Source of the DNA: a virus
Taxonomy: Duplodnaviria > Caudoviricetes
DNA: 64,000 nt
IMG/VR virus record: IMGVR_UViG_3300006930_000001
Location: 11,121 to 75,120 of that record
Direction: 5' to 3' (one strand)
The notes under the pieces are model-generated. The model did not search any database, was not told the origin of the DNA, and saw only the letters and a program-made list of their open reading frames with translations. How positions within the stretch are numbered: the stretch's first letter is position 1; the number at the start of each line of letters is the position of its first letter. Below, piece by piece: positions 1 through 64,000 of this stretch. The position numbers and the translations under genes were made by a program.

Positions 1-242
1 TTATCATAGATTCTTAATTCTATTTCATTATCATTACGTGATGCAAAATACGGTATACCAGTGAATATACATTTGTCTATGTAATAAAATTTCATCACCG
101 ATTCAGTTTTTACCCGGTCAAGTAATGATGCATCCATTTTTACTACAAGAGTAGATGCAGAATCATAATTAAGTTCAATGGTGAAATCACTGATTGGGTA
201 TTCGCCACAAGAACCGGTAAGGGAATAAAGATCGAGAATCAT
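1..242 (-). CDS. Partial tail/baseplate protein (runs off left edge)
   Basis: ATG at 242 overlaps the tape-measure stop (ATGA); open frame MILDLYSLTGSCGEYPISDFTIELNYDSASTLVVKMD... to window edge; position after tape measure. Confidence 0.6.
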   Translation of the reverse strand, partial: MILDLYSLTGSCGEYPISDFTIELNYDSASTLVVKMDASLLDRVKTESVMKFYYIDKCIFTGIPYFASRNDNEIELRIYD

Positions 243-3200
243 ACTCCAACATTCACCCCTGTATTAACCACTGGTTTTTCCATCACTTTAACTGGATCAC
301 TCAAATATTCCTGGGCCTGTTGTGGAGTTTCCACGTTAAGTTCTCCTATGTTCACTGTATATGCACTGGATTGTGATGGTGGCAATGATTGGACATATGA
401 TAAATTCTGTGGTATTGGATTCATAGGAACAGCCACAGATGGTTGCATACTTGTTTCTACCCATGTCTGTCCTTCTGCAGCAAGTCTACTCTCATGTGAT
501 CGGTTTGAATTCCACATCAATACAGCAAGGTCATTGTAGTTCAGATTATACGAACTGATCTTTGCTCCAAGTGATAATATTGCTGCATCGAGTTTGCTTG
601 TATCGGATCCCACAGGTGCATTCTTTTTCTTTTCATTGAGATCTATATAAGCATTCATGGTTTCAACACGTTCTTGTTTAATTTTATCCTGCTTGTCCAT
701 GTATTCTTGCAGTTTAGACATACTACCAGTTAGGTTGTCCCTTATATTTGCAGTTGACGTTTCTGCTGCAGAGAATGGATTTACCTGACCCATATTGAGA
801 AGTCCACCAACATCTTTCTGAACATCACCAGCAAGGTCTGATAATCCTGTATTAATACCATCTTTGTATGCTTCGCCTTCTGCTCTACCTTTTTTCCTTT
901 GTTCGTCAGTTCTGCCATCTATTACCCACATTTTGTCAAGATTGGCATTTGCACGTTTCATTGCTTCTTTATAATACACCTTTGTGTTATTTTTCTGAAC
1001 GTCTGCATATATTTTTGCCTGGGCAACATATTCCTTTGTAAGATCATACGATTTTGCTATTTTATCTTTCCAACTCTTTGGCAATGGTAATGCCTGGACA
1101 ATTCCATTTATGAATCCCATTAGCGATTCGAATATGCCTGCTGTTATGAAATGGTATATATCAGTTCCAATATTTGTAATAAATGCAGCAAGTGATAACT
1201 CAAGATCCATCAATCCACGTATCAATTCTTTTACTACAATGGGTATTATCTTTGTTACAATTGCACGAACTATCGTTGTTAATATCGTTGCAGTTGTTAT
1301 AACAACCGTAGCAAGGAAATTTATTATTGCACCACCAATTGCTTCGAGTCCACCATTATCTATGAAATCTGCAGTCTCCCCAAAGAAATTGCCAATAACA
1401 TTATAGATTGCACTGCCAATACTCTCAAGAGCATCCATCATTATATCTATAAGTGAATTTGATAATTCCTTTGCAAGTTCTACTGCATTTCCAATATTTC
1501 CAGAACCAAATGCATCAAATATTTTCATAAAAAATTGTCCAACAGTATCAATTGCTCTAACAATTGGACCAATTATCATCATGATTCCATCATATAATGT
1601 TTTTAATCCACCAAGTATTGCACCACCTGCATTTGATACAATATCCTGTATACCACCAAAGTTTGTTCTCCATGCACGATATAATAGATACAATGCTCCT
1701 ATAATTGCTATTATTACAGCGACATATGGTGCAGCAACTACAAGTGTTGATGCTATTCCTGCAGATAACACTGGTAATGCTGTTGCTACACCAAATATTG
1801 CACCACGTAGACTTCCAAGCAATGAAACAATATTAAATCCTTTTAATGTAGATCCTATTCCAGAAAATGTTGATTTTAACCCAGATCCAAAGTTTATGAA
1901 ACATGCAGCCATTGAAGTTGTATGAGATCGTGTATATGCCAATATATTTGAAAGTGAACCACGTATTACAAATGCAAGTTCCTGGAATGACTTTGCATTG
2001 GCACCTGCTATTATAGATGAGAAGAAATTAGTACTTGCTGTGCCTGCAAGAGTTTTTTGTATCACCTGTAACATCAGATTGAATTTACCAAGTGTTGTAG
2101 TAGCCAATGGAACAGAACCTGCCTGGGATCCAAGTAAAAATGAAATGAAAAAATCAAGTAATTTTCTTGTTGCTCCACCAAGGAATCCAGAAAGTCCAAG
2201 TAATGTCTGTGAAAACCCTGCAAGTGCAGATCCTACAGCACCTATGTAAACCATCAAAGGTCCACCTATCAAACCGATAAGTGCTATGATAAGTGCTTTA
2301 TTCACTACAAATGCCTTTTGTGTATCACTTAATGATGCAAACCATGAAACAAATTTATCTATTATTGAATATATTATACCACCAAGTTTCTCTATCTCTG
2401 CAGCAATTGTAGAGAATATCTTTTCCATTTCTGGACCATATTTGAATAACAATTCTCCTATTTTTGTAAGTGTCTTTGAGAATGATGTATATATCAATCC
2501 CATTAATCTTGCATATTCGTTTTGTATTTTTTGTGTTCTTCCTTTAACAGTATCAAGTTTATCTGCTCTTATTTGATCTGAATATCCTGCAGAATTTTTT
2601 ATTGCTTTATTCAAATCCTTGATATAATCTTCTTGTGTTGAAAATGAATTTGAAAATACATTTGCTGCAGTAGACTGAACAGTATCAAACATTTTGTTAA
2701 ATTGTTCTTCAGTAATCCTTCCTTCTTTCCTGGCATTACCTATTGCTTTGAAAACATCACCAAAGAATTTAACTGCATTCTGTGCAACATCTTTGTATGT
2801 TACATTGAGTTTATTTGTTTCAACGTCATATGATGCTATTTGGCCCTTTAATGCAATTATCTGTTTTGATATTGCATCTGTATTGGCACCTGCACCTTTC
2901 ATATTAAGTTTCTTCGCTTCAAGTTCTTGTAACTTTATTGCAGCCTGTTTTCTTTTTTCAAGAATGGCACCATATTGATCTGCAAACTTGGAATATTGTT
3001 CTATACCTTTTGGTATACCTATTCCTTCAGATTTAATGAATTTTCCAAGTTCTCCTTTCATCGAGGATACATCAATAAGCAAGGATCGTATTGAAGTTCC
3101 TATAGACGATGGTTCCATTCCACCTTTACGAAGGATTGCAGCATACGTCAAAAGATCAGAAAATTCTAATCCAAGTGATGCTGTCTGACCAACAGTATAA

Positions 3201-5989
3201 TTAACTACAGTGGCCAGGTCCTCTGCTTCGAGACTTGTTTTGTTAAGAGCAACAGCAAATTCATCACCAAACTGTTTTGCTGCAGATATGTCTTTATTAA
3301 ATGCAAATACCAGACCACCAAGCATTTTTGCAATATTTGAAACATTCTTTGTATTTGTGGCAGTAGCAGTGGCATCAGCAAAGTCCATCATGGCTTTAAG
3401 TTCTTCAGGTTTTGCAAATCCTGCCTGGACAGTGGATTGCATTGCCTTTGCAAGTTCATCCCTGGAATTTGATGCAGTTCTGGTAACGGTATTAAGCATA
3501 TCAACAGTGACCTTTTCTGCTTCCTGGATCGAACTACCATATTCCTGCTTAATCAAAAGTGCAGTATTGACTATGGCATCGCCCAAGTCACTTTGGTCCT
3601 GCATAGCCTTGCCAATGGTTGAGGATGCCCATTGTTGAATGAACATGAGACCTATACCGGCCATAGATAATTGGCTGGCTGTATTGCCCACATATTGAAG
3701 TCTGGTAACAAGTTCCTTTGCTGCTGCAGTAAGCATATCAGCACCAGATTTCAATGTTGCAAATATATTCGGAAATTGATGAGTCCTTATCATACTGATG
3801 GCAGATACTGCTGCCGTTGCTGCTGCTGCAGTTCCTATGAGTGAATTCTTTAATGCATTTGATCCCTTTGCAGTTGTATTCAAATTTACAACTGAATCAA
3901 TTACATGATTGATAAGAACATCAAGTCCAGCAAACCCAGATGACCATGCTGCAAGTGATACAGCAAGTTTTACACCCTTTACAACATTTGCTTTTGTAGC
4001 AAGTATATTGAATCCTTTTGTTAATCCAGATACATTTCCTTGTAGTTTAGAAAGTGATGCCGATGTATCTTCTGCAGCAAGATCTGCATCTATCATTTGC
4101 GATGACAATTTTTTATTTGAAGATGCAGATACCATCTGATTTAATCTATCGGTAAGACTATCTATAGTATATCCAAGATCTACACCGGCATCATCTGCAG
4201 ACTGGATTAAAGATTTTACAGTAACCCATTCACGTTTCATTTCCTCGTATAACGTGGGATCAAAGTCGTCGTATTCTGCAAGTTGTTTTACACCAGTGAT
4301 AAGCCCATATATACGATCTGTGTATTCTTCTACAGAGTTTCTTGAAATGTCGTATTTGGTATACAGATTAAGTGCATCAGATTTTTCTGCAAGTATATCA
4401 TGTGCAGATGCCAATTTATCTTCTGCAGCATTAAGTACACGTATAGAATCCGTTGAATTGTCAACCTTTTCAGAAAGAATATCAAATGCAGCATTTACTG
4501 CATCAAATTCTTCATTTGATCCTATTCCATATTGTAATGCATTCCGTAATGTTTCTACCTGTCCAGTTAATTCTGGAACAGAATTTGATATCTGATCAAA
4601 TCCTGCTTCAAGTTCTTTAAGTTCTGATGTAGGCAATTTAAAATCTGCAAGTTCTTCAAGACTCAATTTTGCTTTTACAACGGAACTATTGAACATATCA
4701 ACAGATTTTGTTGATTGTGTTACCTGTGCATCTATATCGGAAAGGTTATCGACATCGATATTTAACTTTACACGAATATTTTCAGCACCAATATGATCTC
4801 CAACAAATCTTGTAAGCGATTCCTGTTTCTTTTTGAATGCATCTCCTGTAAGTCTTGCAAGATCATTTGACATCCTGGTAAGATGCGATTGCCAAGGATT
4901 GAATACTTTCTTTACAGTGGCATCATCGATATTAAATGCACTTGCAATATTAGATCTCATTGCATTGACATTCTTTCTAATATCCTCTGCTATATTTTCT
5001 CCTACTCTTGCATTTGATATTGTATCGATTATTGCTTTTAATTCTGGCTTTATTATAGATGAAAGATTAAGTTTTTCTTTTAATTCTGTTGCAAGTTTAT
5101 CAGTTTCATCCAATGAATTGAGTATTGCTTGTGATATTGAATCTTCTATTTCTTTTTCAAGTGTAGCCGCATCAACATGCTTCAATCCATCTTCTACAGC
5201 ATCTTCAACCTTCTTACTTATATCCGATACATCAGTATTGCCTATTCCAGTTTCTACACCAGATTCTATACCTTCTATTCCATACTGTTTAAGTATAGTA
5301 TAAAATTCAGATAAATCTGCACGATTTACTGCACTTTTTAATTCTGGTCCAAGAACTTCTACTGCTTTCGATAATACCTTTGAAATCTGTTGTTCTATCT
5401 GAAGAAGACTTGCAGGATCAGTAATTGGATATAACCGCAATCGTTCATTTAATCTATCAAATGTTGTTACAAGCGATGCTATTACACCAGACGCATCTTT
5501 TTCGCTAAAATTTATTTTTATATTTGTAGCAAGTCCAAGTGCCTTTAATTCTGTCTTTAATCCTTCCAATGCACTTTTTTCAAGGACTGGACGCACTTTA
5601 AAGAGTGCGGAATCTTTTCCAACCTTTGATTTCATTGCAATTATCAAAGATTCGAGATCTCGTAAATTTACCTTCGGTATTATGGTCGATATAACTGGTG
5701 GTGGTGCAGTGACCGATGTTTGTGTAATAACAGGTTCAATTTTTGCACCTGCACCAGATCTTACATCACTTAACGATTTTACAAGTTTATCGATAGAAGC
5801 GATAGTGGGATTAACCGCTTCAGGAAAGGATTTGATAAGTTTTAATACACTTTCAAGGTTCTGTTCAAAAATAGCGAAGTCTATCTTTACTATGTCTTCG
5901 AGTTCCTTCTCTAATTTATTGAGACTCTCTTTGGCATCTTTATCTTCTACCTTTACGTTTAGAGTCCAATCCGTTCCTTGAGTTTGCAT
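239..5989 (-). CDS. Tail tape measure protein
   Basis: 1916 aa, Ala/Gly/Ile-rich helical; TP901-like core (LNKTSLEAEDLATVVNYTVGQTASLGLEFSDLLTYAAILRKGG); directly downstream of tail tube and chaperone genes. Confidence 0.92.
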   Translation of the reverse strand: MQTQGTDWTLNVKVEDKDAKESLNKLEKELEDIVKIDFAIFEQNLESVLKLIKSFPEAVNPTIASIDKLVKSLSDVRSGAGAKIEPVITQTSVTAPPPVISTIIPKVNLRDLESLIIAMKSKVGKDSALFKVRPVLEKSALEGLKTELKALGLATNIKINFSEKDASGVIASLVTTFDRLNERLRLYPITDPASLLQIEQQISKVLSKAVEVLGPELKSAVNRADLSEFYTILKQYGIEGIESGVETGIGNTDVSDISKKVEDAVEDGLKHVDAATLEKEIEDSISQAILNSLDETDKLATELKEKLNLSSIIKPELKAIIDTISNARVGENIAEDIRKNVNAMRSNIASAFNIDDATVKKVFNPWQSHLTRMSNDLARLTGDAFKKKQESLTRFVGDHIGAENIRVKLNIDVDNLSDIDAQVTQSTKSVDMFNSSVVKAKLSLEELADFKLPTSELKELEAGFDQISNSVPELTGQVETLRNALQYGIGSNEEFDAVNAAFDILSEKVDNSTDSIRVLNAAEDKLASAHDILAEKSDALNLYTKYDISRNSVEEYTDRIYGLITGVKQLAEYDDFDPTLYEEMKREWVTVKSLIQSADDAGVDLGYTIDSLTDRLNQMVSASSNKKLSSQMIDADLAAEDTSASLSKLQGNVSGLTKGFNILATKANVVKGVKLAVSLAAWSSGFAGLDVLINHVIDSVVNLNTTAKGSNALKNSLIGTAAAATAAVSAISMIRTHQFPNIFATLKSGADMLTAAAKELVTRLQYVGNTASQLSMAGIGLMFIQQWASSTIGKAMQDQSDLGDAIVNTALLIKQEYGSSIQEAEKVTVDMLNTVTRTASNSRDELAKAMQSTVQAGFAKPEELKAMMDFADATATATNTKNVSNIAKMLGGLVFAFNKDISAAKQFGDEFAVALNKTSLEAEDLATVVNYTVGQTASLGLEFSDLLTYAAILRKGGMEPSSIGTSIRSLLIDVSSMKGELGKFIKSEGIGIPKGIEQYSKFADQYGAILEKRKQAAIKLQELEAKKLNMKGAGANTDAISKQIIALKGQIASYDVETNKLNVTYKDVAQNAVKFFGDVFKAIGNARKEGRITEEQFNKMFDTVQSTAANVFSNSFSTQEDYIKDLNKAIKNSAGYSDQIRADKLDTVKGRTQKIQNEYARLMGLIYTSFSKTLTKIGELLFKYGPEMEKIFSTIAAEIEKLGGIIYSIIDKFVSWFASLSDTQKAFVVNKALIIALIGLIGGPLMVYIGAVGSALAGFSQTLLGLSGFLGGATRKLLDFFISFLLGSQAGSVPLATTTLGKFNLMLQVIQKTLAGTASTNFFSSIIAGANAKSFQELAFVIRGSLSNILAYTRSHTTSMAACFINFGSGLKSTFSGIGSTLKGFNIVSLLGSLRGAIFGVATALPVLSAGIASTLVVAAPYVAVIIAIIGALYLLYRAWRTNFGGIQDIVSNAGGAILGGLKTLYDGIMMIIGPIVRAIDTVGQFFMKIFDAFGSGNIGNAVELAKELSNSLIDIMMDALESIGSAIYNVIGNFFGETADFIDNGGLEAIGGAIINFLATVVITTATILTTIVRAIVTKIIPIVVKELIRGLMDLELSLAAFITNIGTDIYHFITAGIFESLMGFINGIVQALPLPKSWKDKIAKSYDLTKEYVAQAKIYADVQKNNTKVYYKEAMKRANANLDKMWVIDGRTDEQRKKGRAEGEAYKDGINTGLSDLAGDVQKDVGGLLNMGQVNPFSAAETSTANIRDNLTGSMSKLQEYMDKQDKIKQERVETMNAYIDLNEKKKNAPVGSDTSKLDAAILSLGAKISSYNLNYNDLAVLMWNSNRSHESRLAAEGQTWVETSMQPSVAVPMNPIPQNLSYVQSLPPSQSSAYTVNIGELNVETPQQAQEYLSDPVKVMEKPVVNTGVNVGV

Positions 5990-6263
5990 TTTTCTGCTCC
6001 CTATCCTTTGCTTCGAATCCCATTATTCTTACTATCGATAGATACGTAATTTCAGGAATATTTTCAAGATCCTCCCAGGACCAGTGCATTTCCTTCATTA
6101 CAATGTATTCTCGGAACGTATCATGCGTTGTTCCGGTTTTTACACCTTTCTGCCATTGGTATAATCTTTCTTCTGTATTCTCAAAAAGATGTTTTACCTT
6201 TTCAGAAGGTGCATTCTTTCGTTCAGATTCCGTGGAAATGTATTCCGCTAATGACCGAAAAAA
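5940..6263 (-). CDS. Tail assembly chaperone, -1 frameshift extension (gpGT-like)
   Basis: Slippery T TTT TTC (6263-6257) just before the chaperone stop; the -1 frame stays open to TAA at 5940 and encodes ...FRSLAEYIST...MKEMHWSWEDLENIPEITYLSIVRIMG... Confidence 0.8.
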   Translation of the reverse strand, partial: FFRSLAEYISTESERKNAPSEKVKHLFENTEERLYQWQKGVKTGTTHDTFREYIVMKEMHWSWEDLENIPEITYLSIVRIMGFEAKDREQKNANSRNGLDSKRKGRR

Positions 6264-6682
6264 GCCTCTACATCACCACCAAGGACTTCCATACATTTTG
6301 CATATGCTTCCTCGATTTGTTTTTCGGTCAATTCATCAAGATCGTCCTCTGCAAAGAAATGATTGCATGCCAAGGATATTGTTGATCTGATATTAAGTTC
6401 CATCTGGGAATTACCAAATTCGATTGCTTCCTGTGGATGATCCTTCATCAGACGATTCAATTCCTTGTCAACACTTGCATTTAACTGCAACTTTGCCTGT
6501 TCTTCTTTTTCAGGATCTTCTCCCTTTACCTGTTTTGGGATTTCAAGATCCATTCCACCTGTAAACAGAGAGAGGAATCCCTTGATGGCTTCATTGCGTT
6601 CCTTCCTTACTTTACGAACAACGCCATGCTTTGGCTCATCAGTGAGTTCGTAACTTTTTCCATTGACAACAATTAACGACAT
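6248..6682 (-). CDS. Tail assembly chaperone (gpG-like)
   Basis: 144 aa acidic protein between tail tube and tape measure; ends at a slippery site. Confidence 0.75.
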   Translation of the reverse strand: MSLIVVNGKSYELTDEPKHGVVRKVRKERNEAIKGFLSLFTGGMDLEIPKQVKGEDPEKEEQAKLQLNASVDKELNRLMKDHPQEAIEFGNSQMELNIRSTISLACNHFFAEDDLDELTEKQIEEAYAKCMEVLGGDVEAFFGH

Positions 6683-6706
6683 AATAAAAATGGATTAAGT
6701 TTTTAT

Positions 6707-8017
6707 TTAAGACTTGTAGCCTGGTCTGTGCGGTGGATTTTCTGGATCTGGTATTTCTTCAATACTGAATCCACCAACTGGCAGTGAAGTGATAGAATCA
6801 CCAATAACATCTTCTGGATTTAATTCAAGAGGCATCTCTGTGAATTTGATACCAGTGATATATACACGGGCTGCCTTGTTGTAGTCCGAACACATATTGT
6901 AGTATATGTCGAAGCATACCTGGAACTCGTCAAAATCACGAACCTTCTGGAACAGTACGAAACTGTTGTAATCAATCTCCATCGTGACAGTTACTTCACG
7001 ATTCATGATTACAGCACCGACAATCCTGGTGCTACGGAGATATTCTGGGGCACCGATATCCTTGACAAGTTTCAGATCATTTGAAATGTTGATCTCAATT
7101 GATCTTACCGGATCAAATGGTGTCCATCCATCTTCCCCAGATACCGATCCACCAACATAATCACCACAAAATTCTCTGCCACGGTAGCAGAAATCCCTGA
7201 TATTATCATACGATAATGGTGCAAGCATTGGTGATGGCTGTGCAGCATGCTTACTGGTAACTGCCGAATTTGTTTCGGTTACTGGATCGTATGTGTGAAC
7301 TGATATGAAATCTTCTGGTGTTGGACCAACAGCACCTGCACCGGAGAATGTTGAAGTGAACTTGATGTTTTCATCTTCTGCAATGGATAATGTTGCTTCT
7401 TTGCATTGGCATCCCCAGAAAGACATATAGTTGGTCTTTTTTCCATCAGATCCAGAATTTTCTATACCTGCAGAGAATCCCACAGAACCTATCTTGTCTC
7501 CAAGACAATACACGGTAGTGCATACAAGTCCCACTGCATTCTTGTTGTTCGCAGGGACTGCTGGATCTGTTCTATCCTTGTCCTGGATACCATCACCAAT
7601 ACAATACAGGAATAACCCGAATGCACCATCAACATGAACAAGATCTCTTGCAGTTGCTGTTCCAGTCACATCATAATACCGTGGCTGGAGAGCAAGTTCT
7701 ATATCGAGAGTAATCTCTTCATTTGCTTTGGTATGAATTACTGCAACAGATCTCTGTTTTTCTCCATGTGCCTTAAGATACTTTGTCGAAGATGGAACTA
7801 CGACTTCATTAATCTTGAAACTTGATAATACACCAAGCCATTTTGCACCATCTGGTGATGTAGTAACGGTGTCTTCAAGTTTTATTGCACCACCATTCCA
7901 CACTGGAGTTATTCCAGGTGTAGCATCATCCTTATATCCAACCATTGAAGAACCAAACACCAGTTCTGGTGTCCATTCTGCAAATCCGTTGTAACCAGGA
8001 ATAATTGTTTTTGCCAT
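6707..8017 (-). CDS. Major tail tube protein
   Basis: 436 aa beta-rich protein in the canonical position upstream of chaperone and tape measure. Confidence 0.7.
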   Translation of the reverse strand: MAKTIIPGYNGFAEWTPELVFGSSMVGYKDDATPGITPVWNGGAIKLEDTVTTSPDGAKWLGVLSSFKINEVVVPSSTKYLKAHGEKQRSVAVIHTKANEEITLDIELALQPRYYDVTGTATARDLVHVDGAFGLFLYCIGDGIQDKDRTDPAVPANNKNAVGLVCTTVYCLGDKIGSVGFSAGIENSGSDGKKTNYMSFWGCQCKEATLSIAEDENIKFTSTFSGAGAVGPTPEDFISVHTYDPVTETNSAVTSKHAAQPSPMLAPLSYDNIRDFCYRGREFCGDYVGGSVSGEDGWTPFDPVRSIEINISNDLKLVKDIGAPEYLRSTRIVGAVIMNREVTVTMEIDYNSFVLFQKVRDFDEFQVCFDIYYNMCSDYNKAARVYITGIKFTEMPLELNPEDVIGDSITSLPVGGFSIEEIPDPENPPHRPGYKS

Positions 8018-8019
8018 TT

Positions 8020-8439
8020 TTACCTACCCTGATACCAGGCTACGTCCAAAATAAGGTCTCGCTGAAATACCCGGATTTTGGTTTGACCATTCATGATCTC
8101 CCTAATAATCATGGGACTTCCATCGACTATCCCTTTGCTCCTGAATCCCTCAAATAGCAATTCATCCTTGAATAGCCATGCATCGAGTTCTCCGATCAGA
8201 CGATCAACCTGAAGATTATCATCAGATACAATTGAGAATCTGACCAATCCCCTCCAGTTGGAGCCATATTGATACAAATAATCCCGTTTCTGAACCTTAC
8301 TATCTACGTCGACTACACAAATGGGATATTCAACAACTGCCAAATCTGGAAACACGGAGTAAGTTCTTGTAGCGAAATCGGTAATTCTTGCAGGAATAAA
8401 ATCCCCAAAATATCGCTTAATTTCCTCAACCGTGACCAT
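8020..8439 (-). CDS. Tail terminator/completion protein
   Basis: 139 aa with YPICVVD motif; position upstream of tail tube. Confidence 0.55.
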   Translation of the reverse strand: MVTVEEIKRYFGDFIPARITDFATRTYSVFPDLAVVEYPICVVDVDSKVQKRDYLYQYGSNWRGLVRFSIVSDDNLQVDRLIGELDAWLFKDELLFEGFRSKGIVDGSPMIIREIMNGQTKIRVFQRDLILDVAWYQGR

Positions 8440-8469
8440 GACAGTTAATATGTTTAATTGTCTGGTTAC

Positions 8470-8955
8470 TTAAATATTCCTTCTAACAGCCTTTGAAAAT
8501 AGTTCATTTAAAGTCGTATACGGGTTTAATCCCAATGCTCCTTGGTTAAATTTCCATAGCATTAAATTGACATCTTGCAATTTTCCCTCTGCTCTGTTTA
8601 TGTATGTCCATTCAATCAATGCATTGTTAAAATCTGATGGAGCACCTTTTTTATTACCCTCAAGAATAAAAATGTTGTATGGATCGATTATAGGTTCCCA
8701 TGAACTGTGATGAAACCCATTACCAATGTAATGTGATGGTAAACGATTTACAATAGCAAATCCTTTCTCTATCTCTGTTGGAACCATCCAAGAATGCCCA
8801 AAAGTAGATGTATCTTCCGGAGATGATATACGAAGTTCCTCATGAAGAAATTCAGCATATCTTAATCGTGCAGTATCAATAGCAGTATCAAGTTGATCCC
8901 TGATGATATTCAGTATCTGCGATGGACTCTTATCAAACTTAAACTTGACAGACAT
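8470..8955 (-). CDS. Neck/tail-completion protein (HK97 gp10-like)
   Basis: SPEDTSTFGHSW resembles the P.DTG.L..S motif; likely start MSVKF at 8955; synteny. Confidence 0.5.
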   Translation of the reverse strand: MSVKFKFDKSPSQILNIIRDQLDTAIDTARLRYAEFLHEELRISSPEDTSTFGHSWMVPTEIEKGFAIVNRLPSHYIGNGFHHSSWEPIIDPYNIFILEGNKKGAPSDFNNALIEWTYINRAEGKLQDVNLMLWKFNQGALGLNPYTTLNELFSKAVRRNI

Positions 8956-9268
8956 AACACTTGTAATCTCCGAGAACAGAATCCCATTCTGATACGTCAA
9001 TTACCTTATAATTCTTACCACAATAGACAACGATATCATCACGTTTCAGTGTAATCTCTCTTATGTAAACATCCACTTTTCCAAAAGAATCTATGCCAAT
9101 GGATGTATCAGGTTCTTGTAGTGATAATCCATGAGGGACTACAACTGCTTTTACAGTCTGCTCGGTGTAATCGGTATCATTTACTCCATAAAAAGCATCA
9201 GTGACCGTTTTATCAACGATCTGTATGGTTATATCCTGCTCGAATACACCAAGGACCTGTTCAATCAT
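8939..9268 (-). CDS. Head-closure (stopper) protein
   Basis: 109 aa beta-rich with DIVVYCGKNYKV, typical of SPP1 gp16-like proteins; synteny. Confidence 0.6.
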   Translation of the reverse strand: MIEQVLGVFEQDITIQIVDKTVTDAFYGVNDTDYTEQTVKAVVVPHGLSLQEPDTSIGIDSFGKVDVYIREITLKRDDIVVYCGKNYKVIDVSEWDSVLGDYKCYVCQV

Positions 9269-9513
9269 AGACCTGGGATCACGTTTGAGATTCCGAGTTT
9301 TGCACAGGCAGCCACAGCGATGATCAGAATTGCTTTTGCAAGGAAGAAACCAGCATTATACTGTCCAAATGCCTTTTTGGTATCTGTAACAAGATCTTCC
9401 GGGACATCGGTTGGAATTGACTCGGGATAGAATGCTGTCGGGTGACGAAGACCTTCTCCGATACCGACACAAAATGCATTCACTTCTTCTTTCTGGTCAA
9501 GAAAATCGATCAT
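9265..9513 (-). CDS. Small membrane protein (holin-like?)
   Basis: 82 aa with a C-terminal hydrophobic helix (FFLAKAILIIAVAACAKLG). Confidence 0.4.
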   Translation of the reverse strand: MIDFLDQKEEVNAFCVGIGEGLRHPTAFYPESIPTDVPEDLVTDTKKAFGQYNAGFFLAKAILIIAVAACAKLGISNVIPGL

Positions 9514-9536
9514 ACAAGATAATTGATGATGATTTG

Positions 9537-9545
9537 TATATAAGG
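9537..9545 (-). promoter_or_regulatory. Archaeal TATA box
   Basis: CTTATATAC on the minus strand about 24 nt upstream of ATG 9513, consistent with a leaderless transcript. Confidence 0.4.
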
Positions 9546-9611
9546 ATTACCAGACATTCACACAGACGAACGCTATTGACATAAAATTTTTGAGACGATG
9601 TATCATATGGG

Positions 9612-9977
9612 TCATACCTTGATCAACCCAAATAACCATGCCAGGAAAGCAGATAACAATGCTCCTGCAGATACACCAACAATACCAATCTTGGTCTTTA
9701 ACTCAGCAAGGGTGATCGCATGCTCGGTATCCCTGGCATCAATCTTTTCCTTGGTAGCAGTGATAAATTCATCCAGTTTGGTATACATATCATCCATCTT
9801 CTTTTCAAGGCTCGTCATCTGTGCTTCAAGTTTATCCATGCGTTTATCCTGCCGTTCTTCCATCTTGTCCATATTGGCAGCCAGAGCATCTGTTACTGCC
9901 TTTGTATTGGCAGTCATTACATTCATCTCCCGGATCTGCATCTCTACATAACGGTCAAACCAATCTTCTACGGGCAT
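9612..9977 (-). CDS. Coiled-coil protein with C-terminal TM helix (XhlA/holin-like)
   Basis: Heptad-rich body (MDKMEERQDKRMDKLEAQM) plus TM segment IGIVGVSAGALLSAFLAWLFGLI. Confidence 0.5.
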   Translation of the reverse strand: MPVEDWFDRYVEMQIREMNVMTANTKAVTDALAANMDKMEERQDKRMDKLEAQMTSLEKKMDDMYTKLDEFITATKEKIDARDTEHAITLAELKTKIGIVGVSAGALLSAFLAWLFGLIKV

Positions 9978-10501
9978 AGGCGACCATCACATGGAGTATG
10001 AGCAAACACTATTATTCCAGCCTCTTCTCCTACAATCGTGTAATATGCACACATATGAAATACAGCATTGACAACCGATCCATCCAATCTCTTGAATTCT
10101 CCTATATATGTGTATTTTCCATTGGCAAATGTTTGTGTATCTGCCTGGTCGTATATTTCTGCATATTGTTTATCAAACATATCAAAAACAGTTTTTCCAA
10201 CTATATTTTCACGCGATAAACCAAGAGCACGTTCACATGCAATATTACAACCAAGACATACACGATCTTTATCTTTCCAGAAAATAGGCATCGGTATGTG
10301 ATTGATAATCTGTTGAAGAAGTTCTATTGTTTCGATGTGGACTTTTTCTTGTTCCAAGAGAGATTGATACATTGCTTCTACTTCATATCCCCTGGCAGCA
10401 ATTTCACATTCAAGCCCGGCCATTTTAGCCCTGGCTTCTGTGAACTTCTTTTCATAATCCACAACCTCTGCAGCAAACTTCCGGAGGTCATCTAATCCCA
10501 T
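9968..10501 (-). CDS. Coiled-coil plus PAS (PAS_4) domain protein
   Basis: IINHIPMPIFWKDKDRVCLGCNIACERALGLSRENIVGKTVFDMF is a typical PAS N-terminal signature; no kinase or output domain. Confidence 0.8.
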   Translation of the reverse strand: MGLDDLRKFAAEVVDYEKKFTEARAKMAGLECEIAARGYEVEAMYQSLLEQEKVHIETIELLQQIINHIPMPIFWKDKDRVCLGCNIACERALGLSRENIVGKTVFDMFDKQYAEIYDQADTQTFANGKYTYIGEFKRLDGSVVNAVFHMCAYYTIVGEEAGIIVFAHTPCDGRLCP

Positions 10502-10533
10502 ATTAAGGAAATAGACGAAAATCTAAAAATAGG

Positions 10534-10623
10534 TTACGTAGAATTGATCAAAGCCATTAACGCTGCAAGTTTTTCGGCTCTGATCCGTCTTGCCCTTTCA
10601 ATGGGAGTTTCCTGATCGGTCAT
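10534..10623 (-). CDS. 29-aa small ORF
   Basis: MTDQETPIERARRIRAEKLAALMALINST; ATGA overlap with the upstream micro-ORF. Confidence 0.45.
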   Translation of the reverse strand: MTDQETPIERARRIRAEKLAALMALINST

Positions 10624-10658
10624 TTCTTACCCTTACCTTTCTTCTTTCCGCAAGCCAT
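10620..10658 (-). CDS. 12-aa Lys-rich micro-ORF
   Basis: MACGKKKGKGKK; TAATG overlap with the upstream stop and ATGA overlap with the downstream start. Confidence 0.4.
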   Translation of the reverse strand: MACGKKKGKGKK

Positions 10659-10948
10659 TAGGCATCAACGTCAAATCCGGCGTCCTCTTTCCGTTGCCAT
10701 TCGATCTCCATAGACGATCTCTGACTCCGGTATGCAGCATCGAAATTTGCAAAAGCATCGTTACGTGCTGCAAAGAATGAATCCTCGATATCCTGCGCAT
10801 CTTTGATTGCCTGCAGATAAACCTGTTCCTGTCTCCAGTTTGCAAGGATCTGTTCTGACGAAAGCGCATTGAGACCTTCAATGGTGGAAGGAAGTGAGGC
10901 TTTCCAGGTGGCATATGCAGCCTGTGCCTGCGTTACTAAAGTTCCCAT
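10658..10948 (-). CDS. Hypothetical protein (possible fibre assembly chaperone)
   Basis: 96 aa helical protein at the end of the fibre block. Confidence 0.45.
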   Translation of the reverse strand: MGTLVTQAQAAYATWKASLPSTIEGLNALSSEQILANWRQEQVYLQAIKDAQDIEDSFFAARNDAFANFDAAYRSQRSSMEIEWQRKEDAGFDVDA

Positions 10949-10949
10949 A

Positions 10950-12914
10950 TCAATACATATAAGTCTCTGCCATTATTTGACCTAATTGGTTAAGATCAAG
11001 ATAACGGTTGAATACTGCCAATAATCCAGTAATACCAGAATGGTAATTTGCAGCATTCACAGAATCTTTACCTATGCATGCACTTGTAGGTGTAATGATG
11101 GCACCGGAAGAAGAAGAAGTAACTTCGAGAACTAAATTCTTCCTGCCCTCCATTACCAATTTGTTTCTTGTGAATGTTATGAAATACCATTCTCCTAATG
11201 TAAATGTTCCAGATTCCTCTAATGTAATAAGATTCCACGAAGAATCTCCAGACGATGCACACCATCCAAATTTTGATGTTGTATTGGCATATATACGCAA
11301 TCCATATCCAGAAGCAGATGCAAGATGAAATAGATTTCTTAATACCGATACAGAATCTACACGGACCCATAAACATATGGTAAAATCGTTTGATCCAAAA
11401 ATCATTTCATTTGTTATTGACAATACTATATAATTTGTAGATCCATCAAATTTTGCAAGATATGATCCAGATTTTTGTAGTTCTTTTGCAAATGTTCCTG
11501 CAGGTGTTGCTACACAACCAGGAGGAAGAAATCTGAATCCATTATCATTTAATGAATCAGAATAATCCTTTAAATTTGTATTACAATGCAATAATAGTTT
11601 TGTGTTTGGTAATGATTGTAATTCTGATACATCGTTTGAAAATACAGTATCTCCAACATTTCCTCCAGTATAAACCGCAGAATTTGTCCATCTTATTCCA
11701 GAAACATACCCATATAGGTTTGCACCGGAAGCATCACCATTCTGACCAATTATAAAGTTCCTTGCAGATACCCAATATGTTCCTGCAGATCCTTTTCCAA
11801 TGATAACGCCATCTTTGATAACATAAGCATAAGCACCGGATCTCATTATAACAAGTTTTGACCATACACCAAGAGCAGGACCTGAATTATTTGCAGTAGT
11901 TATTTGTGTAGCATATGCCCCATTATAACCCACAAACATCAACGAACCATTTGACCACATGCGACAATATGTAGCATTACCAGAAACACTTGCACCCGTA
12001 TTGAAAAAGAATGCAAGGTTTTCTATATTATCTGGATTAACAAACAATTCAAATGTCCAATCCGAATTTATACCATTGTTAATATCCGAAGGTGCTGTAA
12101 CAGAAATATATGAAGATCCACCAGTGAGATATAACATACCTCCACCATTTACTGGTGGTGCTACCGATTTTACACCACCATATGCAGTTATAGTATAATT
12201 ATTTGCACTTGAATCAACAAAGGACGTTCCTGTCTGTGCATAACGCATCAATAGTTTTGTATTACTTGTTATCTGTGGGGATCTGGTTGGTGGTTTATAA
12301 TTTGATGTATGACCAGTCACATTGAGTATTTCAAGATCTGAAATAAATCCTGCCATATATGTACTTGTATTATACCTCCCAATAGACAATGGAGATGTAG
12401 ATGGATAAAATGAACCGGATGATGTCCATGTATCGGTAAGTATTCCATTTCTAAAACAATAGAATGTATTGCCGCTTCTTGTTACTTCATAATACGCTGC
12501 AACATTCAATACAGCAGTTCCAAGCGATTTATTACTTGCAATATCCCAAGATGTTCCATTAGACGTTCCAAGGAAATAAACAGATGTTCCATACGTGTCT
12601 ATCAAGAATGGAGTATATGCTCCTGTTCCATTTCGTGATATTACACCATGCGATGTGGACGATCCAAGATCGGTGTTTGTCATCCAAAATCTTATGGTGA
12701 ATGGTTGTGTTCCAAAATCCCAATCTTCTGAATCTACCACTTCGTTATATGCATTGGTTCCATTATAGTAACCAACACCAGAACCAGGAACTGGATTTGC
12801 CAGTATAGCAGTTCCACCAGTAGTTACTGTTTTTGGAGCATTTACCAGAGCCTGCCTTCCTTGCCAAAAAATAGAACAATCAAGGCTTTTTAAAGCATCA
12901 TTATTGACAATCAT
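10950..12914 (-). CDS. Multi-LamG (concanavalin A-like) adhesin/fibre protein
   Basis: Three LamG-like repeats (DWDFGTQPFTIRFW; DWTFELFV; FGSNDFTICLWV) and TKLLLH linkers. Confidence 0.8.
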   Translation of the reverse strand: MIVNNDALKSLDCSIFWQGRQALVNAPKTVTTGGTAILANPVPGSGVGYYNGTNAYNEVVDSEDWDFGTQPFTIRFWMTNTDLGSSTSHGVISRNGTGAYTPFLIDTYGTSVYFLGTSNGTSWDIASNKSLGTAVLNVAAYYEVTRSGNTFYCFRNGILTDTWTSSGSFYPSTSPLSIGRYNTSTYMAGFISDLEILNVTGHTSNYKPPTRSPQITSNTKLLMRYAQTGTSFVDSSANNYTITAYGGVKSVAPPVNGGGMLYLTGGSSYISVTAPSDINNGINSDWTFELFVNPDNIENLAFFFNTGASVSGNATYCRMWSNGSLMFVGYNGAYATQITTANNSGPALGVWSKLVIMRSGAYAYVIKDGVIIGKGSAGTYWVSARNFIIGQNGDASGANLYGYVSGIRWTNSAVYTGGNVGDTVFSNDVSELQSLPNTKLLLHCNTNLKDYSDSLNDNGFRFLPPGCVATPAGTFAKELQKSGSYLAKFDGSTNYIVLSITNEMIFGSNDFTICLWVRVDSVSVLRNLFHLASASGYGLRIYANTTSKFGWCASSGDSSWNLITLEESGTFTLGEWYFITFTRNKLVMEGRKNLVLEVTSSSSGAIITPTSACIGKDSVNAANYHSGITGLLAVFNRYLDLNQLGQIMAETYMY

Positions 12915-14449
12915 TGTGTCCCTCTATGCCCAGGTAATATCGGGTATGCAGGGGCATGCAACCCATCTGGATTTGTTCTATCCATATGGAATTTGATCTC
13001 ACCACTTGATAAAGCCCTGTTAAAGACCATCAAATGTCGGATATACGATTTCCCATACAAACTGTTGGCTTCTCCTATTGACCAGGCCAGACCAAGATTT
13101 GCAGGTGAATTCCATGCAGTATCTATAGTAACCGTTTTGCTTACCATATTTATATAAATATACAACGTAGTTCCAGATCTTACCAGAGTAACGTAATACC
13201 ATGTATTCAATGACCAACCAGGACTCAAATTATGCCTGTAATAGAATCTTCTGACACCACCAGTATCATCCGATATCAAAATAATACGTGGATCTCCTAC
13301 ATTTGCATCAAGATACAATATAGCATAAATTGTCCCATTTGATTGGCCATATATCGGAACATAGTTTATATTTGCTGGAATATTCACCCAGAACGAAACA
13401 GTGAAATTTGATGCAAATACATACAGACTACTATCATTTGATATAGCAATTTTGTTTGTTGTTCCATTAAATCTCAATGCATGTTTATTATTGCCAAGTG
13501 GTGATTTGATCCAGAATCCAGAAGGTGTTATAGTGCTTGCTGCTGGTTTTATCGGAAATCCACCAACACCTTTTCCAATAAAGTCAAATCCTGATTGTGT
13601 TGCATATCTGATTATTACAACACCAGATCCTCCTCTATACCCTGCAGTGCTTACAGGTCCACCTGCTCCACCACCACCAAGACCATCTGTTCCTTGAGAA
13701 TAGTATCCACCACCACCAAGACCAGGAGATGCATTGGTTGGACATCCTGCATGAACACCAGCACCACCACCACCATAATAAGTTGCAGTTCCAGTAATAC
13801 TTGATTGTGTTCCAATACCACCATCACCAGGTTTAGTGCTTGCTACACCATTACCACCAACACCTCCAGTTCCACCACCACCACCAGAAGGTGCTCCAGA
13901 TGTAGAACCATTACCACCTGCACTTCCTTCCCCAGAAGTTCCAGATCCACCAGTTCCTGGGTTGGCACCTGCTCCACGGCCACCACCACCACAACCACCA
14001 GTATTTCCGTTTATATTGGTTCCGTTACCTCCACGGCCACCACCAGTAGTAGTTATTGTAGCAAATACAGATCCATCACCATTGGTATCAGAAGCGCCTC
14101 CTTGTCCAATAGTAATAAGATATACCTGACCTGGAGTAACAGCCAGTGTTCCGGTCTTTAATCCACCAGCACCACCTGCTCCACCAACACCTGTCGAATT
14201 ACCAGAACCTCCTCCTCCACCACCTGCTTGAACCAGATATTGGATAGAATTTACACCATCAGGACATACCCAATACGTGGATGTTGTAATATTGGTATTG
14301 AGAATGAACCTATCAATAGAATATCCACCATCGACAAGTCTGTCCCAACTGATATATGTTGCACCAATAATTTCCAGATCTTCGCCGGTATACCAGAGTA
14401 CACACCCGTTATAAAATTCCTTGTATTTTTGATAATTTAAAAGTGTCAT
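12911..14449 (-). CDS. Gly-rich domain plus LamG fibre protein
   Basis: WVCPDGVNSIQYLVQAGGGGGG...GGSGVVIIRY glycine-rich module followed by a LamG module (FASNFTVSFWV). Confidence 0.75.
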   Translation of the reverse strand: MTLLNYQKYKEFYNGCVLWYTGEDLEIIGATYISWDRLVDGGYSIDRFILNTNITTSTYWVCPDGVNSIQYLVQAGGGGGGSGNSTGVGGAGGAGGLKTGTLAVTPGQVYLITIGQGGASDTNGDGSVFATITTTGGGRGGNGTNINGNTGGCGGGGRGAGANPGTGGSGTSGEGSAGGNGSTSGAPSGGGGGTGGVGGNGVASTKPGDGGIGTQSSITGTATYYGGGGAGVHAGCPTNASPGLGGGGYYSQGTDGLGGGGAGGPVSTAGYRGGSGVVIIRYATQSGFDFIGKGVGGFPIKPAASTITPSGFWIKSPLGNNKHALRFNGTTNKIAISNDSSLYVFASNFTVSFWVNIPANINYVPIYGQSNGTIYAILYLDANVGDPRIILISDDTGGVRRFYYRHNLSPGWSLNTWYYVTLVRSGTTLYIYINMVSKTVTIDTAWNSPANLGLAWSIGEANSLYGKSYIRHLMVFNRALSSGEIKFHMDRTNPDGLHAPAYPILPGHRGTQ

Positions 14450-15201
14450 GATAATCTCCAGTATTCATGTGGTCCAGGTATTGCTCCAAGTCCTGTTACT
14501 GGATGCATTACTCGATTATACAATACAATTTCATTATCGGATATTGCACGTTTCAATAACATAATATTTACCATATTACCATTGAAATATGAACCATTAT
14601 ACTCTCCAAGTCTCCCAAGTGAAAATGCATTTGCACTATTCTTGATTGTGTTTGATAATGGAGAGTTTGTTGCTATAAGAGATCCACTTTGAAAACCATC
14701 AAATACAGTCCCAGATCTCCGTAATACAATACTATACCATTCTGTTGTATCTGCAATCAATGCTATCGTCATTGTGCAGAATACTAAACTTGATATTGAA
14801 TCGTATGCCCTAAAATACAAATAATTATTACCTGCATTGATAACATCAAATGCTAAAAGCCATGATATTGATGCATCAGATCCATTTGAATCGGATTGCC
14901 CCATAACAAATTGTCTTGATGCTAATGATCCACGTTTTATGAATAATAATATAGTGAAATTTCCTGCTACAAAATCAAAATCTGTATGATCTGGTAACGA
15001 TATACAATTGCTGGATCCATTGAATACCAATGCAGATCTATTATTCCCAAGACTTATTTTTGTCCACGATCCATTGTTTGTAGGGGATATACTCGATGGT
15101 ATTATCGGAAATTCATCAAAATCGTTTGTATACCCTGCACAATGAAACCCTGGCCACCAAAATACACATCTATCAAAAAGGGCTGGAAATTTTCCAGTCA
15201 T
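14446..15201 (-). CDS. LamG-domain protein
   Basis: ALVFNGSSNCISL, FDFVAGNFTILLF, FNGNMVNIMLLKRAISDNEI. Confidence 0.75.
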   Translation of the reverse strand: MTGKFPALFDRCVFWWPGFHCAGYTNDFDEFPIIPSSISPTNNGSWTKISLGNNRSALVFNGSSNCISLPDHTDFDFVAGNFTILLFIKRGSLASRQFVMGQSDSNGSDASISWLLAFDVINAGNNYLYFRAYDSISSLVFCTMTIALIADTTEWYSIVLRRSGTVFDGFQSGSLIATNSPLSNTIKNSANAFSLGRLGEYNGSYFNGNMVNIMLLKRAISDNEIVLYNRVMHPVTGLGAIPGPHEYWRLS

Positions 15202-15208
15202 GATAACC

Positions 15209-16189
15209 TCACGAATACGTAACCTTTGTTCGCAGTATCAAGTCTGCACACCCAACATCTGCCTGATTGACTCTGAAGTGCAATACATCACCAGCAGCAA
15301 GAGTTATCATACCAGAATCAAGAGATGTACCAGTTTTTTCCTGTTTATACACACCATTGGTGGCTGTATCTGTATCAAGTATTTGTAGTGGGGCATCTGA
15401 TGCAAATATACTCCCTGTCTCAAGTGTTGAGTTTTTCATTACCTGGACATACAACCTTCCACTTGTTCCTGGATTTCCAGTAAGATATGCCCCAGATAAT
15501 CCAATTGTGCATGCTGCGGGAGCAACCCAAGGCATTAGCATGGTTTCATATACAGCACCTTCTATAGTTCTGGTAATCCACTCTACTGCAGCACCAGAAC
15601 CTCCGGTTATCCCTGTAAGCAGAGATCCATCCACTGCTGGAAGTTTTCCATCTGCATTTAACTGAACCAGGTTTAATGCTGAAGTTCCTACAGCAAGTCC
15701 ATCTTTTAAGACACCAGTTGTGGAATCCCATTGTGGAACTTTGTTTTCTGTGGTGGATCCTGGCTTCAGGATCAGTCCGGCAATCAGGTTTGCATAGGTG
15801 ATCTTTTTATTAAGACTTGCAGATATGTCACGGAATGGCAATTCATCGCCAACAGCGATTGTAGTTTCTGCTGTTAGACCAGTAATATCCATTGATGAGA
15901 GTAAACCTGCAACAAAGTTTGCCCTGGTCATTCTCCTGATTAACTCAGTAGATGCATCATATACCAGGACTTCATCATCATCTGCAATCGATGTAAATGC
16001 AGCAGTTCCATGAATATCAAGATATATGGAAAGTGTTTCATTTCCACCATCTGTATTCTCAAGCAGACCAATTGCTGCACCTGCTACCAGTTTTCCATTT
16101 AGGTATCCCCTGGTAGTATCATTTGAGGAAACCTTTACCACTTCTGGCAAATACCCTAAACTTGTGTTTTTTGTCATTTCTACACCCAA
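15209..16189 (-). CDS. Fibre-like structural protein
   Basis: Shares the LVQL..DG.LPA.DGSLLT module with the protease-fibre protein; beta-sandwich C-terminus. Confidence 0.6.
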   Translation of the reverse strand: MGVEMTKNTSLGYLPEVVKVSSNDTTRGYLNGKLVAGAAIGLLENTDGGNETLSIYLDIHGTAAFTSIADDDEVLVYDASTELIRRMTRANFVAGLLSSMDITGLTAETTIAVGDELPFRDISASLNKKITYANLIAGLILKPGSTTENKVPQWDSTTGVLKDGLAVGTSALNLVQLNADGKLPAVDGSLLTGITGGSGAAVEWITRTIEGAVYETMLMPWVAPAACTIGLSGAYLTGNPGTSGRLYVQVMKNSTLETGSIFASDAPLQILDTDTATNGVYKQEKTGTSLDSGMITLAAGDVLHFRVNQADVGCADLILRTKVTYS

Positions 16190-16941
16190 TATTTAATAAT
16201 AACAATACCAGAGGCACCATTTATCGTATTAGAATGCCAATAGTCTCTTCCACCTGCACCACAACCTGAATTTGCTACAGGTCCATATGCTGCTCCAGTT
16301 GCCCATCCAGAACCATGTCCTGCCCGTGGACCACCAGGAGCACCATTCAATGATCCTCCTCCACCACCACCGGAACCATAACATAACATTGTTCCAGTTA
16401 TATTGGAATATACACCTGTTCCTCCGTTTCCACCATTGTTACCGGATCCGTTGGAGCCATTACCATTTGCTCCTGCACCTCCACCAGATCCTGTGTTAAT
16501 TCCTCCTCCTCCATTGAAACCTACCGTATTTCCACCATCAAATGCAATTCCGTCTGCCCCAGGTTGACAAATCAAATCATCAAATGATGATATTTGCCCA
16601 TTATTACCAACAGATAAATTATACACAGTTCCTGGAATAACTGTCAATATTCCAGTTTTTACTTCTCCACCAGCACCACCAGCAGACGAATTATAACCAG
16701 ATTTTATCTGTGCGCTATTCCCACCACCAGCAACAATCAAATATTCGATAGATGTTACCCCAATTGGACATTGCCACGTTCCTGGTCCAATTGTTGTAAA
16801 TTGTTCCACTACCGATTGTTTTATATGAGAATGAGTAGTCCGTTTCAGAAGTGATCCCTGGTCAATGGTAAGTGGAAAATTTTCCTGGAGAAGAAATGGT
16901 CCACTACCCTCCATATCGATACTTCTGTTAGAAAGCAGCAT
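16180..16941 (-). CDS. Glycine-rich domain structural protein
   Basis: WQCPIGVTSIEYLIVAGGG...GASGIVIIKY, paralogous to the module in 12911-14449. Confidence 0.7.
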   Translation of the reverse strand: MLLSNRSIDMEGSGPFLLQENFPLTIDQGSLLKRTTHSHIKQSVVEQFTTIGPGTWQCPIGVTSIEYLIVAGGGNSAQIKSGYNSSAGGAGGEVKTGILTVIPGTVYNLSVGNNGQISSFDDLICQPGADGIAFDGGNTVGFNGGGGINTGSGGGAGANGNGSNGSGNNGGNGGTGVYSNITGTMLCYGSGGGGGGSLNGAPGGPRAGHGSGWATGAAYGPVANSGCGAGGRDYWHSNTINGASGIVIIKYWV

Positions 16942-19281
16942 TTATACCACATCCAGGACTCCCATAGCATACTTTGCCAACCATGTGTTATGCCCTCCCA
17001 GAGCACCCACATACATCAAAGTAACACTGTCATAACCACTTGTAGAGGCTATGGTTCCACCACTTGCTGATTCGCTAATATGGAGTCGTATATATTGTCC
17101 AGAATTGGCAGTCAAAGTCCAGTTGACTCCAGTACCGATCACTTCAACAATATCCCCCTGTGATGGCGATACTGGAAGGGTATAGTTTTCTGTGATAGAT
17201 ACATAGGATCCCTGATTTGCTACCACATTGGTAAGCAGAGATCCATCTATCGCCGGGAGTCTACCTTCCTCGGTAAGTTGCACCAGATTCCCGGCAGCAG
17301 TCCCAATAGGGATACCAGAGGTAAGTTTCTTGTTCTCTGCATCCCACGTAGGGACCCGTCCTTCGATAGATGTCTCTGGTCCGGTAACATCCCCTTCCTG
17401 GAGATCAGCAGAGATCACACCATCGACAATTGATATCCGATCCCCTATCTTAACCCCACCAAGAACTGTATCAGATGCTACAGGAAGTTCATAATCTCCT
17501 GAAATTGTTGGTTTATTCTTGATAAAATCATCCTGGGTATTATCTGTCTGATTCCAGTCAGGCTGAACATTTTTCTCTGCATCTGATGCAGCATGGTCAG
17601 AAATTGCATGATCATATGCAATCTTTCCACGATCTCCCCTGTATGCAGTATCAGATGTTTCACCAAGAATTGCCGCAAATGTTTCTGGTTTGTTTGTTAC
17701 ATTTGCCCATGCCACTGACAAAGACTGGTTATCAATTTTATCAAAAGATGTATCATTACGATATACAAGCCAATCGCCAACCAGAAAATCGATGGTCGCA
17801 ACAGTTCCTTCAGCAGAGGCGATATAATAATATCCCTGTGCAGCAGGTTGCGGAGCACCAAGAGCAGGGTTAAACGTGCCCTTGAATACCAGCGATCCCA
17901 CAAGACTCGCCGGAAGCATCGCATCATCGATCTTACCATTTTCATCAAGAAAGGATACAGATATCTCTCCATTGGATATCGTTATCCCATCACCGGCTAT
18001 GTAGTCTCCTGCTGCATCAGTATCCTCTACCCATCGACCATTTCTCCGGTCATACATCTTGTCATCGTTTGGAACTTCTCCAATTGATGATTGTCTTCTG
18101 ATTCCAGTTACTGCACTTGGATCCGAAATCAAGCCATTAAATGCCTTATATGCATTGAGTCTTCCACCAGTGATACATTTTCCGGATAATGCAGGGATCA
18201 CATCGACATTGTTGAGTATAGCAGCACGTATCTGTGCTACAGTCAATGCAGGGAATGCTCCTTTGAGTAAAACGGCAACACCAGTAACCATAGGTGCTGC
18301 CATAGAAGTCCCAGATAACCAAACGTATGCATCACTGCCAAGCGTACTACAAATATTTGATCCTGGTGCTGCAAGATGAACTGTTGAATTTCCATAATTT
18401 GAATGAGTATTCAATTCATCCTTGTTATTGGTATTTGCAACAGAGATGATATTACTTAAACCAAAAGATGCAGGATACACAGGTTCAGAATCATTGTTCT
18501 TTGCATCATTTCCTGCAGCACAGACAAACAATGTGGTTGTCATCCCTGCCATCTTGTTATATAACGCAGATGAATATGAATACGATCCAAATGACATATT
18601 CACAATCGGACAGCCCATGAAATCTGCATGATCAAGACCATACAGGATAGTACTGTCTGTTGCTTCCATATTTGGACCAAGAGACTTGATTGGAATGATT
18701 CTACAATTCCATGCAACACCTGATACACCAGAACCATTGTTACCTTTTGCTCCGATTATACCTGCTACATGGGTTCCGTGGTCTCCATCATCCATTGCAT
18801 CAGCATCGGTATTGTAGAAATCGGCACCATCTGATTTTTTACAGTTCTCTGACAGATCTGGATGATTATAATTCACACCGGTATCAATCACACCAACTTT
18901 TACTGCAGAACTTCCAATTGTTTTTCCATCCTCATACAGAAGTCTCCAGGCAAGTGGAGCACGTATATCTGCCCCTGCTACACCACCATTCTGACCAGTA
19001 TTCCATAATGCCCACTGGTTGCCATCTGCATAATATGGATCATTAGGATGATATGGAGTTATCTCAAATGCTTTGTAAACATGATCTGGCTGTGCATATT
19101 CCACAATTCCAGCAGTTGTAAGCAATTCTATTGCTTTCTGGACTGTTATATCCTTGAATGCAATAAGATGATGTCCACCAACCTCCATTTCAAGAATAGC
19201 AGAAGGAATGACCTTCTGTATACTATTCATTGATACGCCAGGTTTTATTTTTACCAGGACCTTTCCTTCAACATATTCCAT
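16942..19281 (-). CDS. S8 subtilisin-like serine protease fused to fibre modules
   Basis: Catalytic motifs VGVIDTG, HGTHVAGII, AAGN, GTSMAAP; N-terminal propeptide; no signal peptide; C-terminal ~390 aa of fibre-type modules. Confidence 0.9.
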   Translation of the reverse strand: MEYVEGKVLVKIKPGVSMNSIQKVIPSAILEMEVGGHHLIAFKDITVQKAIELLTTAGIVEYAQPDHVYKAFEITPYHPNDPYYADGNQWALWNTGQNGGVAGADIRAPLAWRLLYEDGKTIGSSAVKVGVIDTGVNYNHPDLSENCKKSDGADFYNTDADAMDDGDHGTHVAGIIGAKGNNGSGVSGVAWNCRIIPIKSLGPNMEATDSTILYGLDHADFMGCPIVNMSFGSYSYSSALYNKMAGMTTTLFVCAAGNDAKNNDSEPVYPASFGLSNIISVANTNNKDELNTHSNYGNSTVHLAAPGSNICSTLGSDAYVWLSGTSMAAPMVTGVAVLLKGAFPALTVAQIRAAILNNVDVIPALSGKCITGGRLNAYKAFNGLISDPSAVTGIRRQSSIGEVPNDDKMYDRRNGRWVEDTDAAGDYIAGDGITISNGEISVSFLDENGKIDDAMLPASLVGSLVFKGTFNPALGAPQPAAQGYYYIASAEGTVATIDFLVGDWLVYRNDTSFDKIDNQSLSVAWANVTNKPETFAAILGETSDTAYRGDRGKIAYDHAISDHAASDAEKNVQPDWNQTDNTQDDFIKNKPTISGDYELPVASDTVLGGVKIGDRISIVDGVISADLQEGDVTGPETSIEGRVPTWDAENKKLTSGIPIGTAAGNLVQLTEEGRLPAIDGSLLTNVVANQGSYVSITENYTLPVSPSQGDIVEVIGTGVNWTLTANSGQYIRLHISESASGGTIASTSGYDSVTLMYVGALGGHNTWLAKYAMGVLDVV

Positions 19282-19282
19282 T

Positions 19283-22200
19283 TTAGATCACCACATTCAT
19301 CTCAATAGTTCCTACTGCAGAAATGACCTGGAATTCAAGATTTGCTGTTATGCACAGGATTTCTACACAGTCCCTGTAGTGCGATGATTGGATATACCCA
19401 TCCACACCTTTTCTGGTCTCCCGGTCCAAAAAGAATATCTGCTGGTTGGCATTTTGACCGATCTTCCATCCACCAACACCTTTGCCCACTACACGGAATT
19501 TGTCACCCATTGCACAAGTTGTAGGGAGTGATAACACAAGACGCGATTCTCCATTGGATATGTAGCATTTGTCTGCCTCGATTGTCCTGGACGATACCAA
19601 TTGCGACCATGATTCTCCTGCTTCTGGAATTACCCACGGGACCCAGACACCACCAGTTTTTGCATATCTGATTCCTGCTGTCTGATCATAGAGCATTGCT
19701 CCTTCGGGTGGAACATCAAATTCCCATTCTCCACCAGTTCCATTGTCTATCCAGGTTGCAATTTTGTTTTCTTGGTCTGCCCATACACCTGTAGGAGATG
19801 CTCCAACAAGGAATCTATCATTAAAGTCATAATTGACAGGTGGAGCATTTAACGTGGCTTCTACCGATTCTTGCCAAGATCCATCACTTGTTCCTGCAGG
19901 TCCTCTTGGCCCCATAGGTCCTTGTGGTCCGACTGCACCGGTATCACCCTTCTCACCACGTAACCCACGTAGTCCAGTTGGTCCCTGTGGTCCCTGTGGA
20001 CCTTCGACACCCTGAAGACCACGTGGGCCTACAATATGACCACAATTTACCCAGGAAGTTCCAAACCAGACATAACAGTTCTGATCTGCTGCACAGAGAT
20101 ACCCATCATTCAGCGTGGCCGATACCGGAAGATCCCCAACAGTTGCCACAGATCCCAGGAGATTAATCTGGGTTCCAGGTGCTCCTGGTGGACCCTCGGG
20201 ACCCATTGGACCAGCAGGACCTACAAGTCCATCTTCGCCATCAACGCCATCCTGACCATTGGTTCCAGCATCTCCTTTTTCTCCTTGTGGTCCACGGACT
20301 ACAGAAGTTATATCGATCCATGCTGAACCATCCCATTGCTGATATACAGATCCTACGATAATAAACGTATCCTGTTGAAGAATTGGATTTCCTTCAGTTG
20401 CAAAATGTGCATCACGGGCAGTAGTATCTGCAAAGATATGTTCTGGTCTTACATAGATAGGACCAATGTATACTTGTTTATTTACAAATGCAGATTCTTC
20501 TGCTTCGTAAAATATACCATCACCATCTTGTGGATTGGTGATCTTGAATCCTGCAAGTTCTACCCAATTATGTCCATGACCAGCAAGAGCAAAATCACTT
20601 GACGGATGCCCATTAAGCAGTTGTGCATTAAGATTCGGAACAAGCACTTGTGATGCAACAAGGAATGGAGATCCTACATTTGTGAACGTATGCTGTGCAG
20701 AAATCTCTCTTGCATTGGCAAGATGAATATATTGCAAATGATCGTCATTTGCGAGTCCTGCAAGTGCAGAATGGTTTACAACGCTTGGCAATTTCACCCA
20801 GGTAGTTCCATTGTATGTATACGAATGGTTATCTGCTACACATGCAACAAGCCATCCAGTTACCGGAGATTCGAATGCCCATTCAGTTGTATATGTAGCA
20901 ATTGCATTGTTATGACCTTCGAATGCTCCAGTTCCAGCAGTTCCGACCAGATAAATATCACCAGACGATGGTGTAACTGGTGGTGTATTGGTAACATCAA
21001 GAACAGAACATTTCCAAATCATACCAGCCACTGCTGCCGCAAGTGTATCAAGCGTTACTGCATCGGATCCAGCAACAGGTGGCGATAGATTGGTAAGTCT
21101 TCGTGTCTGGGCATCGATGGTTTCTGTATACATCCTCGGGTATCTTCCATCATGGGTATGAGGAGATCCACCAATATTATACGTTTCTCCACCTGGAATA
21201 TTGATAGAATTTGGAACAATACCATATGGGAATCGTGCAATTGCATCGGCACGTATTGTCATTGCTTCTGCAATTTCAAGTCCACCAATAGGTTTTACCA
21301 CAAGTGATACTCTGGAAAATCCATTACTGGCACAACATCCATAAATGAACATTCCACCACCAAATTCATCAACCTTTACATTTTTGATGACATTTGCAGC
21401 GAATCCTATCCTTGGATGCAATGTTGCATTCTGTTCACAAGCATTCCAGTAATTATCTGGGTTCCATTTGGTATCTATATCAAGAATTCCACCATATGTG
21501 AGAGTATCAAACGATGCATGCGTTTTAAGGATATATTCTCCACGACCAGTCTTGAACGGACGTTTAATCAGAAGATTTCCTTCGAGAAATGCATCATACC
21601 CTGCAGCCTTGGCATATCCACCAAATGAATCTGCCCAGACCATTAACTGATTTTTCACTGTTGGTGTTATTGGCAAAATACCAGTGGTTGCATTAGACAT
21701 ACCCATGTTGATAAGCATGCAGTTTTCAAATAACTCTGCTGCCTCTTCATTCATACCAACACGGAGTTCTCTTTTTGTAAAATCTACACCAAGTTCTCCA
21801 CCCCATAATCTTGCATTTGCAAGCCCTGCAGTATTTCCACGTTTTATAAGAATAATATTCTCTGTGCAATGAACTGACTTAAAAGTGGCAGTAACATCCA
21901 GATCTTCGGTAAGTGCATCATATACAACGGTATCACCTTCAACCTCTTCACCATTCACAGTAAGGGTATCAAGTTCATAATCGTCGTCCGGGACTGCACG
22001 AATTACCACACGTTGGCCCTGGAGATAATCTTCACTTCCAGGATACATTGGTGTCGGATCAACAGAAATATCACCACCAAGACCAGATCCTCCAGTGGTA
22101 TCAATATTATACGCAGTATGCGGTCCTGCACCAAATTCAACCGTTACTTCGAGATCGTCTTGTATATTTGGAATTTCAACACCAGCAATACCTCCAGTTC

Positions 22201-22465
22201 CAGTTCCAAGACCTGCTTCCGAATACTGTGTCGAAACACCAGTTCTTAAATTCTTTACAGTTATCGTCTTTGTTCTAAAACCATTTGGTAAATTTGCTCC
22301 ACCAGAATTGTAAGCATCTCTACTTGGTATGGTTTGAACATAAAACGAATCACCAGGTTCTACCCAGGATTCACCAAGTTTTTCAACGGAGTTTACTGCG
22401 TTGCATGGGGCACAATTATCCCCAAACATATCCTTGGTGTTCTTAATTACGTTTACGTATGGCAT
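19283..22465 (-). CDS. Large fibre protein with collagen-like repeats and DUF2793-like modules
   Basis: Two Gly-X-Y tracts (GPQGEKGDAG...; GPRGLQGVEGPQG...) and two PP....GD.Y.VG...G.W/F modules. Confidence 0.75.
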   Translation of the reverse strand: MPYVNVIKNTKDMFGDNCAPCNAVNSVEKLGESWVEPGDSFYVQTIPSRDAYNSGGANLPNGFRTKTITVKNLRTGVSTQYSEAGLGTGTGGIAGVEIPNIQDDLEVTVEFGAGPHTAYNIDTTGGSGLGGDISVDPTPMYPGSEDYLQGQRVVIRAVPDDDYELDTLTVNGEEVEGDTVVYDALTEDLDVTATFKSVHCTENIILIKRGNTAGLANARLWGGELGVDFTKRELRVGMNEEAAELFENCMLINMGMSNATTGILPITPTVKNQLMVWADSFGGYAKAAGYDAFLEGNLLIKRPFKTGRGEYILKTHASFDTLTYGGILDIDTKWNPDNYWNACEQNATLHPRIGFAANVIKNVKVDEFGGGMFIYGCCASNGFSRVSLVVKPIGGLEIAEAMTIRADAIARFPYGIVPNSINIPGGETYNIGGSPHTHDGRYPRMYTETIDAQTRRLTNLSPPVAGSDAVTLDTLAAAVAGMIWKCSVLDVTNTPPVTPSSGDIYLVGTAGTGAFEGHNNAIATYTTEWAFESPVTGWLVACVADNHSYTYNGTTWVKLPSVVNHSALAGLANDDHLQYIHLANAREISAQHTFTNVGSPFLVASQVLVPNLNAQLLNGHPSSDFALAGHGHNWVELAGFKITNPQDGDGIFYEAEESAFVNKQVYIGPIYVRPEHIFADTTARDAHFATEGNPILQQDTFIIVGSVYQQWDGSAWIDITSVVRGPQGEKGDAGTNGQDGVDGEDGLVGPAGPMGPEGPPGAPGTQINLLGSVATVGDLPVSATLNDGYLCAADQNCYVWFGTSWVNCGHIVGPRGLQGVEGPQGPQGPTGLRGLRGEKGDTGAVGPQGPMGPRGPAGTSDGSWQESVEATLNAPPVNYDFNDRFLVGASPTGVWADQENKIATWIDNGTGGEWEFDVPPEGAMLYDQTAGIRYAKTGGVWVPWVIPEAGESWSQLVSSRTIEADKCYISNGESRLVLSLPTTCAMGDKFRVVGKGVGGWKIGQNANQQIFFLDRETRKGVDGYIQSSHYRDCVEILCITANLEFQVISAVGTIEMNVVI
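19895..20295 (-). repeat. Two collagen-like Gly-X-Y repeat tracts
   Basis: Seen in the translation of 19283-22465; boundaries approximate. Confidence 0.8.
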
Positions 22466-22469
22466 CTTT

Positions 22470-22868
22470 TCACCCTATGTCCATGTTCACGGGACAGAAT
22501 ATCCCATCAACGCATATGATCAGGAATACATCCTGCCTGACCAGTTCTTCATTGGCCCTGGCAAATCGGGATAGGTCAACATACTTGCTTATTCCTCCAT
22601 TATCTCTCCACAATGAAGTGACATCATAAATGCCACATCTCCCTGACCATGTATAAGTTCTTCCATTGCCTGCATTAAGAACTGTCGTACCTGACCCACA
22701 ACTGACCTTTGCAATCGAATTTCTGACTCTTGTTAAATAGATCGTTCCTTTTCCATCCCAATCAAAAGAATGTCCTGCTGGACCATTTTCGAAAAATGGT
22801 TCATCATATTGACCAATTGCAACAGTATCACCAGCAGATATCAATTTTATAATCCGAAGATTGGCCAT
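22470..22868 (-). CDS. Hypothetical structural protein
   Basis: 132-aa ORF in the operon, abutting neighbours. Confidence 0.55.
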   Translation of the reverse strand: MANLRIIKLISAGDTVAIGQYDEPFFENGPAGHSFDWDGKGTIYLTRVRNSIAKVSCGSGTTVLNAGNGRTYTWSGRCGIYDVTSLWRDNGGISKYVDLSRFARANEELVRQDVFLIICVDGIFCPVNMDIG

Positions 22869-23539
22869 TATTCCTCCTCAAAATAAACGATCACCTTTCC
22901 TTTGTCAAATGGAGTCATTGACTGGACTTTAAATTCATCACCAGTCAAATTATAATAAGACGGATATTTAATCCCATCTTCGTTGCAAATGTCTCCTTCA
23001 AATGCAACATATTTAATTCTGCACATCGGGTATGGGTATGCCTTGATGGTGACAATATCACCAGCAGGTGCAGGAACAAACCCAGAAAGTGGACTTGTAA
23101 TTCCACTCCCATTATTCTGGATAACAAAACCGGTATCCGGATAAATAGCATCATCTTCGAGCCTTTCTCCAAACATTAACTCCTTCAGATACATCATTGA
23201 CTTGCCCATTACATAATATCTGAAATAAAGAGTCATACCCGATTTTCCTTCCAACTTTGACCTTGAAAGTTTCACACGATACTCTACAAATTCGTAAATA
23301 TAACGTGCATGAGGTTTCATCGGTAATAGTTCATATTCTCCATCTATGCATACCAGGACCATGATCGTCTGAAAATGAGATATATGAAGTTCCTGTCTCA
23401 TTAAGAACCGTAGATACTGATTTTTGTATAATTCGGTATCATTGATCTGAATTGAATACTCCTGGTTATTTTCCGACATAATCTGTTCAACATCTCCAAG
23501 GTAATCAATCCCACTGGAAAAAGGACCTGTAAGAATCAT
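22868..23539 (-). CDS. Hypothetical structural protein
   Basis: 223 aa; C-terminal small beta repeat similar to one in 19283-22465. Confidence 0.55.
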   Translation of the reverse strand: MILTGPFSSGIDYLGDVEQIMSENNQEYSIQINDTELYKNQYLRFLMRQELHISHFQTIMVLVCIDGEYELLPMKPHARYIYEFVEYRVKLSRSKLEGKSGMTLYFRYYVMGKSMMYLKELMFGERLEDDAIYPDTGFVIQNNGSGITSPLSGFVPAPAGDIVTIKAYPYPMCRIKYVAFEGDICNEDGIKYPSYYNLTGDEFKVQSMTPFDKGKVIVYFEEE

Positions 23540-26076
23540 ATATCCCTCACATAAGGTATGTATACATTATATTCACCTGGTTTTCCGACATTTCCACACA
23601 ATACACCGTATTTTGATCCTGAAATGAATTCAAATCTATAATTGAATCCACTCAAAAACGTCACATACTTTTGTATACGTAATGGACTACCTCCTGTAAA
23701 TGTTCCAACAGACAATCCATTCATTTTGATTGCAGCACCTGCAAATGGACAAGTTATGTTAAATTTGACCAATTGGATGTTTATAGCAGTCATACGTATC
23801 AGGATATTGTTATCTGTCAGATCCATAGTCACTGGATAACTATTTATCACATAGTAACCAGGTGCTGATATTGTAAGAACATATGAACCTGGGGCAAGAG
23901 TCTTTTTGACAACTGCACCATTATACGTTCCTACTCCAGATATTACAGTTGTAGCAGATGGTAACAAGTTTCCAAATGCATCTACTATGGTAACGGTAAG
24001 CGTTCCAAATTCATCAGAATCCTTTCCTTCCCAATTTCCCCATATTGTATACGTGGATCCATCAGGAGCACTTCCTATCGTTATTGAAATCGTGTGTGTA
24101 GAATTATCTAACGAAGCGCCACCAGATCCTTGGTCTATACCACGATTCGTGCATGTTATGTGTGTTGGATCTCCAGATTTCCAATTTTCTCCACGCATTG
24201 ATACAGTTCTTGTAGCAAATGTGACATCTACTACATCACCTTTCTTTCCTGCTACTTTACTCCCAATATCATACAGATGTTCCTGTATTTTGAAAGAAGT
24301 CCCTATAACTGTCGATATTGAACGTATTTCGTATGTATACGTCTTATCTCCTGGATCGTCTGGATCTGGATCTGGTGTAGGTCCTGGAGGATCGACTGGA
24401 TCAATTGGATCGGGTGCAGGATCAATTCCTGTATCAACACCATTATCTGGGGATATATCCACTTCACATTTTGTTGTGATACCTCCCCCTCCTCCACCAC
24501 TTGAAGATTTCGTCTCTACATCTGTTGTTGGATTAGATTCTCCATCTGCGTTACGATTTGTAGTCGTAGTGTCGGTATGGGGATCAGGTTCCGCAGGAGT
24601 TCCTTCGATTGGTGGTTTGTTGATTTTTCCTGGTATTATCACCGCAGATTTCTTGAATTTATCCACTGTAGCATTGCCACTTGCAGATACAGGCATTGTT
24701 TTTGGATCGTATTCATCTACTGGAATATTATCCACTTTCCTCAACTTAACATTGGGATTTTTCTGTATAGTATCTCCAGTTGGTGATTTTTTGACTTCAA
24801 GAACACTTCCAGTGAAACTTGACACCGAATCCACATTTGGATTCATCATTAACTGGAAAAAGTTGCCAGCAGTCATTACATCTCCACCACCATCACTGCC
24901 AATGGATCTCAATGCTGCAATACCATACACAAGCATCAATGCAATATCCATCACGGTTATAGTAGTTTTTCCTTTTACCTCTGCATCTCCAGTTTTTATC
25001 TCTCCAGTCGTTGTATCTTCGTATTCACAAGGAACACCAACAGCATATTCAATTTCCCCTTCATAAAGTTCAGATAACACAATTGTGCATAATGTATCTT
25101 CTCCTTCTACTGCATTTGCAGAAGCAACACCATACAAATTAAGATTTCCTTCTTTTTTGAATGCTGCAAATGTATTTGATCCTTCTGGATACAATTGTTG
25201 TTTTACCAGTGATTTACCAACAATCTTTGAATCTGTTGATCCAATCCACAATACATCTACACCTGGAACATGATTTGTGCCATCTGTGACATCTACTGCA
25301 ATCATTCCATATTTTTGGCGTGGAAATGTTTCTGGATAATGCACAAGTTTTGGATAAAATGTAATATTGGATACAATCTCTTCTGCATATAACGAAGGTC
25401 CATAAAATGTATATGGATGATTGACCACATTGCCTTCACCATCATATGTATCATATGACCTTGTGCACATACAATTTCCAACAGAATTGAATGTCTGATG
25501 TTTTATCATCAAAACAGAGTCAGTAGATATCTTCTTTTCAATTACAGAAGACCATCCAGACATATGTCTTGGATCTACAGCAATTCCAACAGATTTACAA
25601 TTACCACGATAAGGAACTACCTTTGTAGTGCCACACCATCTCCCATAATCATCAACACGTTTTTCATCCTTTTCCCAGGGACATTCAAAATGCCCACATT
25701 GGACCGGCATACGTGCTGTTCTCTTTGAACCATCCTCATATACCCATTCAAGTATAGGATCGGCATATGTCACAGTATACGATTCCTGGACATAATCATA
25801 CCTTACAATGGTTTTTCCGCCATCGCAGCCATTTGGCACAGGTATTTTGCCATCGAACTTGAATGGATCAATTTCATCACCATCTATCATTACAGGGACT
25901 GCAGGAGGATCTCCCCATTTCCTTACAGCACTATCAGAAAATCCCAGATCAAGTGGAGCAAGTTTGTTAGAACAGTCAGTTTTGCACGTAATTGCATATT
26001 TACGATACCTGGTCTTCCCAGATGGATGGATATAGGTAACGTAAATATAGGCTGTTTTTTCAGCCATAATAGGCAC
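23536..26076 (-). CDS. Large structural/adhesin-like protein
   Basis: 846 aa; Pro/Asp linker (PAPDPIDPVDPPGPTPDPDPDDPG) and PEGA/Ig-like C-terminal domains. Confidence 0.6.
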   Translation of the reverse strand: MPIMAEKTAYIYVTYIHPSGKTRYRKYAITCKTDCSNKLAPLDLGFSDSAVRKWGDPPAVPVMIDGDEIDPFKFDGKIPVPNGCDGGKTIVRYDYVQESYTVTYADPILEWVYEDGSKRTARMPVQCGHFECPWEKDEKRVDDYGRWCGTTKVVPYRGNCKSVGIAVDPRHMSGWSSVIEKKISTDSVLMIKHQTFNSVGNCMCTRSYDTYDGEGNVVNHPYTFYGPSLYAEEIVSNITFYPKLVHYPETFPRQKYGMIAVDVTDGTNHVPGVDVLWIGSTDSKIVGKSLVKQQLYPEGSNTFAAFKKEGNLNLYGVASANAVEGEDTLCTIVLSELYEGEIEYAVGVPCEYEDTTTGEIKTGDAEVKGKTTITVMDIALMLVYGIAALRSIGSDGGGDVMTAGNFFQLMMNPNVDSVSSFTGSVLEVKKSPTGDTIQKNPNVKLRKVDNIPVDEYDPKTMPVSASGNATVDKFKKSAVIIPGKINKPPIEGTPAEPDPHTDTTTTNRNADGESNPTTDVETKSSSGGGGGGITTKCEVDISPDNGVDTGIDPAPDPIDPVDPPGPTPDPDPDDPGDKTYTYEIRSISTVIGTSFKIQEHLYDIGSKVAGKKGDVVDVTFATRTVSMRGENWKSGDPTHITCTNRGIDQGSGGASLDNSTHTISITIGSAPDGSTYTIWGNWEGKDSDEFGTLTVTIVDAFGNLLPSATTVISGVGTYNGAVVKKTLAPGSYVLTISAPGYYVINSYPVTMDLTDNNILIRMTAINIQLVKFNITCPFAGAAIKMNGLSVGTFTGGSPLRIQKYVTFLSGFNYRFEFISGSKYGVLCGNVGKPGEYNVYIPYVRDI

Positions 26077-27331
26077 CGCAATCGATTACGGCATTCTTGA
26101 TCCGGTTCTGATTAAGGTCAAAATGTCCGTATTCGTTTGTCTTAATACCATTGGTAAAGGTGCCACCCTGACCATTTGAAAAAAGAACATGATTAGTATT
26201 TGGATTTAATTGCACCGGAGCAGTCAATGCAAGACCAATTACCTCTTCCACAGTCTTATTTACCAAGTTTCCATTAGCATCAATGACATATATCTGTCCA
26301 GTCCGTGGATTCGATGAATCAACATCATCCAAATCAACAAATGCCGATGCTCCACTACCAGAACCTGATCCAAACCCTACCCAATCGGTAAGATTCCAGT
26401 AATATGGTCTCTTGTCTGCCAGGCTGTATACAGCAATACCTGCTTCCTGCCCATCGATAACCCATTCACCAGATATCTTTTCAAGGACCATACCACGCAT
26501 CAATTCATCAGAACAAAGATTGGATATTGCATATCTATCTCCATTTGAAGATATGTTTGGTAATGCTGAAACGATATCGATTACTGGATCTTTCCAGGTC
26601 CTCTTGTCAACATACCCCTTTGTGGCAGCATCGCCATCGCTCACTGGAGCACCGAGGTTGGCGATCTTTTTCCCATTGAAGTTTATATCGGCTGATGGTC
26701 TATTTGTCCCATCACGCTTCAGGAAATCATCATGGGTATGGCTTACATCTCCCTGGGTAACATCTGCCGGAACAACCCGGCCACTCTGCCACTGCAGGAA
26801 CTGACCATTTCTGATTAGATCAATCTCTACATCGGTAAGATTCTTGATACTATCATGTGGCAGGTTTCCGGTGTCATGCTCGGGATCATAGAAATTATGA
26901 ATGTCAACGTCCTCATGCCTGTCTACGGTCAGGTAATGCGGGTGACTATCCGCATCAAGATCGGTAAGCCAGGAATGGGAATATAGCGAATTAATCCACC
27001 TTGACCCATTATACATGAACACTTGTCTGTTTTGTGGATCTACGATTGCTACATCTACCAATCCATCAAGATTGGTTATAGCACCATCAAGAAGCCCACC
27101 ATGTAATGCCAGATGTCTAACCTGGTCAAGATACTGTTTATGATGGTCTTCTGCAAGATCCTCAAGTTCTCCATGTGATATACGTTCATCATTAAGCGAG
27201 AACAGTATATTATGCCCATAAGTAGGGTCATTTATAGTGAAATCAATTGAAAGCAGACTATTTTTGGATCGAAATAGAAGAGTTTCTATCTCTTCTATAT
27301 CCAATGATGTTTTTCCATCACTGATACGCAT
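26060..27331 (-). CDS. Fibre-base/structural protein with DUF2793-like module
   Basis: KIANLGAPVSDGDAATKGYVD fibre motif; WKDPVIDIVSALP module. Confidence 0.6.
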   Translation of the reverse strand: MRISDGKTSLDIEEIETLLFRSKNSLLSIDFTINDPTYGHNILFSLNDERISHGELEDLAEDHHKQYLDQVRHLALHGGLLDGAITNLDGLVDVAIVDPQNRQVFMYNGSRWINSLYSHSWLTDLDADSHPHYLTVDRHEDVDIHNFYDPEHDTGNLPHDSIKNLTDVEIDLIRNGQFLQWQSGRVVPADVTQGDVSHTHDDFLKRDGTNRPSADINFNGKKIANLGAPVSDGDAATKGYVDKRTWKDPVIDIVSALPNISSNGDRYAISNLCSDELMRGMVLEKISGEWVIDGQEAGIAVYSLADKRPYYWNLTDWVGFGSGSGSGASAFVDLDDVDSSNPRTGQIYVIDANGNLVNKTVEEVIGLALTAPVQLNPNTNHVLFSNGQGGTFTNGIKTNEYGHFDLNQNRIKNAVIDCGAYYG

Positions 27332-27632
27332 TGTTTCCTCCTACTCTGTTGTAATAGAGAAGAGGCAATCTGCTTCCACTATCTGCGTCTGACAATGTTT
27401 TGAGGGTTCCAGTCAAATCTGTTTCAGATTTAAGTGGACCAACAGTAGCAGAATCTGGTAATTTGCCCGCAAGACGTAACTTGGTGATTGCAAGTTTCAC
27501 AGCCTTGTTTAGATGATGACTGTGGTTATCACCAGTATCAATTGCTGCTAAATCAAGCAGATCCTGTATTTCGTTGTCAGTTAATGCATCTGCTGGCAGA
27601 ATTGCCTTGACTTCTTCTACAGTTGCTAACAT
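27318..27632 (-). CDS. Head-tail adaptor (gp6/gp15-like)
   Basis: MLATVEEVKAIL...LTDNEIQDLLDLA helical N-terminus; directly after the capsid gene. Confidence 0.65.
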   Translation of the reverse strand: MLATVEEVKAILPADALTDNEIQDLLDLAAIDTGDNHSHHLNKAVKLAITKLRLAGKLPDSATVGPLKSETDLTGTLKTLSDADSGSRLPLLYYNRVGGNNAYQ

Positions 27633-27648
27633 AATCCCTCAAAAAAGA

Positions 27649-28491
27649 TTAGAGGGCCTTGAAATGCTGGATTGTCTTTGGCTGGTAGACAACCGGGACC
27701 AGAGCCTCATAGAGCCTTCCCCAGAGATCCTTGGATTTCTGCAGGATTTCAAGTTCCACAGTCATATCCTGTGCGATGATGAGTTCATACTGGCTATTTG
27801 ACTTGCCACCGGTGAACATTCCATGACCTGCAGGGATCCAATTGGTCACTTTGATGTTACTGACCATTGACTGGACCATCTCAAGTTCTGACTTGCCACC
27901 TGTCCAGAGTGAAATGCCCAACTGCGTATACTGCTGTGGGTTGATCGTCCACTCAAATGGACCATAGATCTCATTGGCCATTGCATTCTCGATAGCGAGT
28001 GCAGTTGCCTTGGCAAAGTTACCAGGTGTTGCAGCATCGTAGGAATCAGTCACTTCGATACCAGCAGAATTAAGGAGACCCTTAATCTCGTAGTTTTTGC
28101 CATCGGTGCTGTATCCATTGATGACCATCTGGTTCTCGATGTTGGTGATCTGATATGCAGCAGCATTCGAGTTGATCGTGCTGATCGGATAGCCACCTTT
28201 TGCTGCAGCAGCCAGGTCTCTTCGGCCAACCCTGAATTCTTTCTGAATCAGAGGGATCGGAATATGTGCCCTGTCGAATCCAACACGGTCTTCGGCCATC
28301 TCAACAAACTGATATGAGACGACTGCCTCACTCATTTCCTCGGTCTTATCGTATGACCACTGCTGAACAGCGATACCACCGATTGGACCAGTAACCGGGA
28401 GCATACCACGGCATATATTTTGTTTTCTTGCTTCTGAAATGGCACCTGCCTTGATGACACGATACCACTCAACCGGAATTTCCATTGGCAT
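27649..28491 (-). CDS. Major capsid protein (HK97 fold, encapsulin/linocin-like family)
   Basis: 280 aa with IPIPLIQKEFRVGRRDL, ENQMVINGY and IKGLLN patterns; downstream of protease and decoration genes. Confidence 0.8.
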   Translation of the reverse strand: MPMEIPVEWYRVIKAGAISEARKQNICRGMLPVTGPIGGIAVQQWSYDKTEEMSEAVVSYQFVEMAEDRVGFDRAHIPIPLIQKEFRVGRRDLAAAAKGGYPISTINSNAAAYQITNIENQMVINGYSTDGKNYEIKGLLNSAGIEVTDSYDAATPGNFAKATALAIENAMANEIYGPFEWTINPQQYTQLGISLWTGGKSELEMVQSMVSNIKVTNWIPAGHGMFTGGKSNSQYELIIAQDMTVELEILQKSKDLWGRLYEALVPVVYQPKTIQHFKAL

Positions 28492-28503
28492 TTTTGATCC
28501 TCC

Positions 28504-29427
28504 TTAGATCATTGCGAGTGCCCCTACTCGCTTGGTCTCCGTGGTTGCATCAGTAGTTTTCTGACATCTTGCTACCGGGATGATACCTTCTCCTTCAACC
28601 GACAGCAGGATATAACCGGCAACAGTGTGATTGCTGGTGGTATATGACAGCCTCATGGTTGCATTTGGAATGGTATACGGGACTTCTCTGGTGAAATACA
28701 GTGCAGTCGAATCCGCTGATTTGATTGTGGTTCCTGCAAGCAGAGCACCCACAGTAAGGTTTCCTGCAGAAGCATCATCAAGAACCGGATTCACGTATCC
28801 TGCAGTTGCCAGGCTTGCTCCATTGATAAATCCATCAGCATCTCCACCAGAAAGACTGGAAAGAATACCAACATCAATGGTTGCAGACTCTGCAGCGGTT
28901 TCTACAAGAACACCAGCACCGGTGATCCTTATTCCCTGTGGAATGAGAAGTGCAGTATCAAATTCAGTGGCTTTCTTGGTGAACGGAATCATCACAGTGA
29001 TACCACGTTTTCCAATGAATCCAGGAATGACTTCTCCCCCACCCCACGAAAACAGGACCTGTCCCTTCTTGGCAAGCGTTCCCCTGGTGAGCCAAGGCCA
29101 CAGGAAGGTATTCCCACCAACAAGGATTGGAATAGGACAATCTTCTGGGAATGCAAGAGATGGAGTTTTTGGACGCATCGTGCCATAGTCTGCAGGATTT
29201 GCAACATTTGCAAGGTATGACTGCTCAAGACCTGCAAAACCAAGGACTGGTAACAGACCATTGCCCCTTATGATACCAAAATCGTCAGTGCCATCGGTCT
29301 TGTAGTTCGATACAACATGGCCCGGTTTGATAGTGGCTTCCCTGGACATTCCCTCGATAATCGTGATGGATTCAACGGATCCGGAGACTACCTGGTATTT
29401 TGGTTCAACAATGTGTGCATAACCCAT
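28504..29427 (-). CDS. Capsid decoration/cement protein
   Basis: 307 aa beta-rich protein between protease and capsid genes. Confidence 0.5.
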   Translation of the reverse strand: MGYAHIVEPKYQVVSGSVESITIIEGMSREATIKPGHVVSNYKTDGTDDFGIIRGNGLLPVLGFAGLEQSYLANVANPADYGTMRPKTPSLAFPEDCPIPILVGGNTFLWPWLTRGTLAKKGQVLFSWGGGEVIPGFIGKRGITVMIPFTKKATEFDTALLIPQGIRITGAGVLVETAAESATIDVGILSSLSGGDADGFINGASLATAGYVNPVLDDASAGNLTVGALLAGTTIKSADSTALYFTREVPYTIPNATMRLSYTTSNHTVAGYILLSVEGEGIIPVARCQKTTDATTETKRVGALAMI

Positions 29428-30447
29428 CTAAATCACCTTCCATGCACCATTGCCATCAGGAATACCAATGGTGAGTTTTCCAGAATCATCGAATTCCTCT
29501 GGGACATTGTGATACCGTGGCTGCCTTGGTGGTCGTGATGCAGCAACCTGCTTGAGAACAGCAAGTTCGCTCTGGAGAATTGCTGAAGATTTCCCGGCGA
29601 AGTGAGCATCCTCAACCTTAATACCAAGTGATGCAGCCAGGGTTTTGTAATCTGCTGTCGCTGACGCGACTGCTGCGACTTCTGACGCTGCAGCAAGTCT
29701 TGATGCCACAAGTTTATCGATATCGTCTTCAGTTTTGATGGTCTTCTTCAGGTCTTCGATCTGATCAAGTGATGCAAATTTCACTTCTGGTTCCTTTGGA
29801 TCTTCGGCATCTTCCTGGTCTTCGCTGGCCTTGAAGAGTTTCTTCAGTTCTTCTATTGCATCTCCCTGGGTTTTTACCAGGTCAGTGAGGTCAGTTATCT
29901 GCTTATCTTTCGAAGCAATCAGTGCATCAACCTCTTCTTTCGTCTTTTTCCTTTCCTCTTCGATTTTCTTATCGAATGAAGCAAGGAATTTTGCCTCGTC
30001 GTCTGGCATAGTTATATCCTCTACTGGATTGGTCAACATGAAGCGTTTCGAAGCCGCATGTGAAAATGTGGCACTTTTCCACGCTGGATCTGCTACCAGG
30101 GTAAGTGATTTGTTAAAATAGTTCTGAACAAACCCATTTGGTAACTGATCCCCCTGTCCGTATACCGACCATGCCTTAATTTCACCGTTTTTTACCAATG
30201 ATCTGGCTTTTTCGTTGTAGATTTCGGTCTTGGCCTTGATATTAAACCCATCATACCAAGCATCGATGACTGCGCCGATTTCATGCGGTTTTGATTCGGT
30301 GAGATCGCAGGAATGGTCACGTTCAGGACAGAGCCTGACTACTGATTGCTTCAGGGAATTGACCACATTGGTTATTTCGGGCGATTGGATTCCCCATCCG
30401 TTCGCGTTCAATTCACCAACAGGCATGACAATGCCCTCAAGAATCAT
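29428..30447 (-). CDS. Prohead protease/scaffold fusion
   Basis: N-terminal protease-like domain (LNANGWGI, DHSCD, WSVYG, LTLVADPAW) plus acidic coiled-coil scaffold; likely start MILEGIV at 30447. Confidence 0.7.
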   Translation of the reverse strand: MILEGIVMPVGELNANGWGIQSPEITNVVNSLKQSVVRLCPERDHSCDLTESKPHEIGAVIDAWYDGFNIKAKTEIYNEKARSLVKNGEIKAWSVYGQGDQLPNGFVQNYFNKSLTLVADPAWKSATFSHAASKRFMLTNPVEDITMPDDEAKFLASFDKKIEEERKKTKEEVDALIASKDKQITDLTDLVKTQGDAIEELKKLFKASEDQEDAEDPKEPEVKFASLDQIEDLKKTIKTEDDIDKLVASRLAAASEVAAVASATADYKTLAASLGIKVEDAHFAGKSSAILQSELAVLKQVAASRPPRQPRYHNVPEEFDDSGKLTIGIPDGNGAWKVI

Positions 30448-30539
30448 GTATATATAATATTTTAAAGACAATTTAAGGGTTTTCCAAAAAGCGACGCATA
30501 TCGGGTATAAAATCGAAAACGGAGACTGCAAAATCGAGC

Positions 30540-30558
30540 AGTATTACGGAGTAATACT
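30540..30558. promoter_or_regulatory. 19-bp palindromic operator AGTATTAC-GGA-GTAATACT
   Basis: Perfect 8-bp arms in the divergent promoter region, next to a TATA-like TTAAATA. Confidence 0.7.
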
Positions 30559-30584
30559 ATTAAATATTATAAAAAATAATACTA

Positions 30585-30983
30585 TTGTGTATGATAATCA
30601 TCAAAGACAAGTCTGTAGAAGTGAATTTCAGCGAACGTAAGCATGTGGTGATAATAAGCAGAGAAATCGAAAACCTGGATGCAGCAATAGCAAAACTGGC
30701 AGAATACCGAGAACGTCTGGTAACAGACCTTTTCAAGGCAGATAACTGCCCAAATGACGAAATGTATGTTCTGGTGATCAAACAAAGATGTAAAGTACAA
30801 TGGTCATACAGCAGGACTGGTAATAAGGATGTAGGAAAAACATATACAAATTACGTTCTTGTGGCACATCATGGTGATTGCGTTGTAGCAGAACTTGAGA
30901 CCAGGGACATCAAGGAGAAGAATGCCTTCTTGAAACAGTATCCGTATAGAGTAGAGGAACGCGAATATAACAGAAAGGTGTAA
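30585..30983 (+). CDS. Hypothetical protein
   Basis: 132-aa ORF opening the plus-strand block. Confidence 0.6.
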   Translation: MCMIIIKDKSVEVNFSERKHVVIISREIENLDAAIAKLAEYRERLVTDLFKADNCPNDEMYVLVIKQRCKVQWSYSRTGNKDVGKTYTNYVLVAHHGDCVVAELETRDIKEKNAFLKQYPYRVEEREYNRKV

Positions 30984-31002
30984 AATTTTTCGGAGAAAAA
31001 TT

Positions 31003-31497
31003 ATGGGATCATATGAAGAAGCAGTAGCAGCAATTGAACATGCATTAGAAGACAAAAATCTGGAATTTACCAGGGTTGACGACAGATATTCGTTTGATCC
31101 GTCAAAGAAAGTGACAGATTTTGCATGGGATCTGAAGAAAAATGGTATAGACATCGGAAGAGGACAGAGACTCGAAACGGGTATACAATTCTGGTTTACC
31201 AGCGATGAAATCGTGGTGCAAATCGTTCCGAAGGGATATGAATCGCTCAATTTCTCCCTGCCTTCATTTGACGAAATAACAGAATATCTTCGTCACCGGC
31301 ACACATACATTCGCAAGGAGGACAAATTTCTGGTAATCGACAGAATCGCTGTCGAAAACAAGTTGGTGGTGGACACTATCGATACATTAATCAAAATGTC
31401 GGGATCTACATACGAAATCAATGGAGTTCCATGCATTCTTGAAGTGTCGGTGCGATTCAGCGCTACCCAGGTGATCATCTACGTGGCGGCGGTATGA
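31003..31497 (+). CDS. Hypothetical protein
   Basis: 164-aa ORF. Confidence 0.65.
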   Translation: MGSYEEAVAAIEHALEDKNLEFTRVDDRYSFDPSKKVTDFAWDLKKNGIDIGRGQRLETGIQFWFTSDEIVVQIVPKGYESLNFSLPSFDEITEYLRHRHTYIRKEDKFLVIDRIAVENKLVVDTIDTLIKMSGSTYEINGVPCILEVSVRFSATQVIIYVAAV

Positions 31498-31862
31498 TGG
31501 AAGCAGATATTCGTCTTTTCGTGGCCTGTCCAAAATCCGGGTTCAATACACCGATAAATGAATGCAAAGCATGCAATTATCACAAATCCAGGGAATTGGG
31601 TCATGTAACATGCGATTATGATTACATCGTTGACCTGGCAAATTCGTATATCAAGGAAATGCAATTTGGGCCTTGTAGTAGTGTCGAGGATGTCAAACAC
31701 GTTCTCCGACTACTTGACACCTGGACAGGCACGTTTCGTAACCTTACAGGGTATACAGATAATGCTGCAGCGGCAATTGCAGATCACTTGATGAAGGTGG
31801 CCAACCTGAAAGACGGGTATAACCGGGAGTGCCTGGAACAAATAATCCGGATGTATCTCTGA
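31494..31862 (+). CDS. Hypothetical protein with Cys cluster
   Basis: CP..CKAC..C motif; ATGA overlap. Confidence 0.6.
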   Translation: MMEADIRLFVACPKSGFNTPINECKACNYHKSRELGHVTCDYDYIVDLANSYIKEMQFGPCSSVEDVKHVLRLLDTWTGTFRNLTGYTDNAAAAIADHLMKVANLKDGYNRECLEQIIRMYL

Positions 31863-31976
31863 CTTTTGACGGGTATAAAACTTTTTTTTGAAAAACTGCA
31901 CCGTTCGGTCAGAAGTGGATAAGACACCACCCCCCTGGTCCTGATTCCTGGGTCCAGGCGGAAAAATAACCGCGCA

Positions 31977-32008
31977 TTAAGTTTATTTAGATACTTTTAT
32001 AAACTTAA
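31977..32008. promoter_or_regulatory. 10-bp inverted repeat overlapping a TATA box
   Basis: TTAAGTTTAT-N12-ATAAACTTAA overlapping TTTATAAA upstream of 32077. Confidence 0.5.
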
Positions 32009-32076
32009 ACATAGATATAGTATGTGCAGATGATTAGAGCCGATGGCTGAGGCGATAATCCTGCAGGAATAAAAAC

Positions 32077-32274
32077 ATGGATGGAATAGAACAGATCAGA
32101 TCACTTCTCGAAAGCGATCTTAGATGGTGCCTTATTCATAAAGATGACCTTGATGATGATGGTGATAAGTTTAACAGGGGATACTGTTCAGGGAGAATAG
32201 GGCTGATAAAAGATCTCCTGTCAGAATTGACCGTTATAAAAATGCAAGAAGAGATCAACCATGAATCAAATTAA
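32077..32274 (+). CDS. Hypothetical protein
   Basis: 65-aa ORF. Confidence 0.5.
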   Translation: MDGIEQIRSLLESDLRWCLIHKDDLDDDGDKFNRGYCSGRIGLIKDLLSELTVIKMQEEINHESN

Positions 32275-32662
32275 AAACCTGGTTCTTCTCCTGGCTGTAT
32301 TGCTCGCGTTCTTCAGTTTCGCGATCAGTTATTCAACACTTGAGAACCTGGCCGAGAAAGAGGGAGTTAATCCCTCTGCTCTGTTCCCGTTAATAATTGA
32401 CGGGATAATTATCCTGGCATTAATCTGGAGATTATACGGTCAGAATAAGGACGAAAGTAGGCTTGTGATGGCTGCATATGTGATCTTATCGATTGCGCTT
32501 AATGCAGTCTCACATATGTCTATATTGGGTGCAATCATGGCTGCGGTTGCACCTATTAGCCTGTTCGTGACTTCAGAGATATCAGCGTGCATGATGCGAA
32601 CTAATACGGGTATCAAGAAGAGAGATGAGAAGGGAAGATTTGTAAAACAAACCGAGGCTTAA
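32261..32662 (+). CDS. DUF2637-like multi-pass membrane protein
   Basis: AFFSFAISYSTL, LFPLIIDG, SIALNAVSH, AVAPISLF; paralog of 45059-45724. Confidence 0.65.
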   Translation: MNQIKNLVLLLAVLLAFFSFAISYSTLENLAEKEGVNPSALFPLIIDGIIILALIWRLYGQNKDESRLVMAAYVILSIALNAVSHMSILGAIMAAVAPISLFVTSEISACMMRTNTGIKKRDEKGRFVKQTEA

Positions 32663-32665
32663 AAT

Positions 32666-33034
32666 ATGGCTGTAAATACACTTAATACATTATACGGTAT
32701 CGAACAGAGAATAAAGGCGCTGGAGATCGAACTTAAAGATCTCCGTGGTCAGGAAAAGAAATTAATCGGTCAGTGCCTTGAATCAAAAAGTATGGAAAAC
32801 AGATACTATCGGCTGACCAATAAGGTGATCAGGGGTGACAGAAAGATCGATATCGTTCTCCTGAAAGAGAAATATCCTGATATTGCACCTGCAATTATCA
32901 AAGAAACAGTTTCCGTGACCGATGCAAAAAAGAAACTCGGGGATGATTTGATCGATCAGATCAGTACTCGTCAGGCCGATTCTATAACCTGGTTCGTTGA
33001 GAAAAAAGAATCATCTCCCGTGGTGGTGGTCTGA
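32666..33034 (+). CDS. Hypothetical protein
   Basis: 122 aa with N-terminal coiled coil. Confidence 0.6.
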   Translation: MAVNTLNTLYGIEQRIKALEIELKDLRGQEKKLIGQCLESKSMENRYYRLTNKVIRGDRKIDIVLLKEKYPDIAPAIIKETVSVTDAKKKLGDDLIDQISTRQADSITWFVEKKESSPVVVV

Positions 33035-33250
33035 ATGACTGCCTGGATATCTGACTCACCAAAAACAAAAAAGGCACTTAAACAGATGATAGGGCAATCT
33101 ATCACTGTTGTAAATCCTCATCCTATGTCTGCATATGGCATGGATCATCCATTAAATGGTATTGCCGTTGTTGGTCCTGGAGCATATGAAAGAAAATGGT
33201 ATGCCCAGGTCTGGACAGACAAAGATGGTATTCTCCTGAAGGTGAAATAA
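33035..33250 (+). CDS. Hypothetical protein
   Basis: 71 aa; GPGAYERKWYAQV. Confidence 0.55.
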   Translation: MTAWISDSPKTKKALKQMIGQSITVVNPHPMSAYGMDHPLNGIAVVGPGAYERKWYAQVWTDKDGILLKVK

Positions 33251-33846
33251 TGAGCCTTCAATTATTTGGTGGATTATGGCTTACTGAACATCGAAAGGGG
33301 GGAAAGATGACAGGGAAGGATTCAATAATGATCTCTCATCCTCCTTTCTGTGATCGGACCTGTGGTATATGTGGGTCCTGCTACTCAAAAAAGATGAGTA
33401 AATACAGAAAGTATCTGCAAAAAAGGCAGGACCAGAATACAAAGGTATTGAATAAACCTGGCTGTATCATTCATAAATTCAATACATTGGACAGAACCAT
33501 AAGATGGTTATCCACTGGCGAACTGTGGTCTGATCAGATGTTCGAAAATATTTGCCTCTTCGCAATAGAGAATAATCATCTTTATCATGTGATCTGGACA
33601 AAAAGAGCGGGTATAGTTCGGCGGTGTTCGCGTATAATACCAAATAACCTGGGGCTGATATGGTCTGCTACAAAGATCGATTATCCTAAACCCTTTGTGC
33701 CTAAAGGGTTTGATATCGGCTTCTGGGTCTATTCATCAGAAGATAAACTTCCTGATAATGCAATCCACTGCACAAAAAAGTGCTCAACCTGTGGATTCTG
33801 CTACCGTCCTGGATCAAAAGGTATCGTCTGTGAGGTGCTTAAATGA
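33250..33846 (+). CDS. GP88-like Cys-cluster protein
   Basis: CDRTCGICGSCYSKK, IRWLSTGEL, IWTKR and C-terminal C...C..C..C; start ATG 33250 overlaps the upstream TAA. Confidence 0.55.
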   Translation: MSLQLFGGLWLTEHRKGGKMTGKDSIMISHPPFCDRTCGICGSCYSKKMSKYRKYLQKRQDQNTKVLNKPGCIIHKFNTLDRTIRWLSTGELWSDQMFENICLFAIENNHLYHVIWTKRAGIVRRCSRIIPNNLGLIWSATKIDYPKPFVPKGFDIGFWVYSSEDKLPDNAIHCTKKCSTCGFCYRPGSKGIVCEVLK

Positions 33847-33908
33847 TAGATGATTATTATTTGGTGCTGCTGCTCCTGGTAATTATCATTTTCATAATCA
33901 TAATTTAA
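33843..33908 (+). CDS. 21-aa single-TM micropeptide
   Basis: MIDDYYLVLLLLVIIIFIIII; ATGA overlap with the upstream gene. Confidence 0.4.
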   Translation: MIDDYYLVLLLLVIIIFIIII

Positions 33909-33924
33909 TTTTTGAGGTGCTAAA

Positions 33925-34398
33925 ATGTATCAATCAAATAAAGAAGAAAGCAAAAACATCAGGGAATTATTTAAAACTGATAAATCCCTATCTCGGTATA
34001 AATTAGTACAGAATGGGCATGGAACCGGGACCGCTTACGGGTGGATTCATGTTACCGTAACTTATCCCGATGGTGAATATACAGAAAATTCGTATAACTA
34101 TCAACGGCATGATGAAAGAATGAGGATCTATTTCCTGATAAAAAATATCGTTGGTCGTGGTGATCGGCAGGATGATTCTCAATCAGATTATTTCTGCGAG
34201 AATATACTATTGGATTTTATTTCTGAATCATCCTGGAAAGAAAAAAATTCCTGGAAAGAAAGAAGAAAACAAAACCGGATTAAACATCAGACCTGTCCCA
34301 ATTGTGGAACAATTGTTAAAGAGTTCAGAAGATGGGGATATCATTTTGTCAGATGCTGCCCTAAATGTGAAACTCAATGGGAACATGGATCGGCGTGA
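33925..34398 (+). CDS. Hypothetical protein with C-terminal Zn ribbon
   Basis: CPNC...CCPKC. Confidence 0.6.
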   Translation: MYQSNKEESKNIRELFKTDKSLSRYKLVQNGHGTGTAYGWIHVTVTYPDGEYTENSYNYQRHDERMRIYFLIKNIVGRGDRQDDSQSDYFCENILLDFISESSWKEKNSWKERRKQNRIKHQTCPNCGTIVKEFRRWGYHFVRCCPKCETQWEHGSA

Positions 34399-34402
34399 TA
34401 AA

Positions 34403-34564
34403 ATGAAATACTATCTTCTTACCCATACCATTTATTCTTTTGATGCTGATTCTGATGAAGAGGCGATCAAAATATCTGAAGAATCATCTGATATGAATAC
34501 CGAATCTGAATCTTTTATCACTCTAACATCTGAAAACATGAGATTGATAAAAGATTATCAGTGA
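34403..34564 (+). CDS. Small acidic hypothetical protein
   Basis: MKYYLLTHTIYSFDADSDEEAIKI...; last gene of the plus block. Confidence 0.45.
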   Translation: MKYYLLTHTIYSFDADSDEEAIKISEESSDMNTESESFITLTSENMRLIKDYQ

Positions 34565-34662
34565 TATTACATCACTAACCTTTTTTGTGAACATCACTAT
34601 AAACCTCTGGTGATATCACTGACTCTCAACCGACAAAAGGACTCCGGACGGAAGGACACTGG

Positions 34663-34762
34663 TTTTTCGCGGAGCGAAAAATTCAACGGAGTTGAACCGT
34701 AGGCAAGTGGACTGACGGACGGAGTCCGGAAGGTAACGGTGTCCTGACGGACGGAGTCCGTC
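34663..34762 (+). repeat. Four C[GGA]G triloop hairpins, including a 17-bp direct repeat
   Basis: TTTTTCGC-GGA-GCGAAAAA (34663-81), TTCAAC-GGA-GTTGAA (34682-96), CGGAC-GGA-GTCCG (34716-28), GACGGAC-GGA-GTCCGTC (34746-62); CTGACGGACGGAGTCCG at 34712 and 34744. Confidence 0.85.
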
Positions 34763-35031
34763 GCCCGCCAGACATCATTCGAATAAACAAATACGGGTAT
34801 TGGCATTAAATTCTGCGCTCTATACTATGCAAAATTATTCTGGCAGGTTTTTGTTTTCCGGCATTTGCAAATTTTTCAACGACATGCACACAGCGGGCCG
34901 AGGATGGCAAATCACACCTGGCATGGTATGATGTTAGGTCTTGTAGTCTGCCGCTCGACTACGTCTCGCTATGTGCGTGTAAAAATTGAGTGATATCCCA
35001 GGCGTGGTCCGGGCCGCACATGCCGGGTATA

Positions 35032-35053
35032 GTTCCAGTGGAAATGAAGGGGT
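35032..35053 (+). promoter_or_regulatory. Archaeal origin recognition box (ORB)-like element
   Basis: GTTCCAGTGGAAATGAAGGGGT matches the TCCA..GGAAA plus G-string ORB consensus bound by Orc1/Cdc6. Confidence 0.65.
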
Positions 35054-35081
35054 AGAAGTGCAGCATAGTTTGTCGTAGAAA

Positions 35082-35456
35082 TTAGTATTCTTCTTTATGC
35101 TCCATTCTATGACAATTTGCACATAAAATGATACATTTCTTGGCTTCTTGTTCAAGGGAACGCATAGATCGTGTAAATGGTGCCAGACCAAACGATTTTT
35201 CTTCTATATGATGAAAATCGAATACACAACTATTTTCTTCGGTTGCTTTCAATCCACAATTCTTACATTTGGATCCAAGCATCTGTATAAGAATCCATTT
35301 CTTATTCCTGATACGTTCTACACATTTTTGTTTCCTTCCAGGAGAAGAATTGTATTCTTTAATTTTTTCTTTGTTGATTATCCTACGTTGACGGTGATAC
35401 TCTTTTGGATCGTCCTTCACAGATACCGTTATTAACGGATTGCGTGGTTTTACCAT
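35082..35456 (-). CDS. HNH endonuclease
   Basis: CKNC...FDFHH...KKCIILCANCHRMEH. Confidence 0.85.
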   Translation of the reverse strand: MVKPRNPLITVSVKDDPKEYHRQRRIINKEKIKEYNSSPGRKQKCVERIRNKKWILIQMLGSKCKNCGLKATEENSCVFDFHHIEEKSFGLAPFTRSMRSLEQEAKKCIILCANCHRMEHKEEY

Positions 35457-35547
35457 GATTTATAATTGCGTTTTAAAAAATATAAATTTGTCGGAGAATG
35501 TTCGTTTGGCGCAATTACAATTTTCCAGGTCCGTTTGTCAAAAGAGG

Positions 35548-36315
35548 TTATTCCTGGAGGAGTATCTCATCTATAGCCCAATCAGGATTATTTATTTTGT
35601 ATATTCGTGCTTCTACGTGGTGGTTTATCGGTTCCGGGAGTTTATTGTATAGTGGCTGGCCATCCTCGCCCACATCTGCAAACCTCATGAATATTGAATC
35701 GTTCCACAAATGCATTGGGATGCCTCCCATATATGTCTCCCAGGATTCTATTTTACGGAATTCTTCTGGCTTTCTTTCAAGATCCCTGCGCCATCGCATC
35801 TGGAAAGTGACATATTTCTTCAGGAATTGCTGATGCTCTACTTCAAGTAAATCGACTTTTGGATTCTCTGGTTCCTGTTCCTTGTCAATAGAATACAATT
35901 TTCTAATAAATGATGCTACTGCAATATTCATATTGATTTTGAACCTATCACCATCAGTATTTTTCCATACCAAACGATTTGCTTTCATAAAATCTACACC
36001 AGAACCAGCAACACCTTCCTCAAGATAGATTGCCATCTCTGCATATGTGAGATATACACCTTCATGATACGGATGTTCTAATATACCTTCTATAGATTCT
36101 ATTGGACGCAATACATCATGCGGTTTTACAATTTTTGAAATACGTCTAAAGACATGAGCATGTATTGTATCATCATAATAATAATCATGGTCCTCTCCAA
36201 ATTCACATTTCTTGATTGCTATTATTTTTGAAGGAACATTTAATCTTCCATTCATGGATCTTTTATTTGCACAAATTAAGAGACAACTTTTACGTGGCAA
36301 AATATCATTCTCCAT
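35548..36315 (-). CDS. Protein with N-terminal AbrB/SpoVT-like domain and unknown C-terminal region
   Basis: Likely start MENDILPRK at 36315; GRLNVPSKII...CEFGEDHDYYYD...HVFRRI. Confidence 0.55.
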   Translation of the reverse strand: MENDILPRKSCLLICANKRSMNGRLNVPSKIIAIKKCEFGEDHDYYYDDTIHAHVFRRISKIVKPHDVLRPIESIEGILEHPYHEGVYLTYAEMAIYLEEGVAGSGVDFMKANRLVWKNTDGDRFKINMNIAVASFIRKLYSIDKEQEPENPKVDLLEVEHQQFLKKYVTFQMRWRRDLERKPEEFRKIESWETYMGGIPMHLWNDSIFMRFADVGEDGQPLYNKLPEPINHHVEARIYKINNPDWAIDEILLQE

Positions 36316-36496
36316 CTTTTGACTGCTGTTTTGAAATTCGCTTGAAGACATGAGCATCCAATTCCTTATCATAATAGTATTCGTGGTCTTCACCAAACTC
36401 ACAACTATGCGCTTTGATAGCATCTGCAGGAACTGTCAATCTTCCAGATTCCCTCGATTTTGCCATCCTTGTCAAAAGCGTTGTTTTACGTGGCAT
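36305..36496 (-). CDS. AbrB/SpoVT-like small DNA-binding protein
   Basis: GRLTVPADAIKAHSCEFGEDHEYYYDKELDAHVFKRI resembles the GRITIP..IR..LGI..GD swapped-hairpin pattern; paralog of the next gene's N-terminus. Confidence 0.55.
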   Translation of the reverse strand: MPRKTTLLTRMAKSRESGRLTVPADAIKAHSCEFGEDHEYYYDKELDAHVFKRISKQQSKDGE

Positions 36497-36553
36497 TATT
36501 CATAATCGTTGCGTCTCTATATATTTTTTGCGTCTCTTCTTGTCGTCGCATAG

Positions 36554-36730
36554 TGCAGTCTCTAACAAAAGGTGCAGTCTGCAACTTTCTATTTGGACTG
36601 CAAGGCTCAATGCTATGATGGTCCGTTGCAGTCTCTAACAAAAGGTGCAGTCTGCAACTTTCTATTTGGACTGCAAGGCTCAATGCTATGATGGTCCGTT
36701 GCAGTCTCTAACAAAAGGTGCAGTCTGCAA
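36554..36730. repeat. Perfect 73-bp tandem repeat (about 2.4 copies)
   Basis: Units start at 36554, 36627 and 36700; each full unit has TGCAGTC twice plus inverted GACTGCA. Confidence 0.95.
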
Positions 36731-37645
36731 AACGGTTGCAGTCCATAACTTTTTACCTCATGCAATCCAATACTATTGTGCAGCGTGTGATCGCCTTCAC
36801 GACTGCATCCATGTAAAATTATTTCCTGCAGCAATACAGGGAATCTCAAAGCCTCTTCGATGCACCAGCCATGTATCGAACACAAATAACCTTTCAGGAG
36901 AAAATAGCCGTTCTCCTGCTTCCAGGGACCACAAATCCCTGGCTACTTTTGATACACATCTTTTCAACAACTCTAAACCATTTGCAGAGCCGCCAGGCGA
37001 TGCTCCATTACCAGAACTATACAAACTGTTTTATTCGTGATCTTTATAACACTAAATATTATAATACTAAATTTTACTCAAGAACTGAACACAGATCGTC
37101 ATATGGACTTTTATTCTTGCTGCTTTTAAATATGCCTAAATTACGCTCTATTTTCCCGGATAATACCCGTAAAATGATATCTCAAAAATGCTAATTCACG
37201 CGTATATAGAATAAGAAATAAAAAAGAGGGTTTCAAAACTACTATCGCGCGAGGGAGGTTAAACACATCTTAAATTGGGCTTATTTTTACGAACGAGGCC
37301 CAACTTATCTATTAGTTTTACATCCATATATAAACTACGTCAAATACTTTCTAACATAAACTAATGCTATTTTGCGTTCAAAAATACCGATTGTGCAACA
37401 ATCATAATATTACTTTAAATATATCCTGGATGTCATTTAGTTGACTCAAACGCTATGCCATTTTACAAAGTAAAACGATCAACCATACCACCCACGATCA
37501 GATCGGCCATTTTTACCCCCCTGGCATTCGTTTGGTGAAAGTTCTGGTAATCGAGCAACCTGGTGGTTGCACCCATTATGCATCGACTTCTGCCCAAACC
37601 AGTATTACGATTATCCAGGTTCGTAATATTATCAAAAAAGATTTA

Positions 37646-37834
37646 TTAAAAGAATGTCTTTTTAATGTCAATGATTCGTGCTACGATACTGATTATCAGT
37701 AACACTGCAAAGACCTGTTCTAACCAGAACATGACATAACTGTTTTGCGTATGAAGGTAACAATCTTGCCATTGCAGATCTGGTATATCATATTGCTTGA
37801 AGAAACTGCATTCATTTCGCACTTCTTTTCGCAT
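37646..37834 (-). CDS. Small membrane protein
   Basis: 62 aa with C-terminal TM segment. Confidence 0.45.
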   Translation of the reverse strand: MRKEVRNECSFFKQYDIPDLQWQDCYLHTQNSYVMFWLEQVFAVLLIISIVARIIDIKKTFF

Positions 37835-37850
37835 CTATCACATTGGTAAA

Positions 37851-38039
37851 TCATAATTGTTCCTCAATGCATAGGATATTTGCCTGGATACCGGCATATT
37901 CTATGTCAATAATTCGGTATTTTTTGTTTCCATTCACAACACATTCACCGATCCTTGGAAAAAATAGTGGATCTCTTACGACACAAATTGTCTCAATTCG
38001 TTTATTTTCTTCCACCAGTTCATAATTGACGATTCGCAT
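37851..38039 (-). CDS. Hypothetical protein
   Basis: 62-aa ORF in the minus-strand cluster. Confidence 0.5.
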   Translation of the reverse strand: MRIVNYELVEENKRIETICVVRDPLFFPRIGECVVNGNKKYRIIDIEYAGIQANILCIEEQL

Positions 38040-38068
38040 GATTTTCTCACAGTAATTTTATTGGTAAA

Positions 38069-38269
38069 TCATTCATAATCCTCTGGATTATAATCTGGTG
38101 ATCTGAGTATATGTTCTCCCCGGAGTTCGGTTTCTTCATCAACAAATATCAGGTTTAATGCAACCAATTTGATATTTTCTGGCTTCAATGCAAGCGTAGA
38201 TGCCATACCTTTCTTGTAAGCATCAACCAGTTCTTGTAGTTCTGAAAAATTGAGTTTAAGTTCTTTCAT
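38069..38269 (-). CDS. Hypothetical protein
   Basis: 66-aa ORF. Confidence 0.5.
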   Translation of the reverse strand: MKELKLNFSELQELVDAYKKGMASTLALKPENIKLVALNLIFVDEETELRGEHILRSPDYNPEDYE

Positions 38270-38368
38270 ACAATTTCCTCGTCATGTTCAAGTTTAAATT
38301 CTCCGGAGTCTCCTGCGATTTGAGTAGATTTATTAGTCTTTCCTTGAAGCATCTCACTTATTCTGGGG

Positions 38369-38698
38369 TCATATAATCCCATTATCAACGAAATTGCTGC
38401 ATTTGTTGTGATCATCACGATATTTCACTTCCATTAATCCCCAGGGTTCATACATACGACACAAATGAATAAATGGACATCCTGTGCCTGGACACCTATA
38501 AAATCTTACTCGATCAGAAGGTTCGTGTGCTTTGGTTGGTCCATGTAGATTGTTGCAATTGTTTGTTTCGGTTCTTCGCTCTCGTCCAGTTAAGGACTTG
38601 TAGGCCATTGCATACTTTGGATAAAGAGGGTGGGATTCACCCAATGCATCCATGATGTCTACAATATCAGATAGGTTTATTTTGATTTCAAATTCCAT
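38369..38698 (-). CDS. Hypothetical Cys-rich protein
   Basis: CPGTGCPFIHLCRMY...CSNF. Confidence 0.55.
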   Translation of the reverse strand: MEFEIKINLSDIVDIMDALGESHPLYPKYAMAYKSLTGRERRTETNNCNNLHGPTKAHEPSDRVRFYRCPGTGCPFIHLCRMYEPWGLMEVKYRDDHNKCSNFVDNGII

Positions 38699-38967
38699 TA
38701 TACCAGATCCAATAATGAAAGGAGTTCAGATTCGGTCTCTCTATTGCCATAGAGACGATGATGTGTTGCTCTTTTTTGCAGAACTTCTTTTAGTTTGGCC
38801 ATTGGATCATCTGGCAATGGACAATCATCTGGCAATGTTCCTTCAAATTCTCCTTCGAGATATTTATTGATGTCAGTGTTTTCTTTTTCGGGATGCTGAC
38901 AATCTCCCCATGTTTTATCCGCGAAATGACAATCATTACAATTGTCTATTTTCAATATTTTGGTCAT
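38698..38967 (-). CDS. Hypothetical protein (Cys cluster)
   Basis: Likely start MTKILKIDNCNDC; CQHP; LPDDCPL. Confidence 0.55.
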   Translation of the reverse strand: MTKILKIDNCNDCHFADKTWGDCQHPEKENTDINKYLEGEFEGTLPDDCPLPDDPMAKLKEVLQKRATHHRLYGNRETESELLSLLDLV

Positions 38968-39446
38968 TTTATCCCGCCACGGAGTTTGTCGATGGCATAC
39001 TTCATGCATTCGGCAATAAGTTGCTGATCCACGGTCCTGGTGAATTCTCTACCAAATGTCTTGAGATGTTCGGCTACAACTTCACCAACAACCTTGTTAT
39101 ACATACCTTTTTCATTGTCATACCTTGATTCTTTCCACACCAATGCGCTTTCGATGTCTTTGACGATCAGTTTCCTTACAGTGGTTTCCTCTCCACGACT
39201 GCCCCATTTATCGACATGAATGAATGGTTTGTCAAGGAGATCTTCCATAATCGTTTCAAGCGTCTTGGATACAATCGCTGGTATCTGTGTATTCAATTCT
39301 GCATCAAATTTCTCTTTTACCAGTTTAACAACCACTGCTTCTGCTTTTGCAATGATTGCTGCCTCAACACGTTCTGCCACACCGATAGAGATGCATTCTC
39401 CATCATCGTTCTGAAAAATTTCAGATAAATCAATCTCTACTTTCAT
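38964..39446 (-). CDS. Hypothetical protein
   Basis: 160 aa helical. Confidence 0.65.
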   Translation of the reverse strand: MKVEIDLSEIFQNDDGECISIGVAERVEAAIIAKAEAVVVKLVKEKFDAELNTQIPAIVSKTLETIMEDLLDKPFIHVDKWGSRGEETTVRKLIVKDIESALVWKESRYDNEKGMYNKVVGEVVAEHLKTFGREFTRTVDQQLIAECMKYAIDKLRGGIK

Positions 39447-39624
39447 TGCGATTCTCCTTGTTTAGTTTCCTACGGCATTCTTTGCATTCGTCACGTTTTT
39501 CTGTGGTATCTTGGTCATATGCTTCAGGATTCTTGCCAAAGTATCCCCATTTTCCACAGAGAGATCGTCCATCTTCAATCCAATGGAACTTTTTGGCATT
39601 GAGAAGTTTTACCCATCCCCTCAT
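39430..39624 (-). CDS. Small Zn-finger protein
   Basis: H...SLCGKW...CKEC. Confidence 0.55.
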   Translation of the reverse strand: MRGWVKLLNAKKFHWIEDGRSLCGKWGYFGKNPEAYDQDTTEKRDECKECRRKLNKENRNESRD

Positions 39625-40049
39625 CTGATCATTTCCTCGACATTTTCAAGTGCATATAATGCAGGAAATGCACTAACAGAAAGATATTCCTCTTTCATTC
39701 GTTTGATGTAATCCCTGACTTCCTGGATCGGTTTCCTGATGTCCCAGGCTGCCCATGCTTCTGCTTCGGTTGGGTAATGATGCGTTCTCATGTTTACCGG
39801 ACACAATTCAACTTTATGCCTGTTTTCGCACTGTATTCTGTATCCACGGTCAACATAATACTCTGATACTGGATTTCCTCCGCAGAACGGACAGAGTTCA
39901 TGAATACAGCGATCTTCGAGTTGTCTCTCGGTTCTGCCGCATAATTTGCATACACCGAGGCCCCATTCACCAACAACTTCCTGTAGGTCTTCTGGAAGGT
40001 CAGGATCGTCTGGTTTCCAGCAAATATGAGCAGGATTGAATTCTTTCAT
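39621..40049 (-). CDS. Lar-like (restriction alleviation) Zn-ribbon protein
   Basis: ELCPFCGG...YRIQC...C...TEAEAWAAW. Confidence 0.55.
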   Translation of the reverse strand: MKEFNPAHICWKPDDPDLPEDLQEVVGEWGLGVCKLCGRTERQLEDRCIHELCPFCGGNPVSEYYVDRGYRIQCENRHKVELCPVNMRTHHYPTEAEAWAAWDIRKPIQEVRDYIKRMKEEYLSVSAFPALYALENVEEMIR

Positions 40050-40396
40050 TATTTCACCAGGATTGCTTGATACATGCCGCAGAAGTCATATTGCTCGCTG
40101 TTTACGAATCCACATGATGTAGAACTGATTCTATATCCTTCTGCAAGCAGTTTGTTCATCTGTGCTTTGTATTTGTCAGGATCCGAAGTCTCTACCACTT
40201 CTATGATGGTATCGCTATTATTTGTTCGATCAATTGCATCATCATACATTTTTACTGCAGCATCGAGTGAATGGGTTTCTGGTCCTCTAAAATGGCATAC
40301 AGGACAAAATACAAAATATACTTTTCCAATTCCATGTTCGAATGCAGATCCTGTTTGTAATTGTGCATTACAAAAGGGGCATTGGTCGTTTTTCAT
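40049..40396 (-). CDS. Lar-like Zn-ribbon protein
   Basis: CPFC...VFCPVCHFRGP...AVKMY. Confidence 0.55.
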   Translation of the reverse strand: MKNDQCPFCNAQLQTGSAFEHGIGKVYFVFCPVCHFRGPETHSLDAAVKMYDDAIDRTNNSDTIIEVVETSDPDKYKAQMNKLLAEGYRISSTSCGFVNSEQYDFCGMYQAILVK

Positions 40397-40508
40397 GGTT
40401 CCTCGTAATCAGGGCATTGATCTTTATGTTCATCCGGTTCATATGGACAATAAAAACCCAATACACACCATCCTTTGGCATCTTCATTGTCATAATATCT
40501 GCAAGTTT

Positions 40509-40733
40509 TCATGGATATTTCTCCAGGGAGAGATTTGATCCATAGAACACAACTTTCCCGGTCATGTTCTCCGCGATCATCTGTTTGCCACCAAACTCAT
40601 ACAGAACCGTCACGTTGCCTTCGAAGGTCACATTGATGTGATTGTTCGACTCCCGATCCATTACGTAAACGTGACCGGCGATAGCCGGGCTTGCTACAAG
40701 TCCTAACAGCATCAGGACCAATATCATCTTCAT
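40509..40733 (-). CDS. Small secreted protein
   Basis: Signal peptide MKMILVLMLLGLVASPAIA. Confidence 0.55.
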   Translation of the reverse strand: MKMILVLMLLGLVASPAIAGHVYVMDRESNNHINVTFEGNVTVLYEFGGKQMIAENMTGKVVFYGSNLSLEKYP

Positions 40734-41623
40734 ACTTCTGACTCCTGTTTTCGATCATTCATCAATTTGTATGACTCGATCAGCCTTGAAAGTCTCGAAC
40801 AGAGATCGTTGTGGGTATGGTATGATTTTTTCATCGGCTCTATTTTTCTGGCAACACCAAGAACAACTTCAAGATCTGCCACGATTTCATTGAATGATAC
40901 CGGTGTGGTCTTTCTTTTGACATACCCTGCCAGGAGATTACCGATGTCTGCTATAACTTCATCCAGGAACGTCTCACATTCCTCCATTGTTCCACGGTAT
41001 ACCTTGTTTTTCTCATATTGCTTGAAATTATTGAAGTATACTCCTTCAATCTTGAGAAATTCAAGGTTTGGATACGCTGGATCGAATCCGGTTACTTTCT
41101 TTGGGTCAAATGTATACTTTGATGCCATTAGTGGGAACATTCCCAGGATGAACCTTCTGACATCAGCAATGCAGGTGTTGTTCAGTTTATCGGATGTTCT
41201 CCATGTGGTCTCGATGTATTCTGGGTATTTTTCTGATTCATCTGGCAATGGAATGATTTCTATTTCCACTGGTTCATTCACAGTGGAATCTTTCCTGACT
41301 GCCCAGAATTTTCTACGAAGAACAATCCAGGCTATCTGATCATCCACTTCGAATTCTGGTTCTCCATCATCATCTGTTCCGGTTGCCTTGGCAAGCAATT
41401 CTTGTTCTCTCTTGGTATATTCCTCGATTGAGATGATTTCGTCTTCTGCGTTCGTGTAGTGCATAACTGGATGGATTTCCTGCACCTTTTCGATTACATC
41501 GGTGTCGGAGATGACAATGTTCTCATTTGGCACTTTTGCACCATTTACAGTGAATATTCCTTCGTAGCGTGGTATTTTCACAGTTATGGCACCATTTGGT
41601 AGTCTGAATCCTGTCAATTTCAT
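40730..41623 (-). CDS. Hypothetical protein
   Basis: 297-aa ORF. Confidence 0.7.
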   Translation of the reverse strand: MKLTGFRLPNGAITVKIPRYEGIFTVNGAKVPNENIVISDTDVIEKVQEIHPVMHYTNAEDEIISIEEYTKREQELLAKATGTDDDGEPEFEVDDQIAWIVLRRKFWAVRKDSTVNEPVEIEIIPLPDESEKYPEYIETTWRTSDKLNNTCIADVRRFILGMFPLMASKYTFDPKKVTGFDPAYPNLEFLKIEGVYFNNFKQYEKNKVYRGTMEECETFLDEVIADIGNLLAGYVKRKTTPVSFNEIVADLEVVLGVARKIEPMKKSYHTHNDLCSRLSRLIESYKLMNDRKQESEV

Positions 41624-41820
41624 ATTATTCGTTCCTGGTGATTGTCTGCTGTGTTCTGTGTAATTGGAAAGTCAAATTTATTATCTGCTGCGTAGTTACA
41701 TACCATTGAAAGTAGTATAACCTCAAATGGTGCATTTTTAATTCTTGCAACAGTAGAAATGAAATTGTAGGCTTCTACTGGAATTTCTACCAGAACATTC
41801 ATTTCAGCATCCTCATCCAT
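41620..41820 (-). CDS. Small protein, possibly ribbon-helix-helix
   Basis: VLVEIPVEAY...ARIKNAPFEVILLSMV. Confidence 0.45.
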   Translation of the reverse strand: MDEDAEMNVLVEIPVEAYNFISTVARIKNAPFEVILLSMVCNYAADNKFDFPITQNTADNHQERII

Positions 41821-41944
41821 TCAGGGATTAACGGAGAATAGGATCCCCCGCGTTCGTCAAAACTTTTCTTCATCTGGTAGACTTTCCAGCCACACCAGAA
41901 GAACATCAGGAATATGATAATTCCTGCAATCAGCATTGGTTCGA

Positions 41945-42283
41945 TCATTTGGTCACATCCCAGATCATCATTGCGTAATTCGCTATGTCTGCACAGGTTT
42001 TCTTGATACGTTCAGCATCTCTGGATTGGATGGCATACGTAAGTTCTGTGATGTTTCCAATCATTCTTCTATGCAGAATTTGTTTGTCTGTATCTTTCCA
42101 ACCAGGTTTGTGATCGTTTGCAGACAATTCTCGTTCCATTGCGGTTATGAATTCATATACCGAAGTGCGTATGGTATAACCAGTTCCACAGCAATCTGGA
42201 CACGTTTCAAAATCTGTATGTTGGCCAGTTCCGGTAATTTCCTGAACTTCTCCTCTTCCTTCACAGGTTTTACAAATTGGCAT
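41945..42283 (-). CDS. DnaJ-type Zn finger fused to MazG-like all-alpha NTP pyrophosphatase
   Basis: CKTCEGRG/CPDCCGTG, then MERELSANDHKPGW...EL..AI...CADIANYAMMI. Confidence 0.55.
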   Translation of the reverse strand: MPICKTCEGRGEVQEITGTGQHTDFETCPDCCGTGYTIRTSVYEFITAMERELSANDHKPGWKDTDKQILHRRMIGNITELTYAIQSRDAERIKKTCADIANYAMMIWDVTK

Positions 42284-42510
42284 TACTGTTTCTCCCTGGG
42301 GAATGAATACCGTGGTCTGTTGTAGCAGTCGGGCATTCGTTCTTTCTTGTATCGGTGATACTCGCTTGGAGGCACATCAATTGGTATCATGCATCTCCAG
42401 ATGATCTTGGCATCCTGGAAGCACCAGCATTTTCCTGTGGTGCTGTTATTACCGTGGTTGTAGTAATTGTCATCACAACCATTGCAGTAGTGTTTCTGGC
42501 TACGTTTCAT
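42283..42510 (-). CDS. Small Cys-rich hypothetical protein
   Basis: YCNGC..NYYN...CW. Confidence 0.55.
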   Translation of the reverse strand: MKRSQKHYCNGCDDNYYNHGNNSTTGKCWCFQDAKIIWRCMIPIDVPPSEYHRYKKERMPDCYNRPRYSFPREKQ

Positions 42511-42724
42511 TGTTTAATTCCCCAAGCATTGTGATTGCTATATCTCTTCCCATCCTGGATAATTTCATATCCCCAAATGCATTTTCTGCGTTATCAACAT
42601 CATCTGATTCTACAGCATCGATGATACGCTGCTTTGCCTTGATATATTCATAATCCATGCTGTTCTTGACTTTGGTAAGTCTTTCTTTGATTTCTTCGAT
42701 TGTTGCCATGTTTACCTCATGCAC
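42500..42724 (-). CDS. Hypothetical protein
   Basis: Helical, 69-74 aa depending on start. Confidence 0.5.
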   Translation of the reverse strand: MHEVNMATIEEIKERLTKVKNSMDYEYIKAKQRIIDAVESDDVDNAENAFGDMKLSRMGRDIAITMLGELNNET

Positions 42725-42811
42725 AGCAGTGATAACTGCACCATATCATTCTGCATAACCCTACCATGCCCCCAATTCCAATGAAGGCCCAAAAGATTAC
42801 TTCGTATCGTT

Positions 42812-43135
42812 TCATGATCTCCTCGGACAATTGATCAGTGTTGCACCTCTCCAGATAACAGGATAAAGGGATACAGGAATTGATGTGGATGTAATACTAC
42901 ATTGTAAGCATCGTTCGTGTTTTGTTTTTCCGAATTGAACTGCTTTGCAATGTTCGCATTTTCCACATCCATCAACCGGAGTAAATATTTTTCCTCTCCA
43001 GATTGTCTCACCAATTTTGACGAATCTGGACCAGCATGCTCTTACGGTGACTCCCCATTTCTTTTCGGTAAATATGAAGGAATCTCCGTAATATGTGTCA
43101 TGTAAGATGTCTCCATCAACATACTGTTCATACAT
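42812..43135 (-). CDS. Hypothetical protein with Cys cluster
   Basis: CGKCEHC...CLQC. Confidence 0.5.
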   Translation of the reverse strand: MYEQYVDGDILHDTYYGDSFIFTEKKWGVTVRACWSRFVKIGETIWRGKIFTPVDGCGKCEHCKAVQFGKTKHERCLQCSITSTSIPVSLYPVIWRGATLINCPRRS

Positions 43136-43346
43136 GATTTATCCTTGAATAAAGATCCCAATCCTCTGGGACCGGATGTGTTTCAAGATAGTCTTCAATT
43201 GCGCACATCATGACCAGGTTCGATTTTCCAATGATTTCCTTGATCTGTTCATCAGAATAGCATACATCCATTGTATGCCTGGCAATTTTCCAGATATTTG
43301 GAAATCGTTCTTCGCATGGTTTTTGTAATCGTTCAAGCGTGTTCAT
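43128..43346 (-). CDS. Hypothetical protein
   Basis: 72-aa ORF. Confidence 0.5.
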   Translation of the reverse strand: MNTLERLQKPCEERFPNIWKIARHTMDVCYSDEQIKEIIGKSNLVMMCAIEDYLETHPVPEDWDLYSRINHV

Positions 43347-43785
43347 ATCTCTCCCAGGTTCCGTTTGGACACTTGTTCACGTTGATAACCATTCTTCCTG
43401 CACATTTGCCACAGAATAATCCAGTGGGTTCGTATGCCCGGTCACTGCACATCTTACAGAAGTCTGTAACGTGTTGGTTAGTTACCAGTGGCTGGTGCCT
43501 GGCAGAAATCCTGTTATGTTTGTTTACCAGTTCAAGAAGTTCTGGTAGTGTCATGTGCTTGTCACATCTGATAGGATTAACATGCTGTTCACTACCAAAC
43601 AGATGATCTTGTTCTTCTGGTGTGCAATTTTCAAGATAATCATCGTATGATACCATATGGAGATTTCCATCGACTTCGAGTAACAGGAATTCATTTCTGG
43701 CAACATGAATATGGCCATTGATGCATTCAGAATACCCACATTCAGAACATGGTCGAAGTTCTCGGAGATCTCGATCTTCGATCAT
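43333..43785 (-). CDS. Hypothetical Cys-rich protein
   Basis: CSEC, CKMC, CGKC. Confidence 0.55.
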   Translation of the reverse strand: MIEDRDLRELRPCSECGYSECINGHIHVARNEFLLLEVDGNLHMVSYDDYLENCTPEEQDHLFGSEQHVNPIRCDKHMTLPELLELVNKHNRISARHQPLVTNQHVTDFCKMCSDRAYEPTGLFCGKCAGRMVINVNKCPNGTWERYEHA

Positions 43786-43964
43786 GTATATCGTTCTACC
43801 TCTTTTTTGAGTAATACGAGTCCATCCATGATTGTCCTTGCGAGGATTGTTTTTTCCTTGGTGTCAAGCATGGGATCGCTCATAAGCAGCCTTATCCCTG
43901 CAATGGACGATTTTAATTCAGTAACAACTCGTTCATTGCATTGTTCAAAATGTTCAGTGGTCAT
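43782..43964 (-). CDS. Hypothetical protein
   Basis: 60 aa; ATGA overlaps. Confidence 0.5.
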   Translation of the reverse strand: MTTEHFEQCNERVVTELKSSIAGIRLLMSDPMLDTKEKTILARTIMDGLVLLKKEVERYT

Positions 43965-44170
43965 CGAATATTACCAGCCACGATGTTACCAGAGAGTATT
44001 CCTGCTTCAAGTCCTTGGAGAGCAAGCAGTTGTCCCTCGATTACTCCACGATTGTAATCGTCCCAGGGATGTGCTGCCATTTCAATGTTCAGGAGTCCCT
44101 TTCTGATAGCAATAAACTCCATGAGAGTGTATGCCTTGTCAGACTTGCTTGCGTCTACTGCGCACTGCAT
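43961..44170 (-). CDS. Hypothetical protein
   Basis: 69 aa; preceded by a palindromic operator. Confidence 0.5.
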   Translation of the reverse strand: MQCAVDASKSDKAYTLMEFIAIRKGLLNIEMAAHPWDDYNRGVIEGQLLALQGLEAGILSGNIVAGNIR

Positions 44171-44175
44171 AGAGT

Positions 44176-44194
44176 AGTATTACTGCGTAATACT
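44176..44194. promoter_or_regulatory. Operator AGTATTAC-TGC-GTAATACT
   Basis: Same arms as 30540; 5 nt upstream of ATG 44170 and overlapping a TATA-like TTTAAGTA on the minus strand. Confidence 0.7.
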
Positions 44195-44206
44195 TAAAAA
44201 AGGTTA

Positions 44207-44431
44207 CTATGGTAATTTGAACGGGACCCAGAATAATTCTACAAATCCCATTGTAAGAATAAACCATATAGCACAAAATACAATTATGAATGCGTATGTT
44301 GGTGTGTTCATTTCTTGATCAAGCCATCTCCTGAACGATTCAAGAATCATAGAGAATGGTATGAATAGCAAAAATACAACAATCGCGCATCCAAGATACT
44401 TTACGATGAGATAAGCAAGTTCAAGGAACAT
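44207..44431 (-). CDS. Two-TM membrane protein
   Basis: Two hydrophobic helices. Confidence 0.55.
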   Translation of the reverse strand: MFLELAYLIVKYLGCAIVVFLLFIPFSMILESFRRWLDQEMNTPTYAFIIVFCAIWFILTMGFVELFWVPFKLP

Positions 44432-44835
44432 TATTCCACCATGAATTCACAGTCACGTTCGATATTTCCACCAAACTTTCCTATCACAAATCCCACGATT
44501 GTAATCCAATCAAGTGGATTAAGAATAAAACATAGGTTTTTGTCATCAATGTAGATGTCTGCACTGATTTTCCTGCAGTCGGTCTTGTAATAAATCTGTC
44601 TCTTTACACAATTTCTGTTAATATGGCAGAATTTTACATTATTGGCAATAAGCCATCGGATCATATTGGCTTCTGCCTCTCCGACTCTGCAGGAATTGAT
44701 AATGATACAATGTCCTGATTTATGGAGAGCATTTACACCAGCGATTGCACCTGGCACTTCTGGACCAATTCCTGGCCAATGTCCGTCTTCAATCAGAATC
44801 CCGTCGAAGTCTACTGCTATAATTGCCGTTCTCAA
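44431..44835 (-). CDS. HAD-superfamily hydrolase (phage type)
   Basis: IIAVDFDG motif I; ADIYIDDKN motif IV. Confidence 0.8.
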   Translation of the reverse strand: MRTAIIAVDFDGILIEDGHWPGIGPEVPGAIAGVNALHKSGHCIIINSCRVGEAEANMIRWLIANNVKFCHINRNCVKRQIYYKTDCRKISADIYIDDKNLCFILNPLDWITIVGFVIGKFGGNIERDCEFMVE

Positions 44836-44877
44836 TCACCTCCAGGTCAAATTCGCTGATAACATCTGCAGCGTAGT

Positions 44878-45114
44878 TTATCTTCCAATCGCCCATGTGC
44901 CATCGATCTTTTTACGGAGAATGTCCGCAGTTCCTTTCAAATGCATGTTCATCTGAATTTCTTTTCCATTTACAACTATAATCCCCCTTACATCGGCTTC
45001 TGCAATGAGATCGATGGTCTTTCTGTCGATAAATGTGCCTTCTGGGTTTCCAATAGCCTTATTCAATTTGTCCGCCTGTATACGGATCACTTTTGCATGT
45101 ATTTCGTCCTTCAT
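44878..45114 (-). CDS. Hypothetical protein
   Basis: Likely start MKDEIHAK. Confidence 0.45.
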   Translation of the reverse strand: MKDEIHAKVIRIQADKLNKAIGNPEGTFIDRKTIDLIAEADVRGIIVVNGKEIQMNMHLKGTADILRKKIDGTWAIGR

Positions 45115-45724
45115 TTCGATACTTCGTAATTGTGGTCCTGCTGATGCCAAGAACTTTTGCTGCCTCGGAGATCGTGCTCTCGGGATTCTCCTCAAAATAT
45201 TCCATGACTTGTCTGAACTTCTCGGGATCGGTTCCCAGGGAAACATGGACCACTTCTGTTTTGGTTACTGGTTCCCCATTGTTCAATACCTCTACAATTT
45301 GTGCAGTTGGCACCTGTTCAATCACCTGTTCAGTGGACAAATCTGACCTGATGCACATCATGAACAGTTCAATACTTACACAAAGGGTTACTGGTGCCAC
45401 CGCATGTGCTGCTTGGCTGATGATATCGGGTGGACTGTGGATGATGTTGAATACCATACTGATCAAGGTGAACACAATTAGAACTGTCCATCCAACCATA
45501 GTAGACTCCATTCTAATGGACGATCTCAATATCATCAGACTACCAGAGATAAGCAGGGCATCAATACAAACAGGCCATAGCCATGATAACCAAGGAATAA
45601 TACCTGCATCAAGTGCTGTTGCCTGCAGGTTAAAAAAACTAAGGAGAAATGAACAGACAGCAATGATCAGTGTTGCCACACCGGTAAGGTTAGGGATGAA
45701 CTGTTCAAACTGTTGCAGGTTCAT
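45059..45724 (-). CDS. DUF2637-like membrane protein with C-terminal HTH
   Basis: SFLLSFFNL, LWPVCIDA, SMVFNIIH, AVAPVTL; C-terminal TISEAAKVLGISRTTITKY. Confidence 0.7.
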   Translation of the reverse strand: MNLQQFEQFIPNLTGVATLIIAVCSFLLSFFNLQATALDAGIIPWLSWLWPVCIDALLISGSLMILRSSIRMESTMVGWTVLIVFTLISMVFNIIHSPPDIISQAAHAVAPVTLCVSIELFMMCIRSDLSTEQVIEQVPTAQIVEVLNNGEPVTKTEVVHVSLGTDPEKFRQVMEYFEENPESTISEAAKVLGISRTTITKYRNEGRNTCKSDPYTGGQIE

Positions 45725-46088
45725 TCAGCCTAATCCTCTTTTCCTTCTTGTTGAAGTTGGTCTGTTTCAGGATCCCACATTTGATGGATTCATCAACCAT
45801 CTGCCGCGCCCTCTGTTGACTACAATTGGTGCAGTCTGCTACGATGAGAATACAATTGGTCCTGGTAATGTATCCAAGATGTTCCATGTAATTCTTGATT
45901 CGCTGGTCTTCTTTGAAGATAGTAGCGATATCGTTGTAGCGTTCGGGTGCAATCGAGCGCAGGTATTTCCTCCAGCCTGTTACGAGATGTGGCATTTGAT
46001 TCATCAAATAACTGACCACTTCTCTATCGAGAACGGAATTTTCCAGTGTCTCGATGACTTGTTTTGATGGAAATTCATCCATACACAT
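45705..46088 (-). CDS. Winged-helix DNA-binding protein
   Basis: IVADCTNCSQQRARQMVDESIKCGIL wHTH pattern. Confidence 0.5.
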   Translation of the reverse strand: MCMDEFPSKQVIETLENSVLDREVVSYLMNQMPHLVTGWRKYLRSIAPERYNDIATIFKEDQRIKNYMEHLGYITRTNCILIVADCTNCSQQRARQMVDESIKCGILKQTNFNKKEKRIRLNEPATV

Positions 46089-46117
46089 AATTGTGGATCT
46101 ACAAGGTATAAATAACC

Positions 46118-46136
46118 AGTATTACAAATGCATACT
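46118..46136. promoter_or_regulatory. Operator AGTATTAC-AAA-TGCATACT
   Basis: Between TATA (TATAAATA, 46107-14) and ATG 46140 in a divergent promoter. Confidence 0.65.
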
Positions 46137-46139
46137 ACG

Positions 46140-46292
46140 ATGAGACTACGATGCACAGAATGTAGCGTGGGACCCTGCACATTGGATGTCCCAAATTGCA
46201 TGGATCGAACAATGTTCATGGATTGTCCTGCAGCACATGATACCGGTATGGATTGCGGTGTAGATTGGGAAGAGATAGATGGAATCGAATGA
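46140..46292 (+). CDS. 50-aa Cys-rich protein
   Basis: MRLRCTECSVGPCTL...; below the ORF-track cutoff; follows TATA and operator. Confidence 0.5.
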   Translation: MRLRCTECSVGPCTLDVPNCMDRTMFMDCPAAHDTGMDCGVDWEEIDGIE

Positions 46293-46400
46293 AGAACCCA
46301 GGCGTGAGTATCCTGTAGGACATAAACCTAAAAAGGTTGATTATGTTGAGGATGCCCCAGATGAATGGGGTGAAATATAAGACCTATGTGATCCAACAGA

Positions 46401-46721
46401 ATGGTAACAACCATGACCAAAAAGACTGGATGGAGATCGATCAAAGGTAATGTGGTCAAAGTTTATGCCACGCTTACTGAAGTAAAAGTAAACCTTGATA
46501 GAACAAGATACAAGGTTAAATTGCCTGTTGACAATTCTATAACTATTTTGATACCAAATGAATCTATTTCTGTTGACCAGGGGTATCAATATGTCGAAAT
46601 TGAAGTTTTTAACAGAATTGCCAAAGATGCATTGTTTAAACTTGGAGAATACCTTATCATAAAGCAAGGTGAATCACCTGCTCTTGTGAGATCCGAATTT
46701 ACGGAAGTATACATAGAATGA
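46401..46721 (+). CDS. Hypothetical protein
   Basis: 106 aa beta-rich. Confidence 0.55.
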   Translation: MVTTMTKKTGWRSIKGNVVKVYATLTEVKVNLDRTRYKVKLPVDNSITILIPNESISVDQGYQYVEIEVFNRIAKDALFKLGEYLIIKQGESPALVRSEFTEVYIE

Positions 46722-46842
46722 TATGCCAGTGGTTGAGTAATTCTGGTGAATGCAATCTATTTTCAAAACAGGATAAGGAAGATCCATTGCTTGAAAAACT
46801 TGATTGTGATAAGAATGGTATATGTAAAAAAGGAGATATAGA

Positions 46843-47142
46843 ATGTATTTAGGAAAAATTAACTGTCCAGATTTGGACGATGATGGTAATCCAATCTATT
46901 ATTTCAATGTAAGTGTTACAGCGAAATGTTGTCAGTATTTTGTTGTAAAAAAGGCAGCAACATATGACGATCATGGAGTAGTTCAACCAGGTGTGGTTGG
47001 ATTAGTATATTTCAAATCGCAGGAGTATATACCAAGATCTCTTGAAAATTGTGCATCTATTCTTGAACTTGCTTACAAATCATTGTTTGGCAAGACCGGA
47101 GATTTTTATGGATGGTTTTTGTCCCAGGTGAAAGCATTATGA
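46843..47142 (+). CDS. Hypothetical protein
   Basis: 99-aa ORF. Confidence 0.55.
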   Translation: MYLGKINCPDLDDDGNPIYYFNVSVTAKCCQYFVVKKAATYDDHGVVQPGVVGLVYFKSQEYIPRSLENCASILELAYKSLFGKTGDFYGWFLSQVKAL

Positions 47143-47657
47143 TGCTTGTGGCATTGGATATAAACAGGGCATCCGGAGTAAAAGTTTATTCGATGGTAGA
47201 TCAGGAATACAAAGAGATGGAACTTTCATTTTCTGCAGTATCTGTTCTGTTTCGTGTAGCAATGATGATGCAAGAACAGGGTTTTAGATCTACGTATCTT
47301 CCTGAAGAAATACAAAAATTTAGAGATATTGCTTTCCTGAATAGTCCAATGGGACCAGCATACTTCGAACCAGAAGAACATAATTATAATATTAAATTGA
47401 GTACGTTCTCATTTAATGTGGAGAAGTTATTCAAGTTGATATTGCCAGAATTGCACAGGTATGCAGAGAAATATTACTTGCATCCAAATTTCATCATACT
47501 TGGTGGTGATTATGTTGCCAGACTCCTGGAACGACAAGAAATGATACCAGAAAGGATACGATTCAATTTTACATCGATCAATGCATGCCTGGAACTTGCT
47601 CCTGATTTCCGTGGCATATACGTTACCAGAGTAGAGAATCCTGGTGAATTCAAATGA
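47112..47657 (+). CDS. Hypothetical protein
   Basis: About 170-181 aa ORF. Confidence 0.6.
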   Translation: MVFVPGESIMMLVALDINRASGVKVYSMVDQEYKEMELSFSAVSVLFRVAMMMQEQGFRSTYLPEEIQKFRDIAFLNSPMGPAYFEPEEHNYNIKLSTFSFNVEKLFKLILPELHRYAEKYYLHPNFIILGGDYVARLLERQEMIPERIRFNFTSINACLELAPDFRGIYVTRVENPGEFK

Positions 47658-47817
47658 ATATAATACTTAAAGTGGTATACAGGGATGGAAGGGAAGAAAT
47701 TATTGATGATGTTTACCAATACAAAACAAGTTTTGGATGGTTAAATATTATAACTGGATTTCATGTTCATGGATCAAAATCTATACCATCTGATTTGATT
47801 GCATCTGTGGAGCAGGT

Positions 47818-48441
47818 ATGACTTACTCAATCCTCTACGTTGATTGTCCCTGGCAATACAAAGACAAAGCTAATGCGGGTAAGCGTGGAGCAGAACACAA
47901 ATACCAGTGCATGTCCCTGGCCGAATTGATCGGAATGCGTCCATATATTGATTCTATTGCGAACGACAATTCTGTCATGTTCATGTGGGCTACAGGACCA
48001 ATTATGCCAGATGCACTAAAGGTAATGGAATATTGGGAATTTGATTACCGGACCATTGCGTTTACCTGGATCAAGACTAATCCGAAAGGGACCGGGAGAT
48101 CCCTGGATACTGGCCAACCATTGTATCTTGCCACATTCCTTAATCGTGAAGGAGAAATTGATACATATGGTGATTTCCTTGGTATGGGTAATCATACCAG
48201 GGCCAATGCAGAATTTGTTCTTCTTGGTGTGCGTGGTAAAGGATTACAAAGAGTAAATAATTCTGTGCGCTCTACAGTTATATCCCCTATTAGAGAACAT
48301 TCCAGAAAGCCTGCAGAAGTAAGAACTGCAATAGAAAATCTATATGGTGAGCAGGAAAGGATAGAATTGTTTGCCAGAGAGGTTGTTTCTGGTTGGGATG
48401 CTCATGGATTAGAAACCGACAAATTTAAATCACCAGAGTGA
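47818..48441 (+). CDS. MT-A70 family N6-adenine methyltransferase
   Basis: YVDCPW (DPPW variant), LFMW-like FMWAT, F.WIK, HSRKP, IELFAR. Confidence 0.85.
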   Translation: MTYSILYVDCPWQYKDKANAGKRGAEHKYQCMSLAELIGMRPYIDSIANDNSVMFMWATGPIMPDALKVMEYWEFDYRTIAFTWIKTNPKGTGRSLDTGQPLYLATFLNREGEIDTYGDFLGMGNHTRANAEFVLLGVRGKGLQRVNNSVRSTVISPIREHSRKPAEVRTAIENLYGEQERIELFAREVVSGWDAHGLETDKFKSPE

Positions 48442-48678
48442 TAATATTGTAATGTGGCACAGACGGAGAGTAACTACTGATACCAGCATCAACGTCCGTC
48501 TGTGTTAATAACTGATGAAAAATTGTTGTGTTGTGCCTCTGCTTCGGGTCAAACCGTTGTGGAGGTATTGGCCGGGTAATAACCGGCACTCCGAGTTCAG
48601 GATTGAGCATGACAATCCCCCTAACAACATGCACATAAGTCGGGAAATTGCCTGCAGGGACCAACCCTCCCTGTTATT

Positions 48679-48776
48679 GCCCCATTCGACAACTGGATGT
48701 CCACAGAAATGTGCCAGGGATATTATATCGATCACTGATATTCTTGGAACCACGGTTCGAGTCCGTGGATGGGGTC
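48679..48776 (+). tRNA. tRNA-like element without a normal anticodon arm
   Basis: Acceptor GCCCCAT/ATGGGGT, D-arm GACA-ACTGGA-TGTC, T-arm CACGG-TTCGAGT-CCGTG; between D and T arms a CACA-GAAA-TGTG hairpin and a 10-bp hairpin. Confidence 0.5.
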
Positions 48777-49029
48777 TGTCCATCCGTATAATCCAATTTA
48801 ATGATCTGGTATCCATTCCAGTGAGTTGCTTGGAGTTGGACCGCTGTGAATTAATCGGTAAATAAACAGCATGCGTTGTAGGAGTTCCGTAAACCTTCCG
48901 CCTTTGCTGGTTGTCGTGTTACATCAACCAGAAGTTAAGATGGTTGCTATAAACCACTCGTATATGATTCCGACGCACAGGGATCTATGGCAGTAAACTC
49001 ACAATAGGCCATTGTGTTCTGCCGTAACA

Positions 49030-49069
49030 ATGAGGAACGACTGCGATGGTTCAATTCCATCCCCTCGTT
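49030..49069 (+). ncRNA. tRNA-like minihelix (acceptor plus T-arm only)
   Basis: ATGAGGA...GATGG-TTCAATT-CCATC-CCCTCGT with only an 8-nt linker. Confidence 0.45.
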
Positions 49070-49116
49070 ATCCCTGACTGCAGCAGGGCGCTGGCCAGCG
49101 TTTTGGTCCAGCAAGT

Positions 49117-49225
49117 AGCAGATAGGTGACGAATTGGTCAAGTCAAATCGTGACTGTTATCAAATGCATCCCTGGTAACAAGATGGTTCCCAAAGGGTTC
49201 GTGGGTTCGATTCCCACATCTGCTA
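49117..49225 (+). tRNA. Leu-type (class II) tRNA-like gene with a hairpin insert in the anticodon loop
   Basis: Acceptor AGCAGAT/ATCTGCT, D-arm TGAC..GTCA, variable arm TCCCAAAGGGTTC as in archaeal tRNA-Leu, T-arm GTGGG-TTCGATT-CCCAC; anticodon not assignable. Confidence 0.55.
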
Positions 49226-49307
49226 TCTCCCTGGTCCAGTGACAGGGAAAACTTAAAGGAGAATCCTGAAAATGTTACGGCGGATCGGGAGTCACTGGTC
49301 CGAACAT

Positions 49308-49334
49308 TCTCTGCCGTGGGTAGAGATCTTTTTT
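49308..49334 (+). terminator. Hairpin plus oligo-T ending the ncRNA locus
   Basis: TCTCTGCC-GTG-GGTAGAGA followed by TCTTTTTT. Confidence 0.55.
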
Positions 49335-49358
49335 ATTGCTTCTTATCAAAGTTAATAT

Positions 49359-49817
49359 ATGCCAATTTGCAATAAGGGAATAAGAGGTTGTGTAATCTGC
49401 CAGAACAAGAAGATATCGGATATTGTGGATCCTATCGTCTTTGGTGCAGAAATGAAGATGGCAGACCTCAAGGAAAAACTTGAGAATCAGTATGGTTTAA
49501 TGTGTGAACTTACTGAACTAAAGGCTCATGCACGCCATGTATTTTTCATTGATTCTGATTCTATTGACAAAGTTTCTGAAAAAAAGAAATATGTTATAGA
49601 ATCAAAAACGATAGACATCATAAATGATGAATTGGCCGAATTGACCACTGCTATGGAAGGCTACAGGAGAAATGGCCAGGACAATACCCTTGAGTTCTCT
49701 AAGATGCAGAAGACCATGATCGAACTTCTGAACATGCGGGCAAAGATCGAGGGAGAAATCTCTGATGGTGTCATTGTAGTGCCTCCCTGGTTGGAGTCAA
49801 TGGATGACCAGGCTTAA
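49359..49817 (+). CDS. Putative terminase small subunit
   Basis: 152 aa with CxxC/HTH-like N-terminus and coiled coil; overlaps the TerL start. Confidence 0.55.
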   Translation: MPICNKGIRGCVICQNKKISDIVDPIVFGAEMKMADLKEKLENQYGLMCELTELKAHARHVFFIDSDSIDKVSEKKKYVIESKTIDIINDELAELTTAMEGYRRNGQDNTLEFSKMQKTMIELLNMRAKIEGEISDGVIVVPPWLESMDDQA

Positions 49818-51249
49818 ATTTTATGATAAGCCACTTACCCTTTTCAATTTAGCAAAAACTGTTCTTGGTTATAACAAAATAACTGAAAAGCATCGTAGGG
49901 TATGGTGTGATCCTCTTGAAGAGAATCTAAAACGATACCGGAGGCACCTGTATCTTAAACCCAGAGGAACTTACAAATCAACATTGTATACCGTTTCTTT
50001 TGCAATTAACCTGCTTATACAAGATTGGTATGATAATGGTGGAAAATTTACAAAAAGGATCCTGGTTGCCTCCGCTACAAATGAACTTGCAGAACAATTT
50101 GTTGGTGAAATAAAGCAACATCTTACCGAGAATGATAAACTGCATCGTGTATTTGGTTATAATCCAGTTAAAAGAGATAATCAAAGAGAAGTTTGGTTAA
50201 ATCCCCGTGTAGTGAAGAAAGAACCAAATATCAAAGCAAAAGGTGCATTGTCTTCACTTACATCGGAACACTATGATATCATTATCTGTGATGATATTTG
50301 TAATAACGATGATCGTGAATCTGAAACTATACGTGAGAAAAAGAAACGCTGGCTACAAGACCTTATCTCTATCCTTGAACCAGACGGTCTCCTGGTGGTA
50401 ATAGGGACCAGATGGCATTCAGATGATGTCTACCAAGGGATTATAGACAATAATCCAAAATTGCCACAGAGAGAACAATATCATATCGAAATAGAAGCAG
50501 TGGTAGATCCAGAAGGCAATCTTTTATTCCCATCCATTATAGACCATGAAAAAATTGAATCACTAAAAATTGAGAAGGGTCTTGTAGAATTCTATTCGCA
50601 GTATATGAATAATCCATTGCCAGCAGAAACACAGTTGTTTTCTACCGAAAGGATGTATTTCTACAGCGAATCACCAGAATCACTGGAGAAAGAAATAAAC
50701 TTTGCATATATGGATCCTGCTCTGGGTTCAATTGGCAAAGGAAAGAATGATTATATCGTTGTTCTATTCGGAGCAAAGAAAAATGGTTTCACTTTTGTAA
50801 GAGATTGCATCATTACCAATACCACAACACCAGATGCTGTGATAAAGGAAATGAAGCGTATGTATCGTATGTATGGATGTTCATACGTAGGAGTAGAAGC
50901 AAATGGCTACCAGACACTTTTTGCCAAAGCAGTAAGGGAAGAAGGAATGGTGGTCAAAGAAGTGAGGAGCAATAAGCCAAAGAACATCAGAATAGAATCC
51001 ATTGAACCCTGGGTAGCATCAGGAAAGATAAGGTTCAGATCTGACTGGAAAATCCATTATCCGAAGTTAATTGAGGAAATGGTTGTGTATCCAATTGGTA
51101 AACATGATGATGTCCCTGATGCTGTGCATGGTTTATCTGTGATGGGTTCCAGAAAATTATCAGGGATCAAGAAAGAATCGCTTCGGAATCTTGTAACAAC
51201 AAAGACACGGTTGCTTTTAGGGAGGAGAAATGGCAGAAGTCATAATTAA
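49804..51249 (+). CDS. terL: Terminase large subunit
   Basis: Walker A PRGTYKST, Walker B IICDD, IGTRWH, FYSQYMNNP, nuclease YMDPA and HDDVPDA. Confidence 0.92.
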   Translation: MTRLKFYDKPLTLFNLAKTVLGYNKITEKHRRVWCDPLEENLKRYRRHLYLKPRGTYKSTLYTVSFAINLLIQDWYDNGGKFTKRILVASATNELAEQFVGEIKQHLTENDKLHRVFGYNPVKRDNQREVWLNPRVVKKEPNIKAKGALSSLTSEHYDIIICDDICNNDDRESETIREKKKRWLQDLISILEPDGLLVVIGTRWHSDDVYQGIIDNNPKLPQREQYHIEIEAVVDPEGNLLFPSIIDHEKIESLKIEKGLVEFYSQYMNNPLPAETQLFSTERMYFYSESPESLEKEINFAYMDPALGSIGKGKNDYIVVLFGAKKNGFTFVRDCIITNTTTPDAVIKEMKRMYRMYGCSYVGVEANGYQTLFAKAVREEGMVVKEVRSNKPKNIRIESIEPWVASGKIRFRSDWKIHYPKLIEEMVVYPIGKHDDVPDAVHGLSVMGSRKLSGIKKESLRNLVTTKTRLLLGRRNGRSHN

Positions 51250-52597
51250 AGGTAAGAAACTCATAGCAGGTGTTTCTGGTATTGAACGTATTGATGGTAG
51301 CAAGACAGAGATTGGTCCTTATCAGTTTGTAAACACTACAAACCGGTTTGTCAAATACCAGCAGATGTGTGTCACTTCGCCACACGTTTTGATATCACTC
51401 ATTAAGTTGAGTTTATCAATAATCAAAGGATTTAGGATTGAATGCAATAATGAATCAAAGAAGAAAGAATACGAAGAATGGGCTACCAGGATATGTTTAA
51501 GATCAAAAATTCAAATGCTTGTTCTTCTGCTATGCAGGGATGGAACATACATTGCGAATATAACCAATCCCATTAAGGAAACATTTGATTTTAATCCAGT
51601 TCTTATGGAATTTGCCTCTATTTATCCAATTGGATATAAACCAGATGCAGAAAATGCAACACTTGTTTTACAAGCGCCATTTGATAGGATTATTATCAAT
51701 GAAGGTATTCAGAATGCAGAAGATGAATTAAAACGTGAAGATATCATATATGGTGCATTGTTCCCGTATATTGGAAAAATAAAGGATAATAGAGGTAGGG
51801 AAACATATGGACTGTATGGATTATCTATGCTTGAATCTATTGAAAATGTTCTTTGTGATTACCTGGATATTACCAGAGGATATGCGCAATTCATCAAGAG
51901 ATATGGTTTTGGAAGGCTTCATATTAATTACAAGGCTTTGGAGGAACTTATCAGGGAAGGAGAAGTCGATGAGGCAATTGATGCACTCAATAAATTATCT
52001 GAAGAACATGAACTGATAGAACAAAATGAAGACATAATTGGTGCCGGATTTGAAATAAAAGAACTTGATACTGGTGGATCCAATCCAAACATCACACAAT
52101 ACAAGGAATCCCTGGAGAAAGATATCCAGATAGGATTGCTTCAAGCACCACTTACAATGGGCAGGGCAGAGGGAACGACATACGCATCAGGCTACATATC
52201 CGAAGAAGAGCGTATGATAACTCTGGAAGGTATACAGAACATCGTAACAGAAATTGTGAACAATGAGATCATCAGGAAGCGTGAAGGTGCGCAGCCAGGT
52301 CAATCAATTGATGTCAGTATTGTATTTGACGAACTATCAAAGCCAAAGGTCGACTCGAAGGACCTTGGGGATGCCCGTGACAAAGGTGCAATATCAATCG
52401 AAGATTGGCGGTCAAGGAGTGGTTTCCCAGAGAAAAGGAATCCAACACATACGTATGCTGTTGATATCAACAGTAAGCCACCAAGCATGAACCCTGCTGA
52501 TAATGTAGCAAAACCAATCACTGACAAAACCAGTATTACGGATTCACAACGCCAGGATGGACAAAAGGACTTAAATAATAACGGTGTCAAAGAATAA
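51230..52597 (+). CDS. Portal protein
   Basis: 455 aa directly after TerL; YGLSMLE and RYGFGRLHI portal-like segments. Confidence 0.75.
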   Translation: MAEVIIKGKKLIAGVSGIERIDGSKTEIGPYQFVNTTNRFVKYQQMCVTSPHVLISLIKLSLSIIKGFRIECNNESKKKEYEEWATRICLRSKIQMLVLLLCRDGTYIANITNPIKETFDFNPVLMEFASIYPIGYKPDAENATLVLQAPFDRIIINEGIQNAEDELKREDIIYGALFPYIGKIKDNRGRETYGLYGLSMLESIENVLCDYLDITRGYAQFIKRYGFGRLHINYKALEELIREGEVDEAIDALNKLSEEHELIEQNEDIIGAGFEIKELDTGGSNPNITQYKESLEKDIQIGLLQAPLTMGRAEGTTYASGYISEEERMITLEGIQNIVTEIVNNEIIRKREGAQPGQSIDVSIVFDELSKPKVDSKDLGDARDKGAISIEDWRSRSGFPEKRNPTHTYAVDINSKPPSMNPADNVAKPITDKTSITDSQRQDGQKDLNNNGVKE

Positions 52598-52599
52598 TC

Positions 52600-52824
52600 A
52601 TGGCAAACTTACCAATTGCACCAGTGAAGAAACTTGCGAAGAATGTTGACCGGGAAGCACGTATCGGTGACGATGCTGTTGCACTTCTGATTCAGATGGC
52701 CGAGAAAACCATCACCGATGTAGCAAAAGAGGCATATTCACTTGCATCCTACACAGGAAGAAAGACCATCCAGTCACAGGATGTCCGGACTGCCTGCCAG
52801 AAACTCGGCATCAAGATCGAGTAA
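52600..52824 (+). CDS. Archaeal histone (HMfA/HMfB type)
   Basis: LPIAP...RIGDDA...A.EA..LA...GRKTI..QD aligns by eye with HMfB over its full length. Confidence 0.93.
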   Translation: MANLPIAPVKKLAKNVDREARIGDDAVALLIQMAEKTITDVAKEAYSLASYTGRKTIQSQDVRTACQKLGIKIE

Positions 52825-52833
52825 ACCTTTTTT

Positions 52834-52852
52834 TGTATCATTGACGCATACA
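52834..52852. promoter_or_regulatory. Degenerate operator TGTATCAT-TGA-CGCATACA
   Basis: GTAT-N9-ATAC core 8 nt upstream of the helicase ATG. Confidence 0.4.
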
Positions 52853-52860
52853 TATGCTGT

Positions 52861-54327
52861 ATGTCGTCTAAACTTGACGAAGCAAACCAGTTGTGCGAAG
52901 AAACACTCGGAAAACCATATTTCGAGATATTTGACGACGCAGATTCTTCTGATGCAGAAATAGAAGCAAATATGGTTCTTCTGCGAAAGAAGACAGAATT
53001 TGTTAGTAGAACAAAGTTACCACCAGAACCTGCTGACTCGTATCTTGATTTGTGGCGCAAATATTGGAATTCTATTGTTATACGCCAACCACTTACCTGT
53101 GAAATGTATGCTATGTGCGCAGGTTCACAATTACTCAAACACGTTACCGTTGTGAAGCAGGGAGGTGTAGAAGAAGATATCAGAGTGAATCCATGTATCA
53201 TCATGCCATCAGGAACTGGAAAATCTGAAGGCAATGATATTCTTGCTACATTTGCCAGGCAGATAGGACTTGTATTCACATCGGTTGATAGATATAATGA
53301 TGCAGTTCTTGTAGGATCCGTGATAAAGGCAGCAATCGATTACAATCTAAAAAATAGAAAAAATCCTGGCGATCCTGGATATATGGATCCAGACGAAAAA
53401 GGTATCCTGCGCAAATCACATTTTGTTGTATTTGATGAAGGAGAAAATATTCTAAAGACCAGTAAAGAGACAGAAGGTGCCCAGAGATATCTTCAAAAGG
53501 CAATGAACCGCCATAATTCAGAAGGTAACTATGTATCAAATAACCTGGTCGGATATCAGATAGGAGGCTACCCAGACTGCAGTATAGTGATCACCAGTTA
53601 TTATCTGGAAGAATTTCAAGAAACTCTTCTTGATCGTGGATTGCTCCAGCGTATGGTAGTTTTGATTCAGGAAGAAAACTATGATACAAGAACTGCAATT
53701 ATTGATAGCACTATTGATGGTATACCTACTTATGAGGATATTAAGACCACGAAAGCCAACATCCGTGGATTAAAGAATGCACGCCTGGACCTTATTCAGA
53801 AACTTGTCGATGAGGCAAGGCAGGTAAGGGATTACCACATTGATACAGAATCAATGTCACTCACCAGGGAAGCAAAAGAAATCATGAAATCTGGTGTTAA
53901 TGAATTACGTGAATTAATGCCATTCATGACAGGTCAAAAACAGATCTGGGAATCTATGGTTACTCGTATGGCTATAAATCTCCTTAAAATATCTGCAATT
54001 CATGCAATGGTAAATTACCGGAAATATGTTGATGTTCCTGATGTTCTGTATGCTACAAATATCATGATTCAGACAATGACATCTGTAGGGTTCTTTTTAC
54101 GTGAACACGTTGCAACAGTCAGTGATAGAAAAACTATACAGATACATACATTACTCAAGCGCAAGTATGTTGGTGAATCGTTCCCAAGCATGAAATGGGT
54201 CGCGCTCATAATGGAGGAATTTCATTTCCAGGAGAATAAAGCCAAATATATCATCAAAAACCTTGTGGAGAATGGGAAGTTCAAGGAGATCAAGAAAGAC
54301 GGCAAAAATTGTCTTCTCATTCAGTAA
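52861..54327 (+). CDS. MCM-like AAA+ replicative helicase
   Basis: Walker A PSGTGKS, Walker B VVFDEG, Arg finger RGLLQR, C-terminal winged helix. Confidence 0.7.
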   Translation: MSSKLDEANQLCEETLGKPYFEIFDDADSSDAEIEANMVLLRKKTEFVSRTKLPPEPADSYLDLWRKYWNSIVIRQPLTCEMYAMCAGSQLLKHVTVVKQGGVEEDIRVNPCIIMPSGTGKSEGNDILATFARQIGLVFTSVDRYNDAVLVGSVIKAAIDYNLKNRKNPGDPGYMDPDEKGILRKSHFVVFDEGENILKTSKETEGAQRYLQKAMNRHNSEGNYVSNNLVGYQIGGYPDCSIVITSYYLEEFQETLLDRGLLQRMVVLIQEENYDTRTAIIDSTIDGIPTYEDIKTTKANIRGLKNARLDLIQKLVDEARQVRDYHIDTESMSLTREAKEIMKSGVNELRELMPFMTGQKQIWESMVTRMAINLLKISAIHAMVNYRKYVDVPDVLYATNIMIQTMTSVGFFLREHVATVSDRKTIQIHTLLKRKYVGESFPSMKWVALIMEEFHFQENKAKYIIKNLVENGKFKEIKKDGKNCLLIQ

Positions 54328-54335
54328 TCTTTTTT

Positions 54336-54354
54336 AGTATGCAAGTGTAATACT
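54336..54354. promoter_or_regulatory. Operator AGTATGCA-AGT-GTAATACT
   Basis: Arms identical to the reverse complement of the 46118 site; 7 nt upstream of ATG 54362. Confidence 0.65.
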
Positions 54355-54361
54355 GTATGTC

Positions 54362-55429
54362 ATGTCGTATGAAGAACAGATCAGACAGTTGTCTGATAAG
54401 ATCATGGAGGATTTTGACTCCATGTGGGCAGTATTCAATGAGAAAGTCGAAGAATATCTTGCCATCGATGTTCCACAAAAGAAGGCAGAGATGGTTGCCT
54501 TCAAACAGTTAAAAGGTTCATACCAGGCAGCACTTCGGTCAAAGGCGATTCCAATGGAAGGCTTTGTAGTCGGGTTGACCAAAATTGTTGATCGTTCAAA
54601 CCGGGAATACAGGGAGGCTATGAAAGTCCTGGAGGACCTGAAACAAGAGAACCTTTCTGCATGGATCAATATTGGCATGAATCGTGGTATCTGTGATGCA
54701 GAAGGCAATCCTCTGTATTGTCCAGAGAATACCAGCGAGAAACAGAAGTGGCTCTGGAAACAGAAGATACCAGAACACCGATGGGAACGATCTGCGTTCG
54801 GGTATTTCAGACCAATCATCAAGGAAGATGGTGTCCAGGTAAACAATGCTCTGAAACCTGGTGTGATATATATCAGAGAAACAGAGAAGCATGTGCTGGT
54901 CCCAGGTTCAGCATATCGGTTCAGAGCCGGATGTTCAGCACCAGAAGCAACCGTTCTATCAATATCCACCGCTACACAGACAGAATTCGAAGAGACCGGC
55001 AAGGTGAGTTATGATGTTGTCATGAAGATGGTCAAGGAATTTGGCAATCTTGCTCCGTTCATTGATGTATACAATCCAAATTCCGACAATAAGATCGAGA
55101 TGCCGGAAGGTGTCAAGTTCTATGCAACAGAGGCTACTGTTGTATCGCTCACTGCAAAGCCAGAGAATTCAAATGACTCTGTAGAATTCCAGTCACTGAT
55201 GGACGATGATGTCGATCAGAACATTCGTATGACCGTTGTCAGGGAAATGGATACCTGTTTTGAGAATGCCATCGGTCTGGTAATCTATCGTCCGTATATG
55301 ACCAAGCCAGACGAGGAGAAGGGCAGAGAGGCTGAACCATCCGGTGAGATCGTAGGATTCATCCCAGATCCAACAATGTGCATTCCCCCGAAAGAAGTCA
55401 AACAGGTGAGTGCAAGTGACTTCGACTGA
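54362..55429 (+). CDS. Putative ssDNA-binding protein (RPA-like)
   Basis: Helical N-terminus, beta-rich body, acidic tail (ASDFD); position in the replication module. Confidence 0.4.
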   Translation: MSYEEQIRQLSDKIMEDFDSMWAVFNEKVEEYLAIDVPQKKAEMVAFKQLKGSYQAALRSKAIPMEGFVVGLTKIVDRSNREYREAMKVLEDLKQENLSAWINIGMNRGICDAEGNPLYCPENTSEKQKWLWKQKIPEHRWERSAFGYFRPIIKEDGVQVNNALKPGVIYIRETEKHVLVPGSAYRFRAGCSAPEATVLSISTATQTEFEETGKVSYDVVMKMVKEFGNLAPFIDVYNPNSDNKIEMPEGVKFYATEATVVSLTAKPENSNDSVEFQSLMDDDVDQNIRMTVVREMDTCFENAIGLVIYRPYMTKPDEEKGREAEPSGEIVGFIPDPTMCIPPKEVKQVSASDFD

Positions 55430-56306
55430 AGTGACCTTTGGTGTTGATGTGGGTGAACCCACCACACCTTCTGCAAAGAAAGAAGAAAAGATGCATGAAC
55501 TTGAGGAGAAACAATCACGGGTAAAAGAACTGATAGCAAACAGGCCAGAATTTTCATTTGATGATGAAGATGATGATGGATTAAACGGAATCACAGTTTT
55601 CTCTGTGTATGGATTGAAAAATGATGGAAAGACGGTCATATGTTACGGTATACCGGAAAATGGAGAAAGGGTCCTGGTGATCTCATTTGATCATATGTCC
55701 GGTGCTGCAACAAAACTGCCGTTTATTACAAATGCAGGTCTCGAATTCAAGATAAAGGATGGTCTAAAATTCATGGATCGTTCAACACTTGAAACTCTGC
55801 AGGAGACATCTGATATATCGTATGGATATTTACTTTTCCTGCTTGCAGAAGCAAAGAAACAGTTCAATCCTGATTGGATTATATTTGATGGCACCGAAGT
55901 TCTGAATACGATTCTTGAACAGGTAATGAGATTACGCAATAAACTCATGCCATACCAGGGAATTTCAAACCTGAATGTCTGGAAAGAACGAAAACAGTAT
56001 ATCGATGACATACATGCAAAAGCGGTAAAATGTGCAAACAAAGGTGTCATCTACACGATGTATACTGACCAGCATGAGGTAGTGGACAAAGAAGGACAGG
56101 TCCTGCGTAAAAAAGACATACCAAAATGGATTGGATCGGTAATGCGTGAAACCCATATCGTTATCAAAGGTGATGCAGTATTTGAAAAGGGTTCTCGCCA
56201 CTACTATGCCATAGTAGAAGGTTCAAAGAAGCCAGATATGTTTCCCGATGGCAAATATGATGTCACCAACAAGAGACTGCGGGATGTGGTATGTCGGAAC
56301 TTGTAA
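55410..56306 (+). CDS. P-loop ATPase (AAA_24/Sak4/RecA-like)
   Basis: VYGLKNDGKT Walker A; WIIFDG Walker B. Confidence 0.7.
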   Translation: MQVTSTEVTFGVDVGEPTTPSAKKEEKMHELEEKQSRVKELIANRPEFSFDDEDDDGLNGITVFSVYGLKNDGKTVICYGIPENGERVLVISFDHMSGAATKLPFITNAGLEFKIKDGLKFMDRSTLETLQETSDISYGYLLFLLAEAKKQFNPDWIIFDGTEVLNTILEQVMRLRNKLMPYQGISNLNVWKERKQYIDDIHAKAVKCANKGVIYTMYTDQHEVVDKEGQVLRKKDIPKWIGSVMRETHIVIKGDAVFEKGSRHYYAIVEGSKKPDMFPDGKYDVTNKRLRDVVCRNL

Positions 56307-56485
56307 GGATCACAGTTGGTCTGGATCCTGATACCAATGCAAAACTAAACGAACTGGATGTTATACTTGGTTCAAATAAAAGCAATGTTGTCAGGATTTG
56401 CATAAACAGGCTTTACAAACGTATCGATGAATTAAGAGAAATAATGGAGAAGGACAATGCACCAATCGACCTTAAAGACCTTTAA
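56291..56485 (+). CDS. Ribbon-helix-helix transcription factor
   Basis: RITVGLD...KLNEL...GSNKSNVVRICI. Confidence 0.75.
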   Translation: MSELVRITVGLDPDTNAKLNELDVILGSNKSNVVRICINRLYKRIDELREIMEKDNAPIDLKDL

Positions 56486-57131
56486 TGATCTTACTGAAGG
56501 CCTCACCACATCAGGAGATTATGAGGCTCATAGTGACAGCGAAGGCAATCTTGTTGCAAATATCAAAGCATTTGATATGACCGGTGTAATTTACTTATGT
56601 CTTCCGGGAGTTCCGGATATTCATATGTATGCCAACCAGAAGACGATAGACAAGTATATCGATCTTTTTACCAATCCGATTGATATTCGGACCAGCGAGG
56701 ATTCGATTCTTATCTTTAATGATGAACTGGAAGTTCTCATGCCAATGGTGGCAAAGGAGAATGCAGAAAAATTTACTGGTAAACTTCAGGCACCAATAGA
56801 TTATTCTGATGCCCAGGTATTTTCGATTCCACTTGATGCAATTGCTACCATATTCAAAGCATCCAAGAAACAGGATGATATGAAGATATTCTTTGATATG
56901 GGAGATTACCTGACCATAACCTGTGGAAAGGTGAAAAGAAAACTCAAGGAGATCACCGGGAAGCCAGGAAAGTGGACATTCAAATTTGATGTCCTGGAAC
57001 GTATGATCGGGAAAGCCACTTCTCCTGTGGTATTTACTCTAAAAAATTCAGTTACACAATTCCCTGGAAAAATTGAATACCAGGCCGGTCTTGTGAAAGT
57101 GGAAGCATACATCATGGGGATGGAAGAATGA
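56457..57131 (+). CDS. pcn: PCNA sliding clamp
   Basis: 224 aa with IKAFDMTGV..LCL, two-domain beta repeat and YIMG end; next to RFC. Confidence 0.7.
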   Translation: MHQSTLKTFNDLTEGLTTSGDYEAHSDSEGNLVANIKAFDMTGVIYLCLPGVPDIHMYANQKTIDKYIDLFTNPIDIRTSEDSILIFNDELEVLMPMVAKENAEKFTGKLQAPIDYSDAQVFSIPLDAIATIFKASKKQDDMKIFFDMGDYLTITCGKVKRKLKEITGKPGKWTFKFDVLERMIGKATSPVVFTLKNSVTQFPGKIEYQAGLVKVEAYIMGMEE

Positions 57132-57265
57132 GTAACGAAACTGTAACCATATCAAAAGAAGAATATGATCGTCTTCTTAAAGCGGAAGAGACCCTTACTG
57201 CACTTGAATCTCATGGTGTTGATAATTGGGATGGATACAGTGATGCTATGGAGGATGTATCATGA
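57128..57265 (+). CDS. 45-aa conserved phage-type protein
   Basis: VTISKEEYDRL...LE..GVDNWDGY pattern; ATGA overlaps. Confidence 0.6.
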   Translation: MSNETVTISKEEYDRLLKAEETLTALESHGVDNWDGYSDAMEDVS

Positions 57266-58119
57266 TAAAGGACCAGTTATATACCGAAAAATACCGTCCA
57301 GGTAAATTTAGTGAGATTGTGGGTCTCACAGTCGATCTCACGAAACTTGATAGTTTACCAAACCTTCTCCTGGCAGGAAGATGTGGTATTGGAAAGACTA
57401 CGCTTGCAAAAGTGATTGCAAAGGAATACAATTGTGATGTGCTCTACCTGAATGCATCTGATGAACGTGGAATTGATATGATACGTGGAAAGGTGAAGGA
57501 ATTTGCATCCACGATGTCTATCAACAAACGTGTCAAATTGGTTCACTTTGATGAGGCCGATGGTCTGACATTCGATGCACAGAATACCCTGCGTAATATC
57601 ATGGAAGAGTATTCCAACAATACCAGGTTTGTGTTCACCTGTAACAATGTCGCAAAGATCATTGAACCAATCCGGTCCAGGTGCATGGAGATCAATCTTG
57701 CCACGCCACCAATGCCGGACATCGAGGTTTACCTGGCACGCATCATAGGGGCTGAAAATATCCCGATCCCTGCACAAGACGTATCAAACATCATCTCGAT
57801 CAATTACCCGGATATACGTAGCATGGTGAACGCACTACAACACTACGCTATGTTTGGATCGGTCCCATCGAGCAATCATACTCTTGCCAATGATATCCTC
57901 GGTTTTGTAAGGTCAGGTAAGTTTCTGGATGCAAGAAAACAATGGATCGCTGCAGCACCAGATTACAAGAACCTCCTGGTGGACATGACTGATCTGATGA
58001 CAGATACGGAGATCGAGAAATGGGTAATCACCATTGCCAAATACTCGTATGAGATGTCGATTGGAGCATTTCCGGAGATATCGTTCGCAGCATGCATTAA
58101 AACAATGTGTGACAAATGA
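57262..58119 (+). CDS. rfcS: Replication factor C small subunit (clamp loader)
   Basis: EKYRP, GRCGIGKTT, LNASDERGID, DEAD, PIRSRC. Confidence 0.93.
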   Translation: MIKDQLYTEKYRPGKFSEIVGLTVDLTKLDSLPNLLLAGRCGIGKTTLAKVIAKEYNCDVLYLNASDERGIDMIRGKVKEFASTMSINKRVKLVHFDEADGLTFDAQNTLRNIMEEYSNNTRFVFTCNNVAKIIEPIRSRCMEINLATPPMPDIEVYLARIIGAENIPIPAQDVSNIISINYPDIRSMVNALQHYAMFGSVPSSNHTLANDILGFVRSGKFLDARKQWIAAAPDYKNLLVDMTDLMTDTEIEKWVITIAKYSYEMSIGAFPEISFAACIKTMCDK

Positions 58120-58269
58120 ACAGAAAAATAATATGCTCTTTTATGAGCAGACCGGTAATAACAAAGATTTACCCTGGTGGCAGGGTAGAATCAGAATTTT
58201 TCAGAGTGGAATGCTTCTCTGAATGTTCAAGTAATGTATTAGGAAAATGCACCAGAGAAAGGAAGTGTA

Positions 58270-58641
58270 ATGATGACCCAGAAGAAAATGGTTTCAGATA
58301 AGCCAAAAGAATCCGGTATACTGTTCGAAGTCGATGTAGAAGAACAGGTTCAAGAAGAACAGCCAGCAGAAAATGCAGAAGTTATAGTTGATGAATCTCC
58401 TGTAGAAGAAACACCATCAACCGATGCATTTGACAGTTATTTCAGGGATCGCAAGATTCAGTTGGATATGATAAACAAGCCAGAGAATGGATGTTTTGGA
58501 GTATTCCAATTGTATTGCAGAAGAACCGAAAAATCGTGCGATAACCGTGGATTCCAGGAGAAGCACCCGGCCACAATGCTTGCCAGGTGTCTGGTATGCA
58601 AGGACATTGGTGTCAGACTGGTGCCAAATGATACTTGCTGA
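58270..58641 (+). CDS. Hypothetical protein (acidic N-terminus, Cys cluster)
   Basis: 123-aa ORF. Confidence 0.5.
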   Translation: MMTQKKMVSDKPKESGILFEVDVEEQVQEEQPAENAEVIVDESPVEETPSTDAFDSYFRDRKIQLDMINKPENGCFGVFQLYCRRTEKSCDNRGFQEKHPATMLARCLVCKDIGVRLVPNDTC

Positions 58642-59176
58642 TTGGCAAATCCGGGATGCTGTAAGGGATAGACATATCCTAATCAGTCCTTTTTCTCATC
58701 AGAATATCAATCCTGCCTCGTATGATGTTACGCTTGGTAATGAATTCCTGATCATAGATCATGTCGATGCAATTGATCCACATAAATCCATTCTATGGGG
58801 GGATCCATATATCGCCAATGAATATCTGATAATGCCACAGGAACATGTTCTCGCTACAACGGTTGAGATAATAGGTCTTGCTAATGGAATTGTAGCACAA
58901 TTGAATGGTAAATCGTCCTGGGGAAGATTGGGGATAACCATTCATCAAACTGCGGGATATATAGACCCTGGATTCAATGGACAGATTACATTGGAGATAT
59001 TCAATGTAAACAAGCATACTCCAGTAATTCTTCGTGCGGGAGACCGTATAGGACAACTTGTATTCCAGACTATGGAAAGAAGTAAGTATCCATACAACGC
59101 AAAGAAAGGATCCAAGTATATGTTCCAGAAAGGTGTAGTTCCGAGTAAATACTACAAGAACTTTGAAGGTGAGTAA
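58628..59176 (+). CDS. dcd: dCTP deaminase
   Basis: Start MILADWQI; NPASYDVTL, GKSSWGRLG, AGYIDPGFNGQITLE. Confidence 0.92.
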   Translation: MILADWQIRDAVRDRHILISPFSHQNINPASYDVTLGNEFLIIDHVDAIDPHKSILWGDPYIANEYLIMPQEHVLATTVEIIGLANGIVAQLNGKSSWGRLGITIHQTAGYIDPGFNGQITLEIFNVNKHTPVILRAGDRIGQLVFQTMERSKYPYNAKKGSKYMFQKGVVPSKYYKNFEGE

Positions 59177-59585
59177 TATTCCATTCAAAACAATGGGTAA
59201 GATGATCAAAGGTCTTGCAACACCAGAGGATGTCGCAGGAAAGGAAGTAGTTATCTTTCATGGTCTTGGATTTGTGGATCCAACCCTGGCATCAAAGATT
59301 AACCAGTATATTTTCTTTCTGAAACCTTCCCTGGTCCAGAGACTCTTGATTGTGGCATTTTATAAGAAAAAGATGCCATCATGGATAAAGAAACCAAAAA
59401 AGGCTGAAGAAGATGACATTGATCGATATTGTAGAGAACATGCTCTCGAACGCACTCCAGTGCTTGAAAAACTGGTTGAACAGAATTACCGAGAGTTTCT
59501 TACAGAGATTCGAGCAGATGAGCCTGCATTTACAAAGGCTGGCCTCTCTCTTACAAAACCGGCAAAAAACAAGTGGTTTGGATGA
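59163..59585 (+). CDS. Possible clamp-loader A subunit (T4 gp62-like)
   Basis: 140 aa with KINQY...KKKMPSWIKKPKK pattern; weak similarity judged by eye. Confidence 0.35.
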   Translation: MKVSNIPFKTMGKMIKGLATPEDVAGKEVVIFHGLGFVDPTLASKINQYIFFLKPSLVQRLLIVAFYKKKMPSWIKKPKKAEEDDIDRYCREHALERTPVLEKLVEQNYREFLTEIRADEPAFTKAGLSLTKPAKNKWFG

Positions 59586-59775
59586 AAAACATTGCAAAGT
59601 CTGCAGTTATCAAAGAATTCACACGAAGAGGCATGACTATGGAACGATCTGGAGAAAGCATCGTATTGTCAGGAGATCTTGGCACTGTTGAGATCGAAGA
59701 AAGTAATGGCATGCTTATTATTTCGTTCTCTTGATACCACTATTTTTATTAACTTATACCGATAAACTATACTGT

Positions 59776-60108
59776 ATGCAAGAAGCATTACAGGACCTTG
59801 GGTTCACGAAAAATGAATCATTGGTAATAGCATTTTTTGCAAATACCAAAGAAGCAGATCAACGTGATATCGAAATTGCATGTGGTATCAGGCAATCTGA
59901 AGTAAGTGTTGTTATGAAATCTCTAAAGGCAAGAGGCATAATAACATATCATGAGGTTAGCGATGGAAGAGCAGCAAGACCAAAGAAGATCTATTCAATG
60001 ATTCGGCACATGGTTACGCACAATCTTGAAAAAAAGATAGAAGCGGAATATGATGCAAGAATGAATGCACTTGATAACGTCAGGAGAATCCTGAATGATA
60101 ATATTTGA
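59776..60108 (+). CDS. TrmB-like winged-helix transcription regulator
   Basis: LQDLGFTKNES...DIEIACGIRQSEVSVVMKSL..RG; likely start MQEAL. Confidence 0.75.
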   Translation: MQEALQDLGFTKNESLVIAFFANTKEADQRDIEIACGIRQSEVSVVMKSLKARGIITYHEVSDGRAARPKKIYSMIRHMVTHNLEKKIEAEYDARMNALDNVRRILNDNI

Positions 60109-62338
60109 GGCCGTTGGTCCAGATATTGTTATACGTGGAAGGCACCCAGACAATAAACGGTATGTTGAAAGAAGAAAGTATCGTCCTTATTTCTATGCAG
60201 AGGATCCAACCGGGGAATACACCAGCCTTTTTGGTGATAAATTAAAGAAGGTAATCGTTTATCATCCTTCCCAGGTAAAGACAGAACGTGTAAATTACAA
60301 AAAGACCTTTGAATCAGATGTAGTTTACATCAATCGCTACATGATCGATAATCTGGTTGAAATTCCCCAGGAACCTATCAGACTTGCATTTATCGATATC
60401 GAAGTAGATGATGAAGGATCTAATCCAGATATCGCAAAAGCAGACAAAATGATTACTGCTATATGCGTAAATGATTCTTTTACCGGAAAATATCATTGCT
60501 TCGCTTTACGTCCACCTACATTTCCGGGATCTGATGAAACGATCAAAGGAGATACTGTAAACAGGTATATTTTCAATAATGAAGAAGATATGCTTGAAAA
60601 ATTTATCAAATTTGTAGAAGTGTTTGATTTTGATCTTTTCTGGGCATGGAATGGAGATGAATTCGATTTTCCGTATATATTCAGACGATTGAAGGATTCC
60701 AAGAAATTATCACCGATGGGAGACGTTGATAACCGAACAGGGTATCCCAAGGGTAGGGTCTGGCTGGATTTGATGTGGGCATATGACAAAATGCAAACAT
60801 CCGAACTGGATTCAAAAGGATTGGATTACTGTGCAAAGCGTGAAGGTCTTGTAGGTAAACTGGAACATGATGGCAATGTTTCCCATTTGTGGAAAACTGA
60901 CTTCAACAAATTCATGGAATACAATATCCATGATGTTGAACTGATGGTAAACATTGAGAAAGCCAGGGGCATCACAAATTACTACGATGCTGTGAGAAGG
61001 ATGACCTATTGTTACTGGTATGACATCAGGCATAACAGTAGAGTCCTTGATTTCTATTACCTGAAGAAGGCACATGAGAAAAAGATTGTATTACCAAACC
61101 ACGGTAGTGGAATTCAATGGGAGCCTATAGAAGGTGCCAGAGTTCTTGATCCGATACCAGGTATGCATTACATGGTGGCAGGGGCAGATGTGAGGTCTCT
61201 GTATCCGTCTGCAATCAAATTGGGTAACATGAGTCCCGAGACTCTTGATCCGAATGGCACAATCAAAATAGGTCCTGCAACCTTTAGAGCAGATATCCGA
61301 GGATTCTTGCCACAAGTGGTCGATGAACTATGGGATTATCGTCAGGCTCTCAAGAAAAGGATGAAAGAATATCCAGAAGAATCTCCTGAACATCAACGCC
61401 TGGACGATACACAGACAGTTACCAAATTCTTATTAAATTCGGTATATGGTCTATTACTCATGCCAAAAGCAAGATTGGCGGTCAGGGACATCGGTGCGGC
61501 AGTCACTTACTTTGGGAGAATGTTTAACCAATATATGGAACAGGTAGTCCTATCATTTGGTGTTGAAGTTGTAGCAGGTGATACAGATTCTATTATGTTC
61601 AAAGTAGAATCTCCAGAACATGCAAAAACAATCGTAGATGCCATCAATGCAGGTATCCCAAAATTCATTGAGGATAATTTTGGCGATCCACGGTATAATA
61701 TCGTATATGTGGAATTTGAGAAGATTTATCTACGTGCTTTCTTCTTGGGAGATGAGGATGGTGGATCTGTAAAGAAACGGTATGCAGGTCTCATATATTA
61801 TAAGGACGGCCATATCCTTGATAAACCAGTCATAGATATCAAAGGATTCGAAGCCAAGCGATCTGATACTCCTGGATTCATTAAGGACCTTCAAAAAGAA
61901 GTTCTGGTAAATATACTTGATGAAGTTAGCCGAAAAGAGATCGTGGGTAAGATTGCTGCAGTAAAAGCAGATATACTCAATGGAATATACACTGGAGATA
62001 ACCTGGGAATACCAAAGGGTATTAGCAGAAACCTGCATGAGTATGAACGGTCTATACCTGCCCAGGTTACTGGTGCTATTTATTCCAACACTTACCTTGG
62101 CACAAATATTAAACGGACGAAGGTAAAATACATATATGTTTCAGGAGTTCCAGATGGACTTCCAAAAACGCATGTAATATCCTTCGTTGATAAAATGCCA
62201 CCAGGATTCACAATCGATTATGAAAAGATGGCAGAAACACTGGTTACATCTAAATTTGGGAATATATTTGCGTCAATGGGATGGGATCTGGTAGAACTTG
62301 AAGGATTTACTCAGGTAAAAGGTGGTGCATTTTGGTAA
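60095..62338 (+). CDS. polB: Family B DNA polymerase
   Basis: Exonuclease FIDIE/WNG..FD/YN..D; polymerase D..SLYPS, K..LNS.YG, GDTDS, KKRY. Confidence 0.97.
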   Translation: MIIFEAVGPDIVIRGRHPDNKRYVERRKYRPYFYAEDPTGEYTSLFGDKLKKVIVYHPSQVKTERVNYKKTFESDVVYINRYMIDNLVEIPQEPIRLAFIDIEVDDEGSNPDIAKADKMITAICVNDSFTGKYHCFALRPPTFPGSDETIKGDTVNRYIFNNEEDMLEKFIKFVEVFDFDLFWAWNGDEFDFPYIFRRLKDSKKLSPMGDVDNRTGYPKGRVWLDLMWAYDKMQTSELDSKGLDYCAKREGLVGKLEHDGNVSHLWKTDFNKFMEYNIHDVELMVNIEKARGITNYYDAVRRMTYCYWYDIRHNSRVLDFYYLKKAHEKKIVLPNHGSGIQWEPIEGARVLDPIPGMHYMVAGADVRSLYPSAIKLGNMSPETLDPNGTIKIGPATFRADIRGFLPQVVDELWDYRQALKKRMKEYPEESPEHQRLDDTQTVTKFLLNSVYGLLLMPKARLAVRDIGAAVTYFGRMFNQYMEQVVLSFGVEVVAGDTDSIMFKVESPEHAKTIVDAINAGIPKFIEDNFGDPRYNIVYVEFEKIYLRAFFLGDEDGGSVKKRYAGLIYYKDGHILDKPVIDIKGFEAKRSDTPGFIKDLQKEVLVNILDEVSRKEIVGKIAAVKADILNGIYTGDNLGIPKGISRNLHEYERSIPAQVTGAIYSNTYLGTNIKRTKVKYIYVSGVPDGLPKTHVISFVDKMPPGFTIDYEKMAETLVTSKFGNIFASMGWDLVELEGFTQVKGGAFW

Positions 62339-62841
62339 AACCTACATTTGATGATATGCAGAAACTTTCAGAGCGTGCATTTGTTCTTGAACTTGAAGAG
62401 ATACCAGGCTTTGTTAGAGAAGTCATAGAAAAATTTGAACTGGAGGGTATACAGAAATGTAATCTTGCAGTTATCACATCGATTGCATTGCTCAAGAATT
62501 TTGTCGAAGGCAAACTTTTTGATATGTCAGAATCAGAATTTGAACAGACAAAATGGTTACTTCTGAAATCGTTGTTCCCAGATCTTGGTGATGGACCAAT
62601 AAGTATCATGAAATGGAATACTCTTCTTGTTCCATCAGGAGAATCGTATTTCAAGTCAATATCACCAGAAGCATTCGAAACTATTCAACAGTCTGCACGC
62701 TTGCTCTTGGATATGCATAATTCTGGAAGCAGGACCTATGAACCAGAACAGATCAAGCATTGGGAAAATATCATCAATGGCGAAGTCCCATTCGGGTATA
62801 CTATAATTAAACCGGATGAAGATCAAACCAAAGAGGTATGA
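62332..62841 (+). CDS. Hypothetical protein
   Basis: 169 aa helical. Confidence 0.6.
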   Translation: MVKPTFDDMQKLSERAFVLELEEIPGFVREVIEKFELEGIQKCNLAVITSIALLKNFVEGKLFDMSESEFEQTKWLLLKSLFPDLGDGPISIMKWNTLLVPSGESYFKSISPEAFETIQQSARLLLDMHNSGSRTYEPEQIKHWENIINGEVPFGYTIIKPDEDQTKEV

Positions 62842-63842
62842 TAGGTGAGTGTTTTATTGCGACTGCACATGGACCGATAGCGGTTGCAGATCTTCAACCC
62901 GGAGAACTTCTTTTTTCGTGGAATAATGGTTACAATCTTCGTGAACTTGAATCAATTTCAAAATTTAACGAAGCATATTTGTTTAAATCTGTATACGACA
63001 ATGGATCCATAATTCATTGCACAGATGACCAGGATATTCTTTTGCGTGGTGGAACTTACAGATCCATCAAAAATATTGATCTGATGTCATCTGTGATGGC
63101 ATTCACCAGGACAATACGTGGTAGGGAATGGTCGATAACCATGTATGATGAATCTGGTTCTCGATTACCAGAACATCACTTTATTGCCAGGGAAATGGGT
63201 ATTGTGGGTGAACATATCCATCATATCAATGGAGATCACTCTGATAACAGTCCAGAGAACCTGGTAGGTCTCACTGAAGAAGAACATCGTGCTATACACG
63301 ATCAATGGCGCAGAGATGGTATACAGAAGATAAACGACGATATAAAGGACAAGGCTGTTTCTGTTAGAGCAGAATCTTGGCGGCAATGGTATTATTCACT
63401 TTCACAAGAACAAAAGGATGAATACTGGAATAAACTACGGCTTGGTAGGCAGCGTTCAGCCAGGGAACGTATCTCAAATGGAACGCATAACTTTGTGGCA
63501 AATAATCCTATGAATGATCCCGAGGCAGTAAAGCGCATGATGCAATCGAAAATATCTACCACGGGATACAAGATGCGTGACATGGGTCTTCCCATCGATC
63601 AGCAATCCTGGGATACTTCAGTAAAAAATTCTGGGTTATACAAGAGCCATCAATTCAAATCAGGTCTGGTAATCGATACATTTGGATCTTGGCAAGAATT
63701 TATCGAATATCTTAATTCACACAATTCAAAACTGGTAAATGTAGAATTCGACTACATAGGATTGGGATTTGAACTTACTGTGGAAAATTTCGTTGTATGT
63801 GACCAAAAGATGACAAAAGGAATTGTTGTTAAGGGCATTTGA
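62838..63842 (+). CDS. Free-standing Hint (intein-like) domain with internal HNH endonuclease
   Basis: Intein block A-like GECFIATAHGPIAVADLQPGE, block B-like IHCTDDQ, HNH HHINGDHSDNSPENL...H, blocks F/G-like ELTVENFVV...GIVVKG. Confidence 0.8.
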   Translation: MIGECFIATAHGPIAVADLQPGELLFSWNNGYNLRELESISKFNEAYLFKSVYDNGSIIHCTDDQDILLRGGTYRSIKNIDLMSSVMAFTRTIRGREWSITMYDESGSRLPEHHFIAREMGIVGEHIHHINGDHSDNSPENLVGLTEEEHRAIHDQWRRDGIQKINDDIKDKAVSVRAESWRQWYYSLSQEQKDEYWNKLRLGRQRSARERISNGTHNFVANNPMNDPEAVKRMMQSKISTTGYKMRDMGLPIDQQSWDTSVKNSGLYKSHQFKSGLVIDTFGSWQEFIEYLNSHNSKLVNVEFDYIGLGFELTVENFVVCDQKMTKGIVVKGI

Positions 63843-63999
63843 AAAATTCTATGTTAGACACTTCCACCTTTTTTTCCTTATCACGTAATAACAATTCCAG
63901 GCGAGCGAGCGCATTCCACGCCACATGACTCGCATGAAGAAGTTCCGTATCCAGGTCACAATCCTCTTTCTTTTCTGATAACAGGTGTCGAAGGAGGGC
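63829..63999 (-). CDS. Partial dATP/dGTP diphosphohydrolase (DUF5664-like), 3' end
   Basis: ALLRHL...D.DTELLHASHVAWNALARLELLL; runs in from the right edge, stop TAA at 63829. Confidence 0.75.
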   Translation of the reverse strand, partial: ALLRHLLSEKKEDCDLDTELLHASHVAWNALARLELLLRDKEKKVEVSNIEFFKCP

Positions 64000-64000
64000 A

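Follow-up and report, generated by a model that had tools for sequence, protein, structure and literature searches.

A solitary consensus origin recognition box in a tailed-virus genome that encodes no Orc1/Cdc6

The box region and the viral replication genes

We analyzed a stretch of 64,000 nucleotides, hereafter the window, that comprises bases 11121-75120 of an IMG/VR virus record. The record is 75,120 bp long, carries direct terminal repeats that we measured at 110 bp, and is rated 100% complete. In the window, two convergent gene blocks are separated by a non-coding, ORF-poor gap of 517 bp (34565..35081), bounded on one side by a + strand ORF ending at 34564 and on the other by a - strand HNH endonuclease gene. 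Within this gap, at 35032..35053 on the + strand, lies the 22-mer GTTCCAGTGGAAATGAAGGGGT, which has the form of an archaeal origin recognition box (ORB). It is composed of a TCCAGTGGA dyad core inside TTCCAGTGGAAA, a 4-nt spacer and a GGGG G-string, and it is presumed to be a site for the Orc1/Cdc6 initiator of the host. A preliminary description of this DNA had placed the box in non-coding sequence beside hairpins, in agreement with the gap delimited here and with a hairpin element that lies about 270 bp from the box.

The sequence from 34600 to 35060 is GC-rich for this genome (0.47-0.63 vs 0.40). A GC-rich nested hairpin element (34631..34763), located to the dyad side, consists of a long outer stem around small hairpins and holds a 17-nt direct repeat, CTGACGGACGGAGTCCG. 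The element is predicted to be stable both as single-stranded DNA (dG -33.4, z -3.7) and as RNA (z -3.5); the RNA fold of the segment containing the box is not especially stable (z -0.18 for the + strand and -2.4 for the - strand). Searches of the gap for tRNAs and known RNA families (Rfam) found none. Terminator-like T-runs occur at 34582-34588 on the + strand and at 34981-34985 on the - strand, and the dyad side of the box appears to be an untranscribed zone bearing the structured hairpin element.

On the other side of the box, the HNH endonuclease gene (35082..35456, - strand) is free-standing and of the mobile type. It is the last gene of the - strand block, and 29 nt separate its stop codon from the box. 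Next comes a 291-aa ORFan (35548..36423, - strand) whose only match among 5.8 billion proteins is itself. Directly upstream of the ORFan is a partial paralogue (57 aa, 56% identity) that overlaps a small ORF at 36305-36496, an arrangement that points to local tandem duplication. Elsewhere in the window, at 32261-32662 and 45059-45724, the virus encodes two proteins with a DUF2637 membrane domain, which in the second is joined to an HTH; such proteins are an unusual finding in an archaeal virus.

The gap is not only the convergence point of the two gene blocks but also a local maximum of cumulative GC skew, a terminus-like position. GC skew had been proposed as a check on the position of the origin. 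While the gap can be placed on the skew curve, the skew is uninformative as to where replication starts because it tracks the coding strand. The position of the box could also be taken to suggest that tightly bound Orc1 acts as a barrier or insulator where opposed transcription arms, and possibly replication arms, meet, limiting read-through and collisions or helping forks to terminate. Such a role would fit a box that sits between convergent gene blocks and terminator-like T-runs, beside stable hairpins and at a skew maximum. We regard it as unlikely. The skew simply follows the coding strand, HNH transcripts probably cross the box, since the - strand T-run is located past it, and we know of no barrier role for archaeal Orc1-ORB complexes.

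A second candidate element lies 1.5 kb away, separated from the box by only the HNH gene and the ORFan. This is an iteron array (36554..36807) of 10 TGCAGTC heptamers in both orientations, which includes a perfect 73-bp tandem repeat of 2.4 copies (36554-36730); in the window as a whole, the heptamer occurs 22 times vs 7.3 expected. The array adjoins the largest AT-rich non-coding stretch of the genome (37041..37645; 605 bp, 34% GC), a candidate unwinding region. Judged by their sequence, the array and the AT-rich stretch together are a candidate iteron-type origin or partition site, either a rival or a partner to the box. It is the G-string side of the box, not the dyad side, that is turned toward the iterons and the AT-rich region, and the distance between box and iterons may have been smaller in the past. 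No Rep-type iteron-binding protein was recognized among the viral proteins, where the only candidates are the probable SF3 helicase described below and unannotated proteins.

The preliminary description had noted that no Orc1/Cdc6 gene is present in the window, and we found that this extends to the entire 75,120-bp genome: TIGR02928 gave 0 matches, and PF09079 gave only a 15.6-bit, sub-threshold match in a winged helix-turn-helix (wHTH) protein. MCM (PF00493) is also absent from the complete genome. The replication genes that the virus does carry encode a probable SF3 (D5/DUF3987-type) helicase of a primase-helicase family (52861..54327, + strand), an RFC small-subunit-like clamp-loader ATPase (57262..58119, + strand) and a family B DNA polymerase (PolB; 60095..62338, + strand), the last of which is nearest to those of haloarchaeal tailed viruses, at 28%. 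A dCTP deaminase is also encoded. We considered the RFC-like AAA+ protein as a possible Orc1/Cdc6 and rejected it, as it has neither the Cdc6 lid nor a winged-helix domain. A search for signs of a temperate lifestyle found no tyrosine integrase in the virus.

Immediately upstream of PolB is the gene for the wHTH protein mentioned above, a 125-aa member of the MreA family (59731..60108; NCBIfam, 9.5e-23). Homologues with ~36% identity to it occur in nearly all genomes of Methanosarcinaceae and Methanomicrobiales, with counts of 115/121 and 96/121 in the methanogen genomes that we searched. A virus-encoded DNA-binding protein such as this one might read the box instead of host Orc1, and the protein belongs to the replication module and has a weak match to the Cdc6_C winged helix (E 8e-4). 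We nevertheless rejected it as a Cdc6-type protein, given its far better matches to MreA, TrmB and MarR. Its cellular homologues are ordinary regulators, and the identity of the box to the cellular consensus, described below, is most simply explained by a cellular reader. A viral reader of the box therefore seems very improbable to us.

Comparison with cellular boxes and origins

We asked how closely the viral box resembles those of cellular archaea and whether it recurs in the virus. The 22-mer is the only match in the window at <=3 mismatches, with 0 matches in 100 shuffles, and its 12-nt core occurs a single time in the whole 75,120-bp genome. A position weight matrix (PWM) built from 215 cellular boxes gave the viral box a score of 35.5 bits, with the consensus base at all informative positions. 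By the same matrix, there is no second ORB or mini-ORB in the whole genome, and none in the gap; the runner-up, at 6.9 bits, scores no higher than shuffled sequence can (max 10.3). These scores uphold the earlier statement that only one full box is present. The runner-up is a mini-ORB-like sequence without a G-string, GTTCCATTGGAAAC, located outside the window near the left terminus (genome 744-771).

In its details, too, the box is of the common cellular type. The dyad core TCCA-N-TGGA within TTCCAGTGGAAA is exact at 12/12 positions, and of the listed cellular boxes, more (57/127) share its combination of the 4-nt spacer TGAA and a following GGGGT than have any other variant. The archaeal ORB consensus of Pelve et al., as tabulated in a published comparison (PMC4153887), has the same form as the viral box, and the 23-mer consensus given there for Methanomassiliicoccales differs from the viral 23-mer by 1 base. 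One of the boxes in that table, ORB3 of 'Ca. Methanomassiliicoccus intestinalis', is identical to the viral 22-mer.

We then used a 20-mer of four-fold degeneracy to survey prokaryotic genomes, each species being represented by one. The survey recovered at least 120 loci, vs about 4 expected by our estimate, and nearly all of them are archaeal and come from many phyla. The full viral 22-mer is identical in at least 18 boxes (18/127 among the matches listed), which are likewise spread over many archaeal phyla and several of which lie beside orc1/cdc6. Linkage to the initiator gene was assessed by tblastn with one Orc1/Cdc6 protein (Pfam-verified, from locus L073) in loci of 8 kb or less. The gene is present in 53 of the 120 listed loci, at a median distance of 328 bp from the box, which indicates that boxes of this kind mark oriC. 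Two or more boxes are found in 67/120 of the listed loci, and 41/120 have one box and no orc1 in view. The description of the 22-mer as a close match to the archaeal ORB, and the comparison with cellular ORBs that had been suggested as a check on it, are thus both answered by agreement: the box has the pan-archaeal consensus base at every informative position, and it is identical both to the published ORB3 and to listed cellular boxes, including some adjacent to orc1/cdc6.

Three of the loci that carry archaeal consensus ORBs come from contigs binned as Lachnospiraceae, Eggerthellaceae and Omnitrophota (L027, L043 and L049, the first of which has an inverted pair). These are probably mis-binned contigs of archaea or archaeal viruses.

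Boxes of this type are sparse even in genomes that use them. In five named methanogen genomes we found 3-8 boxes each per 1.7-4.6 Mb, and a reversed-pattern control gave 0; one box in 75 kb is therefore not background. The viral box is almost certainly not a product of chance. Viral-type boxes are present in all named candidate hosts examined.

The resemblance to cellular origins does not extend beyond the box. With oriC1-type origins, the virus shares the dyad core, the spacer length and the G-string (PMC4153887). [quoted passage not shown] Among the matches listed, the 300 bp on the dyad side of boxes in orc1-linked, multi-box loci are AT-richer than the locus in 96% of cases, by a mean GC difference of -0.082, and inverted pairs enclose AT-rich DNA and have their dyads facing inward rather than outward in 25 vs 6 cases. 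The dyad side of the viral box departs from its genome in the opposite direction, by +0.093 over 300 bp and +0.149 over 100 bp. The setting of the viral box is not that of a canonical origin: the partner box, the AT-rich dyad side and the adjacent orc1/cdc6 are all absent.

Solitary ORBs do occur in cells. ORB3 of 'Ca. M. intestinalis' lies downstream of ftsZ, and no other ORB is associated with it (PMC4153887). This box and one in Methanoculleus methanifontis resemble that of the virus in being single consensus boxes without a partner, but they reside in genomes that encode the reader, and some solitary boxes are within a few kb of a main box cluster. In M. methanifontis, the consensus ORB (L066 2876-2895) is 6 nt upstream of the start of an ORF for a Hel308-type helicase and 5-9 kb from the main ORB cluster of the genome, and Orc1 might regulate a repair helicase in this organism.

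Relatives, host and other viral genomes with boxes

A box identical to cellular ones could have been acquired from a cell. We considered a neutral origin of this kind, in which recombination with a host origin or a mobile element, perhaps together with the adjacent HNH gene, left a functionless box behind. Compatible with this idea, the box is absent from relatives of the virus and from ANMV-1, and it lies in a variable, ORFan-rich region beside a mobile-type HNH gene, in a gap of atypical, GC-rich composition. A captured fragment, however, should bring its flanks. In a search of 351 Halobacteriota genomes, identity ended within 5 nt of the box, and the longest alignment to the 120 listed oriC-type loci and 14 viral loci was 39 nt. 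Because identity is limited to the box and the flanks are absent, we ruled out the recent capture of a stretch of host DNA. A joint arrival of box and HNH gene is similarly unsupported, as homologues of this gene and of the neighboring genes are absent from every ORB-bearing contig that we fetched. Finally, an unselected 22-mer would drift from the consensus, from which the viral box does not depart at any informative position. The box looks like a maintained motif rather than a captured fragment and is probably not a relic; we give a functionless relic only a minor share of the probability.

We looked for the box in related viruses. The nearest relatives by large terminase (TerL; 77% and 68%) are short fragments. 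A further relative (G002, TerL 49%) shares the packaging, replication and morphogenesis modules, and its contig ends where the box region would begin. No ORB outside coding sequence was found in this relative (75% complete) or in two others (G008, 100% complete; G010, 84% complete), and none was found in ANMV-1, the best named TerL match (35%). The two proteins flanking the gap have no relatives on viral contigs, and a metagenome scan anchored on the twin hairpin returned only a chance match in a high-GC bacterial contig. As none of the close relatives extends over the box region, selection on the box is putative.

The host is probably a methanogen or an ANME-type member of the Halobacteriota. 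TerL relatives at ~40% identity were found in 6/351 Halobacteriota genomes and 0/301 Thermoplasmatota genomes, and 4 of these 6 Halobacteriota genomes have a divergent McrA. In these four (G025, G085, G117 and G362; loci L177-L180), McrA scored about 140-150 bits vs about 228 for classical methanogens, which hints that kin of the virus infect ANME-1 or alkane-oxidizer-like archaea. The MreA-like gene is equally similar to its homologues in Methanosarcinaceae and Methanomicrobiales and hence does not discriminate between these two groups. No spacer-like match to the 30-50 kb section of the window was found in 121 Methanosarcinaceae genomes.

A degenerate ORB scan of IMG/VR returned 14 contigs, and the boxes on several of them are in surroundings reminiscent of origins. 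One fragment of a tailed virus, on which a Terminase_6N gene but no orc1 is seen (L003, 1718-2095; near-identical to L004), has an inverted pair of ORBs with the G-strings outward and about 330 bp of 27-28% GC between them, which from its sequence would be a textbook archaeal origin layout. A complete genome of 63 kb with direct terminal repeats (DTR; G666, L157 2650-2800) has one ORB-type box whose dyad side is very AT-rich over ~130 bp. In a second complete DTR genome, of 12.6 kb (G668, L162 730-1150), the box lies beside a CAGTGACA iteron field with long G-strings, and a terminase-like gene follows shortly downstream. Orc1/Cdc6, PolB, a homologue of the present virus's helicase and any MCM match above threshold are absent from both complete genomes.

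These viral records are like the present virus in having a host-type box and no Orc1/Cdc6 or MCM. They differ from it in that their boxes adjoin very AT-rich DNA, iterons or a partner box, whereas the box of the present virus is in a GC-rich context; moreover, G666 and G668 lack PolB and the helicase homologue, whereas the present virus has its own replisome. The present virus is thus set apart by its lone perfect box, the GC-rich setting and the virus-encoded replisome.

In the literature searchable here, we found no published description of ORBs in Orc1-less viral genomes; one preprint sought ORBs in a virus and found none. Several archaeal viruses use the Orc1/Cdc6 system by supplying the protein. 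ORF16 of BJ1 is a virus-encoded Orc1/Cdc6 (PMC2194725), MSTV1 encodes its own, tied to a lysogeny switch (PMC12134362), and so do SNJ2 and Tebi-SV1, with a tie to the lysogeny switch in SNJ2 (PMC13612827). The present virus, by comparison, supplies only the DNA site.

A possible role for the box in viral replication

We sought an explanation that accounts for a perfect host-type site in a virus that has no gene for the corresponding protein. Two putative roles had been offered in the preliminary description, the recruitment of host Orc1/Cdc6 for MCM loading and a decoy for host initiators; the layout around the box is unlike that of a classical origin. From its sequence, the box is most likely read by host Orc1/Cdc6. 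The reading that we favor, tentatively and at somewhat less than even confidence, is that the box is a genuine high-affinity docking site for this initiator that assists the initiation of viral replication. The virus would keep the box in its main non-coding control region (34.6-37.6 kb), a composite of hairpins, box, iterons and AT-rich tract, and through it the host initiator would be drawn into starting viral replication. Once bound, Orc1 would deform the DNA and bring in a helicase, either host MCM or the viral SF3 enzyme, toward the dyad side, that is, toward the untranscribed, hairpin-bearing part of the gap. The box would then be auxiliary to an origin of the virus's own, formed by the iterons and the AT-rich region at a distance of 1.5 kb. 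In this scheme, the binding of Orc1, the recruitment of a helicase and any link to the iteron region are steps that we infer.

The other Orc1-less viral genomes lend this reading some support, as L003, G666 and G668 appear to hold their boxes in origin-like settings. G666 and G668 are nonetheless poor precedents because they are without PolB and the helicase of the present virus. Against an assisting role, a virus that encodes PolB, an RFC-like protein and a probable SF3 helicase of its own may be able to do without MCM.

A design of this kind is familiar from bacteria, where DnaA boxes assist the iteron origins of plasmids and of phage P1. In the proposed viral arrangement, too, iterons specific to the element and an AT-rich region would be combined with a site to which the host initiator binds. 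The analogy has its limits: DnaA boxes lie within the origin, whereas two genes and 1.5 kb separate the viral box from the iterons, and the DnaA system belongs to another domain of life, where neither the box nor the fold context of the initiator is related to the archaeal one.

The box could instead serve the virus without any function at an origin. As viral genomes multiply, hundreds of boxes might soak up host Orc1/Cdc6, blocking host initiation and freeing nucleotides and replisome parts, or might couple the virus to the host cell cycle. A solitary site of maximal strength, with neither DUE nor partner, is what a binding sink needs, and a virus with its own replisome gains from host shutdown. 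Orc1/Cdc6 can be rate-limiting, and Haloarcula hispanica is intolerant of extra, plasmid-borne oriC2 (reviewed in PMC5333045). On the other hand, selection for titration should favor arrays, so that one box per genome is a weak sink; nothing here indicates host shut-off, and the other viral ORBs are in origin-like contexts. We judge titration to be possible but improbable, on a par with a functionless box.

Docking of the host initiator and the viral iteron origin might also represent two separate initiation systems. The lone ORB would direct host Orc1 and MCM to fire once per cell cycle and maintain a carrier state, and the iteron origin, together with the viral helicase, RFC-like protein and PolB, would drive a lytic burst. 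The arrangement would correspond, in archaea, to the division of labor between oriP and oriLyt of herpesviruses; we think it unlikely.

Almost nothing is known of how replication starts in archaeal tailed viruses. A virus that brings the DNA side of the Orc1/ORB system and not the protein would demonstrate that archaeal viruses exploit the host's eukaryote-like initiator, in parallel with the use of DnaA by bacterial plasmids and phages. As polymerase, clamp loader and helicase are all supplied by the virus itself, the single 22-mer is a simple handle on what Orc1 does for it, be it initiation, timing or as the target of host shut-off. More generally, ORBs in Orc1-less viral genomes could serve as a sequence marker for archaeal hosts and for viral origins.

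Follow-up and report, generated by a model that had tools for sequence, protein, structure and literature searches.

What does a tailed virus keep in a 917-nt gap between an MT-A70 methylase gene and the terminase gene TerS, where no protein seems to be encoded? The question is raised by positions 48442-49358 of the window, the 64,000-nt stretch of DNA analyzed here, which corresponds to bases 11121-75120 of a 75,120-bp IMG/VR virus record that has terminal repeats and is judged complete. Its gene set is that of a tailed virus, including TerL, portal, tail tube, a tape-measure-like protein, and a family B DNA polymerase. The methylase gene (Pfam E-value 1.6e-20) lies on the 5' side of the locus and TerS on its 3' side, followed downstream by TerL and the portal gene, and every gene from 45093 to 63839 is encoded on the plus strand. 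Directly 3' of the portal gene, and at the same place in the related viruses L022 and L024, is found a gene for an archaeal-type histone fold (Pfam CBFD_NFYB_HMF, E-value 1.9e-15). The host is likely archaeal and probably a methanogen, since the source of the related viruses is digester-type metagenomes; profile searches of genome contigs with TerL and the histone found no relative.

The initial annotation described this gap as a highly structured non-coding RNA locus built around defective tRNA-like modules, and the observation as a whole is confirmed. Its statement that no credible ORF is present holds, as the mechanical ORFs of 116 aa (plus strand) and 103 aa (minus strand) have neither a Pfam match nor a conserved counterpart. 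A protein-coding reading of the gap was rejected, given zero Pfam matches and a translation that is not conserved in the relatives. The G+C content of the locus exceeds that of the window (46.6% vs 40.2%), and relative to dinucleotide shuffles the plus strand folds far more stably than expected (-314.8 kcal/mol vs -269.3 +/- 10.4; z of -4.4), the minus strand reaching a z of -2.2. Canonical T-arms, defined by a 5-bp stem, the G53-C61 pair, and a consensus loop, number three as claimed (at 48751, 49045, and 49201), all of them on the plus strand. The T-loop word GGTTCRANTCC occurs four times in the 64 kb, against 0.19 expected, and three of these occurrences fall inside the locus; the fourth is found on the minus strand, within a hairpin cluster at a point where transcription converges (Table 1).

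The other structural claims made for the locus can also be traced. The two nested long-range pairings, which close domain C and unit 2, are 7-bp complementary stretches present in local minimum-energy folds. The recurrent stems made of the word CAGGGA and its complement account for eight occurrences in 917 nt, approximately eight times the window average, an average that is itself twice the chance level. Across the window the word or its complement is found 72 times vs approximately 30 in shuffles, and is therefore over-represented genome-wide rather than just in the RNA locus. At the 3' end, the proposed kissing loop corresponds to a complementarity between loop 49236-43 and 49291-98; L015/L029 and L026 also keep a loop-to-downstream complementarity, the letters differing among the window, L015/L029, and L026.

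Table 1. Features of the locus, and elements mentioned in the text from elsewhere in the window and from related viruses (prefixed by their names)
Feature	Coordinates	Strand	Description
MT-A70 methylase gene	47818-48441	+	
AT-rich start motif	48442-48460	+	just 3' of the methylase stop codon; a near-identical 19-nt word opens the gap in L022 and L026
Hairpin I	48455-48507	+	13-bp stem; local fold -22.7 kcal/mol; orthologue not found
Branched domain II	48520-48640	+	uncertain fold with alternative pairings; without orthologue in relatives
Hairpin	48654-48675	+	7-nt loop; stem is the CAGGGA word and its complement; directly 5' of unit 1
Unit 1	48679-48775	+	five-armed tRNA look-alike; constrained fold; ARAGORN match at relaxed score only
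Unit 1, anticodon position	48702-48713	+	4-bp stub and GAAA tetraloop
Unit 1, variable hairpin	48714-48747	+	long, 10-12 bp
Spacer	48777-48870	+	shared with L022
Block within spacer	48833-48870	+	38 nt, 92% identity, AT-rich, hairpin-closed
Domain C	48872-48977	+	closed by 7-bp stem 48872-78/48971-77; without orthologue
Domain C, hairpin	48907-48931	+	8 bp
Domain C, T-arm-like hairpin	~48940-48956	+	degenerate
Unit 2	48978-49076	+	three-way junction; fold -35.0 kcal/mol; 7-bp closing stem 48978-84/49070-76
Unit 2, long arm	48986-49026	+	
Unit 2, minihelix	49029-35/49063-69	+	7-bp helix around a 9-nt linker and canonical T-arm (49045-49061)
Two small hairpins	49072-49100	+	49072-49088 and palindrome 49089-49100; kept 3' of tRNA-Asp in L022
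Unit 3	49117-49225	+	class-II-like tRNA look-alike; constrained fold; 15.3 bits with the tRNA model (cut-off 29 bits)
Unit 3, anticodon position	49147-49186	+	long irregular hairpin, 10-nt loop
Unit 3, T-arm	49201-49217	+	canonical
3' module	49228-49340	+	hairpin 49228-49248, then small hairpins; terminator-like hairpin 49308-49326 and T-run 49328-49333
TerL gene	49804-51249	+	481 aa
Histone-fold gene	52600-52824	+	
Fourth T-loop word	34688-34698	-	
tRNA-Asp (GUC)	L022:5038-5109		
Family A unit	L022:4676-4749; L025:3073-3146		
Block of ~125 nt	L022:5257-5400; L024:230-365; L025:2934-3075; L029:2445-2585		
Small ORF	L022:5719-5967; L029 ~2991-3245		
Interrupted TerL gene	L022:6452-8935; L024:1621-4155; L029:4318-5285		
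Thg1-family gene	L026:1554-2288	-	
Two gene calls	L029:1428-2183	-	

The best defined parts of the locus are three units that resemble tRNA bodies. A 7-bp acceptor stacked on a T-arm with conserved loop, together with a D-arm holding GG, is found in units 1 and 3; in unit 2 the same body is reduced to a minihelix without D-arm. Unit 1 has a 6-bp T-arm, and its orthologue in L025 shares the architecture but differs in the T stem by two compensatory changes. The minihelix of unit 2 is the module that terminates the arrays of L015, L025, and L024, and its helix also shows two compensatory changes. Unit 3 combines a perfect acceptor with a 3-bp variable hairpin and discriminator A, and has orthologues in L022, L029, and L024; the four acceptor sequences are all different and all fully paired. 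Its middle arm takes different forms: in the window and L022 the long irregular hairpins share a loop word over covarying stems, and in L024 the arm is just a 5-bp stem with a GAAA tetraloop. The units also agree with what defines a t-element, being non-canonical cloverleaves that keep the acceptor and T-arm and carry a GGTTCRANYCC-type word.

Around these units the evidence is uneven. Domains I, II, and C are without comparative support because no orthologue was found in the relatives, and the 5' third of the window locus is without counterpart elsewhere. The start motif is a candidate TATA-type promoter of the locus. The terminator-like hairpin and T-run end approximately 25 nt upstream of the TerS start, and the T-run could equally be the TATA box of TerS. 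The first hairpin of the 3' module and the layout of the module are kept in L015, L029, and L026. Together with the A-rich tail that follows, this hairpin could imitate a CRISPR repeat of the host; the Rfam CRISPR repeat families gave no match at the locus.

None of the standard tools assigns the locus to a described family, in agreement with the initial annotation: in the window ARAGORN reports zero tRNAs and Rfam zero matches at gathering score, and genome-wide the tRNA model scores highest at unit 3, still below the RF00005 cut-off. Covariance models of GOLLD, ROOL, and other large RNAs have no match at gathering score or at E-values up to 10, and none in the relatives. C/D-box snoRNAs were considered and rejected: SNORD73 (window) and sR7 (L022) score far short of the cut-off, and the boxes are not arranged as in such an RNA. 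The claim that a normal anticodon loop is missing is likewise sustained, since units 1 and 3 have none, and the single candidate in unit 2 is weak (4/5) and incompatible with helices that are stronger. Extended to 27 units of the window and its relatives, a scan for an anticodon arm (5-bp stem with a 7-nt loop of the form YU-NNN-R, that is, U33 and purine 37) detected its positive control, the tRNA-Asp of L022, and this was the sole full match (1/27).

A missing anticodon could also mean that it is assembled later, the units being true tRNA genes with archaeal introns, or split or permuted ones, that decode after splicing. ARAGORN in intron mode does model unit 3, and unit 1 at relaxed score, but only by accepting mismatches in the anticodon stems and introns at odd places. 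Intron-bearing viral tRNAs have been reported in an archaeal virus (bioRxiv 10.64898/2026.09.13.751334), which provides a precedent, and one bulge-helix-bulge-like arrangement with an 8-bp inner helix is found in L015/L025. However, units of 53-74 nt with continuous stems of 4-9 bp and 4-nt loops leave no room for an anticodon or an intron. Resolution into ordinary intron-containing tRNAs, which the initial annotation had named as an outcome fatal to its reading, did not come about: bulge-helix-bulge motifs, taken as two 3-nt bulges 4 bp apart, stay at shuffle level in the window (14 vs 15.7) and similarly in the relatives. Decoding after splicing is therefore scarcely credible. The same two results, modules without an anticodon loop and no enrichment of bulge-helix-bulge motifs, tell against the suggestion that the RNAs are decoys for anticodon nucleases or the splicing endonuclease.

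Relatives of the virus were gathered via searches with TerL, TerS, and MT-A70. They comprise L015 (the same as L002/L014), L022 (L016/L023), L025, L024, L029, and the more distant L026 (L190/L191), and are 74-77% identical to the window in TerL and 56-62% in MT-A70. A non-coding block of 0.7-1.7 kb lies directly 3' of MT-A70 in the five contigs that include this gene, and contig L024 begins inside the block. Strict T-arms number two in the block of L015, five in L022, six in L025, three each in L024 and L029, and none in L026; the minus strand has none. Searches of phage GenBank records found no DNA similar to the locus. Short-DNA-word searches of IMG/VR returned the contig of L002 alone with a first pattern and mostly chance matches with three later ones, among which BLAST kept just two copies of L026. 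The lineage is small in these collections.

Several further elements accompany the blocks of the relatives. A stretch of approximately 125 nt located 3' of a unit-3-type module in L022, L024, L025, and L029, and missing from the window, is a conserved structured RNA with 28 predicted pairs, eight of them changed on both sides; compared with Rfam, it belongs to no family and gives a lone weak sR7 C/D-box match far below cut-off. A small ORF of 82-84 aa with a hydrophobic, signal-like N-terminus sits between the RNA block and TerS in L022 and L029, and the window is without it. The TerL of the window is uninterrupted, and that of the relatives reaches 827-844 aa with a LAGLIDADG-type insertion that is probably an intein. 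Loci of this kind escape both Rfam and the standard tRNA finders, and end up with a blank annotation or with spurious ORF calls. The latter is probably the case in L029, where two genes called on the minus strand overlie the tRNA-like array.

Comparison of the blocks bears on whether the locus could be a single large RNA like GOLLD or ROOL, as the initial annotation had suggested, here taken to have a tertiary architecture that is fixed. The size of approximately 0.9 kb, the continuous helices, and the nested long-range pairings would suit such an RNA, which nevertheless has no Rfam match. Moreover, the number of modules ranges from about one to eight among the relatives and their order varies as well. 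One case is that of L015 and L025, whose flanks are 97% identical and yet enclose 98 and 764 nt, respectively, the 764-nt block holding four units; to this can be added the 5' third peculiar to the window. Since whole modules come and go between near-identical relatives, the locus is better described as a modular array, and a single large RNA has only a very slim chance of being the right description.

The same comparison weighs on a DNA-level function, such as a pac site used by the neighboring terminase, an origin of replication, or the remnants of a tRNA-gene attachment site. In favor of it, integrating elements often carry tRNA fragments, and the locus lies directly upstream of TerS. Against this, folding and T-arms are strand-specific, and G-U pairs are present in the covarying helices, which fits a structure read on plus-strand RNA. 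In addition, whole cloverleaves are found rather than 3' fragments, a tyrosine integrase was looked for in the complete genome and is absent, and the gene that follows the block in L026 is not TerS. From this last fact it also follows that the block is linked to the methylase end of the early gene set. A DNA element is accordingly most improbable.

The origin of the modules is suggested by L022. ARAGORN finds in the relatives one normal tRNA, the tRNA-Asp (GUC) of this virus, and one oddity with a four-letter "anticodon", and the Rfam tRNA model rises above its cut-off at only four places in their blocks. The tRNA-Asp, which scores 55 bits, occupies the position of unit 2 and is followed by the same two small hairpins, suggesting that the modules descend from real viral tRNA genes. 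A genuine tRNA at this place in a sister virus, together with units that score as tRNA in Rfam, is also what would be seen in a decaying tRNA gene cluster made of functionless pseudogenes. The damage, however, is not random: the acceptor, T, and mostly the D helices are kept, and solely the anticodon loop is closed or removed. The block is also retained between lineages that share only 56-77% protein identity. Mere decay is decidedly improbable on these grounds, and the families of units described below point the same way.

For 23 units of the window and relatives, each T-arm was closed with its best 7-bp acceptor and the sequence was then folded under this constraint, which gave cloverleaf or reduced cloverleaf shapes throughout. 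The middle arm, where present, mostly has a loop of 3-6 nt, often a tetraloop (GAAA, GCAA, or GACG). Apart from the tRNA-Asp, most units either have no anticodon arm at all or have a closed hairpin in its place, whose loop frequently measures 4-5 nt. Family B (L015, L025, L022, and L029; 69-72 nt) is a cloverleaf whose middle arm has a stem of 4-7 bp and a loop of 4-5 nt, with a different hairpin in each lineage; RNAalifold on the four viruses yields 23 pairs, of which four are changed on both sides and none is broken. In L022 and L029, both the T-loop and the D-loop of this family have departed from the tRNA consensus. Family A (L022 and L025; 74 nt) shows three compensatory changes in a middle stem of 9 bp that closes an invariant 4-nt loop, and a 56-nt family in L022 and L029 is without D-arm. 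Covariation rests on two to four sequences per family. Since the helices are kept via compensatory changes, the units are selected RNAs rather than decayed genes, and the arrays would be working non-decoding RNAs.

The reading favored here is that the locus is a modular plus-strand array of non-decoding, tRNA-derived modules whose transcript would be a precursor for cleavage by the RNase P and tRNase Z of the host, and we give it somewhat less than an even chance. In tRNA processing, RNase P, tRNase Z, and the CCA-adding enzyme act on the stack of acceptor and T-arm, usually with the D-arm. Each module would present just this part, as an acceptor helix on a canonical T-arm and usually with a D-arm, with the anticodon arm closed by a short loop, swapped for another hairpin, or deleted. 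One or a few precursors would be transcribed from the AT-rich start 3' of the methylase gene to the hairpin and T-run 5' of TerS. Because the modules keep the part that these enzymes recognize, host enzymes would be expected to cut at every one of them, and excision by the tRNA-trimming machinery of the host is their most likely fate. The cuts would sever read-through from the early and modification genes ahead of the late structural genes, and would release stable tRNA-shaped RNAs together with the small hairpin RNAs in between. Given the family B loops that are off consensus in L022 and L029, the processing enzymes may not recognize the elbow of all units. To judge from their conserved neighborhood, the MT-A70 enzyme could methylate the RNAs of the array.

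Of the interpretation put forward by the initial annotation, therefore, the structured tRNA-like modules and the precursor cut by RNase P/Z at tRNA mimics are retained, the latter as the reading favored by anatomy and comparisons, and the GOLLD/ROOL-type RNA and the decoys against anticodon nucleases or the splicing endonuclease are not supported.

The tRNA-shaped RNAs may also be the purpose of the locus rather than a by-product of cleavage. They would then act in trans as decoys or sponges for host factors that bind the acceptor, T-arm, or elbow and leave the anticodon aside, or some would be charged and used outside translation. Candidate targets are synthetases, the CCA-adding enzyme, and defense enzymes that either cut acceptor stems or alter the 3' end. 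Pure cleavage markers would be redundant, and one would expect several of the distinct families to have decayed. Several distinct families are instead each kept by compensatory change and retained across viruses, beyond what redundant cleavage signals call for, which suggests that the released RNAs matter in their own right. Units 1 and 3 also retain class-II-like variable hairpins.

The acceptors have a bearing on this possibility as well. The family A unit has an alanine-type acceptor and scores 38 bits as a tRNA despite its 9-bp middle stem. In L022 it carries G3-U70 and A73, the textbook identity set of AlaRS, but its L025 orthologue has G3-C70 and G73. Identity sets are not conserved, as acceptor sequences drift freely. 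A Thg1-family gene lies on the minus strand of L026, approximately 1.7 kb from the MT-A70 gene and the RNA block. This family of guanylyltransferases repairs tRNA 5' ends, and its presence near the locus hints at a conflict over tRNA acceptor ends in this lineage. Thg1 was looked for in the genome of the window and is absent, and the top Pfam families of its 72 ORFs include no tRNA-related enzyme. Action in trans is on balance unlikely, though with a real chance of being right. Its fullest form, in which an archaeal tailed-virus lineage maintains a selected arsenal of non-decoding tRNA mimics of different tRNA origins, all acting in trans, is doubtful, with a modest chance at best.

A precursor cut at tRNA mimics has its closest parallel in the t-element of Haloferax volcanii, a tRNA-like structure upstream of the 5S rRNA that is cut by RNase P and tRNase Z (Hoelzle et al. 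2008, 2012, as cited in PMC4326828). Both cases involve archaeal tRNA-like folds that are not tRNAs; in Haloferax their recognition by RNase P and tRNase Z serves to divide a longer transcript. The haloarchaeal elements are single and cellular, with cleavage shown, whereas the array described here is viral, consists of three to eight diverse modules conserved by family, and would be cleaved by analogy.

Plant mitochondria use t-elements to mark mRNA ends via RNase P/Z; these were found with a GGTTCRANYCC-type word, and stable RNAs have been seen (PMC1920247). They resemble the viral units in being intergenic non-canonical cloverleaves with the same type of T-arm word. Unlike the viral arrays, they are organellar and dispersed as single elements, and anticodon arms closed by tetraloops are undescribed among them.

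Among viruses, murine gammaherpesvirus 68 encodes tRNA-like RNAs from which a tRNase Z cut releases pre-miRNA hairpins (PMC3534370). Here too, non-decoding tRNA look-alikes are followed by hairpins, and in the herpesvirus they are separated by the tRNase Z of the host. Its eukaryotic setting, internal Pol III promoters, and microRNA products are its own and inapplicable in archaea.

The ends of YrlA RNA form a Ro-binding stem at the anticodon-arm side. This tRNA-like bacterial Y RNA, also found in phages, mimics the acceptor, D, and T arms without decoding (PMC4201824). The mimicry is shared by the viral units; unlike YrlA, they have their ends at the acceptor stem, the Rfam model of YrlA finds no match, and no Ro-type gene is among the top Pfam families of the window's ORFs. 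GOLLD and ROOL are also large structured non-coding viral regions tied to tRNA genes, but differ from the present locus, which is modular, variable in content, and without a match to their models.

Full-text literature searches turned up no account of tRNA-like arrays without anticodons in viruses of archaea. What was known before are tRNA-like processing signals as single elements, in haloarchaea and plant mitochondria, and the viral mimics of a single herpesvirus. The archaeal virus group studied here holds whole arrays of tRNA bodies with closed anticodon arms, at a fixed place 3' of the methylase gene and mostly before the late genes. If their products act in trans, they would constitute a new class of viral small RNAs and a strategy so far undescribed for archaea. 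If they are processed as proposed, archaeal viruses would be borrowing the tRNA enzymes of their hosts to shape their own transcripts.

Follow-up and report, generated by a model that had tools for sequence, protein, structure and literature searches.

The tailed virus genome analysed here encodes a variant archaeal histone of the HMf type, and its gene appears to be the fourth and last cistron of the transcription unit that holds the TerS, TerL and portal genes. That the open reading frame is a real and selectively maintained histone gene is close to certain. As its most likely mechanism, the protein would bend DNA and limit or loosen hypernucleosomes at packaging, which we rate at about 35–40%; the statement as a whole, a virus-captured HMf-type histone gene with its fibre-limiting mechanism included, stands at about 0.4. 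The window, by which we mean the whole stretch of DNA analysed, is 64,000 nt long and covers positions 11,121 to 75,120 of IMG/VR record IMGVR_UViG_3300006930_000001. The virus genome in this record is complete: it is 75,120 bp long, carries a direct terminal repeat of 110 bp and is rated at 100% by CheckV. Besides TerL and the portal it encodes a tail tube and a capsid protein of the HK97 type, and a Pfam scan of the whole genome found one histone gene.

Archaeal-type histones encoded by tailed viruses are already known, as a 2025 survey of IMG/VR 4 makes clear. That survey describes HMf-like histone singlets on Caudoviricetes contigs with Methanobacteriota as predicted hosts (Liu et al., hLife 2025, PMC13681535), and the window, itself an IMG/VR record, presents the same kind of object. 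Gene context, residue analysis and function are absent from the survey as far as its accessible text goes; the present analysis sets out the portal-coupled position, together with the variant residues that are conserved. The first-pass annotation had called such histones apparently rarely described. This holds for isolated viruses, there being no tblastn match to the histone among 50,697 GenBank phage records, but not for the contigs of the survey (PMC13681535).

Identity, fold and conservation of the histone

The predicted protein matches Pfam family PF00808 (CBFD_NFYB_HMF) with an E value of 1.9e-15 and 57.3 bits, the cut-off being 21.4, and PF00125 with an E value of 2.1e-10. Its best solved relatives among PDB sequences are HMfA and HMfB (E 3e-10 to 9e-10). 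The AF2 model has a mean pLDDT of 93.7 and places helices at residues 6-14, 24-51 (an alpha2 of 28 residues) and 59-69 (a full-length alpha3). HMfA and HMfB are also the top Foldseek matches of this model, with TM scores of 0.84-0.93 and an rmsd of 0.9-1.4 Å. The full HMf-type histone that the first-pass annotation had read from the letters is thus borne out by profile, model and structural match. No PHROG family matched the protein, a word-index search for close homologues returned only the histone itself, and the BFVD viral library contained no structural neighbours of it apart from giant-virus histones.

With HMfA and HMfB of Methanothermus fervidus (PDB 1HTA, 1A7W, 5T5K) the histone shares the three-helix fold, the length of alpha2 and 39-40% identity, together with the N-terminal LPIAP motif, R/K10, R19, R52-K53-T54, D59, L46 and a modelled handshake homodimer. 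Unlike them it is encoded by a virus, carries Tyr for His49 and Asp for Gly16, and has one extra residue in loop L1; the viral histones further differ in a Lys at the G9 position and a tail of 5-7 residues after an LG motif. The residues by which archaeal histones anchor DNA are R10, R19, K53, T54 and the R52-D59 clamp (PMC6136690). Their counterparts are present as K11 (HMfB R10), R21 (R19), R54-K55-T56 (R52-K53-T54) and D61 (D59), with the clamp kept as R54-D61, and the HMMER alignments agree with the earlier claim of retained DNA-binding residues for R21, R54-K55-T56 and D61. Across six viral lineages R21, K55, T56 and the R54-D61 pair are invariant; position 11 is Lys in the window virus and Arg in the other five.

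The histone is predicted to form a handshake homodimer. A four-copy complex prediction scored 0.86, compared with 0.08 for the best control, and supports a dimer only. Scores this high are obtained for 20 of 30 proteins whose solved structures are one-chain pairs and for 1 of 23 whose structures are single chains, and the score could simply mirror resemblance to solved histone dimers. Contact agreement between runs was at least 92%, partner pLDDT was at least 87, and the contacts modelled with confidence are those of the handshake, at residues 3-46, 55-66 and 71-74. The four-copy model listed no confident four-helix-bundle contacts, which by the method's own rule is no evidence of their absence. 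Tetramers predicted in the absence of DNA cannot be relied upon, even in the case of HMfB (PMC13260811).

Histone folds on Caudovirales-type contigs have been described before as the 'phage histones' of Schwab et al. 2024, in which alpha3 is cut down to 3-4 residues, a helix at the C-terminus serves tetramerisation and the R-T-D motif is missing (PMC11390915). Unlike that type, the window histone has the full alpha3 and the residues R54, T56 and D61, with no extra C-terminal domain, which places it in the nucleosomal family.

Could the gene be a functionless passenger, picked up recently from a host, or the product of a chimeric contig? Such an origin has next to no probability, the general frequency with which viruses capture host genes being all that speaks for it, and it is refuted by the conservation data. 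The order portal-histone-DUF3987 is common to six related but diverged virus lineages from independent assemblies, the gene being intact in the same slot in each, with 22 histone residues invariant. In a pairwise comparison of four lineages, histone identity runs from 45 to about 59%. For viruses A and B it is 59.5%, beside 58.7% for the portal and 56.4% for the DUF3987 protein, and the histone dN/dS is ~0.26 with synonymous sites near saturation. Within a complete genome, the gene is flanked on both sides by viral genes. Near-identity to a host gene, which if joined to lack of expression would have undone the first-pass annotation, and contig contamination, which would have done so by itself, were both looked for, and neither holds. 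Among 1.84 billion representatives the nearest protein outside the virus clade is 52% identical, no sampled cellular histone exceeds that figure, and genome-encoded histones share 37-48%; the synteny, independent assemblies and complete genome argue against contamination.

The phylogeny that had been suggested as a check sets four viral histones apart as one clade (96/91), outside the Methanosarcinales clade (99/99) and all sampled cellular histones, with metagenomic histones alone as its sister group. An ancestor of a small virus clade captured the histone gene once, and it has since stayed between the portal gene and the replication block.

The packaging unit and its last cistron

The features of the unit are collected in Table 1.

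Table 1. Packaging unit of the window virus and neighbouring features, in window positions
Feature	Position	Strand	Basis and remarks
T-rich TATA-like box	49326..49340	+	Putative promoter of the packaging unit, predicted to give a leaderless transcript; about 30 nt 5' of the TerS start
Putative TerS, 152 aa	49359..49817	+	First cistron; assigned by position only; overlaps TerL by 14 nt
TerL	49804..51249	+	phrog_38 E 8.9e-89; Pfam Terminase_6C 7e-06; GGAG motif at -11
Portal	51230..52597	+	Foldseek; strong GGGAGGAG Shine-Dalgarno motif at -9 to -6
Variant HMf-type histone, 74 aa	52600..52824	+	ATG start; Pfam, AF2, Foldseek, conservation; last cistron of the packaging unit
T7 run and GTAT-N9-ATAC palindrome	52828..52851	+	Possible oligo-T terminator, with putative TATA-like box and operator of the next gene
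DUF3987/primase-like protein, 488 aa	52861..54327	+	Pfam DUF3987 1.9e-05; phrog_10514 DNA primase 9.6e-07
TrmB-type regulator	59731-60108		Encoded by the window virus

The T6 run at 49329-49334 within the first box is one of six T runs of at least 6 nt between 47000 and 64000. No Shine-Dalgarno motif lies 5' of the ATG at 49359, and a TATA-like motif also precedes the equivalent gene in L004. The ORF in the small-terminase position had no match in Pfam or PHROG. For TerL the best GenBank phage match is ANMV-1, with 35% identity. The portal was assigned by fold, since sequence searches gave nothing useful: no PHROG family, no tblastn match in the 50,697 GenBank phages, none in viral contigs, and nothing of use from its profile against PDB sequences. 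The top 50 Foldseek PDB matches of its AF2 model are all phage portals, Haloferax tailed virus 1 among them, and its relatives carry the Pfam domain Portal_Mu (10/20) or Phage_portal (3/20).

From TerS through the histone, genes overlap or lie 2 nt apart. The histone ATG follows the portal stop by 2 nt, exactly as the first-pass annotation had it, with the portal now confirmed by fold. There is no Shine-Dalgarno motif at -5 to -12 of the histone; GGAG-type motifs stand at -6 to -11 for TerL and the portal. Within the unit, T-rich TATA-like boxes occur only before TerS and after the histone, a pattern conserved in relatives, and viruses B, C and D keep the T-rich run right behind the stop codon of the histone gene. 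The architecture of T run and palindrome is repeated at 54330-54354. The replication block opens with the gene for the DUF3987 protein, whose identity in viruses B, C, E and F is 56-63% and which comes next after the histone in every case. Deduced from these motifs only, timing and dosage would be late and modest, and translation of the histone would be by re-initiation after the portal.

This arrangement would suit another role. The histone may be a packaging accessory or a low-copy head protein, a dimer of which bends DNA at the site where packaging starts or, within the head, binds the portal and the DNA end. Precedents are familiar: host IHF helps terminase assemble at lambda cos, SPP1 gp7 is a DNA-binding protein encoded right after the portal gene, and the phage SPO1 encodes an HU homologue, TF1. 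To these the viral histone can be likened in role, a virus making or borrowing a version of its host's chief DNA-bending protein for use in replication, late transcription or packaging, and in gene position only; the folds are unrelated and those hosts are bacterial. The portal-adjacent position supports an accessory role as well as it supports fibre limitation, for the histone is last in the TerS-TerL-portal unit and apparently translationally coupled to the portal. In the distant relative L118 the slot directly after the portal holds a Mu-F-type minor head protein, and the loss of polymerisation features described below would suit work by single dimers. Against it, neither a pac nor a cos site came to light, and the sister viruses L116/117 keep the order TerS-TerL-portal-DUF3987 without the histone gene; in the sister virus L114 an unrelated 97-aa ORF takes the slot. 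The packaging machine does not need the histone, since L116/117 lack the gene and L114 holds something else. We consider an accessory role unlikely.

Does the virus instead build chromatin of its own? The histone would then polymerise on viral DNA as short or open hypernucleosomes, organising replicating genomes or keeping host nucleases, CRISPR adaptation or host histones away from them, with possible bulk entry into the capsid as in Marseilleviridae. All DNA-binding residues are kept, as are L46 and D59, and the Tyr at position 49 could in principle hydrogen-bond to Asp59. Giant-virus histones package genomes in virions, as cited in PMC11390915 and PMC9145170. The dose speaks against such chromatin. 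At about 30 bp per dimer, 75 kb calls for about 2,500 dimers per genome, an amount that would be at odds with a cistron that has no ribosome-binding motif of its own and stands after the gene for a portal present in 12 copies per virion. Asp at G16 also departs from the published stacking criterion (PMC6136690). This makes self-sufficient viral chromatin quite unlikely.

The motors of tailed viruses thread bare duplex DNA through the portal channel, so bulk co-packaging of wrapped DNA is excluded. Here lies a difference from the giant viruses, eukaryotic viruses whose histones (Marseilleviridae doublets, Medusavirus) form nucleosomes in virions (PMC8357426, PMC9145170). Both kinds of virus encode a histone-fold protein, but the window histone belongs to a tailed virus whose motor packs bare DNA. 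Unlike the eukaryote-like H2B-H2A/H4-H3 doublets of Marseilleviridae, or sets of four histones, it is a single archaeal-type fold.

The palindromic GTAT-N9-ATAC sites at neighbouring promoters raise one more role, that of a sequence-specific regulator whose dimer recognises viral promoters or operators in the manner of NF-Y-type histone-fold factors. Two viral histones match NF-YB and H2B-class PDB chains (E 1e-3 to 1e-6) and share an LG motif after alpha3. A canonical archaeal histone matches NF-YB about equally, however, and the viral proteins have neither an added DNA-reading element nor a partner subunit. The TrmB-type regulator of the virus itself is a better candidate for the palindromic sites, and we regard a regulatory role for the histone as highly improbable. 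A special ancestry from the H2B or NF-YB likeness was rejected as weak, canonical histone scoring similarly against eukaryotic chains.

Altered polymerisation surfaces

As criteria for hypernucleosome formation, Henneman et al. 2018 (PMC6136690) take the L46/H49/D59/L62 interface and a residue at position G16 that is small. As aligned, both polymerisation surfaces of canonical archaeal histones are altered in every viral lineage. The first-pass annotation was right that the His of the four-helix interface is replaced by Tyr (Tyr51, equivalent to H49), and this change is invariant in all six lineages. L46 (L48) and D59 (D61) are kept in the viral histones. Position 62 (HMfB L62) reads T/T/M/T/A/T across the six and carries little weight, because it is variable in cellular histones as well.

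In the stacking loop Gly16 is replaced by Asp (Asp17), again in 6/6 lineages, followed by Arg or Ala. Bulkier residues at position 16 interfere with multimerisation (Henneman et al. 2018, PMC6136690), and where Gly16 and an absence of bulky residues at positions 15-17 are called for, the viral histones have Asp17 and the extra L1 residue. The insertion in L1 had been given as two residues; the insertion stands, but its size is one residue in HMMER alignments against HMfA, HMfB and HPhA, and it is common to all six lineages. The change from Gly16 to Asp in L1, absent from the first-pass annotation, is more telling than the insertion. Lys at the G9 position is likewise invariant across the six lineages, all of which have the LG motif after alpha3 and then the short tail.

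Genome-encoded histones present a different picture, with His at 49 and Gly at 16 in 79 of 79 and the extra L1 residue in none; the G9-position Lys and the tail after LG are also absent from this sample. Tyr at position 49 occurs in 4 of 72 metagenomic relatives.

Not all of these changes need abolish assembly. Eukaryotic H2B has Tyr at the position aligned with H49, and H2B pairs with H4 in the established nucleosome structure; for this reason Tyr49 need not break the four-helix bundle. Across L1 the viral histone can be aligned with H2B without a gap, Tyr and Thr occupying bundle positions, and one may speculate that virus-borne histones might have explored H2B-like heterotypic interfaces. 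An L1 longer by 1-2 residues is also present in some chromosomal histones of Methanosarcinales, so a longer L1 alone marks neither a viral nor a non-polymerising histone. Stacking pairs were compared at HMfB positions 30-61, 34-65 and 14-48 (criteria of Henneman et al. 2018). The candidate pairs are Q32-R63, K36-Q67 and N15-S50 in the window virus and E32-R63, K36-S67 and S15-R50 in virus B. Some hydrogen bonds are possible, and some pairs, such as E32-R63 in virus B, would survive.

Residues other than His at position 49 have been tied to 'capstone' paralogues (Stevens et al. 2020, 10.1101/2020.04.13.037952). The Methanobacteriales proteins Msp_0383 and Msm_1260 are proposed to stop oligomer extension and are expressed lower than the main histones; they have Glu or a hydrophobic residue at 49, and their tetramers are unstable in molecular dynamics (same source). 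The viral histone resembles them in its non-His residue at 49. Unlike these chromosomal capstones it is a viral gene with Tyr at that position and a stacking loop that is changed too.

The first-pass annotation had offered three roles: chromatinising viral DNA, being co-packaged, or capping or poisoning host hypernucleosomes. Of these, capping or poisoning would agree best with the conserved changes. The poorest fits are full chromatinisation and bulk co-packaging, because of the inferred low-copy coupled translation and the portal-driven packaging motor. In the mechanism that we prefer, the histone as a dimer or short oligomer would bind and bend a stretch of about 30 bp. As a virus-made 'capstone-like' variant, either by itself or in a mixture with the single histone of the host, it would limit or loosen the hypernucleosome fibres of replicated viral DNA when packaging takes place. 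The loosened fibres would let the terminase-portal motor take up the DNA, and the capsid would not be expected to be filled with chromatin. A stricter form holds that the histone is 'anti-polymerising' and made with the packaging machinery: the Tyr49/Asp16 variant would co-assemble with host histone and cap or loosen hypernucleosomes on concatemers, so that terminase strips and packages the DNA. We put this form forward tentatively, as on the whole doubtful.

The host and the meaning of a second histone

The host is probably a methane-cycling archaeon related to Methanosarcinales or ANME. Of 68 genomes of the ANME-1 order, 12 hold TerL relatives with 40% identity, and 29 of 284 genomes of Methanosarcinales contain portal relatives, as proviruses, with 39% identity. 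Methanobacteriales TerL matches are weak, at 23-29% identity. No histone was found beside the TerL relatives of the ANME-1 order in the stretches fetched next to TerL. Spacer-like matches between 20 kb of viral DNA and the 68 ANME-1-order genomes were 23 nt only (E about 0.004-0.006) and were treated as chance. Methanosarcinales histones were matched in 231 of 284 genomes, nearly all of them with a single match. A viral paralogue would therefore make the infected cell a two-histone system.

In such a cell the histone might be aimed at the host instead, compacting or mis-organising its chromosome, or forming heterodimers, and so shutting off host transcription or replication late in infection. 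A dominant paralogue could act strongly in a candidate host order whose members mostly have one histone, and the conserved changes do lie at oligomerisation surfaces. Yet shut-off genes are usually early, and this one is grouped with late packaging genes; no feature steers the protein to host over viral DNA, and the probable low dose speaks against genome-wide action unless it acts as a cap. Host takeover is thus very unlikely.

How archaeal viruses handle host histone chromatin, including how coated DNA is readied for the packaging motor, is to our knowledge essentially unstudied. The viral histone clade offers a compact and conserved test object: 74 aa, two revertible signature changes (Tyr51 and Asp17) and a defined genetic context. 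The 'capstone' idea has so far been based mainly on simulation, and the viral histone can be assayed beside the model archaeal histones. If the histone only bends DNA or aids packaging, it would be the first archaeal-histone counterpart of the HU/IHF-type helpers encoded by phages. If the anti-polymerising reading is true, the histone would be the first viral protein known to counter archaeal chromatin, and a capstone that is both natural and portable.

The histone gene and its neighbours

The 74-residue ORF that adjoins the portal gene has two Pfam matches: CBFD_NFYB_HMF, at 57.3 bits (cut-off 21.4; E 1.9e-15), and core Histone (E 2.1e-10). By sequence, its closest solved structures are HMfA and HMfB (E 3e-10 to 9e-10) and HPhA. 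From 27 relatives, AF2 predicts helices at residues 6-14, 24-51 and 59-69 with a mean pLDDT of 93.7; this is a canonical histone fold with a 28-residue alpha2. The top Foldseek matches are HMfA, HMfB and the HMfB-DNA structure 5T5K, with TM of 0.84-0.93 and rmsd of ~1 A. The first-pass annotation described the DNA-binding residues as kept, and R21 (HMfB R19), R54-K55-T56 (R52-K53-T54) and D61 (D59) are present, as is LPIAP. It also had the dimer-dimer His replaced by Tyr, and HMfB His49 is indeed Tyr51 here. The L1 insertion that it put at two residues is a single extra residue in alignments to HMfA, HMfB and HPhA.

The parent IMG/VR record, of which the window is bases 11121-75120, is a tailed virus of 75,120 bp with a 110-bp terminal repeat, and is rated complete. 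The gene upstream of the histone scores weakly against Portal_Mu (8.7e-05), and its identity was therefore tested further. Portal_Mu is matched in 10 of 20 relatives and Phage_portal in 3, and when its AF2 model was compared with the PDB by Foldseek, each of the top 50 matches was a phage portal, that of the archaeal virus HFTV1 among them. The portal assignment stands. The portal ORF ends at 52597 and the histone ATG follows 2 nt later, the spacing first proposed. Elsewhere in the window, a 1,060-aa fibre protein (19283-22465, minus strand) has DUF2793, collagen repeats and a weak match to Mtd_N (major tropism determinant).

Features of the window virus
Feature	Position	Strand	Remarks
Viral histone	52600-52824	+	ORF, 74 residues
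HK97/encapsulin-type major capsid protein	27649-28491		
Tail tube protein			structural gene
Fibre proteins			lectin, collagen, DUF2793 domains
Large terminase			phrog_38 match, E 9e-89
Replication block			DUF3987/primase-like protein, RFC-type clamp loader, dCTP deaminase, TrmB regulator, family-B polymerase
T-rich box CTTTTTT(A/G)T	49329-49334		~30 nt before TerS start codon
T-rich box CTTTTTT(A/G)T	52828-52834		~30 nt before DUF3987 gene start codon
T-rich box CTTTTTT(A/G)T	54330-54335		~30 nt before start codon of gene after DUF3987

Conservation and origin of the gene

Is the histone a resident gene of these viruses, or a passenger or artefact? Scanned exhaustively with HMMER, 1.84 billion cluster representatives yielded just 102 matches at E < 1e-3. 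The nearest singlet, P0003, has 60% identity and lies on a contig with the order TerL-portal-histone-489 aa, as in the window; the second-nearest has 52%. Tracing of the portal family and of the histone itself identified six virus lineages: A (the window), B (contigs L002, L004, L157 and L009), C (L111, L112, L158), D (L113), E (L159) and F (L160). In all six the histone lies between the portal and a DUF3987 gene. Pairwise histone identity is 45-59% in the four lineages compared (A-D). Between A and B the histone (59.5%), portal (58.7%) and DUF3987 protein (56.4%) have diverged similarly, and the histone dN/dS is ~0.26 with synonymous sites near saturation. In the alignment of the six histones 22 positions are invariant, including L4, P5, K10, K14, D17, R21, G23, L48, Y51, G53, R54, K55, T56, D61, L69 and G70, so constraint acts on the fold, the DNA anchors and the R-D clamp.

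In a maximum likelihood tree the four viral histones tested group together as a single clade (96/91) that lies outside that of the Methanosarcinales histones (99/99). The viral clade has only metagenomic histones as a loose sister group. Genome-encoded histones from 80 loci have 37-48% identity to the viral histone. When 284 Methanosarcinales genomes were searched with the viral profile, no histone exceeded 46 bits. Contig contamination, or near-identity to a host gene coupled with lack of expression, had been named as what would undo the first-pass reading; the six-lineage synteny, the 37-48% identity of cellular histones and the viral clade argue against both. A passenger or artefact reading is excluded by the six lineages, the dN/dS and the lack of a close cellular histone among those searched. 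We conclude firmly that this is a nucleosomal-class histone, virus-encoded and constrained.

More distant relatives that share the gene order lack it. In L116/117 (portal 42% identity) a DUF3987-like gene directly follows the portal. In L114 (JAOQIC010000016.1, 72.8 kb; portal 46% identity) the slot holds an unrelated 97-aa ORF (5394-5687) with no Pfam or histone-profile match; the slot seems to accept varied small genes. A relative in a Methanolobus MAG (39% identity) has a classical Mu-F head protein after the portal and no histone. Given the conserved slot in six lineages, the single viral clade and the histone-less distant relatives, the histone seems to have been acquired once, in the common ancestor of a small virus clade, and retained since.

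Several further observations were made. The viral contig L189 (IMGVR_UViG_3300028833_000441, 29.4 kb) encodes an ordinary 67-aa histone of 38% identity, with His49 and no L1 insertion; archaeal histones have therefore been captured by viruses more than once. P0025 (L005:6001-6297, 98 aa) is a further diverged histone with an extra L1 residue and a ...RMGIKL... tail, on a 17-kb contig amid many small unannotated same-strand ORFs, a context that looks viral or plasmid-like. The top match of the exhaustive search, P0002 (2,244 aa, E 6.6e-30), has 12 separate histone-fold stretches, and matches of 1,211, 649 and 523 aa have 5-6; these are long histone-repeat proteins. The TerL proteins of viruses C and D (L111:1530-4013, L113:1533-4034) are 827-833 aa with LAGLIDADG matches, whereas that of the window virus is 481 aa without them, which suggests an intein or homing-endonuclease insertion. 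L009 (JAKQFQ010000222.1, 5,555 bp), a virus B fragment with TerL, portal and histone, sits inside a 'Bacillota bacterium' MAG, almost certainly through a binning error, so that label is uninformative on the host.

Surfaces for oligomerisation

By the criteria of Henneman et al. 2018 (PMC6136690), a hypernucleosome-forming histone has three features: the dimer-dimer interface at 46/49/59/62 (HMfB numbering), a small residue at G16, where bulkier ones hinder multimerisation, and the stacking pairs 30-61, 34-65 and 14-48. In the viral histone the interface is altered in part, the residue at G16 is not small, and the stacking pairs would be possible in part. All 79 genome-encoded histones compared have His at position 49 and Gly at position 16 and lack the extra L1 residue; in all six viral lineages these two positions are Tyr and Asp. 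Position 62 (T/T/M/T/A/T in the viruses) carries little weight because it also varies in cellular histones (L, M, E, Q). Judged from the alignments, changes on both polymerisation surfaces are firmly clade-wide. Separately, a subgroup of Methanosarcinales chromosomal histones (L133, L135, L136, L139, L141, L144) has one or two extra L1 residues (e.g. ...SASEGDIRVSES...), with ILKL(G/E/D) C-termini and His49 kept; a lengthened L1 is thus also found in lineages that may include the host.

What might Tyr49 do? In Stevens et al. 2020 (10.1101/2020.04.13.037952) non-His residues at 49 are tied to 'capstone' paralogues, which are proposed to halt oligomer growth. The viral histone aligns without gaps, L1 included, to H2B (PDB 8grq_D), and the two share Tyr at the H49 position and Thr at the L62 position. 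Eukaryotic H2B and H4 form a four-helix bundle. Because H2B does so with the aligned Tyr, Tyr49 may retune the bundle instead of abolishing it. For both viral histones, chains of the H2B and NF-YB classes come ahead of H4, while a canonical Methanothermobacter histone has H4 among its first eukaryotic matches, alongside an H2B-H2A fusion; the scores differ by just a few bits. An evolutionary reading of the H2B likeness was dropped, since the canonical histone matches eukaryotic chains about equally strongly.

Four copies folded together scored 0.86, against 0.08 for the best control, with at least 92% contact agreement between runs and partner pLDDT of at least 87. Among solved proteins, 20 of 30 one-chain pairs reach that score mark, against 1 of 23 single chains. 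The confident interface is an antiparallel alpha2 handshake (residues 3-46 and 55-66) with the C-terminal tail (71-74) on the partner. The model supports a homodimer, although the pass may stem from likeness to solved histones. Tetramer predictions without DNA are unreliable, even for HMfB (PMC13260811).

Expression, host and proposed role

Along the stretch TerS-TerL-portal-histone, neighbouring genes either overlap (by 14 and 20 nt) or leave a gap of 2 nt. TerL and portal have ribosome-binding motifs at -6 to -11 (GGAG and GGGAGGAG), and none lies at a usable distance before the histone ATG. TerS, the DUF3987 gene and the gene after it have no Shine-Dalgarno motif, and the T-rich boxes before them fit TATA boxes of leaderless transcripts. 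Viruses B, C and D share the box after the histone stop. In the window virus its T7 run, 4 nt past the stop, could also be an oligo-T terminator. This arrangement points to a packaging unit of four cistrons that closes with the histone gene, whose translation would rely on re-initiation behind the portal cistron; its expression would then be late and modest. A GTAT-N9-ATAC-type palindrome lies between box and ATG at two of the three sites (52828-52851, 54330-54354), and virus B has a similar one with a six-base spacer. Its absence from the TerS site suggests that packaging and replication genes are under different control.

The virus probably infects a methane-cycling archaeon of the Methanosarcinales or of an ANME lineage. 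Of 68 genomes from the ANME-1 order, 12 hold a TerL relative at ~40% identity, whereas Methanobacteriales matches reach only 23-29%. The best GenBank phage match of TerL is ANMV-1, a virus that carries a diversity-generating retroelement. In 29 of 284 Methanosarcinales genomes, portal relatives (~39% identity) are embedded in contigs of megabase size and thus belong to proviruses; some carry the NCBI labels Methanolobus or Methanosarcina. A spacer-type DNA search for the host found nothing convincing. A histone was matched in 231 of the 284 genomes, with a single match in nearly all of those.

The viral histone sits with the packaging genes, and by model and sequence it should dimerise and bind DNA. 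Most likely it would be a low-copy variant acting as a DNA-bending dimer or short oligomer; as packaging begins, it would restrict or loosen the histone fibres of replicated viral DNA. An IHF-like or gp7-like packaging accessory is a rival reading of the same position. Another is self-made viral chromatin inside the cell; coating 75 kb would take ~2,500 dimers per genome. Co-packaging was proposed at first pass; in bulk it is unlikely for a portal-driven motor. A host shut-off factor and a regulator are the other rivals to the low-copy variant.

Reviews of viral histones make no mention of phages or archaeal viruses, GenBank phage records hold no match, and the BFVD structural neighbours are giant-virus histones only. 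When Liu et al. 2025 (PMC13681535) mined IMG/VR 4, however, they reported Caudoviricetes proteins with an HMf-like histone fold, their hosts predicted to be Methanobacteriota, so such histones of tailed viruses are already known as a kind. New here are the coupling of the gene to the portal and a conserved signature, Tyr49/Asp16, and the window histone appears better characterised than the HMf-like Caudoviricetes histones reported earlier.
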